This document shows positions 1-32,000 of a stretch of DNA of 32,000 bases, one piece after another. Within the stretch, counting starts at the first letter, position 1; each line of letters starts with the position of its first letter. This stretch comes from Candidatus Thalassarchaeaceae archaeon (lineage in GTDB: Archaea > Thermoplasmatota > Poseidoniia > Poseidoniales > Thalassarchaeaceae). A program made the translations under genes and the position numbers. The stretch spans positions 600,001 to 632,000 of the forward strand of contig JBJLBP010000001.1 in NCBI GenBank assembly GCA_045568075.1, given 5' to 3'. The notes under the pieces were generated by a model. That model did not search any database. It worked only from the letters and a program-made list of their open reading frames with translations, and had not been told where the DNA came from.

Positions 1-1
1 A

Positions 2-1330
2 AACAAGACCGAACCAGTCGCCTACGGCGAGATCGTGCAACTACGACTCACCGATGGCACGATGAAGAACGGACAAGTTCTCGACACCTCCGATGACCAA
101 GTCATCGTTCAGGTGTTCGAGGGAACTGCTTCCGTCGACCGCCAGACCGGCGTCAAGTTCCTCGGAGACGTTTTCCGTCTCCCAGTGAGCAAGGACCTCA
201 TCGGCCGTATCCTAGACGGAGCCGGCCGACCTCGTGACGGCGGCCCTGCAATCGTCCCAGACGAAATGGCCGACATCATCGGAGCCGCTATCAACCCATA
301 TTCGCGACAGAGTCCAGAGTCTTTCATCCAGACAGGAATCTCAGCAATCGACGCATGCACCTCGTTGGTTCGCGGACAGAAGTTGCCAATCTTCAGCGCA
401 TCTGGTCTGCCACACAACGATATCGCGCTTCAGATTGCCCGACAAGCCAAGCTTGTCGACAGCGATGACGATTTCGTGGTAGTTTTCTGCGCTATGGGAA
501 TCACAGCGGAAGAGTACAACTTCTTCGTACACGACCTCGAGCGCACCGGCGCTCTCGAGAACGCTGCTCTGTTCGTCAATCTCGCTGACGACCCAGCCGT
601 CGAGCGTCTAATCACTCCACGTCTGGCTCTCACAGCAGCTGAGTACCTAGCGTTCGAGCACGATTACCACGTGCTCGTCATCTACACTGACATGACCAAC
701 TATTGCGAATCTCTACGTCAAATTGGTGCCGCCCGTGAGGAGGTTCCAGGACGACGTGGTTACCCCGGTTACATGTACACTGACCTTGCTATGCTCTACG
801 AGCGCGCTGGTCTTGTCAAGGGCAAGAAGGGAAGCATCACCCAATTCCCAATTCTAACTATGCCTGGTGACGATATCACCCACCCGATCCCTGACCTTTC
901 AGGTTACATCACCGAGGGACAAATTGTGATTTCGCGTGAACTGCACCAGAAGGGAATCTACCCACCGATCAACGTTCTTCCTTCGCTTAGCCGACTGATG
1001 AACGCTGGAATTGGACCGGGCAAGACCCGAGAAGACCACAAGTCGGTCTCCGACCAGCTCTACGCTGCATACGCTCAGGGTCGCGAGTTGCGCGGTCTTG
1101 TTGCGATTGTTGGTGAGGACGCGCTGAACGAGCGTGACCTTCAGTTGCTGAAGTTCGCGGATGTCTTCGAGAACAAGTTCCTGCGGCAGAGCCGCGATGA
1201 GGACCGCTCGATTGACGAAGGCACGCTCGACCTTGCTTGGGATTTGCTGACTAGCATCGACACGAAGTATCTCGTCCGTCTGGACCAGAAGTGGATCGAC
1301 AAGTACCACCCTGACGAGAAGAAGGAGTGA
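2..1330 (+). CDS. atpB: A/V-type ATP synthase subunit B, 5'-truncated by the window edge
   Basis: Frame 2 is open from base 2 ([16 protein letters not shown]...), so the GTG at 35 used by the ORF track is internal. Hallmark stretches: [77 protein letters not shown]. Followed by atpD as in archaeal atp operons. Confidence 0.95.
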
Positions 1331-1350
1331 AACCCGCTTACTGCGAGTCT

Positions 1351-1360
1351 AAGGAGGTGA
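1351..1360 (+). promoter_or_regulatory. Shine-Dalgarno box AAGGAGGTGA for atpD
   Basis: AAGGAGGTGA ends 4 nt before the atpD ATG at 1365. Confidence 0.7.
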
Positions 1361-1364
1361 ATGA

Positions 1365-1982
1365 ATGGCATTGGACATCAAACCAACCCGGTCCGAGCTG
1401 ATCAACCTCAAGCGACGTATCAAGCAGACTTCGAGTGGATACAACTTGCTGAAGATGAAGCGAGACGGTCTATTCCACGAGTTCCGAACTCTGCTCTCAG
1501 AGATGATTAGCGCGAGAGAGGAACTCGTCTCGACTTACCGTGAGGCAGTCGAGGCAATTAGCCTCGCAAGCGCCATCGAGGGAGGTCTCGTTGTGAAGAG
1601 CGCGGCGATTGCAAACTCAGCTTCGCCAGAGGTTGAGGTTAGCCGCCGCAACATCATGGGAGTTGTCGTCCCTCAGGTCAAAGGTCAGAATTTGACCTCG
1701 ACCATCGAGGAGCGAGGGACTGGCCTCATTGGAGGTTCACCTTACATCGATGAGGCCGCTGATGCTTACTCTGCTCTCATCGCTAAGATCGTCAAGGCAG
1801 CCGAGATGGAAGCCACACTCAAGCGCTTGCTTGAAGAAATTGAATCGACCAAGCGACGTGTCAACGCGCTGGAATTCAAGGTTATTCCAGAAATGAAGGA
1901 AGCTCAGGTATTCATTCAACTCCGATTAGAGGAGATGGAGCGGGAAGAGACGTTCCGCTTGAAGCGCTTCAAGAACAAGTAA
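1365..1982 (+). CDS. atpD: A/V-type ATP synthase subunit D
   Basis: 205-aa ORF. MALDIKPTRSELINLKRRIK at the N-terminus and TKRRVNALEFKVIPE near the C-terminus match subunit D. It lies directly after atpB. Confidence 0.9.
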   Translation: MALDIKPTRSELINLKRRIKQTSSGYNLLKMKRDGLFHEFRTLLSEMISAREELVSTYREAVEAISLASAIEGGLVVKSAAIANSASPEVEVSRRNIMGVVVPQVKGQNLTSTIEERGTGLIGGSPYIDEAADAYSALIAKIVKAAEMEATLKRLLEEIESTKRRVNALEFKVIPEMKEAQVFIQLRLEEMEREETFRLKRFKNK

Positions 1983-2023
1983 TCGACGCTTCAAGAGACG
2001 ACTTGCGTCTTGCGCGGTTTGAT

Positions 2024-2060
2024 AGGTGGGTGCTTGAGTTCGCAACCACCGCAGGTGGTT
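2024..2060 (+). promoter_or_regulatory. Two mutually exclusive hairpins sharing one CCACC arm; the second sequesters the SD of the next gene
   Basis: GGTGG(2025-2029)...CCACC(2046-2050)...GGTGG(2054-2058). AACCACC(2044-2050)/GGTGGTT(2054-2060) is a perfect 7-bp stem with loop GCA. Alternatively 2025-2033 pairs with 2042-2050 (8 bp, 1 mismatch). The ATG is at 2068. Confidence 0.35.
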
Positions 2061-2067
2061 GAATCCC

Positions 2068-4518
2068 ATGTCCGAGCCAGAGGGAATAGTACTCGACCAC
2101 TCGACTTGGAACGAGCAAGAACTGCTACTCCACATCATTCAGCGCTATTTCGACCTCGGTAACGAAGCCCTAGCTGGGCAAGCATGGGAAGCAAGGTCGA
2201 AGGCTGGACGGTCCGATTCGGAAGCTCTCATTGAACTCAACACCGAATTCGAACCACTTGGATATCTGGCGATGCTCGACGAAGGCAATCCACCAATCCT
2301 GAGCATGTCCCGCCACCCAGAAGACCAGCAGATTATCCCAAATTGGCAGATGTCATTAGTCTGGGTGATGATGGCAGGATTCCTGACTTTCATCGGTAGC
2401 GCTTGGCTGCAACAGTACCGTCCTGATGCGATGGCTCTTGATTCAGATTTGCTGCGCGAATCAGTTCTCTCCATGACGCTGCCCATGATGCTGGCACTCG
2501 GCCTCGCTAGCGAAGCCAGACGTCGAATGGCGGCTAACTTCGGCGTCAACATCGGCCACGTGGTCCCAATAGCATTCCCACTAATGTCGCCGAGCTGGCC
2601 ATTCGGTTTGGCCGGAGTCCTCAGTCAGCGACGTCCTGACCTTATGCCGATACCCAATCGACGAGCGCTGGCAATGATCGAATTCACTGCACCGCTCGTT
2701 CTCTTCTCAACAGGAACTCTCCTCACACTTCTCGGACTCCATTGGACTCCTCTTGAGCCCCCTGATCTCAGTTCCGCTCCAATCGCTTTCCAGAACAATC
2801 CGCTCATCAACCTCCTTGCTCTCGAATGGCTCGGTGACTCCCTTTCGGTCAAATTGCAATGGATTCACCTCACCGGCCTAACAGGAATCGGTCTGACTCT
2901 TCTCGGCTGGACTCTGCTACTACCAATCCCAGGTCTCCCTGGAGATCGTATCATGCACGCTCTCATCGGTCCAGCCAAAATGTCAGATTCCAGCCGACAG
3001 ACGACCATCTTCATCACAATGCTTGCAGCGATGGTCGTGGTTTTCGCCAATACCGATTACATGCCTTGGCTGCTAATCGTTGCACTGGGAGCGATGCGGC
3101 GCTTCAGTCCGGAGAATTCACCAGCGCCGCTCGTAGTTGACGAATCTCTCATTCCGTCCCCAGAAACACGTAATCGATTCATCGCAATCCTCCTCTTCGT
3201 GATGATTGCAGGTTTCCCTGGGATGACTCCCTCTTACGCTGTATCAAATTGGGACGGAGGTCTTGACACATCAGGATGGGATGAAGAAATTGATCTGACT
3301 ATTTCCGAGACATACAATCTCAGCCTCGAACTAACACCAGCCGGTGTCACTGAGGTTTCTGGCTGGCTACAATTCCGCCTCGAGGGTGAAAATGCCTACG
3401 CTTGGGAAATTTCATCGCCACAATTCAACGAATTTGGTATCCATCGATTCGATGGAGTAACCCAATCTTCTGAGGCGATGGTCAGCATCACAATCACTCC
3501 TCTCGACATTGCCCTCGACAATCCAACTCTTGTTCCGGATACGTCGATGTGGCTACGGATTCTAATCGATGTCGAAGGCCACACCGACGAGCACCTGATG
3601 GTGCTACGACACACAAATATGACCTCGCCGATAGACCCACTTTGGTTGCTTATCGAAGATACCGAAACGCCTCGGATTTGTGTTAGTGTCGACAAGGTGG
3701 ATAGCACACCGGCGAACCTAGCCCTGACCAACCCATTTTGGGAGTTTGAAAATGAGACGAATTTGACCGAAGTCGGCCTTTACGACGTTTGTCTTCGAGG
3801 ACACGAGGGTGCTTTGCAGTCCTCGCCTTATCGTGATGAATACCGTCGCTTAATGGGGCCAGTTTTGGCGCTTGAATTCGATGATGGCGAGCATATTCTT
3901 TGGTGGATGCCAATTAATGGAACTGAGATTGAACTCAGAGTCTCAGACCAAGATTGGGGGGTGCCCTATTGGCTGGCCTCAAACTTACCTTACACCATCA
4001 CCTATGGAGCCACAGGAAATGCCTTCTGCCCCTCGAGTATTGTTGTTCCAGAGATGGAGACGAGCGGTCCGTGGAATTGGACTTTCTCGGACCGCTCGAC
4101 AATAATGATTCCAGCCGGCGACAATGGAGACGGCACTCTGTCTTTCGAATCGGCTGGATGGCTAGCCTTCTGTCAGATGGGGGATATGGTGCGATCGTAT
4201 CGAATAGTCGAAGGGGAGGATGTTCTTCTGGTTCCTGGCGATCTTGATTCGGGTCTTACGCTGAGTCAATATGTCATCGTTAATCGTGAAAATAAATCGA
4301 TGGATGTCCGAGTCGAATGGACGGGTGACGCTCCAGACTCGGATGTTTGGGAGGTCAGCATCCCGGACCTCGTCGAGGCTAATTCGGATGCTGTCATCGA
4401 CATTTCACCGAATGGAGAATTGCCGTTATACCGAGCGGTCTGGGTAAGTGTGGGTGAGGGCGAAATCACTGTTCATCTCGCTGCGCGCTGTCCAGTGGAT
4501 GGCTGCGAGGTGGGCTGA
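2068..4518 (+). CDS. Polytopic membrane protein, M50/site-2-protease-like core with degenerate metal site, plus ~430-aa C-terminal extracytoplasmic domain
   Basis: Long ORF. The track starts at TTG 2059, but ATG 2068 sits 9 nt after GGTGG. The segment LALGLASEARRRMAANFGVNIGHVVPIAFP...GLAGVL...PNRRALAMIEFTAPLV follows the M50 pattern (HExxH...A..yGv....P.fiP...G..GA...R.al...aGPl), with SEARR in place of HExxH. LLLPIPGLPGDRIMHAL resembles NxxPxxxLDGG. Multiple hydrophobic helices. The C-terminal half is hydrophilic and Cys-containing. Confidence 0.6.
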   Translation: MSEPEGIVLDHSTWNEQELLLHIIQRYFDLGNEALAGQAWEARSKAGRSDSEALIELNTEFEPLGYLAMLDEGNPPILSMSRHPEDQQIIPNWQMSLVWVMMAGFLTFIGSAWLQQYRPDAMALDSDLLRESVLSMTLPMMLALGLASEARRRMAANFGVNIGHVVPIAFPLMSPSWPFGLAGVLSQRRPDLMPIPNRRALAMIEFTAPLVLFSTGTLLTLLGLHWTPLEPPDLSSAPIAFQNNPLINLLALEWLGDSLSVKLQWIHLTGLTGIGLTLLGWTLLLPIPGLPGDRIMHALIGPAKMSDSSRQTTIFITMLAAMVVVFANTDYMPWLLIVALGAMRRFSPENSPAPLVVDESLIPSPETRNRFIAILLFVMIAGFPGMTPSYAVSNWDGGLDTSGWDEEIDLTISETYNLSLELTPAGVTEVSGWLQFRLEGENAYAWEISSPQFNEFGIHRFDGVTQSSEAMVSITITPLDIALDNPTLVPDTSMWLRILIDVEGHTDEHLMVLRHTNMTSPIDPLWLLIEDTETPRICVSVDKVDSTPANLALTNPFWEFENETNLTEVGLYDVCLRGHEGALQSSPYRDEYRRLMGPVLALEFDDGEHILWWMPINGTEIELRVSDQDWGVPYWLASNLPYTITYGATGNAFCPSSIVVPEMETSGPWNWTFSDRSTIMIPAGDNGDGTLSFESAGWLAFCQMGDMVRSYRIVEGEDVLLVPGDLDSGLTLSQYVIVNRENKSMDVRVEWTGDAPDSDVWEVSIPDLVEANSDAVIDISPNGELPLYRAVWVSVGEGEITVHLAARCPVDGCEVG

Positions 4519-5471
4519 TGCGAATCGCTGTACTCGGTGTCGGTGCTATCGGAGGAGTCGTCCTCGGTGCGCTGTCAGACACCGATGCCGACCTCGTTGC
4601 AGTTTCACGCGGGTCAGGGGCATCGAACTTGGAGATGGTCGGTCTAATTCTGCATTCTCCGGAAGGAGCGATCGAGATGATACCGCCCAATCGTTTCTTG
4701 GTTGTGGATAGTGAGGAAGGTCCTGTATCTGAACAAATTCGAGGGACCTGCGATGCCGCTATTCTCTGCGGTAAGGCGGCATCGACTCCAGTTCTTGCTC
4801 AATTGTCTGAGGAGCTATTGATTCCAGGCGGGTTGGCCATCAGCGTTCAGAATGGACTTGGCCATCCCGAAATGCTCGCGCACCGGCTGGGGCGCGAGCG
4901 CGTTCTAGGAGGCTCGATTACTCACGGTGCTTGGCGCGATGGTGAAGGCGAGGTGCATTGGGTTGGTCGTGGTGCCATACGTTTGGGCAATCTCGATGGA
5001 GGTCCGCCAGGAGATATTGCAGCTGGCCTTGTTGCCGCGCTGGATGATGCTGGATTGGAACCGATTTGGTCGGAAGATGTCCAGATTATCGTTTGGCGGA
5101 AGTTGCTGCTCAACGTTGCAATCAATCCGGTTTGTGCTATCGCAGGTGTTCGTAATGGGGCTCTTGCAGAAGTGCCTGAACTCTGGGAACAAGCGATTGC
5201 TGCGATGGTCGAGGCTGCGGCTGTGGCGCGGGCCTCGGGTGTTGATTTGGGTGAGCTAGATTTGGATTCTCATCTTCGCAGGGTGGTCGAAGCCACTGCA
5301 GACAATCGCTGCTCGATGTTGCAGGATGTGATGGCTGGACGCGCCACTGAGATCGATTCACTCTGTGGCGCGGTGGTCGATCGCGGTGAGGCTGTTGGAA
5401 TTCCAACTCCTGCAAACCAGTCTCTTTACGCGCTAGTCAAAGGTATCGAGAGATCAGGCGAATTCGCTTGA
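4518..5471 (+). CDS. panE: 2-dehydropantoate 2-reductase (ketopantoate reductase)
   Basis: N-terminal Rossmann MRIAVLGVGAIGG; WRKLLLNVAINPVCAI; CSMLQDVMAGRATEIDSLCGAVV, typical of PanE/ApbA. The ATG overlaps the upstream TGA by 1 nt. Confidence 0.8.
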   Translation: MRIAVLGVGAIGGVVLGALSDTDADLVAVSRGSGASNLEMVGLILHSPEGAIEMIPPNRFLVVDSEEGPVSEQIRGTCDAAILCGKAASTPVLAQLSEELLIPGGLAISVQNGLGHPEMLAHRLGRERVLGGSITHGAWRDGEGEVHWVGRGAIRLGNLDGGPPGDIAAGLVAALDDAGLEPIWSEDVQIIVWRKLLLNVAINPVCAIAGVRNGALAEVPELWEQAIAAMVEAAAVARASGVDLGELDLDSHLRRVVEATADNRCSMLQDVMAGRATEIDSLCGAVVDRGEAVGIPTPANQSLYALVKGIERSGEFA

Positions 5472-5472
5472 T

Positions 5473-7119
5473 TTACTCGCAATCGATGTTGTAGTGCAGC
5501 CCGACGTTTTCGCGCCGAGCGATTGAGGCTTCGATGACAAGCTCGGCGCAGATAATCAGATTTCGTAACTCGACCATGTCCTGAGTCGGCTTCGTAGCAT
5601 GCCAAATGGGTACTACTTCTGAGCGGATTTGGGCAATACGACGACTTGCTCTCTCAAGCCTAACATCGCTCTTCACCAGGCCGACGTCATTTGTCATCAT
5701 ACTGCGCAGCGCCAGTAAGTCGCTGCGAAGCGCTCCGTGTTCTGCCAATTCATCGAGGTCCTCACCCCGCCATCGGGTGATGTCCTCGACAATATCTGGT
5801 AGTAATTCACTCTCAGCTAGTCTGACGATGTCATCTGCAGCTCGCTCAGAATAGACAACTGCCTCAAGCAGCGAGTTCGAAGCCAATCGATTCGCACCGT
5901 GCAGTCCAGTCTGAGCAACCTCACCAATCGCATACAGACCAGGAAGAACATGACCATCGTGAAGGGCTCGTCCTTTCTCATCGACAGTAACCCCTCCTAC
6001 TAGGTAGTGAGCGGCGGGACGGACGGGGATTGGGTCTGGTCCGAGGTCAATTCCAAGTTCCGCTACCTTGCCAGCAATCGTGGGGAACTCGTCACGGAGC
6101 GCAGCGGAATCGAGATGTTCAGTCACCAGCAGGACATGTGAATCTCCACTACTCTTCAACTCGTGATCTGTAGCTCTCGCAACAACATCGCGAGTGTCGA
6201 GAGATCCTTTCTCGGAGTAGCGTTCCATGTACGAAGAAACCGCAGGTGAACCAGCCCCTGAAAAACCACCATCAGCCCTCCAAGATTCATACTCGGAACG
6301 AGTCATCAGAATTGCTCCGTGCCCTCGCATGGCCTCAGTGATCAAGAAAGGATTCTCGGAATCGACGGCCAAAGCCGTCGGGTGAAATTGTATGAATTCC
6401 ATATCGGAAACATCCGCACCAACCCGATGAGCCATCGCTACACCATCCCCTGTGGATACAGGAGGGTTGGTGGTAGCAAGGTGAAGCATTCCTGCTCCTC
6501 CAGAAGCCAGAACCACGCAGCGTGAAGCCAGCGTGTACACTTTGCCGTCTGGAGCCAAGCACCACAGTCCTGCAACACCAGCGGATGGATCATTCAAGTC
6601 GCGGCGAACAAGGTCGAGAACCATCCAATTTTCCAAAATGCGCAGACCTGATTCGTATTCTCCCGCAACGCCTCGAGTCAGGGCTCGCTCAATCTCAGCC
6701 CCAGTGCGGTCTCTCGAATGCAGTATCCTGCGCTCAGAGTGCCCGCCCTCACGTGTCAAATCATACAATCCGTCAGCACTCAAATCGAATTGAACTCCAT
6801 GTTCGATGAGGTCGCGGATGCGCAAAGCAGCCTCAGCAACGACAGAGCGCACAACGCCCTCATCGCACAAACCACCTCCAGAGGCCAAAGTATCGCGGAC
6901 ATGCGCTTCCAAGGCTTCCTCATCGTCAACCTCCAGAACTCCTGCGATACCACCTTGGGCCCAGTTTGTTGAGGAGGTAGAGAGGCTTTTCTTTGTGACG
7001 ATAGCGACCGACAAACCTGCACGAAAGCAACGAAGCGCTAGGAATAAACCAGCGATGCCCGAACCAATGACTGCTACATCGACCGGCGGCAGCGAACGAT
7101 TCGAATCATCCTCTGCCAT
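5473..7119 (-). CDS. nadB: L-aspartate oxidase
   Basis: VAVIGSGIAGL FAD fold; HSERRILHSRDRTGAEIERAL; GLYAIGEVAQTGLHGANRLASNSLLE. Length of 548 aa is typical. Confidence 0.9.
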   Translation of the reverse strand: MAEDDSNRSLPPVDVAVIGSGIAGLFLALRCFRAGLSVAIVTKKSLSTSSTNWAQGGIAGVLEVDDEEALEAHVRDTLASGGGLCDEGVVRSVVAEAALRIRDLIEHGVQFDLSADGLYDLTREGGHSERRILHSRDRTGAEIERALTRGVAGEYESGLRILENWMVLDLVRRDLNDPSAGVAGLWCLAPDGKVYTLASRCVVLASGGAGMLHLATTNPPVSTGDGVAMAHRVGADVSDMEFIQFHPTALAVDSENPFLITEAMRGHGAILMTRSEYESWRADGGFSGAGSPAVSSYMERYSEKGSLDTRDVVARATDHELKSSGDSHVLLVTEHLDSAALRDEFPTIAGKVAELGIDLGPDPIPVRPAAHYLVGGVTVDEKGRALHDGHVLPGLYAIGEVAQTGLHGANRLASNSLLEAVVYSERAADDIVRLAESELLPDIVEDITRWRGEDLDELAEHGALRSDLLALRSMMTNDVGLVKSDVRLERASRRIAQIRSEVVPIWHATKPTQDMVELRNLIICAELVIEASIARRENVGLHYNIDCE

Positions 7120-7300
7120 GCTAATTCCTCAGAGGATTTACCATTCAAGATTGCCCACCCGCCGACTACGCCTTCGGCGTTTGAAACAAGTGTCTGCAAT
7201 CGTAGTGCGAACCTCGCCGATGCCTCAACCTTCATAGTCTGTTAAGGGTCGAGGGCAAGCCTGACGTTGGACATTTTTCCTTCGTCAAAAGGGTGATGGG

Positions 7301-10300
7301 ATGCACTTGTTGAGGATTGAAGTTGAGAATTTCAAATCATTCGGCGGTGAGATTACAATTCCGTTCGATGAAGGATTCACAGCGATAACCGGTCCAAATG
7401 GCTCAGGAAAGTCAAATTCTGGAGACGCCATCCAATTCGTCCTTGGCACACGTTCGACAAAGGTCATGCGAGCGGACAACGTTGCTGATTTGATTTTCAA
7501 TGGTGGAAAGCGCGGCAAACCAGCGCGGCACATGTCTGTGACGCTCGTTTTCGCGAATACTCCTGAGTTGGATGGGCGTCGCCGTCTTCGTGTTGATGAG
7601 GACGAGGTTTCTTTCACAAGAAGTGTTAGGTTGAATCGAAAGAACCAGCCCAACTCCTCTTACAGAATTGGTGAGCGCAGTGTTACTGCAACTGAGATGC
7701 GCAGGACTCTAGCTGAGGCCGGATTACATGGTGATGGCTACAATATCGTGCTTCAGGGTGATGTCACTACTCTTGCTACGATGACTGATTGGAAGCGCCG
7801 CGGTGTGCTCGAGGAAGTTGCTGGAGTCACTGCTTACGATTCTGAGATTCGCGGCGCGAATAATCAGCGAAAGGCTGTCGAACATGATATCGAGACGATT
7901 GAATTGTTCGAGGCGGATCAGAAGGCGCGCCTGAAGAAGTTGGAGAAGGAACGCGAACAGGCGCTGAAATATCGTGATTTGAAAGAGCAATTAGATGCGG
8001 CGAGAATTGTTCTCGCCCAGGCTCGCTATCGAAATCGCGTTGATGAGATCCGCATGCTCAACGAAGACCATCAGAAATACTTGGAGCGAGATCAAACGGT
8101 CCGGGAGAGCGTTCGTACGAATGAGTCCCGACTACTCTCCCTGGAAGAGGAACTCGTCAAGGTCACTCGCGATCTGGAAGAAATGGCGACTGGTGAATCT
8201 AAGGCTGTGATGGATCAGATTCGAACTTTAGAGATTGAAGCTGAGACCAGTCGAGACCGAATTGGAGATCAAAAGCGAGCTGCATCAGATGCTAACGAAG
8301 AGATTGAGGTAATCCAAGGAGACCTCGATTCAGTCTTGGCTGCAGTCGAGAAATTGGTTGCTGAGGTCGACGCTGCAAATCGGGCAGTCGAGGGTGCGAA
8401 TAGTGACCTTGACAAGGCTGAAGCAGATGAGAATGAGGCTCGCAAGGCCATCGAATCTGGCGACAGGCACTCACGTGATCTGAATCGCGCTCTTGGATTG
8501 GCGACTGACGAGGTCAACAAGGTTCACGCAGTCCGAGCCGAGGCTCGCCTCGAATCAGATAGGGCTGAGCAAGCGGCTAGATTGGCTTCGGACAATTTGG
8601 CCGATTTGGAAGAGCAGTACGAAATCGTCTCGCTGGAGCGAGATGATTTGGAACTCACTGGAGAAGATCTGCACGAGGACAAACCCCCTCAGGACCGTGA
8701 GTCTCTGGCAGTCCAACTCACTAAGCTACAGAAGCAAGAGGTTGCACTTCGCGAAGATCGCGAAAGGGCTGAGGGACAATTGCGCGAAGCGAATCGCGCA
8801 TTGGATCGAGCTCGAGCTGCGCAAGAGGCTCGTTCCTCAAAGCCAGGATCTGCAGTCACTCTTCGCTCACTATCCAAGTTGCGTGAGAGCGGAGAGATTC
8901 GAGGAATACTCGGTTCTCTTGGTGAATTGACTTCACCGAAAGATAGCGCTCACGAGGAGGCCCTTGCTTTCGCTCTAGGCGGTGGCATGAATTCTATCGT
9001 TGTCAGCGACGACGAGGTTGCGGGCAGTTGCATCAAGTGGCTACGGGCCAATGGTGGCGGCCGTGCGACCTTCCTCCCTCTCAACAAAATCAGCGCCTCT
9101 CGCGCTAAGGGGCGCGCCCTGATGGTGGCCCGCAATCCAGGTATCATCGGCTTCGCCCACGATTTGCTCGACTTCGACGAGTCAATCGAGACAGCGGTTC
9201 ACTTCGCCTGCCGCAATACCCTAATCGTACAATCGATGGATGTTGCACGCCGCAATATGGGTGGCGTGCGAATGGTCACGCTTGACGGTTCAATCGTCGA
9301 GGCTACCGGAGCGATGACCGGCGGTTCTGCTTCCAAGGGCGCTCGCCCATCCTTCGGAGGAGCTGGCGCGGCTGGCGCAGGAATGGAGAATCTTGAGGCT
9401 GCAGTCGAGCGAGGAAATCTGCGCTATTCTACAGTCGAAGCCGCGCTGAAGGAAATTCGTGACAGTCAGAATGAGGTCCGTAACAACATTCACGGACTCG
9501 ATGATAGCGATCACTCGGTCAAGTTGAGGAATTGGAAGGCCGATGTCAAGATTGCTCAGAAGCAGGTTGACGACATCGGCCGAAAAGTCGTCGAAGCCCG
9601 AACCGAGCACGATAAGCTGGAGCAAGCAAGCCGTAAGGCAATCGAGGCTGCAGCCGATGCCGAGACCAATTACGAGTCAGCCGCAGAAGCTCGTCGGCAG
9701 GCGGCTGAGACATTACAGAATCAGACTCCCGATCATCTTTCTCAATTACTCAGAAGCGCTCAGGACACTCGGACTGAGGCCGAGCGAACCAAACTCAGAG
9801 CCGAGGCTGATATCGCTTCAGGTGACGAGCGATTGCGAGTCCTAAACGATCGTAAGAATGACCTGACTCGATCCCTCGAGCACCAAAACACAATCATCAC
9901 ATCAGCGACTACAGCTATCGAACAACTCGATACTGCGATTGCTAAGGCCGACGAAGACCTGAAGGAACTCAGAGAGACGGCATCACAATTCAACGAGGAA
10001 CATCAGATCCTCACCACTCGCAGGGACGAAATCGTCGATGAGCGTGCAAGCCTGCGCGCTCATATCGAGCAGATGCAAACCCAGCGCGAGACAATCAGGG
10101 CGAGACTCGAGGGGCTCGTCGAGAATATCAGGAACAAAGAGGGGACTCTGGACGAGCTCAAGGCTGAACTCGCTGAGAACCAGATTGCCCTACCTGATTC
10201 AGACATTCAACTGCCAACAGTGGCCGAGGCGGACAAAGGGGTGCAGGGCCTTGACCGCCGCCTCGGCCAACTCGGCGACGTGAATATGCTAGCGATCGAA

Positions 10301-11269
10301 GACTACGACATTACAGTCGAGAGAATTGCTGGACTCGTCGCCGATGGCAAGCTCTGCAAAGAGCGCCATGCAATGCTCGTCAGCCTCGCAGAGCAATTGG
10401 AAGAGGAGAGGCGAACACGGCTTGTCGCTGTGTTCGAACAAATCAACACCAACTTCACGAGAGCGTACAAATTACTCCAGCCAGGTGGCGAAGGAGAGTT
10501 GCAATTGGAGAATACGAAGAACCCGTTCGAGGGTGGTTTGAGGATGGCTTGCATTCCTCCAGGGAAGAGCAAGAGAACACGCCGAAGCTTCCTCTCTGGA
10601 GGCGAGAAATCGATGGCTGCACTGGCCTTCATCTTCGCGATTCAGGATTACGAGCCGAGCCCGTTCTACTACTTCGATGAAGTTGATCAGAACCTCGATC
10701 CATTCAACGCTGAGAGAATCGCGACACTCTGCCGAATTCGCAGTACTCACGCTCAGTTCATCATGGTGACACTGCGCAAGGTCAGCCTCACTCTAGCAGA
10801 CCACCACATCGGAATCACACACGCTGGAGATGGCTGCAGCCGCCGTATTGCTGACTTCGACAGGGCGGCTGCGATCGAGTTGGGCGAAGAGTTCGAGGCT
10901 GAGCAAGAGGCAATTGCTGAGGCTCAGAAGGCGAAGGAGAACATGGGAGAATTGCCGACTGAAGAGAAGATGCCGAAGGTTCCTGAACCGATGGAGCGAC
11001 CTCAGAGTCTTGGCGGCCTCGCCGATCGAGCTGGTGTAGAAGTTACTGAAGAGGAGATCTTAGGTGGCGAATTGCCCGAGGTTGAGGCTGTTGCTGCAGA
11101 TGCTAGCGATACTGAAACAACACTGGATTCACTCATCGAACGGACTGAGGAATGGTCCGAGGATATCGCAGAGAAGGAGGCCTCGACGCCACCTGCTGAT
11201 GACGAAGAAGTGGCAGTTGCCGCTGACGAGGTCGCTGGAGAGGTCGAAGCCGAGCAGGAGTTGGAGTGA
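7301..11269 (+). CDS. smc: SMC chromosome segregation ATPase with an extra ~127-aa acidic C-terminal tail
   Basis: N-terminal [34 protein letters not shown] (Walker A); long coiled coils; hinge [11 protein letters not shown]...[9 protein letters not shown]; C-terminal [36 protein letters not shown] (signature + Walker B). GGTGAT SD before the ATG. Confidence 0.95.
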   Translation: [1322 protein letters not shown]

Positions 11270-11272
11270 CCG

Positions 11273-12280
11273 ATGCCTGTTTTTGACGCGACCGCAATGC
11301 GAGACGACATCGTGACGAGACTTCTCGAAGGCGAGGAAGACCTCGATACCAGTCGCTATCTGGACCGACTCGTTGAACTCGCCAGCCTTGAAGAGGCTGA
11401 GCACCAGTTCCTCACCGATCCATTTGACCGCTCGGTTGCCCTCGTATTCCAATTATTCAGGTCGAAAGATCTGGACCCTTGGGATGTGAATTTGACGAAT
11501 TTCCTAGTGATGTTTGACGAGCGGATCAAGACTGCTGAGAACATCGACTTGCCGACCTGCGGTCGGCTGATTAGAATGGCTTGGCAGATTCTTCGAGGTC
11601 AGGCCTCAACGCTGATTGAGAGACAAGATCGAGCCTGGGACGACCTCGAGGAGGATTTCCACGATTTCGATATGGGTGGATGGGAATCTGATTTCTCTGA
11701 GGACGATTACAACTTCTCTGTTGGAGTTCTCACCGGAGCCGCGGATTCGGTGCTACCTTCAATGTTCAAGGGACGTATCCATCGAGATGAGAGCCGCCCC
11801 GTCACACTCACAGAACTGCTGATGGGTCTGCAGAGTGCTAAGCAGATCTCTGAGGATCTCAAGCTTCGGGAGCAGATTGCGAAGGAACGCCGCGAGGCGA
11901 ATGCAAAAGCGAGGGCACGATTTTCAGGCAGTCTTCACATCGAGGACCTTGAAGCGGATTTGAAGCGAACTTGGGAAGCACTGCGGGATCGAACCGTGGC
12001 GGATAATGGTGCAGTTGACTTGAAGGATATCGTTGGGCACTTGCGCGACCGATCGCTGGAGAAAGGCCTCGAATTCGATGAGGCAGAAGCAGAGGCTCAG
12101 GTCACTGCTCTGGTATCGTCGCTCTTCCTAACTCACCGCGGTTACGCGGATTTGACTCAGAGCTCAGGCCGTGATGGCATGATTACACTCAAAGATCTCC
12201 ACCCCGATAACGGCGATTTCGACGCCTTGACTGAGGAGATTAATCCTAAGCCTGAGATGGAGGTGGCAGTCGATGTCTGA
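11273..12280 (+). CDS. scpA: Segregation and condensation protein A (kleisin)
   Basis: Starts 3 nt after the smc stop. The N-terminal LFRSKDLDPWDVNLTNFLVMFDERI is ScpA-like. It sits between smc and scpB. Confidence 0.85.
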   Translation: MPVFDATAMRDDIVTRLLEGEEDLDTSRYLDRLVELASLEEAEHQFLTDPFDRSVALVFQLFRSKDLDPWDVNLTNFLVMFDERIKTAENIDLPTCGRLIRMAWQILRGQASTLIERQDRAWDDLEEDFHDFDMGGWESDFSEDDYNFSVGVLTGAADSVLPSMFKGRIHRDESRPVTLTELLMGLQSAKQISEDLKLREQIAKERREANAKARARFSGSLHIEDLEADLKRTWEALRDRTVADNGAVDLKDIVGHLRDRSLEKGLEFDEAEAEAQVTALVSSLFLTHRGYADLTQSSGRDGMITLKDLHPDNGDFDALTEEINPKPEMEVAVDV

Positions 12281-12905
12281 ATCCGTTGAATTGTCAACCA
12301 TAATCGAAGCGATTCTGTTCAGCGCTGGGCGCTCGATGACGGTTGAGGAATTGATGGAGCAGACAGGAAAGACTCGTTCCGAGATATCAGGTTCTCTGAA
12401 TAATCTACAATCCACAATCAAACGTCGGCGCGATTCTGCGTTACAATTGACCGAGGTTGCTGGAAGGTGGATATTCGAGGTGCGCCCGACTCTTTCCACA
12501 CATCTTCCAAAGTCGGTTCGGCCAGATGTTCCTGCGCGATTACTTCCTGCCGCAGCTCTCATCGCTTACCATCAGCCGATGAAGCAGGCACAATTGGTCG
12601 ACATGATTGGTGCAAAGGCATACGATAGGGTTCGGGAATTGGCGAATCTTGGCTTCATCGATAGGCGTCGGGATGGCTTGACTCGCAGGCTGACAACGAC
12701 ACGGCGCTTCGCTGAATACTTTGGTTGCCCAGATGTCGAATACCGAAAGGTCCGCGAATGGTTCCGTGCCGAGGCTGGCAAGGCCGGACTAACAAGTGCT
12801 CAGTTAGCCGCTTCTCTATCGGAAGAGCAGATGACAATCGAGGAATTTACTGAAGCCCCTTCTGAGGAAGCGATGGCGATGGAAGCAACTCAAGCCGAAG
12901 AGTGA
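12273..12905 (+). CDS. scpB: Segregation and condensation protein B
   Basis: 8-nt overlap with scpA; GGAGGTGG SD at 12259-12266. LSTIIEAILFSAGRSMTVEELME and AAALIAYHQPMKQAQLVDMIG...LANLGFI are ScpB tandem winged-helix hallmarks. Confidence 0.85.
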   Translation: MSESVELSTIIEAILFSAGRSMTVEELMEQTGKTRSEISGSLNNLQSTIKRRRDSALQLTEVAGRWIFEVRPTLSTHLPKSVRPDVPARLLPAAALIAYHQPMKQAQLVDMIGAKAYDRVRELANLGFIDRRRDGLTRRLTTTRRFAEYFGCPDVEYRKVREWFRAEAGKAGLTSAQLAASLSEEQMTIEEFTEAPSEEAMAMEATQAEE

Positions 12906-12928
12906 TTGCTGACTCTAAGAGTCGACTT

Positions 12929-14224
12929 TCACTCACCACGAACCTGTTTGAGCGCGGCTTCGACGGCAGCCATGGTGATTCGCTCGCCACTTTCGCGAAC
13001 GATAGAGGCAACTGGCTCAATCTCTTCCGGCTCAGCGCCGGCCGTTGCAATCATGTTGCGTAGGTGGAGTTTCATGTGACCTGCTTGGATCCCTACTGTG
13101 GCTAATGCACGTAGAGCTCCGAGATTCTGGGCAAGTCCTGCAGCTGCCATGACCTTCGCTAGGTCGTCCGCGGACTTGATTCCGAGCAGAGCGACATTAG
13201 CTTGGGCACCAGGGTGGATGCGAATTGCACCACCAACCAGGCCGACAGCCATTGGAATCTCGATTGAACCGACGAGATTCCCGTCAGCGTCCTTTTCCCA
13301 GTGTGTCATCGATCCGTATCGGCGCTCGTGAGCAGCGTAGGAGTGAGCGCCGGATTCGACCGCCCGCCAGTCTTGACCACAGGCGATTGCCACTGGTGAA
13401 ATTGCGTTCATGATTCCCTTATTGTGAGTGGTTGCGCGGAATGGGTCAGCTGCGGCGAAATGGTAGGCCTGTAGCACGCCATTGATGACTTCCGCACCAC
13501 GCACGGGGTCATTTCCAGCATCAGACATTTCTCCTGGGGTGAAAGTAGCACTGACTCGAGCGAGCCTGTGGACTGCAAGATTGCTAATGATTCGCAGGAT
13601 GACAGTTCCACTTGACAGGCTCTCGACGCGTGGAGCGATGGTTTCGGCCATGGTATTGACTGCATTTGCACCCATCGCATCTCTGCAATCGACTAGGATG
13701 TGAACGATGATCATTGGACCAGAATCTGTGTCTATGATTCGTGCCTCGACATCTCGACAACCGCCTCCGAATTTGACAAGGATTGGGTCGACATCATTGC
13801 AGGCTTGGATGAGTTCATCCTTCGCGGCAAGAATTGCGGCCTTGGATGCCTCGGGATCATCGCAGCCGACGACTTGGATCTGACCTATCATCACCGGCTC
13901 GGTATTGTTTGAGACGAATCCGCCGGTTGCTTGGCATCGCTTTGCCATGTTCGAAGCGGCTGCGACAACACTTGCTTCCTCGACGACGAAGGGAATCAAG
14001 TAGTGATCTCCATCGATGATGAAGTTCGTCGCCACACCAATTGGCAGCGAATATCGACCGATGACATTCTCGATCATTCGGTCGGCTGTACCCTCGTCCA
14101 ATTCTGCGTCCGCCCAGGCCTTGACCTGTTCGTCAGTCAGTCCGGCAAGCTCGGCTAACTTAGCGCGTCGCTCGGGTACGGAGAGCTTGTAGAATCCCTT
14201 CAATCGGCTGTTCTCAACTGGCAT
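12929..14224 (-). CDS. hmgA: HMG-CoA reductase, class II (bacterial/Pseudomonas mevalonii type)
   Basis: Colinear with the recalled P. mevalonii enzyme: MIENVIGRYSLP, VVEEASVVAAASNMAK, GGGCRD, DCRDAMGANAVNTMAE, RATTHNKGIMNAI, DWRAVESGAHSYA, MAVGLVGG, GLAQNLGALRALATVGIQAGHMKLHLRN. GGTGA SD before the ATG. Confidence 0.95.
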   Translation of the reverse strand: MPVENSRLKGFYKLSVPERRAKLAELAGLTDEQVKAWADAELDEGTADRMIENVIGRYSLPIGVATNFIIDGDHYLIPFVVEEASVVAAASNMAKRCQATGGFVSNNTEPVMIGQIQVVGCDDPEASKAAILAAKDELIQACNDVDPILVKFGGGCRDVEARIIDTDSGPMIIVHILVDCRDAMGANAVNTMAETIAPRVESLSSGTVILRIISNLAVHRLARVSATFTPGEMSDAGNDPVRGAEVINGVLQAYHFAAADPFRATTHNKGIMNAISPVAIACGQDWRAVESGAHSYAAHERRYGSMTHWEKDADGNLVGSIEIPMAVGLVGGAIRIHPGAQANVALLGIKSADDLAKVMAAAGLAQNLGALRALATVGIQAGHMKLHLRNMIATAGAEPEEIEPVASIVRESGERITMAAVEAALKQVRGE

Positions 14225-14384
14225 TGATTCACCAGTCCTCGCGACAGCGCTCCGGTTCTAAGCCCTTTGTGGCCGGAAGGCCTGAAACGACCTCCTGAGT
14301 CTCATTCTCGCTTTCTGCAAAGAATGCCGATAATGCGCCTCTAATCAGGGGGTTGGAGGGGTGATGGTGCGCCTAGAGCCTCTC

Positions 14385-14527
14385 AAAAAAGCGTTAATCA
14401 GGCCGTTAACGCATTGTTAACGCATTGTGGAAGCGTTAGTTATGCGTTAATGTTGGCATATTCAAAACGCTTCATGTAAAGCCTATAATTCCAAATCACC
14501 TCCTGAAAAAGCCCAAAAACGCGTTAA
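14385..14527. repeat. Array of GCGTTAA/TTAACGC heptamers, including a perfect 11-bp tandem duplication and a 45-bp imperfect palindrome
   Basis: GCGTTAA at 14391-14397, 14444-14450 and 14521-14527. GCGTTA at 14433-14438. TTAACGC at 14406-14412 and 14417-14423. GTTAACGCATT occurs twice in tandem (14405-14415, 14416-14426). AAAAA[A/C]GCGTTAA occurs at 14385 and 14515. The array lies in the divergent intergenic region between hmgA and the P-loop gene. Confidence 0.75.
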
Positions 14528-14530
14528 ATC

Positions 14531-14560
14531 ACATGTGAAGAAGCGTGAGAACACGTGAAC
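14531..14560 (+). promoter_or_regulatory. Three GTGAR boxes at exact 10-bp spacing, with a TATA-like ATTATGTA just downstream
   Basis: GTGAA 14535-14539, GTGAG 14545-14549, GTGAA 14555-14559. ACATGTGAA and ACACGTGAA lie 20 bp apart. ATTATGTA at 14561-14568 is about 25-30 bp before the ATG at 14592. Confidence 0.45.
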
Positions 14561-14591
14561 ATTATGTACTCATACGCCCGCGTATGTGATA

Positions 14592-15950
14592 ATGGCCGAA
14601 GGGGCTCCAAGCATTCTCGATCTGCCTCCATTGCGAGGCAACCCCTTCGACCTGAGGCCAATCGAGCCAAGCCGTGCAGAATACCTAGTTGGCCGCGACA
14701 AACTTGTCACGGAGTGGAGAGAGCATCTGATTTCTCAAACTCCGAGGATGCTCCTCCTGGTCGGCGACAGAGGCTCTGGTAGGACTTCTCTGCTCAACAC
14801 CCTCGCCTCTACCACATCTCGCCGACCATACATTGGGCAGTTTTGGCCCGAGGGTGATGACCCAGTTCAGGGTATAATCCATGAGTTGTCTGTGCATTTT
14901 GGAGGGTTCGAGATCCCACCTACGATGCAGCAGACCTCGGATAGGATGGTAGAAGTTCTTGACAAAGAGACTGGAACTCTGCCATTGATAGCCTTCGATT
15001 ACCCTGCTAAAATCGATCTAAATCCGATTCTCACACGCCTTTCTCCGTTACTTCAGAGGCTCCGCGCCCTAGTCGTAGTCGTGCTCACACCCTCTCAATT
15101 GGCTGGATTAGATGATGAGGTTCTCGAGATGTTTGATTCACCTCATCATCTTCAGAACCTCGATGAGAGGCAGATTCAGGTTCTGTCAAATCGTCGAATC
15201 GCCCGCTCAGCTAATCAGAAGTGGAACATTCGCCCGAATCTTTTGCAGGCGATTAAGCAGCATTCCGACGGCAATCCTCGCCGTGTTATTCGATTATTGC
15301 GTGATTTGGTTGACGAGCGCCATGATCCTCAGGAAGGAGGGGTACTCGAGCAATTGACAACTTGGCGGGCACCGCCAGTGCAGGATTCACCCCCAGTCGT
15401 GGCGGCTCCCGACAAACCTCAGCCCGCTGCAGAGACGATGGCGGAGCCTGAACCGGAGCCTGAACTGGAACCTGTCGTGGAAGATATTGAGGACATCACC
15501 TCCTATGCTCAGAAGGAAGAATCCGATGAAGAAGAGTACGCAGAGGAAGAAGAACTGGACGAAGAGCCAGATGACCTCTGGGGTGAGGAAGAAGAGGAAT
15601 TGGGCGATGAGGTTGCGGAACCTCCTACCTGGAACGATGAATTTGAGGCTCCTCAGGACATTTGGGGCGTCGATGATGCGCCGGAATCGGCAAGTGAAGA
15701 TGAGGAGAGCCGATTCCACCAAGCCGAGTTAGAATCGGAGTCTGAACCTCAGGAAGAATCGACCGAAGAATATCATCAATTTACTGAAGAGCCAGCTTTC
15801 CTCTACATGGAAGAGGGCACTGAACCCCCTAAATCCTCGCGGAAAGGCGGTAATTTCGGTCGCCTTCTCGGTCGAACCATCAGTGCTAATGACCGTATGC
15901 CGACGACTGGCGACGATACTCCAATCACCGTCGCAGACCAACATCACTAG
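14592..15950 (+). CDS. Orc1/Cdc6- or Arch_ATPase-like P-loop protein with Walker A Lys->Arg and a ~170-aa hyper-acidic C-terminal tail
   Basis: The track starts at GTG 14586; the ATG is at 14592. NPFDLRPIEP...YLVGRDKLVTEW...MLLLVGDRGSGRTSLLNTL (GxxGxGRTS instead of GxxGxGK[ST]). LPLIAFDYP is Walker-B-like. DGNPRRVIRLLRDLV resembles the sensor-2 GDAR.A..LL of Cdc6. The tail is rich in E/D/P. Confidence 0.6.
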   Translation: MAEGAPSILDLPPLRGNPFDLRPIEPSRAEYLVGRDKLVTEWREHLISQTPRMLLLVGDRGSGRTSLLNTLASTTSRRPYIGQFWPEGDDPVQGIIHELSVHFGGFEIPPTMQQTSDRMVEVLDKETGTLPLIAFDYPAKIDLNPILTRLSPLLQRLRALVVVVLTPSQLAGLDDEVLEMFDSPHHLQNLDERQIQVLSNRRIARSANQKWNIRPNLLQAIKQHSDGNPRRVIRLLRDLVDERHDPQEGGVLEQLTTWRAPPVQDSPPVVAAPDKPQPAAETMAEPEPEPELEPVVEDIEDITSYAQKEESDEEEYAEEEELDEEPDDLWGEEEEELGDEVAEPPTWNDEFEAPQDIWGVDDAPESASEDEESRFHQAELESESEPQEESTEEYHQFTEEPAFLYMEEGTEPPKSSRKGGNFGRLLGRTISANDRMPTTGDDTPITVADQHH

Positions 15951-15987
15951 CCTTGTTCCGAAGGCCCCGAAGACACCGGTGAGGGAG

Positions 15988-16710
15988 ATGGCTCCAGAGA
16001 GCGTCGAGGACGAAAACTCAGCTGCGAAGATCGATACAAGCGTTCGTGCAGGAGAGGAGGAACATGTCTTCCACGATAATCACGCATTGTGGGTCGTCGA
16101 TTCTGATTCGATGTCGACACTTCCCGATCCGCGAGCCTACAAGCCACCACCGCAACAGCCCGAGCCGAAGGTGCAAGAATTCGAAACCGAGTGGTTCGTT
16201 GCTGAAGGAGAAGAGGAAGAAGCACTTCCCGATGCAGAGTTTGAAGAGGATATCGAACCTTCTTTTGAGCCCGAACCAGAGTTCGAAGAAGTCGAGACCG
16301 AGGTCCCACCCCCAGCCTCTCAGATTCACATCCCTACGATTCCGACAAGCCCTCCGGCTGTAGCCCCACAGGCGATTAGCCCCCCCGCTCCTACTCCGGT
16401 GCCTGTACAGATTCCGGTTTCCTTAGGCCCAACTTGGGAGCCTGATGAGCCATTCAACCCAATCGTATTGCAAACACTAACCGAGGCCGAGAGAATGATA
16501 GTCGAGGCATCTTCCATGCGCGAAGTATCTCCTTCCGATGATGAATTACAAGCTCGCCTAGAGGTTGGGCGTTCCAGACTTTCGCAAATCTACAATGGAA
16601 TGCGACGCAAAGGCTTGCTCTCCGTCCGCAAACAAGGCCGCACGCGATACTTCAAACTCAGCGAGGCTGCAGGTCAGCACCTGCGCGGAGCACCTCAGGG
16701 GGTTGTATGA
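15988..16710 (+). CDS. Acidic/proline-rich protein with C-terminal winged helix-turn-helix
   Basis: The track ORF begins at 15883, overlapping the upstream gene. The in-frame ATG at 15988 follows GGTGAGGGAG. The C-terminus LTEAERMIVEASSMREVSPSDDELQARLEVGRSRLSQIYNGMRRKGLLSVRKQGRTRYFKLSEAA has the MarR/TrmB-like wHTH pattern (helix-turn-helix followed by a basic beta wing). Confidence 0.55.
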   Translation: MAPESVEDENSAAKIDTSVRAGEEEHVFHDNHALWVVDSDSMSTLPDPRAYKPPPQQPEPKVQEFETEWFVAEGEEEEALPDAEFEEDIEPSFEPEPEFEEVETEVPPPASQIHIPTIPTSPPAVAPQAISPPAPTPVPVQIPVSLGPTWEPDEPFNPIVLQTLTEAERMIVEASSMREVSPSDDELQARLEVGRSRLSQIYNGMRRKGLLSVRKQGRTRYFKLSEAAGQHLRGAPQGVV

Positions 16711-17006
16711 TGTCTGATGATGGTGCGACGGTCACGCGAGAAAAGGTCGAGCAGTATCTCGCTTTGACCGCCGAGGCGAGGGCGAAGGCTACACCGATAG
16801 CCAAGACCGATGTGGATGTAGCCCGCCTGACTTCGATGATGAGAATGTGCGATGACTACCAGGCTGATGCCAAGCACTTCCTAGAGCAAGGAGATTTGGT
16901 TAGAGCATTTGGAGCAATCAACTACGCCCATGCGTGGATTGATGCAGCAGTGAGAATTGGATTGATGGATGGGCATGATGATGATCGATTGTTCACATTG
17001 CCTTAG
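16707..17006 (+). CDS. DUF357-family small archaeal protein
   Basis: ATGA overlap with the upstream stop. DYQADAKHFLEQGDLVRAFGAINYAHAWIDAAVRIGL matches my recollection of the DUF357 helical-pair motif. Confidence 0.5.
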   Translation: MMSDDGATVTREKVEQYLALTAEARAKATPIAKTDVDVARLTSMMRMCDDYQADAKHFLEQGDLVRAFGAINYAHAWIDAAVRIGLMDGHDDDRLFTLP

Positions 17007-17017
17007 TTAGATTCTAA

Positions 17018-17022
17018 TTTTT
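17018..17022 (+). terminator. Oligo-T tract after the DUF357 gene (candidate archaeal terminator)
   Basis: TTTTT lies 12 nt after the TAG stop at 17004-17006, at the GC-to-AT composition switch. Confidence 0.3.
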
Positions 17023-17114
17023 ACTTAGCTTCTCCTTCTTCCTTTGATTTATGTATGCGTAAACGTAGTGAATCCAGTTTGTATTTATTGACGAAAGCCT
17101 CAATGATTAGTTTT

Positions 17115-18674
17115 CTATTTTCTCCGAACGAATCCCAAAAAGAAGCCCTCTGTTGCAGATATTTGCAGTCGATTATTGCTTCTTACAATATATCTTACAT
17201 TCGCCCTATCTGCCATGTGTTTCCTACGCCCTGTTTTAGAGTTGAATTCACTTAATGCCTCCTTTAGTGTAGTATTTAATTCGTTGAAAATCGGGCCATC
17301 AATCACGTTGATTGTCTTTTTCAATACAGGTAGGTCATACTTTTCTTTCAATAGGAACGAAAGATCAATCTTCACTGTAGAAGGTTGTTCAGATTCAATT
17401 AAATCCATCAATGCAAATTTTTTGTATAGCGATTCAAGGTATTTTTTATGGAATTCATCCGAGTTCTTCGTTAATCTTTGTTTTGATTGCTGAGCGTTAT
17501 TAGCCTCATCTCTGAGTTCATCAACTCGGGCACTAATTTCAGTCATCTTGTCATGTTTTTTTTGTGCCTTTTCTACAGAACTCATTACTTTCTTGTGAGA
17601 TTCTTCTTGTTTTTTCCTTACTTCTATAATGGCCTTTAGATTGCCTTCAAGTCTAGTGTTTTTCAATTCCACATCGATTTTCTTTCTATCTGCTTTTGAC
17701 TTCTTCACTAATTGGTTTAATTTATCTCTTTCTTCCTTTAATTTCTTTACCTCTATGATATGTTCTTTGACTTGGGCATTGATGCTATTTCTCAGTTTTA
17801 CTTTCTCTTTCACTTTGGAATTTTCTTCGTTTCTTTGATTTCTTCGATCTTTAACTAACTGTTTCAATTCTTTGAATAACTGCATTTTTTCCGATAATTT
17901 CAGGCGTCTCAAAGATTCAACCTCTTCATCATCCAACCTTAATGACGAGTGTTTCTCAATCCACTCGCCATCCTCGTAGGACCAGGTCTTGCCCTTGGGT
18001 GCGTGGCCCTTGGGGCGAGGGTTCTGAGCCTTGAGTGCAGCAAGCGCCTCACGCTCAGCTTTCTTCTCAGCCTTGGCGAGCTTCTTTGCCTCAGCTGCCT
18101 CAGCCTTGTCGAGCTTCTCCTCAGCTTTCTTGGCCGCTGCTACAGTGGGTGAGGATTGGGATTTTTCCGCTGTTTCATCGGAATCGATACCCTGTACAAT
18201 CACCAACTTATCTCCAAATTGAGGATTAGGAATAAATTCGTCATCAACGAAAATGAACCCGCATCGACCGTTCTTGTACCATTTATCAAATTCCTTTAGC
18301 TTGTTGCCTTTCAATTTCAAACGGTGATCTCGAAAAAGGTCGTTTGTTACAATAATTGCATTTTTACTCATTGCCCATGATAGCATGTATGCGTCATCAT
18401 CGCCAGATACTGGGATGATTACCCGATCCTTTTGTGGAATTTCACTCTCAAATGTCTCAATGTTTGCCATTATATGATCTGGTTTTTTTGGATTTCTAAG
18501 CTTCCTTTGCATAACAAAAACTTTGACATCATGACCTTCATTCTCCCAATACTTGTATGCTTCTACAGCACCCAGACCATCTCCTAGACTGTTTATATTT
18601 TGCAAAAAGTGACAAGCCACATTTGCACAGTCAAGGACAACTTTTCTTTTCGTTTTCTTACTCAATCTAATCAC
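17115..18674 (-). CDS. Zc3h12a/Regnase-type NYN (PIN-like) ribonuclease fused to a long K/E-rich coiled coil and an unknown C-terminal domain
   Basis: GTG start; no in-frame ATG upstream of the domain. Residues 11-150: KVVLDCANVA...VKVFV...IPVSGDDDAYMLSWA...AIIVTNDLFRDH...GFIFVDDEFIPNP. Residues ~245-425 carry heptad-like K/E repeats (KEERDKLNQLVKKSKADRKKIDVELK...). Confidence 0.75.
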   Translation of the reverse strand: MIRLSKKTKRKVVLDCANVACHFLQNINSLGDGLGAVEAYKYWENEGHDVKVFVMQRKLRNPKKPDHIMANIETFESEIPQKDRVIIPVSGDDDAYMLSWAMSKNAIIVTNDLFRDHRLKLKGNKLKEFDKWYKNGRCGFIFVDDEFIPNPQFGDKLVIVQGIDSDETAEKSQSSPTVAAAKKAEEKLDKAEAAEAKKLAKAEKKAEREALAALKAQNPRPKGHAPKGKTWSYEDGEWIEKHSSLRLDDEEVESLRRLKLSEKMQLFKELKQLVKDRRNQRNEENSKVKEKVKLRNSINAQVKEHIIEVKKLKEERDKLNQLVKKSKADRKKIDVELKNTRLEGNLKAIIEVRKKQEESHKKVMSSVEKAQKKHDKMTEISARVDELRDEANNAQQSKQRLTKNSDEFHKKYLESLYKKFALMDLIESEQPSTVKIDLSFLLKEKYDLPVLKKTINVIDGPIFNELNTTLKEALSEFNSKTGRRKHMADRANVRYIVRSNNRLQISATEGFFLGFVRRK

Positions 18675-18794
18675 GCGGCTTTCATTTTTGTGTCAGGTAA
18701 ATCGTAGACTAAGCTAGGAAGACCAACATGACTACAAAATCGGAGTATTATTAATTCTACGATTCATCAAATCACTACTGTATGCTGATTGAGA

Positions 18795-19451
18795 TCAGAA
18801 CTGTAAAGGAAATTCTTCATCCCCAATCCAGTATCGTTTGAGCAAACGATTTGAGTCATCAAGTATAGCAGTACGGCCATGTAGCATACGCCCATTATCT
18901 ACCACTAGACATTCTCCTGGATTGAGTTTTAAACACTCAGGAGTAGCCTCTTTCACTGCCTCGTTGAAAGCATCAAAAGCCAATTTTTGTTCATTCGATA
19001 ATTTCTCTTTAGCCAACCAAAATCCTGTTGGTTCAAATAATACTGAATAATATATTCTGTCACCAATTGAAGTCTCGTAAATTAGAGGATGATATCCTAA
19101 GTCACCCTTGAAAATAGCATGCTCCTTTAGATGGATGCTACGGAGGCACTCCCTTATTTCCGAACTCATGGATCTGAAAATACGCAAACCATCGACCATT
19201 ATTGACTGTCCACCCTTTGAGTCTTGAGTTATACAATGCCACAATATGTAATGGGATAAATGGTGATCGGTATGTGGTGGTAGACCTTCTGAAGAAGTCA
19301 CCAATGCAGGATTCGTTCTAACTATTCTAACGTCATTCTCCATGATGGTATAACCGAGGTGGCTTATCAATTCCGGAATGTCATAATTTTCAATTGAAAA
19401 CTGACTCCAACCTTGAAAATTCAAATCTTCCAATATGCGCTCAATCGTCAT
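18795..19451 (-). CDS. Small TauD/TfdA-family (gamma-butyrobetaine-hydroxylase-like) Fe(II)/2-oxoglutarate dioxygenase
   Basis: 218 aa. LPPHTDHH supplies the H-x-D iron ligands. CLVVDNGRMLHGRTA matches the family C-terminal DN.R.LHGR (distal His plus 2OG-binding Arg). Confidence 0.7.
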   Translation of the reverse strand: MTIERILEDLNFQGWSQFSIENYDIPELISHLGYTIMENDVRIVRTNPALVTSSEGLPPHTDHHLSHYILWHCITQDSKGGQSIMVDGLRIFRSMSSEIRECLRSIHLKEHAIFKGDLGYHPLIYETSIGDRIYYSVLFEPTGFWLAKEKLSNEQKLAFDAFNEAVKEATPECLKLNPGECLVVDNGRMLHGRTAILDDSNRLLKRYWIGDEEFPLQF

Positions 19452-19468
19452 TGCTATTATTACGCAAG

Positions 19469-19479
19469 AATTATATTTT
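19469..19479. promoter_or_regulatory. Single central TATA-like box in a 47-bp divergent intergenic region
   Basis: AATTATATTTT is centred at ~19474. The two start codons (19451 complement, 19499) have their midpoint at 19475, so the box is ~24 bp from each. This is consistent with two leaderless transcripts. Confidence 0.5.
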
Positions 19480-19498
19480 CATTTATTCCTGTCGGTTC

Positions 19499-19939
19499 AT
19501 GGCACAAGTAGTAACTGTCAACCTTCGAGACCGAGCCGTTCGTTCCGAAAACATACCTGAAGATTGGACTGAAGAGAAAATAGATGACGCAATTCAGCGT
19601 TATGAGAAATTCTTCCTATTGGCAGCAAAACACCCTGAGAAGTCGATAGCACCGACGAGAGATATAGATGAGATCTGGCATCTTCACATGCTCAGTCCGG
19701 TTGCTTATTACAGGGATTGCATCTCCCTGATGGGAAAAATCCTCGACCATGATGGTGGTTTTGGTGCAGTTCCAGAGGAGTTGCCACAACTCGAACAGAC
19801 ATTCATGAATACTTCGAAATTGTGGGAAGAAGAATATGGAACTCCTTATGTCGGGGATCCCGATACTCAATTGGATGATGATATGAAGAAATGTTGGCAT
19901 AATTGTCAGAGCAGATGTCACAATGCTTGCAAGTCCTGA
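19499..19939 (+). CDS. GRDP/DUF1399-like protein with C-terminal C-x3-C-x3-C-x3-C tail
   Basis: The track start (19394) would overlap the divergent gene; the in-frame ATG is at 19499. IAPTRDIDEIWHLHMLSPVAYYRDCISLMGKILDHD matches the GRDP-like core (P..dID..WH.H.L.p..Y..dC...g..l.H). The tail is KKCWHNCQSRCHNACKS. Confidence 0.6.
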   Translation: MAQVVTVNLRDRAVRSENIPEDWTEEKIDDAIQRYEKFFLLAAKHPEKSIAPTRDIDEIWHLHMLSPVAYYRDCISLMGKILDHDGGFGAVPEELPQLEQTFMNTSKLWEEEYGTPYVGDPDTQLDDDMKKCWHNCQSRCHNACKS

Positions 19940-19955
19940 GGCCCTCTGATTCAGT

Positions 19956-20351
19956 TCAACCGACCAAACGAAGCGAAGGCCCGCTTGTCACTTCGATATA
20001 CGAGCCGCCTGAACTAACCAATCGCTCCTTCAGTCTCCTGTCAACAGTCAAGACTGGCCAACCCGATTCAACTGAAAGCTCAACCAACATATCGTCAGTA
20101 TGCTTCATCCCTTCAATATCTGACATCTTCTCAGATCTCTGCTCAAGCAAGTCGAGTAGTAGACCGCCGCGTGTCTGCGACAATTTCTGTAATTCACTAT
20201 CCACTGAATCCAGAACCAACAATCTAGGGGCTCCAGCAACTGAAGCCATTGCAACGTCAAGATTCAATCTAGCATCGACCAATGCGACCCAGCCACAAGC
20301 GTCGATGAGGACGCTCGACATCACTTCACCCCGTGATGGTTCCATGACCAA
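19956..20351 (-). CDS. PIN-domain protein, Fcf1/Utp24-like (archaeal COG1412 type)
   Basis: VLIDACGW, LDSVDSELQKL, HTDDMLVEL and VLTVDRRLKERL give the four acidic PIN positions. It lies immediately downstream of aIF2-gamma, the conserved archaeal neighbourhood. The start is uncertain: 20351/20345 overlap the eif2g end, while Met11 at 20321 lies 5 nt after its stop. Confidence 0.7.
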   Translation of the reverse strand: MVMEPSRGEVMSSVLIDACGWVALVDARLNLDVAMASVAGAPRLLVLDSVDSELQKLSQTRGGLLLDLLEQRSEKMSDIEGMKHTDDMLVELSVESGWPVLTVDRRLKERLVSSGGSYIEVTSGPSLRLVG

Positions 20352-21573
20352 TTAGGCGCCAGCGCGTTCCGATGCGGCGTGAGAGTGTGATGCGGCTACC
20401 AGCTAGAGCGCAGATAGGAAGACGCAGGCGCAGTGTCGTCTTCTTGCCTTTGATTGCAGTGACCTGACCGACGCTTGTCGCCGTTGCCGAATTGACCATG
20501 AGCATCTCGTTCGGCTGTAGCGGGCGGACCTTTTCAGGTGCGTCATTTCCGCTCGCGACCATGTGCTCAAGCAGGTCAAGGTCGAGTTTGAATTCCTCCC
20601 AAATTGGAGGAAGTTCACCCTCGCGTGCCATAACTTGGCCAGACAAATCGTCAGCTTTCGTGACCATCGGATCCATTGGTGTGGCGACTCCACAGAGTCC
20701 ACCAGCGTGAATGGTCTCGAGGTCGAGCCCACCACCCTGAACCGATTCGATAACGGTCTTGATTGGTTCCCATCGAGTCTTGTTTCCTTCTTTGATTCGG
20801 CGACCGGGTGCGATGAGGATACTGTCGCCGACGGAGAATTCTCCCTTTACCACCGAGCCACCGATGATTCCACCGCGCAACTTCGCTGGTCTCGTACCTG
20901 GTCGATTGATGTCGAAGGAGCGAGCCACATACATCAGTGCCTCCTCCTTCTTACCGTGTTCCGGGGTAGGGATTGTCTCTTCAATCGCTTGAATCAAGAT
21001 GTCCAGATTGACATCATGGTGAGCAGAGATTGGGATGATCGGCGCGTTATCTGCGACGGTTCCTGAGATGAATTCCTTGATTTCGTTGTATGAATCGATG
21101 GCGCGCTCGCGAGACACAAGATCGATTTTGTTCTGAACAACAACCACATTCTCGATACCCGCGATTTGCAGTGCAGCCAGATGCTCACGAGTCTGTGGCT
21201 GCGGGCACTTCTCGGTTGCAGACACTAGAAGCAACGCGCCATCCATAATCGACGAGCCTGAAATCATCACAGCCATCAGCGTCTCGTGACCAGGCGCGTC
21301 GACGAAAGAGACGACTCGAAGCAATTCCTTCTCATTGTCTTCTTTCCCATCAGGGCGCTTGCCCTTTGGATAGAAATCCCCCTTCTTGGTTTTGTAAAAG
21401 GCGGTGTCGGCATAGCCGAGTTTGATGCTGATACCTCTCTTCCTCTCTTCGGAGTGGGTATCTGTCCAGACTCCGGAGAGAGCCCGTGTGAGCGTTGTTT
21501 TGCCGTGGTCGACGTGACCGACCATACCAATGTTGACTTCAGGCTGACTAGGGAGTTGACTTGCCAGACTCAT
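20326..21573 (-). CDS. eif2g: Translation initiation factor aIF2 gamma subunit
   Basis: QPEVNIGMVGHVDHGKTTL (G1), VDAPGHE (G3), VQNKIDL (G4), zinc-knuckle region, domains II/III. The track uses GTG 21591. ATG 21573 is preceded by AGGAG and gives the usual short N-terminus. Confidence 0.95.
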   Translation of the reverse strand: MSLASQLPSQPEVNIGMVGHVDHGKTTLTRALSGVWTDTHSEERKRGISIKLGYADTAFYKTKKGDFYPKGKRPDGKEDNEKELLRVVSFVDAPGHETLMAVMISGSSIMDGALLLVSATEKCPQPQTREHLAALQIAGIENVVVVQNKIDLVSRERAIDSYNEIKEFISGTVADNAPIIPISAHHDVNLDILIQAIEETIPTPEHGKKEEALMYVARSFDINRPGTRPAKLRGGIIGGSVVKGEFSVGDSILIAPGRRIKEGNKTRWEPIKTVIESVQGGGLDLETIHAGGLCGVATPMDPMVTKADDLSGQVMAREGELPPIWEEFKLDLDLLEHMVASGNDAPEKVRPLQPNEMLMVNSATATSVGQVTAIKGKKTTLRLRLPICALAGSRITLSRRIGTRWRLIGHGTITG

Positions 21574-21587
21574 CAACTCCTGCCGTT

Positions 21588-22085
21588 TCACTCCTCTTCG
21601 TCAGAGGACTTCTTGGCAGCGGCCTCTTCCTCGAGGCCGAAGATCACTGGCAGGGTTCGCTTCCCTGCCTCGACGACCTTCAGATTGATCTGACGTGTAT
21701 CTTGACTGATGACGTTGCCGCGGAGGTTGCGTCGGCGGCGGATTCCGTCGTACTTGTAGCGGTAGACTTGCGCGTTCTTCTTGACGTAGCGCTTGCCTTT
21801 GTAGCCGACTCCTGGTGAGACGAGGACCGACTTCACGCCGGGTCCATCGAGGTCCGGGCGCATTGCGCGACCGGTAACGTCGGAGCCGCCAGTAATTTCC
21901 AATTTGTAGCCAGAAAGTGATCCGTCACCCTCTCCCACAAACATGCCATCTACTGCGTCTCCGATGCTCTTGCCGAGGAAGTGATTGTAGTTCGAACCGG
22001 TGATATCTACCGAATATGAGCGACCGCCAGCGACGGGTCGAGTGTCGTTGATAACTGCCTTGAAGGCTTGTTCCTTGCGTGCCAT
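21588..22085 (-). CDS. rps6e: 30S ribosomal protein S6e
   Basis: MARKEQAFKAVINDT...GYKLEITGGSDVTGRAMRPDLDG...RRRRNLRGNVIS. ATG 22085 is preceded by AGGTGA (complement of 22090-22095). The 19-aa upstream extension in the track is unlikely. Confidence 0.9.
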   Translation of the reverse strand: MARKEQAFKAVINDTRPVAGGRSYSVDITGSNYNHFLGKSIGDAVDGMFVGEGDGSLSGYKLEITGGSDVTGRAMRPDLDGPGVKSVLVSPGVGYKGKRYVKKNAQVYRYKYDGIRRRRNLRGNVISQDTRQINLKVVEAGKRTLPVIFGLEEEAAAKKSSDEEE

Positions 22086-22154
22086 GATGTCACCTGAACG
22101 GGCGGGCGACGGGAGACCCCTATAAGAGCGGTTCGGAATCACCTACGGTGACAG

Positions 22155-23330
22155 TCAGCCCCGCAGCAATTCCCTTTCGATTCTGCTTTCGATGGTAGCG
22201 GGCGTTGTATTATTCATCGTAATGTGCTGAGTACGCCCTCGTCCAACGTTGGTTTTCGCTGCTCTCGTCTCGATCAAACCCTCCGTCTCAAGGGACTTCA
22301 GGTGCTTCCAGAATGTTGTGTAACTGCGAGCTTTGACCTCGTTTTCCTCGCAGACGAGCAGGTAGAGCTTCTGTGCATCCCCGCTCGACACCTCCTCTGA
22401 CTTCTTGAGGCGTCGGCAGATGCCGAGGAGAACCAGTTTCTGATGCAAAGAGAGATTGTCGACCGAACTCGGCTCCAGCGAAGACTTGCGCAGAGTACTG
22501 GGCCGGACATCCTCGGGCAGAACTTCGCCACGGCCGGCCTTCTCAGCGCGACGAATCGATGCGTCGAGTAGCTCGATAGCCATCCGAGCGTCGCCAGATT
22601 CGGCTGCGAAGCGGCCGATTTTAGCAAGAGTTTCGTCGGAGACGCTACCTGTTCTGCAGGCAATCTCGGAGCGCTGTGCAGCGATTCCGGTCAGAGTGTT
22701 AGCATCGTAGGGTTGCATCTCTATGAAATTCGATTGCCCCAATCGAGAGATGATGGCCGGCTCGAAGAGCTTGAGCAGGGTCGAGTTTTGACTGACGAGG
22801 ATTAGGGAGATTGAGCCCTGTTGTTCCCGAGCCTCGTCGATTCGTAGCAACTTGTAGATGATATCCGAAGAATCACGGTTGACTAGAACATCCGCCTCGT
22901 CGAGAATGAGCAGAAGGTGACTCTCGTGCGTGTGGAGGTTGCGGCGAATAGATTGGATGATTTCGCCCGAACTGAATCCTCTTTCGGGGTGTCGGGAATC
23001 GAGGCTGAGGGCAATCTGTTGCAGGACTTGTGAGCCGGTCGGATGATTGCGGCAGTTGACGTGAGTGATGACGATTCTTCGTCGACCGTCGAGATGGCGT
23101 TGGATGTCATCTGCAAAACGTTGGGTGAGGACGGTCTTACCCGAGCCGACCGGTCCCACAACTACGGCTCGACAACTCGTGTCGTGATTCTCAATCTGCG
23201 CGAATATAGACGCCATGTCGCTGAGTTCATCGTCACGACCGACCAAAGCAGGAGGGATCCAGTCGTAAGACAGGGGCCCTTTGTCAAGCAGGACTTTGCC
23301 TGCTCCGATGCGGTCGAGGTATCCAGCCAT
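22155..23330 (-). CDS. cdc6: Orc1/Cdc6 replication initiator
   Basis: LVGRDDEL, Walker A GPVGSGKTV, Walker B LLLILDEAD, sensor-2 SGDARMAIELLDAS, C-terminal winged helix (LHQKLVLLGI...LETEGLIETR). Confidence 0.95.
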   Translation of the reverse strand: MAGYLDRIGAGKVLLDKGPLSYDWIPPALVGRDDELSDMASIFAQIENHDTSCRAVVVGPVGSGKTVLTQRFADDIQRHLDGRRRIVITHVNCRNHPTGSQVLQQIALSLDSRHPERGFSSGEIIQSIRRNLHTHESHLLLILDEADVLVNRDSSDIIYKLLRIDEAREQQGSISLILVSQNSTLLKLFEPAIISRLGQSNFIEMQPYDANTLTGIAAQRSEIACRTGSVSDETLAKIGRFAAESGDARMAIELLDASIRRAEKAGRGEVLPEDVRPSTLRKSSLEPSSVDNLSLHQKLVLLGICRRLKKSEEVSSGDAQKLYLLVCEENEVKARSYTTFWKHLKSLETEGLIETRAAKTNVGRGRTQHITMNNTTPATIESRIERELLRG

Positions 23331-23374
23331 TCAACTGAGTCGTGCTCTCACCGTTCTTAGAGATATTTGCTGCA

Positions 23375-23412
23375 GCGCGCGCGCATACACACGCTTGTGA
23401 CGCGCGCGTGCG
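23375..23412. repeat. Alternating purine-pyrimidine (GC)n tracts forming an 8-bp all-GC hairpin
   Basis: GCGCGCGCGCATACACACGC (23375-23394) is 20 nt of perfect Pu/Py alternation. ACGCGCGCGTGCG lies at 23400-23412. 23376-23383 pairs with 23401-23408 (loop 17 nt). It sits between the dph2 stop (23423) and the cdc6 start (23330). A TATA-like AAATATC (complement of 23362-23368) follows. Confidence 0.6.
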
Positions 23413-23422
23413 AGGTGCCGAC

Positions 23423-24604
23423 TCATGGAATCTCGTCGAATTGGTAGCCGTTCTCCCACTGCTTCACGCCTAGGGAGACCTCAAGTTCGAAGGGGGTAAT
23501 CAACGGCTTGGCATACTTCACCGCGTCATCAATCGCGATTCGCGGGCAAGCGGTATTGACGAAAGCGTCGACCGGATAGAAATCAATCAGGTCCGGTCCG
23601 ACGTGGTCGAGAGCCAGAAGATATCCCTTCTTGCCGTGTTGTTCGAGAAGCCTCTTCATTCGAATCGCAAGGTTTCTCCTCATTTGTCCAGGCTTCTCGC
23701 CAATCAAAATGCCGAATGACATTGCATCATCAACCGAGAAAATCAACCCCATTCGCTGGCGTAGAATTCGCTCAATCCGCTCAAACGACATCTCGCTTGC
23801 CTCTCCGTTGTAAGGATCGAGAAGCGCCAGCGGCTTACCGGTGTGCATCACTAAGCCGATTGGATGGAAATCCCCTGAACCAAGGAAAATATAGTGTCCA
23901 ATCGAGGGGTCATCACCTGAGTAATTGCATCCCAGCACCTGCCCAGGGAAAGTCAGTCGAGCCCCGCCAACGGGAATCTCAACTTCGAATCCAGCCTTCT
24001 CTAAGCGCTCTTTGTATTCGGGCAATAGATGCAGGTGCTGAATCGAGCCAACCAATCCCAACTTAGTTCCAGAAAGAGGTGCGACGCGACCAACCGCGTC
24101 GACGAATCGCTCGCGCGCTTCGTCTTCGCTGAGATCAAACGGTGTTGAAGCCTCAGCGAGCCGAGATTCTGCGATTGCCTTGTGGCGAGCGAGGATAGGA
24201 ACAACGGGGTCAATTTCGGGGTCTCCATTGTAGGTTACTGGGATGAAATGAGTAGGCATTCCTGAATCGATATTCATTGCACTGTGTCCCATGTGAGCCA
24301 CTAATTCAACCCCCATCATGCGCATCTTATCGTGCACCAAATCACATGCCCCATAACACGGGTCAGCCGCTAGAACGACCTTCGCTTCGGAGTCTTCTTC
24401 GATCGAATCCATCATTTCGAGGGCCTGCATTTTCAGGCCCTCGGGAACTTGCAGAGCAACCAATCTGTGGTCGTTCTCTTTGATTCGCTCAACGAGGTCG
24501 TCGAGTTCGAAATCGTGGCGCTCCATGTCCATGTTGACCAATTCGCCGTCCGAGGTTCGGTATTTGAGCGGTTGCCTTGGACCGAAGGACCGATTATTCG
24601 ACAA
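23423..24604 (-). CDS. dph2: Diphthamide biosynthesis protein Dph2 (2-(3-amino-3-carboxypropyl)histidine synthase)
   Basis: RLVALQVPEGLK...VLAADPCYGACDL...VAHMGHSAM plus a repeated three-domain layout typical of archaeal Dph2. The start is uncertain: 24604 overlaps the hpt stop by 11 nt, with alternatives Met25/Met27 at 24532/24526. Confidence 0.85.
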   Translation of the reverse strand: MSNNRSFGPRQPLKYRTSDGELVNMDMERHDFELDDLVERIKENDHRLVALQVPEGLKMQALEMMDSIEEDSEAKVVLAADPCYGACDLVHDKMRMMGVELVAHMGHSAMNIDSGMPTHFIPVTYNGDPEIDPVVPILARHKAIAESRLAEASTPFDLSEDEARERFVDAVGRVAPLSGTKLGLVGSIQHLHLLPEYKERLEKAGFEVEIPVGGARLTFPGQVLGCNYSGDDPSIGHYIFLGSGDFHPIGLVMHTGKPLALLDPYNGEASEMSFERIERILRQRMGLIFSVDDAMSFGILIGEKPGQMRRNLAIRMKRLLEQHGKKGYLLALDHVGPDLIDFYPVDAFVNTACPRIAIDDAVKYAKPLITPFELEVSLGVKQWENGYQFDEIP

Positions 24605-25172
24605 TCTCGACCTTTCCGTCGATGATATCTATGCGCGCGAGCGAGCGGATTGGCCAATGTGGCTTCTCTCGATTCAGCCGCTCGCGCCCGTCACCTTTCT
24701 CGATAGCGATGACGATGTCTTGGAGGATTACTCCCATGTCCTCGAGCTGCTGTAGAAGGGGCTCAAGTGTGCCTCCGGTAGAGATCACATCATCGACGAT
24801 GACGATGCGCTCACCGGGCTCGATATCATTGATGTAAACGGTAGACTGTGAGTAACCGGTAGCGACATCGACGCGAGTTTCCCCTTCCATTCCATACGAG
24901 CGCTTGCGGACCACAACGGTTGGCTTTCCAGTTGCGTCGCCAACCGCAGCCAGCAGAGGTAGCCCCATCGCTTCGACGGTGACGATTAGGTCAACTTGGG
25001 ACCAGTCGACGCTCGACACGATGAGGTCTCGCGTCGCGCGTAATACATCGGGATCCATGCGTGGAATACCATCCGAAATCGGGTGGATGAAGTATGGATA
25101 ATCACCCTTCCAAATAATCGGTGCTCCTCGCAACGATTCTTGGAGGATGTTGAGGGGGTCGCCGGGCACCAT
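24594..25172 (-). CDS. hpt: Archaeal-type hypoxanthine/guanine phosphoribosyltransferase
   Basis: YPYFIHPISDGIPRMDP, VTVEAMGLP, VVRKRSYGMEGE, PRPP loop RIVIVDDVISTGGTL. Colinear with the recalled methanogen Hpt. Confidence 0.8.
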   Translation of the reverse strand: MVPGDPLNILQESLRGAPIIWKGDYPYFIHPISDGIPRMDPDVLRATRDLIVSSVDWSQVDLIVTVEAMGLPLLAAVGDATGKPTVVVRKRSYGMEGETRVDVATGYSQSTVYINDIEPGERIVIVDDVISTGGTLEPLLQQLEDMGVILQDIVIAIEKGDGRERLNREKPHWPIRSLARIDIIDGKVEIVE

Positions 25173-25184
25173 ACCCGACCACTC

Positions 25185-25730
25185 TCAAATCAGGCCCTCG
25201 GCCTTCAGCTGCTCGTGGCCCTTGACCACACGGATTGTGGTTGGGCTTGGGAACTTCATCCCAGCCTTGCGCATAGCATCGCGGGCAGCGGGGTAGAACT
25301 CAGGAGATGTGTGGACGGAGACGACGACATCGTTTCTCTTGCAACGGGCAGCGGTGCCGACGTTCTTTCCAAACGAAAGACGCATTCCCTGCGAGACACG
25401 GTCAGCGCCAGCGCCGGTGGCCTGCTTATTCTCACGCAGAATGTTGTGAGGATACTTGTGGATGCGCAGAGCGTATCCCATCTCTCCGGCGATTTCTCTG
25501 ATAGATGCGTTGGAGACTTGACGAGCAGCCTCTAGAGCGGTGTGACGGATCTGAACCGCGTTGTCGACGGTGAGGTGGACCACTACTTCGAATTCACCCG
25601 CCTCGGCAGCCTTACGGTTGCCCATGTGGTAGCGTAGGATTCGATTGTTTGGAACTCCGCCTGTGTATTCACGGCGGGTGTAAGCCTGGCCCTTGACCTG
25701 GCGATACATCTTTGCTGGCTTGCGTGCCAT
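25185..25730 (-). CDS. rpl10e: 50S ribosomal protein L10e (uL16)
   Basis: MARKPAKMYRQVKGQAYTRREYTGGVPNNRI...MRLSFGK...; length of 181 aa. Confidence 0.95.
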   Translation of the reverse strand: MARKPAKMYRQVKGQAYTRREYTGGVPNNRILRYHMGNRKAAEAGEFEVVVHLTVDNAVQIRHTALEAARQVSNASIREIAGEMGYALRIHKYPHNILRENKQATGAGADRVSQGMRLSFGKNVGTAARCKRNDVVVSVHTSPEFYPAARDAMRKAGMKFPSPTTIRVVKGHEQLKAEGLI

Positions 25731-25764
25731 CTCGACTACCTCGGACTCGGCCGACCTGCCTGCC

Positions 25765-25774
25765 GTATATAATG
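25765..25774 (-). promoter_or_regulatory. TATA box candidate for rpl10e
   Basis: The complement reads CATTATATAC, 35-44 nt upstream of the rpl10e ATG (25730). This implies a short leader. Confidence 0.5.
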
Positions 25775-25845
25775 CTGAGTGAATCCCCTACGGGGCTCGT
25801 CCACACGCCTTGCGATGTCTCAGGAGCGGAGTGAGCGGATAGCCA

Positions 25846-26805
25846 TCAACCGGTGCGCAAACGCTCGCTCTCTCTTTGCACCAATCTTACTCCACTTACG
25901 ATGAGAATAAAGCCGGCGATAAGAGTCCAACCAACCTTCTCATTGAGCAACAAAACGCCACCAAGTACTCCGAAGACTGGCACCAAGAAGACATACGATG
26001 AGGCGGCTGTTGCACCCAATTTCTCGATGCCCATTGCGAACCAATAGTAAGCGATTACTGTGGAGAGTGCGCCGAGGTAAAGGATGGCGTACCAATCTGT
26101 CATCGTGGGTTCTGGAATACCATACTGCCAAGTCTCCCAAGCAGCCAACGGGGTGAGCATCACTGTCCCGATTAGTGAGTACCAAACGACGATTTCTAGC
26201 GTGCTCGCCTCCGCCTCACCTTTCCGACGTTCCATCATCCGCTTGGTCATGTTAGTTGTCATCGCCCAGTTCAACGAGGCGAGCAAGATCATGAAATCAC
26301 CTAGGATTCGATCCTCGAAAGGAATGTCTGTATTGGGACTCCAGCCGGTGACTACTGCTACTCCTACAAATCCGCAAGCAAGGCCAACGAACATCTTTCT
26401 TGAAATTGGTTGGCCGAGCAATGGAGCGGCTAGTAGAACAGTAAAAATTGGATTGAAAGTAATAATCAAAGATGCATCACCGGCTGCAGTAAATTGCATT
26501 CCATGCATGAAAAAGATCTGGTAACCTAGAACTCCTGTTAGCCCGATTAAAGTCAGTGTTTTCCAAGATTGTCGACCAGTAGGTAGCCAGTTGACTTTCT
26601 TTCCTTTGAGCGCTCGCGCGGCGAACCAGAGGTAGAACAGCACCATTGTCACGATGTACCTTAGCCAAGCACCAGTCATTGGAGGGAGGCCTAGTGCTAG
26701 TATTCTCCCAACCGCCCATGACAACCCCCAGATAAATGCGACAAGGAGCATCAATCCGTGGATGCTAAACTGCTTTCCATCACTCAACAGAAGCACCTCT
26801 TGCAA
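25846..26805 (-). CDS. EamA/DMT-family transporter (10 TM)
   Basis: Two EamA-like halves, with repeated hydrophobic helices (FIWGLSWAVGR..., YLGALSTVIAYYWFAMGIEKLGATAASSYVFLVPVFG). TTG start at 26805; the first ATG (26751) would truncate TM1. Confidence 0.8.
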   Translation of the reverse strand: MQEVLLLSDGKQFSIHGLMLLVAFIWGLSWAVGRILALGLPPMTGAWLRYIVTMVLFYLWFAARALKGKKVNWLPTGRQSWKTLTLIGLTGVLGYQIFFMHGMQFTAAGDASLIITFNPIFTVLLAAPLLGQPISRKMFVGLACGFVGVAVVTGWSPNTDIPFEDRILGDFMILLASLNWAMTTNMTKRMMERRKGEAEASTLEIVVWYSLIGTVMLTPLAAWETWQYGIPEPTMTDWYAILYLGALSTVIAYYWFAMGIEKLGATAASSYVFLVPVFGVLGGVLLLNEKVGWTLIAGFILIVSGVRLVQRESERLRTG

Positions 26806-26840
26806 CCCTATGTGAGTCTAGGTCAAATACTGTCCTAAGA

Positions 26841-27242
26841 TTACATCAGATGACTTAGAACACGTTCCCATGCCATTACTCCGAATACAACAATCGAAGA
26901 AATCAGCCACAAATTGTAAGCTGGTTTTGGAACTTCAATTTCCTTTACATCGATAATTCTTGGAATGATCGAACGTAGTGCAATGAAGACAAAAGCGAGG
27001 TAGATTAGTGGGGTGCCCAAGTTGAAATCGATAGCCGCTTGATAGTCGAAATGTGTCATCGCAACAAATCCTCTAGTCATACCACAGAATGGACATTGAT
27101 GTCCTGTCAGATGAAACCATGGACAAAGATTCAGACTATCCACTTCACCATGTGGGAGTATAGCAGAGGTAAGCAATGCCCCTGTGGCAATTGCACCTTC
27201 AATATCCTCCTTTGAAATGGAAAACCCTGAAAATTTCACCAT
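26841..27242 (-). CDS. DUF2752 membrane protein
   Basis: CPWFHLTGHQCPFCGMTRGF is the DUF2752 signature (C..k.ltG..CPgCG.TR). ATG 27242 is preferred over the track's TTG 27272. AT-rich gene. Confidence 0.7.
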   Translation of the reverse strand: MVKFSGFSISKEDIEGAIATGALLTSAILPHGEVDSLNLCPWFHLTGHQCPFCGMTRGFVAMTHFDYQAAIDFNLGTPLIYLAFVFIALRSIIPRIIDVKEIEVPKPAYNLWLISSIVVFGVMAWERVLSHLM

Positions 27243-27272
27243 TTTCCAACATCCTTCCTTCCAGACTTCCAA

Positions 27273-27314
27273 TTCTATGTTGACCTTATGCTGGAGTTTA
27301 ATTTAAACATAGAA
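27273..27314. repeat. 9-bp perfect inverted repeat bracketing the DUF2752/TM2 divergent promoter
   Basis: TTCTATGTT (27273-27281) and AACATAGAA (27306-27314). The 24-nt spacer contains TTTAATTTAAA. Confidence 0.6.
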
Positions 27315-27330
27315 CCGCCTCTCCAAGTTT

Positions 27331-27549
27331 ATGGAAGGAACTTCCGATAAAGACTGGACAACATTATTGATTTTGAGTATTCTACTCGGTGGACTAGGCG
27401 TGGACCATTTCTATGCCGGAAAGATAGGAACTGGTGTACTAAAGCTAATCACCGTAGGTGGTTGTGGAATTTGGGCAATATATGACATAATCATGGTCGC
27501 CACACAGAAATTTACCGACGGCGATGGAAATGTCATCACCAATCAGTGA
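27331..27549 (+). CDS. TM2-domain protein
   Basis: KDWTTLLILSILLGGLGVDHFYAGKIGTGVLKLITVGGCGIWAIYDIIMV is the TM2 two-helix motif. Confidence 0.8.
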   Translation: MEGTSDKDWTTLLILSILLGGLGVDHFYAGKIGTGVLKLITVGGCGIWAIYDIIMVATQKFTDGDGNVITNQ

Positions 27550-27551
27550 AA

Positions 27552-27580
27552 TTTCTTTTAGGAATATCACTTGTTTTCTC
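27552..27580 (+). terminator. Oligo-T tracts after the TM2 gene
   Basis: TTTCTTTT (27552-27559) and TTGTTTTCTC (27571-27580) directly follow the stop at 27547-27549. Confidence 0.3.
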
Positions 27581-27620
27581 GATCAACAATTAGCGTAAGC
27601 TAAATTCAATGATTCAACGA

Positions 27621-27641
27621 TACCATCCCTAAGGGATGGTA
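27621..27641. promoter_or_regulatory. 21-bp perfect palindrome upstream of mutS
   Basis: TACCATCCCT-A-AGGGATGGTA has 10-bp arms and a single central base. It lies 59-94 bp before the mutS start candidates. Confidence 0.65.
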
Positions 27642-27714
27642 GAACAGGATTGCTTATGCACCCTCGACGCACAGCCATAGCCCACGCGCAGCGTAAGCAA
27701 TGGTGGAGTTTGAC

Positions 27715-30411
27715 ATGGCAAAGCGATCTATGCTTGACCAATACGCCGAAATCAAGGCGCAGCACCCCGATACGGTACTTTTCTTCCGCATGGGAGATTT
27801 CTATGAGATGTTCCATGAGGACGCTGTTCTGGCCTCGGAAGTGCTGGGGATTACTCTAACCAGTCGTGACAAAAATTCCGACGAGCCCGTTCCAATGGCG
27901 GGAGTTCCGTGGCATTCCATTCAGACATATCTGCAAGGAATGCTACGAGCTGGGCACAAGGTCACATTGTGCGAGCAGGAAGATGAATTGAGGCCAGGCT
28001 CAAAGATTCTTGAGCGGGTCGTGACCCGAGTTTACACACCGGGCTCTCTTTACGAGGAGGACCTGATTGGTGAGGATGGCTCGAGCCTCTTGGCTGGAGT
28101 TGTGGCTCGTGGGGATGGACTAGGTGTCGCTATCCTCGATTCTTCGACTGGTCGTGCTTGGTTGCAAGAGCACTCGGGGGCTGGTCGATACGAACGCGTT
28201 CGTGATGAATTACAGCGATGGGGGCCGAGCGAACTTGTGCTTGGTCGTCGCGATGCAGAGAGTGAGGAGATGCGTGGCTTGCTGGGCGCGCTCGACCGCG
28301 TTACTCTGAGCGTCCATGATGGCAGCGCTGAGCAGCACCTCCAGTCTGTACGAGACCATCTAGACCTGGTTGATCTTGGTTCAGTTGATCTCGATCGTAG
28401 GCCTCTTGCAATGGAGGCCTGCGGGCTTACTGCCGGTTATCTGGCGAGATTGCACCTCGTCGATGTCGTTCCTCTGCGAGAGGTGCATCTTGATGCAGAT
28501 GATGGGCATTTGGTGCTGGACCAGACGACCCTGAGAAACCTCGAGCTGACTCATACTCTCGCTGGTGAGAAGGATGGTTCGCTGGTCCAGGCAATCGATT
28601 GCACTCGGACTTGGATGGGTCGCAGGCAACTGAAAGAATGGATACTGCGACCACTTACTGATTCCGAGAGAATCGCCGCTCGGCAGGCGGCTGTCGCGAG
28701 TCTCGTCAAGGCGCCGCGCCGCCTCGACAATATTCGTGAGACGCTCAAGTCGATGCGCGACTTGGAGCGCTTGTCAACGCGTTTGGCCTATGGTAGGGCA
28801 AACGGTCGCGACTTGATTGCGGTAGCCGATTGCCTTGAGCGGATGCCACGCCTGCAAGGCTTGCTCTCAGAGGGCGGATCCGAGTTGCTTCACGAGTGCG
28901 CTGAGGGCTTGACTGATCTCGATCCGCTGATGCACCATATCGCATCGCGAGTAGTTGCGGAACCGCCAATGACAATCCGAGACGGTGGCATCTTCCAAAC
29001 CGGCGTGAACGAACAATTGGATGACCTCCGCCAGAAGGCAGGAGAAGGTACGGATTGGCTGAAGTCCTTTGAATCACAAGAAAGGGAGAGATTGGACATT
29101 CCTAACCTGAAAGTGAAGCATAATAGGCAGTTTGGATTCTTCATTGAGATCACTAAATCTCACCTCGACAAGGTTCCTGAAGAGTACCGGCGCAGGCAGA
29201 CGATGACTAATGCAGAACGCTATACTACGGACCAGTTGAAAGAGTGGGAAGAGGTTATTCTCACCGCTGACGACAGGGCCAAGGCACTCGAGCATGAGAT
29301 ATTCGTTGAATTGCGTCGCGAGGTCGCTTCACATTCAACCACTTTGAGCGCACTTGGGCGTAAGATCGCCAGCGCGGATGTCTTGTCCGCCTTTGCTCAT
29401 CATGCGCGAAAGCGCTCATGGAATCGACCTGAAATTCGCATGGATTCAACAATGGATATCGTCGGTGGCAGGCATCCGGTGTTGGAAGATGACGGGCGCT
29501 TCGTACCGAATGGGATTAATTTCGATAAGCGTCGTCGATTCCTACTTCTAACCGGACCCAACATGGGTGGAAAGTCGACTTATCTCAGGCAGACCGCTCT
29601 CATTACTATCTTAGCTCAGGCGGGCGCATTCGTTCCTGCTGAGAAGGCGAAAATCGGTATTGTCGACCGCGTCTTCACTCGAGTCGGCGCTCATGATGAC
29701 CTTCGACGCGGTCGTTCGACTTTCATGATGGAAATGATCGAAGTAGCCCACATACTTCGTAGAGCCACACCACGAAGTCTAGTTTTGCTTGACGAAGTTG
29801 GACGTGGGACCTCGACATTCGATGGCCTCGCGATCGCCTGGTCGGTCACCGAAGACATCGCTACGCGTGTGGAAGCGAGAACCCTTTTCGCAACTCATTA
29901 CCATCAATTGGTCGGACTTGCTGAGGAAATAGAGGGTCTGGTCAATATCCATGTCCAAGTTGCTGATGTCAATGGCGAAATTCGTTTCCTACACACAGTT
30001 GCAGACGGACCCTGTGATGACTCCTATGGAGTTCAGGTAGCGGCACTAGCAGGACTTCCGAGCGGAGTTGTCGAGCGGGCGCGTGACTTGCTGATTTTCC
30101 TTGAAGGTCAAGCAGAGGGTGCGCGTGCTGGAGTCGATGGAACACCCGAATCACGTCAAGCGGGGCAGTCGAGCCTCTACGGTTGGATGCTCCCTACAGG
30201 AGATGCACCACCGGCTCGCAGCGACACGGTTCCAAGCGTTGAACCAGCAAAGGAAATCATAGTCCAAGAGGACCCTATGCTACGTGAAATAGCCGAGCGA
30301 CTCGAATCACTAGACCCAGACTCACTGACTCCAAGAGAAGCCCTCGAAGCCCTATATGCTATCCAAAACGCCCTCGAGAATTCTGCGGCATCGAAGAAGT
30401 TGGAGGAGTGA
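27715..30411 (+). CDS. mutS: DNA mismatch repair protein MutS (bacterial MutS1 type)
   Basis: MLDQYAEIKAQHPDTVLFFRMGDFYEMF (mismatch-binding domain), Walker A TGPNMGGKST, LVLLDEVGRGTSTFDG, THYH. ATG 27715 follows GGTGGAG; ATG 27700 is the alternative. Confidence 0.95.
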   Translation: MAKRSMLDQYAEIKAQHPDTVLFFRMGDFYEMFHEDAVLASEVLGITLTSRDKNSDEPVPMAGVPWHSIQTYLQGMLRAGHKVTLCEQEDELRPGSKILERVVTRVYTPGSLYEEDLIGEDGSSLLAGVVARGDGLGVAILDSSTGRAWLQEHSGAGRYERVRDELQRWGPSELVLGRRDAESEEMRGLLGALDRVTLSVHDGSAEQHLQSVRDHLDLVDLGSVDLDRRPLAMEACGLTAGYLARLHLVDVVPLREVHLDADDGHLVLDQTTLRNLELTHTLAGEKDGSLVQAIDCTRTWMGRRQLKEWILRPLTDSERIAARQAAVASLVKAPRRLDNIRETLKSMRDLERLSTRLAYGRANGRDLIAVADCLERMPRLQGLLSEGGSELLHECAEGLTDLDPLMHHIASRVVAEPPMTIRDGGIFQTGVNEQLDDLRQKAGEGTDWLKSFESQERERLDIPNLKVKHNRQFGFFIEITKSHLDKVPEEYRRRQTMTNAERYTTDQLKEWEEVILTADDRAKALEHEIFVELRREVASHSTTLSALGRKIASADVLSAFAHHARKRSWNRPEIRMDSTMDIVGGRHPVLEDDGRFVPNGINFDKRRRFLLLTGPNMGGKSTYLRQTALITILAQAGAFVPAEKAKIGIVDRVFTRVGAHDDLRRGRSTFMMEMIEVAHILRRATPRSLVLLDEVGRGTSTFDGLAIAWSVTEDIATRVEARTLFATHYHQLVGLAEEIEGLVNIHVQVADVNGEIRFLHTVADGPCDDSYGVQVAALAGLPSGVVERARDLLIFLEGQAEGARAGVDGTPESRQAGQSSLYGWMLPTGDAPPARSDTVPSVEPAKEIIVQEDPMLREIAERLESLDPDSLTPREALEALYAIQNALENSAASKKLEE

Positions 30412-30413
30412 GT

Positions 30414-32000
30414 ATGGCCGAACTCGAGAAGTCAACACGAGTCGAAATCAAGCAACTCGACGAGCTTACAATCGGCAAGATAGCAGCCGGTGAAGTCGTC
30501 GAACGTCCAGCCCAAGTGGTCAAGGAACTCGTCGAGAATGCATTTGATGCTGGAGCCAGCAGAGTCCGAATTGAAATCGAGCGTGGCGGATTCGACCGAA
30601 TCACAGTGATAGACGACGGACACGGAATTCCATCCGAAGAACTCGGACTTGCAATCACTCGCCACGCAACCAGCAAACTAGCGGGACCGGATGATCTGAA
30701 CCAAATCGAGACCAAGGGGTTCCGTGGCGAAGCACTCGCATCCATCGGTGCGGTTAGCGAATTGACCGTCTCAAGCCGAATTGGAGAGGGTGAGGGAGCA
30801 CAGATTAGAGTCGACAATGGAATCGTCTCCGAGGTCGAAGCAGCAGGAATCGCACCAGGGACAAGAATCGACGTACTGAACCTCTTTGCAAAGGTTCCAG
30901 CCCGCCTCTCTTTCCAACGCCGACCATCGACAGAAACTGCTGCAATAGTAGATGTCGGCGTTCAATCAGCACTCTCAGAACCCAGTGCAGGGGTCATCGT
31001 CGAAATAGATGGAAGAAAAGTCCTCGACTGCCCTCCTTCTGAGTCGGCTGAGGACCGCCTCTACGATCTATTCGGCGCAACCTCAGCCGAACTAATCCCA
31101 CTTGCTGCATCGGCTGCCGACGCCGACGCTCCCGGAGAAGAACGCTGGACAGGGTGGATCTCGCCACCCGGTCTAACTCGAAGCCGATCTGACGATATTC
31201 ACATTCTTGTCAACGGGCGGCCTGTAGCACCCGGTCCATTTCTGCAAGCGGTCAGAAGAGGCTACCACACTCGCTTGATGGTCGGCCGGCACCCGATGGG
31301 AGTCCTTACTCTGACTCTCCCTCCAAACGAGGTAGACGTCAATGTCCATCCAACCAAGCGTGAAGTTCGACTGAAGAATTCATGGCGTGTTCTCGAACGC
31401 CTCGAGAGATCGATCAAACACACTCTCTCGCACATCGCCACGATTCCAGAAGCCAGTGAAGCGACGGTTCTCGAGGGCATCTCCGAACGGGCGGAGTCAA
31501 CTAAACCAGCTTCTCGACCACCGGCAAAACTCCCGGAGTGGGCAAGCGCTGCCAGCGAGAGCCCGACAGTACAGACTCGATTTTCGAGTGTCCGAACAGC
31601 AGCAGAAGTCCAGCCAAGAGAGGCTAAACGACCCGAATCTGAACTGATTACAGAACAAAACACGCTCCCCGGAATGGACGCCGAACCGATTGCTCCATCA
31701 CTTTCCTCCGAGGAGCGAGAACTCCACCGCCATGCGGTGGGTGAATCGACATCTCCACTAGACGAACCGGTGCCGGAGGCGGCCGCATTACCTGACCTTC
31801 CAGAGATGGTTCCATTGGCGCAGTTAGCCGATTCTTACATCCTTGCAGAGGGAGGTGACGAACTTTTCATCATCGATCAACACGCACTCCATGAACGCAT
31901 TCGATACCAACGACTACGTCAACAAATGGTCAGTTGGGATAGTCAAAACCTCGTCTCTCCGGTGACAATTTCCCTCGGTGCGAGGCAGAAGGCTGCAGCG
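30414..32000 (+). CDS. mutL: DNA mismatch repair protein MutL, 3'-truncated by the window edge
   Basis: Absent from the ORF track because no stop is reached. The ATG lies 3 nt after the mutS stop. Translated by hand: MAELEKSTRVEIKQLDELTIGKIAAGEVVERPAQVVKELVENAFDAGASRVRIEIERGGFDRITVIDDGHGI...RHATSKL (GHKL ATPase). Near the end: YILAEGGDELFIIDQHALHERIRYQ (C-terminal domain). Confidence 0.9.
   Translation, partial: MAELEKSTRVEIKQLDELTIGKIAAGEVVERPAQVVKELVENAFDAGASRVRIEIERGGFDRITVIDDGHGIPSEELGLAITRHATSKLAGPDDLNQIETKGFRGEALASIGAVSELTVSSRIGEGEGAQIRVDNGIVSEVEAAGIAPGTRIDVLNLFAKVPARLSFQRRPSTETAAIVDVGVQSALSEPSAGVIVEIDGRKVLDCPPSESAEDRLYDLFGATSAELIPLAASAADADAPGEERWTGWISPPGLTRSRSDDIHILVNGRPVAPGPFLQAVRRGYHTRLMVGRHPMGVLTLTLPPNEVDVNVHPTKREVRLKNSWRVLERLERSIKHTLSHIATIPEASEATVLEGISERAESTKPASRPPAKLPEWASAASESPTVQTRFSSVRTAAEVQPREAKRPESELITEQNTLPGMDAEPIAPSLSSEERELHRHAVGESTSPLDEPVPEAAALPDLPEMVPLAQLADSYILAEGGDELFIIDQHALHERIRYQRLRQQMVSWDSQNLVSPVTISLGARQKAAA

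Follow-up and report, generated by a model that had tools for sequence, protein, structure and literature searches.

A low-GC islet at the DUF357/PIN junction of a Marine Group IIb archaeon carries a conserved TauD/GRDP-like gene pair and a separable NYN RNase cassette

The genome of a Marine Group IIb (Thalassarchaeaceae) archaeon carries, between core genes, an AT-rich islet whose three genes encode an NYN RNase with a coiled coil (NYN-CC), a TauD-fold oxygenase and a GRDP-like protein. This raises the question of whether the three make up one system and how they came to lie there. An initial annotation had read them as a candidate accessory system, horizontally acquired or fast-evolving. 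We analysed the islet within a stretch of 32,000 nt (the window) and compared it with relatives, all comparisons being made on metagenome contigs and MAGs. The features discussed are collected in Table 1.

Table 1. Features of the islet and its borders, in window coordinates
Feature	Position	Strand	Evidence
DUF357 gene, core left edge of hotspot	16707..17006	+	PF04010 1.3e-18; syntenic 70/80 loci
Low-GC islet, entire insert relative to the empty DUF357/PIN junction	17007..19955	.	GC and L003 empty-site alignment
AAACGTAGT, left copy of the short repeat flanking the NYN-CC cassette	17061..17069	+	motif AAWCGTAGW
NYN-CC cassette, segment absent from haplotype L105	17072..18699	.	blastn
NYN-CC gene (519 aa)	17115..18674	-	PF11977 (RNase_Zc3h12a/NYN) 6.4e-13
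Two inverted AATCGTAGA copies in the NYN-CC/TauD spacer	18700..18764 (18700-18708 +; 18756-18764 -)	.	47 nt apart
Minimal TauD-fold Fe(II)/2-oxoglutarate oxygenase, 218 aa	18795..19451	-	PF02668 9.8e-16
AT-rich divergent TauD/GRDP-like spacer, 47 nt	19452..19498	.	sequence reading
GRDP-like (DUF1399-type) protein, 146 aa, all-alpha domain and flexible Cys4 tail	19499..19939	+	PF07173 2.4e-11
Tail CWHNCQSRCHNACKS (Cx3Cx3Cx3C plus Arg)	19892..19936	+	alignment of homologues
PIN-domain gene, core right edge of hotspot	19956..20351	-	PIN_9 2.3e-5; syntenic 78/80 loci

The islet has a GC content of 0.393, versus 0.535 for the remainder of the window, and no other 3-kb window has a lower value (window mean 0.519, s.d. 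0.036). At 100-nt resolution, GC falls from 0.53–0.57 to 0.34 near 17000 and is again about 0.50 by 19900–20000, matching the abrupt drop and recovery at the two borders described in the initial annotation. The change in codon dialect reported there was also recovered: GC3 is 0.35–0.41 in the three islet genes and 0.50–0.66 in nine flanking genes, and the islet favours AGA among Arg codons (41% versus 11% in the flanking genes), ATA among Ile codons (33% versus 6%), TTA among Leu codons (20% versus 5%), AAA among Lys codons (59% versus 31%) and GAA among Glu codons (59% versus 46%). All three domain calls scored above their Pfam cutoffs. Searches of the window revealed no integrase, no tRNA, no match to an Rfam family and, as terminal repeats, only short matches at chance level, in agreement with the earlier reading.

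When relatives were compared, DUF357 was found to abut the PIN–eIF2g–rps6e cluster when the islet is missing, as had been predicted. The gap between the two genes, which are convergent at the empty site, is at most 60 nt in 63 of 80 relatives (≤25 nt in 57, 26–60 nt in 6), and islet genes are present in none of these 63. The empty site of one of them, L003, with 95% eIF2g identity, aligns with the window up to 17002 and from 19956, leaving 16–18 nt between. The PIN gene, whose PIN_9 match (25.0 bits) is slightly under the 26.3-bit cutoff, overlaps the eIF2-gamma gene. Different low-GC cargo (GC 0.31–0.45) occupies this junction in the clade closest to the window. Cargo found at the junction includes a Resolvase-type serine recombinase (2.6e-30) with a type II methyltransferase (4e-42) in L004, an MkoA-like (Mokosh-like) helicase (4.6e-71) in L006, an MscS channel or an AhpC-like protein in other sister genomes, NYN-CC with a glycosylation cluster in L081 and L090, and MscS with an inverted NYN-CC beside PIN in L082–L089. 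Four contigs end exactly at the junction, and independent assemblies (L091, L092, L106, L107 and L105) show the window-type junctions again. The islet belongs to the flexible genome, as cargo inserted where the 3' ends of DUF357 and PIN converge; within this clade the site is a strain-variable hotspot.

It is very improbable that the islet is instead a native, fast-evolving and AT-drifted segment, or an assembly chimera; the empty sites and recurring junctions already contradict such a reading. The lack of integrase, tRNA and terminal repeat in the window would fit it, as would the dS of NYN-CC, which resembles flanking dS in L081 and L090. Against it stand, besides the other cargo found elsewhere, the TauD/GRDP-like pair itself, which is 62–100% identical at unrelated loci of other Poseidoniales and 50–60% identical in Myxococcota, and the extreme purifying selection on the GRDP-like gene (dN = 0 versus three haplotypes). 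Of the two origins first suggested, horizontal acquisition is borne out by the empty sites, and fast evolution holds for NYN-CC (dN/dS 0.38–0.63; flanking genes 0–0.17 at similar dS) but not for the GRDP-like gene.

Flexible islands between core genes are known from marine bacteria and as archaeal ‘dark matter islands’ (PMC4158269), with which the DUF357/PIN hotspot has in common its low GC, its assembly breaks and its position at a fixed junction of core genes, with contents specific to the strain. It differs from them in being very small (0–10 kb), in lying between two convergent gene ends and away from tRNA, and in that the window allele has no integrase; a serine recombinase occurs at the hotspot only in L004. 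In sister genomes, the restriction-modification, Mokosh-like and glycosylation genes resemble the cargo of such islands and of defence hotspots.

The cargo in the window is mosaic, made up of two modules that can be separated: the NYN-CC cassette and the TauD/GRDP-like pair. By blastn, positions 9–765 and 773–6009 of haplotype L105 correspond to 16314–17071 and 18700–23936 of the window (97.9% and 99.5% identity), so that L105 has both genes of the pair without the RNase, while L081, L090 and L082–L089 have the RNase at the hotspot without the pair; one system made of all three genes, as first proposed, is not supported. The motif AAWCGTAGW occurs four times in the window (0.38 expected), three of the copies sitting on cassette boundaries, and this short bracketing repeat is found only in window-type NYN-CC haplotypes. 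The inner edge of the inverted copies coincides with the L105 deletion boundary, and their outer edge with the end of homology with the L081/L090 haplotypes. The cassette has been in the hotspot for longer, evolves fast and is gained or lost independently of the pair.

NYN-CC consists of a Zc3h12a-type NYN endoribonuclease domain (aa 9–150; 49 bits, cutoff 23), an Ala/Lys/Glu linker and a long coiled coil rich in charged residues, followed by about 100 C-terminal aa that match no known domain. The linker codons account for a GC-rich patch (0.50–0.62) at 17900–18200. The closest PDB sequence matches of NYN-CC are KHNYN (4e-5) and ZC3H12A/C, and it has in common with the Regnase-1/MCPIP1 (ZC3H12A), KHNYN and N4BP1 group the NYN domain and the catalytic acidic motifs, which align with the KHNYN/MCPIP1 structures. 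Unlike these eukaryotic RNases it has neither CCCH zinc finger nor KH domain, their place being taken by a ~200-aa coiled coil and a C-terminal domain of no known family; it is, moreover, an archaeal, strain-variable cassette gene from a rare family, for which a search of 1.84 billion representatives gave about 10 clusters at E≤1e-30. NYN-CC would be an active endoribonuclease in conflict, defence or RNA turnover, on which the pair would not depend. PADLOC, run on the islet and sister cargo, returned nothing supporting a defence role for it.

Among 92 loci, ranging from archaea to Myxococcota, 87 have the TauD and GRDP-like genes side by side, and four of the five exceptions are truncated by contig ends. 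The two genes are divergent in 50 loci, co-directional in 29 and convergent in 8, with overlapping ORFs in Sorangium and L173. The divergent spacing is 38–52 nt in all 50 archaeal-type loci, and the 47-nt spacer of the window is probably a shared bidirectional promoter. The identities of the two proteins co-vary (Spearman 0.93, n = 58), and no recurrent third gene was seen among the neighbourhoods examined. The pair is thus a self-contained two-gene unit that has been inherited, transferred and diverged jointly across Archaea and Bacteria. Its GC follows that of the host (rho 0.79), lying 0.09–0.16 under the flanks in higher-GC hosts, including that of the window. Compared with L107, dS of the pair is 0.035–0.045, and that of flanking core genes 3–10 times higher (0.13–0.56). 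The pair arrived recently in this genome of about 54% GC, most likely from low-GC Poseidoniales.

The oxygenase (59 bits, cutoff 27) is predicted to be a compact yet complete catalytic domain with a TauD/CAS-type fold. In its AF2 model (pLDDT 86; each protein of the pair was modelled singly) it forms a double-stranded beta-helix, for which Foldseek ranked BBOX1, TmpA, CarC and IsnB highest (TM ~0.7, E 1e-11). All 18 homologues compared retain the facial triad H60/D62/H191 and R202 unchanged, and the Pfam TauD domain, HxD...H triad and 2OG-binding Arg are shared with TmpA/BBOX1/CarC-type enzymes. The best sequence match is TmpA (NCBIfam 2.5e-14; PDB 6npb 1.1e-5), and the Arg/guanidino hydroxylases VioC, GntD, OrfP and CAS are among the relatives found by NCBIfam and Foldseek. 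Yet identity to TmpA/BBOX1/CarC-type enzymes is only about 20%, and NCBIfam scores are 35–53 bits for cutoffs of 268–415. The islet oxygenase also differs in lacking the N-terminal Zn (DUF971) domain of GBBH/TMLH and, by inspection, any evident aromatic cage like that of GBBH/TmpA, and in having a GRDP-like partner gene, which TmpA, BBOX1 and CarC do not.

The GRDP-like protein (45 bits, cutoff 22.7) starts at the ATG at 19499, which gives a length matching its homologues; an upstream TTG is the wrong start. AF2 gave pLDDT >90 across most of residues 1–120 and <50 in the tail, which is predicted to be disordered. Across 28 aligned sequences, neither the Arg nor any of the four tail Cys, at i, i+4, i+8 and i+12, ever varies, and nearly all of about 120 homologues have them; tail His and Trp are frequent and variable (variants such as CTRNCVSRCQRAC occur). 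In the folded part H60, H62, H83, D56, D72, D82, D84 and E93 are conserved, and this His/Asp motif is retained in subfamilies without the Cys4 tail, which are also found paired with TauD. On an Azospirillum plasmid, a distant GRDP-like gene with another Cys tail comes first in an operon with a methyltransferase and TauD. Sequence, profile and structure searches found no PDB relative, and we found neither a paper on this protein nor a solved structure. Plant GRDP1/GRDP2, for which the literature gives phenotypes only, and giant-virus GRDP-like proteins have the C-terminal part of PF07173 (WHxH...Y..DC motif) in common with it, and Foldseek matched it to Klosneuvirinae and Orpheovirus models (E down to 7e-5, TM ~0.6). 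Compared with the plant proteins it is prokaryotic, single-domain and without a glycine-rich region; the Cx3Cx3Cx3C tail and obligate TauD neighbour set its subfamily apart from plant and viral GRDP.

How might the two proteins act together? We tentatively propose an obligate two-protein oxygenase acting on the GRDP-like tail. The helical domain, with its conserved His/Asp, would present the flexible Cx3Cx3Cx3C(+Arg) tail to the open active site of the TauD-fold Fe(II)/2OG enzyme, which would modify it oxidatively, perhaps by hydroxylation at or beside the invariant Arg or by a Cys-based cross-link; the product would be a matured tail, probably metal- or redox-active. The invariant triad and R202, the compact fold, the near-universal Cys4+Arg tail, its predicted disorder beside a confidently modelled helical domain and the dN of 0 hint at this, as do the Arg/guanidino hydroxylases among the relatives and the Azospirillum operon. 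Modification of ribosomal peptides by Fe/2OG enzymes is established (PMC12186529). However, an enzyme or metal-binding subunit would fit the protein's own His/Asp set, and the pairing of TauD with tail-less forms, at least as well as a substrate would, and an invariant ‘core’ with no protease or exporter is atypical of RiPP-like substrates.

A less likely alternative is a small-molecule cascade, in which TauD would hydroxylate a polar substrate and the GRDP-like protein would be a second, His/Asp-metal enzyme acting on the product, by analogy with TmpA–TmpB, PhnY–PhnZ and SmaO–SmaX. As in the islet pair, the gene for an Fe/2OG hydroxylase is conserved in these systems right next to one for a small all-alpha His/Asp protein. 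Such hydroxylases are known to be tightly paired with small helical His/Asp-metal oxygenases, and the substrate of SmaO is a ribosomal peptide (PMC12186529). The primacy of TmpA among sequence matches, its place among the top structural ones, and the invariant His/Asp motif kept in tail-less subfamilies all argue for a cascade, and so do a strong purifying selection and a GC that in most hosts resembles the host's own, both of which suit a metabolic role. But the islet partner has no HD-domain (as in TmpB/PhnZ/SmaX) or other enzyme-family match in Pfam, PDB sequence/profile or Foldseek searches, and its invariant Cys4 tail, missing from the partners in those systems, would be left unexplained. 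The oxygenase's NCBIfam score is far under the equivalog cutoff (53 vs 400), inspection suggests no aromatics upstream of HxD where the GBBH/TmpA trimethylammonium cage sits, and no transporter or further pathway genes lie near the pair.

More doubtful still is a role of the GRDP-like protein as an accessory subunit (metallochaperone, redox or regulatory) of a minimal oxygenase, its Cys4 tail binding Fe, Zn or Cu or shuttling electrons so that an enzyme with another substrate is kept loaded or reduced. A flexible tail with four invariant Cys, and often His and Trp as well, is consistent with this, gene coupling and overlapping ORFs suggest a 1:1 stoichiometry, and a plant GRDP is reported to raise partner enzyme activity through direct interaction (PMC13001069). 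Conversely, the tail His and Trp are not invariant, Fe/2OG enzymes generally need no chaperone, and the protein has no similarity to known metallochaperones.

Turning to the link between pair and RNase, NYN genes adjoin the pair in three archaeal lineages, so that the two may be linked functionally in an optional way and the RNase may be less than fully independent of the pair. The three proteins are Zc3h12a-type, only distantly related, and differ in arrangement and locus: TauD followed by NYN-CC in the window; GRDP, an optional 76-aa gene and then NYN294 in L186–L192 and L140/L141; and GRDP convergent with NYN433 (PF11977 24.9 bits, cutoff 23) in L108/L110. Co-occurrence, which the initial annotation had suggested checking for all three families, was found for TauD and GRDP-like, and in part for NYN. 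It is rather unlikely, if somewhat less so than a cascade, that the pair works in Poseidoniales with an exchangeable NYN effector as a facultative three-part system, for example as an O2/Fe/2OG-dependent switch or modifier that could gate RNase activity. The recurrence of distantly related NYN proteins beside the pair, the apparent rarity of PF11977-type genes and the defence cargo of sister genomes speak for it. Against it, the pair stands alone in L105, in some 7 of the 10 archaeal groups that could be assessed and at every one of the roughly 39 bacterial loci, NYN-CC occurs alone in L081, L090 and L082–L089, and NYN433 is absent from L109, L111 and L112 of the same 92% group. Neither PADLOC, run on the islet genes, nor the literature yielded a matching defence, toxin–antitoxin or biosynthetic system, in keeping with the earlier remark that none was recognisable. 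Were a facultative system real, the first reading of the islet would be partly vindicated.

Overall, we favour, with modest confidence, two-module hotspot cargo together with the roles proposed above for the pair and the RNase. The TauD/GRDP-like pair is widely conserved across Archaea and Bacteria, and uncharacterised.

The islet between the DUF357 and PIN genes (window 17007-19955) proved to be the GC minimum among all 3-kb windows, with a sharp drop to a GC content of 0.393, as compared to 0.535 for the remaining window. The third codon positions (GC3 of 0.35-0.41 in the three islet genes versus 0.50-0.66 in nine flanking genes) and the use of AGA (41% versus 11%), ATA (33% versus 6%), TTA (20% versus 5%) and AAA (59% versus 31%) also differed between islet and flanks. 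The fall in composition described in the initial annotation is therefore real, and the shift in codon dialect that it reported is borne out for these four codons and for GC3. Pfam likewise agreed with its three domain calls: a Zc3h12a-type NYN RNase joined to a coiled coil (NYN-CC), a minimal Fe(II)/2-oxoglutarate (2OG) oxygenase (TauD), and a DUF1399-type protein with a four-cysteine tail (GRDP-like). As had been noted from the sequence alone, the window has no integrase, tRNA or convincing terminal repeat, on which grounds an integrase-borne genomic island or an integron cassette was rejected. Scans for tRNA genes, repeats and Rfam families were all negative.

Genes of the islet and of a second low-GC dip, and alleles of the DUF357-PIN junction in related genomes (L-numbers denote compared loci or contigs)
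Locus	Feature	Position	Strand	Evidence or content
Window	NYN-CC (RNase_Zc3h12a/NYN)	17115-18674	minus	Pfam; 519 aa
Window	TauD	18795-19451	minus	Pfam; 218 aa
Window	GRDP-like	ATG start at 19499	plus	Pfam; 146 aa, length as in homologues
Window	DUF2752 membrane protein	within 26841-27549	minus	PF10825 1.5e-12; 143 aa
Window	TM2-domain membrane protein	within 26841-27549	plus	PF05154 2.2e-18; 72 aa
L004	Cargo, 3.3 kb	11634-14950		serine recombinase (Resolvase 2.6e-30), type II DNA methyltransferase (PADLOC 4e-42), 212-aa protein
L006	Cargo, >9 kb	2789-12421		MkoA-like helicase (PADLOC 4.6e-71), radical-SAM protein
L009	Cargo			MscS channel
L010	Cargo			secreted and AhpC-like proteins
L012, L055	Cargo			small membrane protein; L055 outside the clade (eIF2-gamma 75%)
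L013	Cargo			95-aa protein
L090	Gene order			PIN, 6-kb glycosylation cluster, NYN-CC (76% identical to the window's), DUF357
L081	Gene order			NYN-CC 78% identical to the window's; right-hand arrangement as in L090
L082-L089	Gene order			MscS, NYN-CC (inverted; 52% identical), PIN

We retrieved 80 loci by their eIF2-gamma genes, all from Poseidoniales and mostly from Thalassarchaeaceae (Marine Group IIb, MGIIb), the closest of them 95-99% identical, and mapped twelve window proteins onto them; here, as throughout, the material compared consisted of metagenome contigs and MAGs. Not one of the three islet proteins was encoded at any of the 80. The convergent stop codons of PIN and DUF357 lay at most 25 nt apart in 57 of the 80 and 26-60 nt apart in six more, revealing that the two genes adjoin where the islet is missing. 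At one such locus (L003, eIF2-gamma 95%) the empty site measured 16-18 nt, so that the insert spans window 17003-19955. Empty junctions were almost absent from the window's own clade (eIF2-gamma identity of at least 86%), and four contigs ended within 60 nt of PIN. The inserts tabulated as cargo were all low in GC (0.31-0.45), and at least eight alternative cargos were found at this one core-gene junction, R-M, Mokosh-like, glycosylation, MscS, RNase and oxygenase-pair genes among them. The DUF357-PIN junction is a strain-variable hotspot that holds accessory and defence cargo. The horizontal acquisition proposed for the islet is thus supported by its low GC, by the 63 of 80 near-empty junctions and by the alternative low-GC cargos of sister genomes.

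The low-GC insert of L004, whose recombinase is of the Resolvase/Recombinase type and whose 212-aa protein is a candidate endonuclease, represents a compact mobile R-M element occupying the junction that holds the islet in the window; a serine recombinase was present at the junction in this allele only. The L006 cargo, on a contig that stops short of DUF357, includes two large uncharacterised proteins alongside its helicase, which is an SF1 enzyme of the Mokosh type, and its 4Fe-4S activase-like radical-SAM protein.

Two other regions of the window stood out. A second dip, with a GC content of 0.42-0.45 over about 26500-27500, contains the DUF2752 and TM2 genes, with genes for an EamA transporter and a MutS-like protein on either side, and window 26841-27549 may be another small flexible islet. 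Upstream of DUF357, window 14586-16710 carries two genes, one for a 454-aa NTPase of AAA/STAND-like type whose long tail is acidic, the other for an acidic and Pro-rich protein of 275 aa. Both are syntenic across Poseidoniales and diverge fast (35-74% identity, as compared to 75-95% for their neighbours).

The initial annotation had treated the three islet genes as a single candidate accessory system. As an obligate unit, this was not supported by comparison with close relatives. The complete trio recurred only in near-identical strains (L091, L092, L106 and L107), while contigs with NYN-CC homologues carried the gene in the same hotspot with other partners. The decisive comparison was with L105, whose DNA is 97.9% and 99.5% identical to the two sides of the window and whose TauD and GRDP-like proteins are both 100% identical. 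There the order is DUF357 / TauD, GRDP / PIN, and 7 nt stand in for window 17072-18699. Since L105 has the TauD/GRDP-like pair without the RNase, the RNase is a single-gene cassette that comes and goes independently of the pair. The cassette is bracketed by three copies (17061-17069, 18700-18708 and 18756-18764) of the motif AAWCGTAGW, which occurs four times in the window against 0.38 expected; the cassette-less L105 retains both direct copies, 7 nt apart (L105 756-838), and homology with the L081/L090 haplotypes stops at the inverted copy. Neither the other cargos nor the 52%-type NYN-CC have the motif at their edges, and as it is confined to the flanks of the window-type NYN-CC, we rejected it as a hotspot-wide recombination signal. 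Within NYN-CC, which is otherwise 0.3-0.4 GC, a GC-rich patch (0.50-0.62 at window 17900-18200) encodes an Ala/Lys/Glu-rich linker. The L081/L090 alleles cease to align in this patch, at roughly window 17950-18125, which suggests that it is a low-complexity segment prone to recombination or indels.

NYN-CC matched the Zc3h12a-like NYN ribonuclease profile PF11977 at 49.1 bits (cutoff 23) and has the catalytic acidic motifs of KHNYN/MCPIP1: the D of VVLDCANVA, the DDD of SGDDDAYML and the ND..RD of IVTNDLFRD all align with KHNYN (9s2d). Whereas Regnase-1 and KHNYN have a CCCH zinc finger or a KH domain, Pfam detected neither in NYN-CC, in which the NYN domain gives way to the linker, then to ~200 aa of charged coiled coil and finally to a C-terminal part whose last 100 aa gave zero domain matches. 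This architecture is rare (~10 clusters at E<=1e-30 among 1.84 billion representatives). Between strains its dS of 0.11-0.20 resembles that of the flanks, while its dN/dS of 0.38-0.63 contrasts with 0-0.17 there; from these rates NYN-CC is an older hotspot resident whose protein sequence changes quickly, a frequent trait of conflict genes. A type II toxin-antitoxin system was rejected, since the neighbours of NYN-CC are unrelated (UDPG dehydrogenase, MscS, TauD) and include no constant cognate antitoxin. The view that the islet matches no described defence system also stood: the three islet proteins had zero matches in PADLOC-DB v2 at E<=0.01 and E<=0.001, as had NYN294 and NYN433, two further Zc3h12a-type NYN proteins found beside the pair elsewhere. 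PADLOC does match sister-genome cargo (MTase_II and MkoA).

These two proteins are only distant relatives of NYN-CC and of one another, and each lies directly beside the pair, NYN294 downstream of GRDP-like (L186-L192, L140/L141) and NYN433 convergent with it (L108/L110). KH and SAP matches in NYN433 were sub-threshold only and were discarded. A 73-78 aa protein with a weak DUF1737 match (E 0.005) sometimes sits between GRDP-like and NYN294 (L140 1193-1423; L186-L192), although it is missing from that place in L186. The presence of three distantly related NYN proteins beside the pair in three lineage groups raises the idea of a facultative functional link between the pair and an NYN RNase, which speaks in part for the initial annotation. 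We regard such a link as possible but doubtful; the NYN gene varies among close relatives in two of the three groups that bear one, and the juxtaposition could instead reflect mere co-residence of accessory genes in flexible islands.

What is conserved as a unit is TauD with GRDP-like. In other Poseidoniales contexts the homologues of GRDP-like (~145-170 aa) are 62-100% identical; those of Myxococcota (Sorangium, Nannocystaceae, Kofleriaceae), of Alphaproteobacteria and of numerous metagenomes are 46-60% identical. By look-ups and by scanning metagenomes with a diverse seed alignment we assembled 92 loci, from archaea, Myxococcota, Alphaproteobacteria and low-GC marine contigs. A short TauD gene adjoined GRDP-like in 87 of them, four of the five exceptions being cut by contig ends. 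An NYN gene neighboured the pair in 3 of ~10 assessable archaeal lineage groups. The two genes were divergent with a 38-52 nt spacer in 50 loci (the archaeal type), convergent in eight, and co-directional with GRDP before TauD in 29, sometimes overlapping (Sorangium L099 and L173). Measured against the window copies, the identities of the two proteins rise and fall together (Spearman 0.93, 58 distinct pairs). These genomic comparisons show an obligate functional link between TauD and GRDP-like. What stands out is an undescribed two-gene oxygenase module with a wide distribution, for which our searches turned up neither a paper nor a solved structure nor a curated family function.

There was no recurrent third gene beside the pair, apparent clusters being antisense shadow ORFs or single-lineage neighbours, and bacterial neighbourhoods were heterogeneous (restriction/SNF2 helicases, ParB-like nuclease, transposase, kinases, CBASS). 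In the Sorangium sp. So ce861 chromosome (L099 3263-7076) the overlapping-ORF pair lies directly downstream of a CBASS-like SLATT_4 gene and a SMODS/AGS_C gene and near a DUF3854/DUF927 primase-like gene, a mobile- or defence-like setting, while at L104 a TM2 gene is found near the pair. In low-GC marine loci (L160, L155, L161, L162, L165, L148 and L166) the pair sits within runs of small, co-directional, phage-like ORFs, among which the only PHROG match was phrog_871, of unknown function. Beyond these loci, which may be phage DNA, a viral origin was rejected: IMG/VR yielded a single degenerate GRDP-like orphan (L185), its tail truncated and TauD missing, and there was no match to NYN-CC in IMG/VR or to the pair among INPHARED sequenced phages.

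Across loci the GC content of the pair follows that of the host (rho 0.79, range 0.38 to 0.73). In higher-GC MGIIb hosts (the window, L105, L108-L112, L116 and L093) it lies 0.09-0.16 under the flanks, whereas in low-GC Poseidoniales contigs (e.g. L096, L125, L137-L139 and L186) it equals them. Furthermore, dS against L107 is 0.035-0.045 for the pair and 0.13-0.56 for flanking core genes, that is, 3-10 times lower for the pair, and GRDP-like has a dN of 0 against three haplotypes. Taken together, the GC offset, the low dS and the equal GC in low-GC contigs point to low-GC relatives as the source from which the pair recently spread.

By profile, residues and fold, the 218-aa protein is a TauD/TfdA Fe(II)/2-oxoglutarate dioxygenase, with activity predicted. 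It matched positions 92-267 of the 267-position PF02668 profile (58.9 bits, cutoff 27, E 9.8e-16), and its H60, D62 and H191 (the HxD...H triad), R202 and R206 are invariant in 18 homologues and correspond in alignment to HTD and LH(A/G)R, the iron-site motifs of TmpA. The AlphaFold 2 model (pLDDT 86) is a compact double-stranded beta-helix domain of the TauD/clavaminate-synthase type, for which Foldseek returned 263 PDB matches at E<=1e-3, headed by BBOX1, TmpA, CarC, IsnB, OrfP, CAS and AtsK (TM 0.6-0.72, ~20% identity). It is the equivalog of no named enzyme, scoring 35-53 bits against NCBIfam cutoffs of 268-450 (TmpA 52.9 versus 400; GBBH 39.8 versus 415; TMLD 35.6 versus 268). With these scores and a missing aromatic cage, a GBBH/TmpA-like trimethylammonium substrate was rejected. 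The N-terminal DUF971/Zn domain of GBBH/TMLH is also lacking from TauD, which has ~55 residues and no extra domain ahead of HxD.

GRDP-like scored 44.9 bits against PF07173 (cutoff 22.7) and covered only positions 94-143 of 143, while its homologues cover 53-143. Unlike plant GRDPs, which have a glycine-rich region, the 146-aa protein has no Gly-rich stretch, and its membership of GRDP-like/DUF1399 is at the domain level only. Its model (pLDDT 82) comprises an all-alpha domain (residues 1-120) and a tail with pLDDT <50. Sequence, profile and Foldseek searches found no relative among solved structures, the only structural matches being other predicted GRDP-like proteins of giant viruses. Invariant residues of the fold include D56, W59, H60, H62, D72, D82, H83, D84 and E93. 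The tail reads C-W-H-[DN]-C-x-x-R-C-x-x-x-C; its four Cys and its Arg never change among ~120 homologues, and the Trp and His vary. Plasmids carried distant, tail-less subfamilies only, which keep a WHxH...Y..DC...H...FG motif. An Azospirillum ramasamyi plasmid (L195 3393-5412) has an operon of GRDP-like, SAM methyltransferase and TauD/TfdA genes, in that order, its GRDP-like ending in a different Cys-containing tail (...CGDTEARGCKSQNCP); a Stanieria plasmid (L194 3405-5614) has, likewise in this order, GRDP-like, a 43-aa Cys peptide with two FCFL motifs, a methyltransferase and a 197-aa uncharacterised protein.

How might the two proteins act together? We tentatively favour a model in which the GRDP-like tail is presented to the oxygenase active site and oxidatively modified: the flexible, invariant tail would enter the open active site of the minimal oxygenase, which would then oxidise it. 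The candidate modification site is the invariant Arg flanked by Cys, because sequence and structure relatives of TauD (VioC, GntD, OrfP and CAS) act on arginine or guanidino substrates. Action of Fe/2OG enzymes on ribosomal peptides is established (PMC12186529). A RiPP biosynthetic gene cluster was nevertheless rejected, as the candidate core, the GRDP-like tail, is invariant rather than variable and there is an adjacent tailoring-type oxygenase only, with no recurrent peptidase or transporter. A serious alternative is a small-molecule cascade of two enzymes resembling TmpA-TmpB, with which the conserved His/Asp set of the GRDP-like folded domain would agree; however, we found no HD-domain fold or profile of the TmpB/PhnZ/SmaX type in GRDP-like, and such a cascade leaves the tail unexplained. 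GRDP-like acting as a metal or redox accessory subunit is likewise a serious contender. Building on tail modification, the pair might constitute a self-contained maturation or sensing device of Archaea, Bacteria and mobile DNA, in which an O2/Fe/2OG-dependent mark is placed on the Cys4-Arg tail and different NYN endoribonucleases have repeatedly been recruited as outputs in Poseidoniales, a broader proposal that we consider improbable as it stands.

The islet itself is nothing unusual, being a small hotspot of the flexible genome, yet for uncultured Marine Group II archaea its junction is an example that is both clean and well resolved. The repeated juxtaposition of NYN RNases with the pair offers a starting point for studying the poorly catalogued conflict systems of archaea. 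The gene pair is the more valuable result. In plants DUF1399/GRDP is known only from growth and stress phenotypes; our searches for DUF1399, GRDP-like, UCP032817, IPR009836 and PF27765 returned plant, fungal and genome-survey papers only, and no paper on prokaryotic GRDP-like members. The pair would give a first biochemical handle on DUF1399/GRDP, and the maturation or sensing device, if true, would be the first biochemical function for a domain that is also present in plants and giant viruses.

What the first reader, a model, noticed from the sequence alone, without database searches (positions are those of the whole stretch)
17115..18674. Regnase/Zc3h12a-type NYN RNase fused to a ~180-aa coiled coil in an archaeon
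Seen: residues 11-150 read KVVLDCANVA / VKVFV / IPVSGDDDAYMLSWA / AIIVTNDLFRDH / FIFVDDEFIPNP. Known: this motif order (hhhDGSNVA, a DD(D) cluster, hhhSND.aRD, F..D.F.P) defines the Zc3h12a branch of NYN/PIN-like RNases (Regnase-1, KHNYN, N4BP1), best known as animal immune and mRNA-decay nucleases. All acidic and Asn catalytic positions appear retained. Inference: an active Mg-dependent RNase. It is joined to an Ala/Lys/Glu linker, a KGKTWSYEDGEW mini-motif and a K/E coiled coil resembling archaeal COG1340-type proteins (ERDxLNxxVK pattern, from recall). A ~90-aa C-terminal domain follows that I cannot place. I do not recall this architecture being described. Its location in a foreign-looking islet suggests a conflict or defence effector.
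Basis: partly seen in the sequence, partly recalled or inferred. Interest (0 to 1): 0.7.

Follow-up and report, generated by a model that had tools for sequence, protein, structure and literature searches.

The report
Strain-variable archaeal NYN RNase on coiled-coil stalk
A marine planktonic archaeon carries, in a small island that some otherwise near-identical strains lack, a gene for a Regnase-type RNA-cutting enzyme fused to a long coiled-coil hairpin and a small unknown end domain; this combination has not been described and may be a conflict or RNA-control nuclease, but that role is unproven.

Summary
The ORF (17115..18674, minus strand, 519 aa) and all quoted motifs are real. Residues 9-150 match Pfam RNase_Zc3h12a above its cutoff. 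All five catalytic Asp of MCPIP1/Regnase-1 align, and the best fold match is MCPIP1. The coiled coil is a predicted two-helix hairpin related to archaeal DUF7121/COG1340. The C-terminal domain is specific to this family and has, at most, a KH-like topology.

Relatives and the +1 frame give a 550-aa protein ending at 17021. A second one-base insertion at 15946 breaks a neighbouring core gene, so both are probably assembly errors.

The host is a Thalassarchaeaceae (Marine Group IIb) archaeon. Strains with 99.4-99.7% identical flanks have an empty DUF357|PIN_9 junction, so the 2.93-kb islet (NYN, TauD-like and GRDP-like genes) is accessory. The NYN gene has low GC3 in every lineage and diverges much faster than its flanks. 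The family is tiny (about 8 clusters in 1.84 billion representatives) and, wherever neighbours could be named, lies in Poseidoniales.

There is no PADLOC, PHROG or viral-contig match and no partner gene, so a defence role remains only a hypothesis.

Verdict: a new domain architecture within a known nuclease family; moderate interest.

The parts
17021..18674 (-). Full NYN / coiled-coil / C-terminal-domain gene as it should read (550 aa after removing one inserted base). As assembled, the ORF stops at 17115.
   Evidence: ORF list. +1 frame continuation. DNA alignment with four relatives. Repaired translation of 550 aa with TAA stop at 17021-17023. Relatives are 519-554 aa and full length.
18222..18650 (-). 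NYN (PIN-like) nuclease domain of the RNase_Zc3h12a family, residues about 9-151. Catalytic residues: D15 (18630-18632), N18, D93/D94 (18393-18398), N111/D112 (18339-18344) and D116 (18327-18329).
   Evidence: PF11977 E=6.4e-13, 49.1 bits against cutoff 23. PDB sequence hits are KHNYN, ZC3H12A/B/C and PRORP2 only. D15/D93/D94/D112/D116 align to MCPIP1 D141/D225/D226/D244/D248 (residue list from PMC5499597). These positions are invariant or nearly so in the family. Foldseek top hit is 3v32_A, E=7.8e-4, probability 1.00. dN/dS is 0.2-0.4.
17946..18209 (-). Variable linker, residues about 156-243. It contains an Ala/Lys/Glu helix (179-217, nt 18024-18140, built from 30-33-nt repeats, GC 0.54), a Pro/Lys-rich basic stretch, and the KGKTWSYEDGEW beta-hairpin (227-238, nt 17961-17996).
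   Evidence: The AF2 full-length model shows helix 179-217 and strands 229-232 and 237-240. The Ala/Lys/Glu segment is an indel found only in the window/P0001-5 subgroup, and the PKGKxWxYxxGxW motif is absent from P0015-19. Repeats D4/D5/D20. GC by segment.
17385..17930 (-). Coiled-coil module of the DUF7121/COG1340 type, residues about 249-430. Predicted as two helices of about 85 residues joined by a short turn (tip RLEGNLKA, residues 341-348, nt 17631-17654), inferred to form an antiparallel hairpin.
   Evidence: AF2 helices 260-343 and 346-430 with pLDDT 85-96. Foldseek hits to antiparallel coiled-coil arms and hairpins, including SMC arms, msmeg_4306 and CT398. PF23435 is above cutoff in orthologues P0011 (48.9 bits) and P0018 (34.7 bits), but reaches only 16.5 bits in the window protein. 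The family profile hits the bona fide DUF7121 protein P0073 at E=3.6e-21. P0056 is a standalone homologue.
17021..17384 (-). Family-specific C-terminal alpha/beta domain with invariant H..DR and G...L positions. In the window its last helix and strand are cut off by the frameshift.
   Evidence: AF2 model of this domain: pLDDT 78.8, element order beta-alpha-beta-beta-alpha-alpha-beta. Foldseek against PDB finds nothing significant; the best hits are DnaA domain I, DciA DUF721, uS3 and Era. No Pfam, PDB-profile or hhalign support. The domain occurs only in this family among the top 150 hits of the exhaustive search.
17123..17123 (-). Inserted base, read as A on the coding strand (placement ambiguous by 1-2 nt), that shifts the frame and creates the premature stop at 17115-17117.
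   Evidence: The alignment of the window with L010, L011, L002 and L009 shows a single-base gap in all four relatives. Coordinate.
17012..19941 (.). The 2,930-bp low-GC accessory islet inserted between DUF357 (16707..17006) and PIN_9 (19956..20351). It carries the NYN gene, a TauD-like gene (18795..19451, minus strand) and a GRDP-like gene (19499..19939, plus strand).
   Evidence: blastn of the empty-site strain L036 against the window: flanks 99.4% and 99.7% identical, and the islet replaces 17 bp. Empty sites in L036, L037, L038 and L042, and different cargo in L039-41 and L045. GC and GC3. Pfam TauD and GRDP-like. No boundary repeats, tRNA or Rfam hits.

Best explanation
The gene encodes an accessory, single-polypeptide nuclease of a Marine Group IIb archaeon (Thalassarchaeaceae).

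Proposed parts and roles:
- The N-terminal domain is a Zc3h12a/PRORP-group NYN (PIN-like) domain with a complete acidic active site. It is most likely a Mg2+/Mn2+-dependent endoribonuclease.
- A flexible, basic and highly variable linker follows.
- Next comes a two-helix hairpin of about 85 residues per helix, homologous to the archaeal DUF7121/COG1340 coiled-coil proteins. If the helices pack antiparallel, as predicted, the hairpin brings the chain back towards the nuclease. The small C-terminal alpha/beta domain would then sit near the NYN domain.
- I infer that the C-terminal domain supplies substrate or partner recognition. In sister branches that role would fall to the C2H2 zinc fingers, SAP/Rho_N modules or GXXG KH-like motifs found in the same position. 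The stalk would act as a rigid scaffold or oligomerisation element, and the NYN domain would cleave RNA.

The gene lies in a flexible genomic island at a fixed hotspot (the DUF357|PIN_9 junction), is present or absent among near-identical strains, and evolves much faster than the genome around it. The most likely biological role is therefore niche- or conflict-related RNA cleavage, of viral or mobile-element RNA or of selected host transcripts, rather than core RNA processing.

What is shown: domain identities, conservation of active-site residues, accessory status and rapid divergence. What is inferred: RNase activity, hairpin geometry, the function of the C-terminal domain and the biological role. 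The truncated ORF in the window is probably an assembly indel rather than a real pseudogene.
For: NYN identity:
- PF11977 at 49.1 bits against a cutoff of 23.
- All 12 significant PDB profile hits are ZC3H12A/B/C, KHNYN or PRORP2.
- The Foldseek top hit is MCPIP1 3v32_A with probability 1.00.
- The five catalytic Asp and N18/N111 are aligned and invariant or nearly so.
- The NYN domain is under purifying selection, dN/dS 0.2-0.4.

Coiled coil:
- AF2 predicts two long helices with pLDDT 85-96.
- DUF7121 is above cutoff in orthologues, and the family profile hits real DUF7121 proteins in return.
- Standalone (P0056) and KH-motif-bearing (P0077) versions of the module exist.

Nucleic-acid theme: two C2H2 fingers in P0015-17, and SAP/Rho_N above cutoff in P0042 and P0045.

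Accessory status:
- The junction is empty in four strains whose flanks are up to 99.4-99.7% identical at the nucleotide level.
- Other strains carry different cargo at the same junction.
- Only one locus was found among 185,579 GTDB species genomes, and about 8 full-length clusters among 1.84 billion representatives.

Rapid divergence:
- Flanks are 97-99.5% identical at the protein level against 84% for the NYN protein (window vs L002), and 83-96% against 57% (window vs L003).
- GC3 is lower than the neighbours' in every lineage examined.

Frameshift as artefact: four relatives lack the extra base, and a second one-base insertion breaks a core gene that is intact in three relatives.
Against: - No enzymatic data exist for any prokaryotic PF11977 protein (PMC5499597).
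- The NYN part of the full-length model has only low to moderate pLDDT, 30-78.
- The C-terminal domain has no significant structural or sequence match, so a recognition role is a guess.
- SAP and C2H2 modules can bind DNA as well as RNA.
- There is no PADLOC hit, PHROG hit or viral-contig relative. There is no conserved partner gene, and no known defence genes are nearby. The gene's neighbours in other strains are sugar-modification genes, so its island membership could be incidental.
- Pairwise dN/dS near 1 in the coiled coil can reflect relaxed constraint on a heptad scaffold rather than an arms race.
- The frameshift could be real, in which case this copy lacks an intact C-terminal domain.
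Confidence: 0.65

Rival explanations
1. Dedicated antiviral or anti-mobile-element defence effector. This is a sharper version of the best explanation: a single-gene immune nuclease whose C-terminal domain or stalk senses infection and releases the NYN RNase, which destroys invader RNA or aborts the infection.
For: - Presence/absence polymorphism at an insertion hotspot that in another strain holds an element with a phage-type RNA polymerase.
- Alleles diverge much faster than the flanks, and a 34-47%-identical allele sits beside an 88%-identical flank gene in L028.
- Low GC3 in all lineages.
- C-terminal modules are shuffled between branches.
- From established knowledge: the animal NYN proteins Regnase-1, KHNYN and N4BP1 restrict viruses.
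Against: - No PADLOC model matches.
- No neighbouring known defence genes, and no conserved partner.
- The variable island's usual cargo is glycosylation genes, so hitch-hiking could explain the location.
- dN/dS is only pairwise and crude.
- There is no host-virus experimental system for Marine Group II.
Confidence: 0.3
2. A non-defence RNA-metabolism factor, for example selective mRNA decay, RNA processing or ribosome-associated cleavage. It would be a lineage-specific elaboration of the widespread archaeal DUF7121/COG1340 scaffold, and dispensable in some strains.
For: - The coiled coil is homologous to DUF7121 proteins, which occur as standalone proteins.
- The NYN domain is under purifying selection.
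- Diverged orthologues occupy the same position next to PIN_9, aIF2-gamma and S6e.
- Poseidoniales hold several NYN paralogue architectures, which suggests a general RNA toolkit.
Against: - Near-identical strains lack the gene altogether.
- It is very rare in genomes.
- Divergence is much faster than for neighbouring core genes.
- Adjacency to translation genes is explained by the hotspot's position, not by an operon: the genes are convergent or divergent, and the junction is only a short spacer (17 bp replaced by the islet) when empty.
Confidence: 0.25
3. The copy in this window is a real pseudogene or truncated variant. The frameshift is genuine and removes the last helix and strand of the C-terminal domain, leaving an inactive or deregulated protein.
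For: The assembled sequence carries the extra base. Neither insertion lies in a long homopolymer. Accessory genes are often lost through frameshifts.
Against: It is the only lesion in the gene, and the sequence downstream in the +1 frame is still fully conserved. A second one-base insertion 1.2 kb away breaks a conserved core gene that is intact in L036, L037 and L038, which points to assembly indels. L014 has the same islet with an intact 554-aa gene.
Confidence: 0.3
4. The nuclease acts on DNA, either structure-specifically or on single strands, rather than on RNA. It would be targeted by its DNA-binding accessory modules.
For: - PIN-like nucleases include the FEN-type DNases (PMC5499597).
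- SAP and C2H2 modules occur in sister branches.
- The best, non-significant fold hits for the C-terminal domain are DnaA domain I and DciA.
Against: - The characterised members discussed in PMC5499597 (MCPIP1 and PRORP) are RNA endonucleases.
- Rho_N and KH-like motifs fit RNA or ssDNA binding equally well.
- The protein has no H3TH/H2TH domain, which the FEN-like PIN nucleases carry.
Confidence: 0.1

Closest known systems
Eukaryotic RNase_Zc3h12a proteins (Regnase-1/MCPIP1, ZC3H12B-D, KHNYN, N4BP1)
   Same: Same Pfam family (PF11977, above cutoff). The same five catalytic Asp plus Asn. Best sequence and fold matches in the PDB. Like KHNYN and N4BP1, the nuclease is combined with a separate putative nucleic-acid-binding module.
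   Different: There is no CCCH zinc finger, no N-terminal KH domains and no ubiquitin-binding or CUE-like domains. The NYN domain is N-terminal and followed by a DUF7121 coiled-coil hairpin. Sequence identity is only about 20-25%. The nearest NYN relatives are other Poseidoniales proteins, not eukaryotic ones. The host is an archaeon, and the gene is a strain-variable island gene.
Prokaryotic PF11977 members catalogued by Matelska et al. 2017 (154 bacterial, 23 archaeal; function unknown)
   Same: Same domain family in prokaryotes, and likewise uncharacterised.
   Different: That survey gives no function and, in the passages I read, no such fusion. The NYN-DUF7121-C-terminal-domain architecture was not found in any paper searched.
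Archaeal DUF7121 / COG1340 coiled-coil proteins (about 200-300 aa, function unknown)
   Same: Homologous coiled-coil module with shared motifs such as R[ND]ExN..V.E..AH..V.. and ..LH.EY. Pfam is above cutoff in orthologues, and profile hits are reciprocal.
   Different: Standard DUF7121 proteins have neither the NYN domain nor this C-terminal domain. The window protein itself scores below the Pfam cutoff (16.5 against 29 bits).
PRORP (protein-only RNase P) metallonuclease domain
   Same: Same PIN-like group as Zc3h12a. It gives the second-best Pfam and fold hits.
   Different: The PRORP score is below the gathering cutoff (27.3 against 39.1 bits). There are no PPR repeats or central zinc-binding domain. 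There is no evidence of tRNA 5'-end processing.
NYN nucleases paired with RNA-binding modules (from my own knowledge, not tested here: MARF1 as NYN plus LOTUS; bacterial Rae1/YacP)
   Same: The same design logic: a small PIN-like RNase tethered to a separate recognition module.
   Different: Those use the LabA/YacP-type NYN families, not PF11977. A LOTUS match in the Poseidoniales NYN paralogues was not significant (E=0.19).

Membership tests
RNase_Zc3h12a (PF11977; PRORP group of PIN-like nucleases) | Sequence match to the family HMM above Pfam's gathering score | tested here: met
   49.1 bits against a cutoff of 23, E=6.4e-13, residues 9-150 covering profile positions 2-141 of 154. All family members scanned score 38-53 bits.
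RNase_Zc3h12a (PF11977; PRORP group of PIN-like nucleases) | Acidic active site: five Asp equivalent to MCPIP1 D141, D225, D226, D244 and D248 (plus N144) | tested here: met
   D15, D93, D94, D112 and D116 (plus N18) align to these positions in the phmmer alignment to 3v32 (residue list). D92-94, N111 and D112 are invariant, and D15, N18 and D116 are at least 90% conserved in the family.
RNase_Zc3h12a (PF11977; PRORP group of PIN-like nucleases) | PIN-like alpha/beta fold closest to solved Zc3h12a/PRORP structures | tested here: met
   Foldseek of the AF2 model: 3v32_A E=7.8e-4, probability 1.00, TM(target) 0.54; PRORP2 next. Caveat: pLDDT is only 30-78 in this region.
RNase_Zc3h12a (PF11977; PRORP group of PIN-like nucleases) | Mg2+-dependent endoribonuclease activity | not testable with these tools
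   Needs a biochemical assay of recombinant protein and active-site mutants.
Regnase/ZC3H12 subfamily proper (orthologues of animal Regnase-1) | CCCH zinc finger immediately C-terminal to the NYN domain | tested here: not met
   There is no zf-CCCH hit, and no CCCH pattern follows residue 151. The linker is Ala/Lys/Glu- and Pro/Lys-rich. It is therefore a member of the domain family, not a Regnase orthologue.
DUF7121 (PF23435) / COG1340 archaeal coiled-coil proteins | Match to the family HMM above the gathering score | tested here: inconclusive
   Window protein: 16.5 bits against a cutoff of 29. Orthologues: P0011 48.9 bits and P0018 34.7 bits, both above; P0006 28.6 bits, just below. The family profile hits bona fide DUF7121 protein P0073 at E=3.6e-21, and P0073 itself scores 45.9 bits against PF23435 over positions 36-303 of 307.
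DUF7121 (PF23435) / COG1340 archaeal coiled-coil proteins | Long two-helix coiled-coil hairpin | tested here: met
   AF2 predicts helices 260-343 and 346-430 with pLDDT 85-96. Foldseek hits antiparallel coiled-coil arms and hairpins. This is a prediction only; coordinates could not be inspected.
KH domain (for the C-terminal domain) | alpha-beta-beta-alpha-alpha-beta core topology | tested here: inconclusive
   The order of AF2 secondary-structure elements fits. The best Foldseek hits are KH-like folds (DnaA domain I, DciA, uS3, Era), but E is at best 0.036. That these proteins share a KH-like fold is from my own knowledge.
KH domain (for the C-terminal domain) | GXXG loop and a match to KH HMMs | tested here: not met
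   The equivalent loop reads GFFLGFVRENR and has no GXXG. There is no KH_1 or KH_2 hit even at E<=10. hhalign against the GXXG-bearing segments of P0045/P0046 gives probability 0.1.
Known anti-phage defence systems (PADLOC-DB v2) | Match to any defence-protein model, or adjacency to known defence genes | tested here: not met
   No hit for P0001, P0015 or the islet genes. P0042 has only a spurious coiled-coil match to JetC at 12 bits. Neighbours are TauD-like, GRDP-like, sugar-modification or transporter genes.
PIN-type toxin-antitoxin modules (VapBC-like) | A small cognate antitoxin gene conserved immediately adjacent | tested here: not met
   No conserved small ORF flanks the gene across L002-L016. 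Its immediate neighbours vary between DUF357, PIN_9, MscS, TauD and sugar genes.

The most novel reading that the evidence does not exclude
This family would be a previously unrecognised single-gene immune nuclease of Marine Group II archaea, among the most abundant planktonic archaea. A Regnase-class NYN RNase would be held on a DUF7121 coiled-coil stalk and controlled by a sensor-like C-terminal domain, making it an archaeal functional counterpart of the animal antiviral NYN proteins Regnase-1, KHNYN and N4BP1. If so, it would also give the first functional handle on the widespread but uncharacterised archaeal DUF7121/COG1340 coiled-coil family, as a scaffold associated with nucleic acids.
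Probability: 0.2. Interest if true: 0.75.

Novelty: new variant of a known kind. Interest (0 to 1): 0.5.

Why it matters
- **No biochemistry yet.** Prokaryotic Zc3h12a-type NYN nucleases were catalogued as having unknown function (PMC5499597), and I found no later characterisation. This family offers a compact, full-length candidate with an intact active site.
- **Possible flexible-genome trait.** It is a present-or-absent, fast-diverging gene at a defined insertion hotspot in an uncultured but globally abundant archaeal lineage. That is the pattern expected of genes involved in virus or niche interactions, which are poorly known for Marine Group II.
- **A clue to DUF7121/COG1340.** The fusion links this archaeal coiled-coil family of unknown function to nucleic-acid enzymes and binding modules (NYN, KH-like, SAP, C2H2). 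That is a testable 'guilt by fusion' clue.
- **A practical warning.** The window's assembly contains at least two single-base indels that break genes, so ORF calls from it need care.

Tried and rejected
- **Housekeeping orthologue.** Early synteny suggested this, but I rejected it. Four strains, with flanks up to 99.4-99.7% identical, have an empty junction, and only one of 185,579 species genomes carries the gene.
- **Recent transfer from a eukaryote.** I considered this because the first non-family hit, P0020, looks eukaryotic. The exhaustive search shows that much closer NYN relatives (E 1e-31 to 1e-47) are prokaryote-type proteins, at least one of them in Poseidoniales.
- **Programmed frameshift.** Rejected: four relatives lack the extra base, and a similar insertion breaks a neighbouring core gene.
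- **KH assignment for the C-terminal domain.** There is only a weak fold hint. Pfam, a PDB profile search and hhalign are all negative.
- **LOTUS/OST-HTH in the NYN-only paralogues.** E=0.19, not supported. Pfam also did not confirm the KH motif I read in P0077.
- **Functional link to the TauD-like and GRDP-like genes.** Rejected, because they accompany the NYN gene only in the window and L011-L014.
- **Negative searches.** PADLOC, PHROGs, viral contigs, Rfam, tRNAs and boundary repeats.
Full report

Yes. The six-frame ORF list shows a 519-aa ORF at 17115..18674 on the minus strand with a GTG start. The region is also compositionally distinct: GC falls to 35-42% between about 17.0 and 20.0 kb, against about 54% elsewhere. 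The three genes in this stretch have GC3 of 0.35-0.41, against about 0.5-0.65 for the flanking genes.

**2. The ORF is cut short by a frameshift.**

Every relative continues for about 27-35 residues past the window protein's last residues: "...GFVRENRKQIIEAFINKYK.DSLRLRIHKSKE". In the window that continuation is present in the +1 frame, as ENRKLIIEAFVNKYKLDSLRLRIHKSKEEGEAK*. A DNA alignment with four relatives (L010, L011, L002, L009) shows exactly one extra base in the window, CGG[A]GAAAAT at about 17123. Removing it gives a 550-aa protein ending at a TAA stop at 17021-17023.

A second single-base insertion, at 15946, splits a gene of about 705 aa into the ORFs 14586..15950 and 15883..16710. 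That gene is intact in L036, L037 and L038. Two frame-breaking one-base insertions within 1.2 kb, one of them in a conserved core gene, make assembly or sequencing error the likelier explanation. I put it at about 0.7. A real truncation cannot be excluded without the reads.

**3. What the protein is.**

*NYN domain.* Residues 9-150 match Pfam RNase_Zc3h12a (PF11977) at E=6.4e-13 and 49.1 bits, against a gathering cutoff of 23. PRORP scores below its cutoff. The significant PDB hits are ZC3H12A/B/C, KHNYN and PRORP2, both with the single sequence (which also gave weaker hits up to E=1, including one unrelated oxidoreductase chain) and with the family profile, where all 12 are these.

In the alignment to MCPIP1 (3v32), D15, N18, D93, D94, D112 and D116 fall on D141, N144, D225, D226, D244 and D248. 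The five Asp are the catalytic residues listed by Matelska et al. 2017 (PMC5499597). These positions are invariant or at least 90% conserved across the family. An AlphaFold2 model of the full-length orthologue P0001 has MCPIP1 as its best Foldseek hit (3v32_A, E=7.8e-4, probability 1.00), followed by PRORP2. The NYN part of that model has only moderate confidence. There is no CCCH finger, so this is a member of the domain family and not a Regnase orthologue.

*Linker.* Residues about 156-243 are the most variable part. They hold an Ala/Lys/Glu helix built from 30-33-nt repeats, which is present only in the window/P0001-5 subgroup. A Pro/Lys-rich basic stretch follows, and then the KGKTWSYEDGEW motif, which is predicted to form a beta-hairpin.

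*Coiled coil.* AF2 predicts two helices of about 85 residues each (260-343 and 346-430, pLDDT 85-96) joined by a two-residue turn. Foldseek matches antiparallel coiled-coil arms and hairpins.

PF23435 (DUF7121) is above its cutoff in orthologues P0011 (48.9 bits) and P0018 (34.7 bits), although the window protein reaches only 16.5 bits. The family profile also retrieves dozens of coiled-coil-only proteins of 200-300 aa. One of them, P0073, is a bona fide DUF7121 protein that matches the Pfam model almost end to end. P0056 is a standalone 208-aa version that shares even the terminal "LHKEY...MDLIEAE" helix.

*C-terminal domain.* Modelled on its own, this domain reaches pLDDT 78.8 and has the element order beta-alpha-beta-beta-alpha-alpha-beta. 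Foldseek against the PDB finds nothing significant, with a best E of 0.036. The top hits are DnaA domain I, DciA DUF721, uS3 and Era, which from my own knowledge are all KH-like folds.

Sequence methods give no support for a KH assignment. Pfam finds no KH hit even at E<=10. hhalign against the GXXG-bearing segments of P0045/P0046 gives a probability of 0.1. A profile search of the PDB also finds nothing. Among the top 150 hits of the exhaustive search, the domain occurs only in this family. I therefore call it a family-specific alpha/beta domain with a possible KH-like topology. The frameshift in the window removes its last helix and strand.

**4. How big and how varied is the family?**

- The word-indexed search of 5.8 billion proteins found about 20 relatives, all from metagenomes.
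- The exhaustive HMMER search of 1.84 billion representatives found 855 hits at E<=1e-3, but only about eight clusters are full length.
- Among 185,579 GTDB species genomes a single locus was found.
- Seventeen further metagenome loci were found, and none in IMG/VR viral contigs.

Different branches carry different extra modules at the C-terminal end. P0015-17 have two C2H2 zinc fingers. P0042 and P0045 have SAP or Rho_N domains above the Pfam cutoff. P0045 and P0046 have GXXG KH-like motifs, which score below threshold. The recurring theme is a nuclease, a stalk and some nucleic-acid-binding module.

The nearest NYN domains outside the family (E 1e-31 to 1e-47) belong to proteins with an N-terminal NYN domain and a different tail. 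At least one of these lies on a Poseidoniales-type contig. Eukaryote-like proteins such as P0020 are more distant. The domain is therefore part of a Poseidoniales expansion and not a recent import from a eukaryote.

**5. Organism and genomic context.**

Exact-match neighbours are named Candidatus Thalassarchaeaceae, Poseidoniales or Marine Group II. Outside the islet the window is core genome: A-ATPase subunits, SMC with ScpB and a putative ScpA, HMG-CoA reductase, DUF357, PIN_9, aIF2-gamma, S6e, Cdc6, Dph2, L10e and MutS.

At first the gene looked syntenic. Relatives sit next to DUF357 (L002, L009, L010, L014, L015) or next to PIN_9 and aIF2-gamma (L003-L008). The decisive result came from looking up contigs that carry the window's exact DUF357 protein:
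- In L036, L037, L038 and L042, DUF357 is followed directly by PIN_9.
- In L039-L041 the junction holds a glycosylation cluster.
- In L045 it holds ThiF, several small ORFs and a phage-type single-subunit RNA polymerase.

Against L036 the window's flanks are 99.4% and 99.7% identical over 7.3 and 7.0 kb, and the 2,930 bp at 17012..19941 replace 17 bp. The junction is therefore a flexible-island hotspot, and the NYN gene is accessory and strain-variable. I found no boundary repeats, tRNA genes or Rfam elements. The TauD-like and GRDP-like genes accompany the NYN gene only in the window and L011-L014, so they are separate cargo.

**6. Evolutionary behaviour.**

- Between the window and L002, flanking proteins are 97-99.5% identical but the NYN protein only 84%. 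Against L003 the figures are 83-96% and 57%.
- L028 carries an allele only 34-47% identical, beside a flank gene that is 88% identical to L002's.
- GC3 of the gene is below that of its neighbours in every lineage examined.
- Crude pairwise Nei-Gojobori estimates give dN/dS of 0.2-0.4 for the NYN domain, and 0.7-1.7 for the coiled coil among close alleles, falling to 0.12-0.22 at long range.

So the nuclease domain is maintained by selection. The stalk and linker are either relaxed or diversifying, and these data cannot tell which.

**7. Most likely mechanism.**

*Shown.* The NYN active site is intact and selectively maintained. It is fused to a DUF7121-type coiled coil and a conserved small terminal domain. 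The gene is accessory and turns over quickly.

*Inferred.* The protein is a Mg2+/Mn2+-dependent endoribonuclease. The hairpin returns the chain so that the C-terminal domain lies beside the nuclease. That domain, and the zinc-finger, SAP or KH-like modules in sister branches, recognises the substrate or a partner. The stalk serves as a scaffold or oligomerisation element. The role is conflict- or niche-related RNA cleavage.

A dedicated defence function is attractive but unproven. There is no PADLOC or PHROG match, no partner gene and no neighbouring defence genes, and the island's usual cargo is sugar-modification genes. I give about 0.65 to the general model and about 0.3 to the specific defence reading.

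**8. Comparison with what is known, and novelty.**

The domain family is known, including in archaea (23 members in Matelska et al. 2017), but no prokaryotic member has a known function. DUF7121/COG1340 is a known family of unknown function. My literature searches found no description of the NYN-DUF7121 fusion or of this C-terminal domain. I class it as a new variant (a new domain architecture) of a known kind. Interest is moderate, 0.5. It offers a good biochemical entry point into prokaryotic Zc3h12a-type nucleases, a clue to the function of DUF7121, and a candidate flexible-genome trait in Marine Group II. Its function is still inferred, and the host is uncultured.

Noticed in passing
window 14586..16710 (extra base at 15946): A single extra A (CAACATC[A]CTAGCC), absent from L036, L037 and L038, splits a gene of about 705 aa (AAA/ORC-like N-terminus with a very acidic middle) into two overlapping ORFs of 454 and 275 aa. 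Together with the NYN frameshift this suggests the assembly contains indel errors.
   Followed up: yes
window 17006/19956 junction; loci L036-L045: The DUF357|PIN_9 junction is a strain-variable insertion hotspot. It is empty in L036, L037, L038 and L042. It holds a glycosylation cluster in L039-41 (NTP-transferase, UDP-glucose dehydrogenase/epimerase, GT4, radical SAM/SPASM, methyltransferase). In L045 it holds ThiF, several small ORFs and a phage-type single-subunit RNA polymerase (PF00940), which looks like a mobile element.
   Followed up: partly
window 18795..19451 (-) and 19499..19939 (+): A short TauD/TfdA-family dioxygenase (218 aa, matching only the C-terminal two thirds of the Pfam model) sits divergently next to a GRDP-like protein ending in a Cys/His-rich tail. 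They travel together with the NYN gene in the window and L011-L014 but are absent from other NYN loci. Their function is unknown, and they have no PHROG or PADLOC hits.
   Followed up: partly
P0047, P0050, P0054, P0055, P0086; locus L030 8001-9458: Poseidoniales carry a second, closer-than-eukaryotic group of PF11977 proteins. These have an N-terminal NYN domain followed by a non-coiled-coil tail with repeated segments such as 'MNYALIGQQFQEMTGIKIREFVP'. A LOTUS/OST-HTH match was not significant (E=0.19).
   Followed up: partly
P0015-P0017 (L017, L018); P0042, P0045, P0046, P0077: Branch-specific accessory modules sit at the C-terminal end of the coiled coil: two C2H2 zinc fingers inserted before the C-terminal domain; SAP or Rho_N domains; and canonical-looking GXXG KH motifs (YIIGRRGANIK, VIIGEGGKNIR, FIGKGGKHI) that Pfam detects only below threshold or not at all.
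   Followed up: partly
window 18024..18140 (repeats at 18054..18135): The Ala/Lys/Glu linker helix is encoded by imperfect 30-33-nt tandem repeats with GC of about 0.54, much higher than the rest of the gene (0.32-0.38). It is an insertion found only in the window/P0001-5 allele group.
   Followed up: no
window about 17021..17300, compared with L002, L009, L010 and L011: The DNA encoding the C-terminal domain is almost identical across alleles whose coiled-coil and linker regions differ by 20-35% at the protein level. This suggests mosaic alleles produced by recombination.
   Followed up: partly
window 25846..27272: A second low-GC patch (GC 0.42-0.49) holds an EamA transporter and a DUF2752 protein. 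Unlike the NYN islet, it is conserved in the empty-site strains L036 and L042.
   Followed up: no
L014 4094..4393: In the one locus with the same gene order as the window, an extra 99-aa Cys-rich, zinc-ribbon-like and very basic small ORF lies between the NYN gene and DUF357. It is absent from the window.
   Followed up: no
L032-L035 (P0056): A standalone 208-aa homologue of the coiled-coil hairpin, seen on 23 contigs, is always followed by a gene for an uncharacterised protein of at least 1040 aa. This could be a clue to the partner of DUF7121-type stalks.
   Followed up: no
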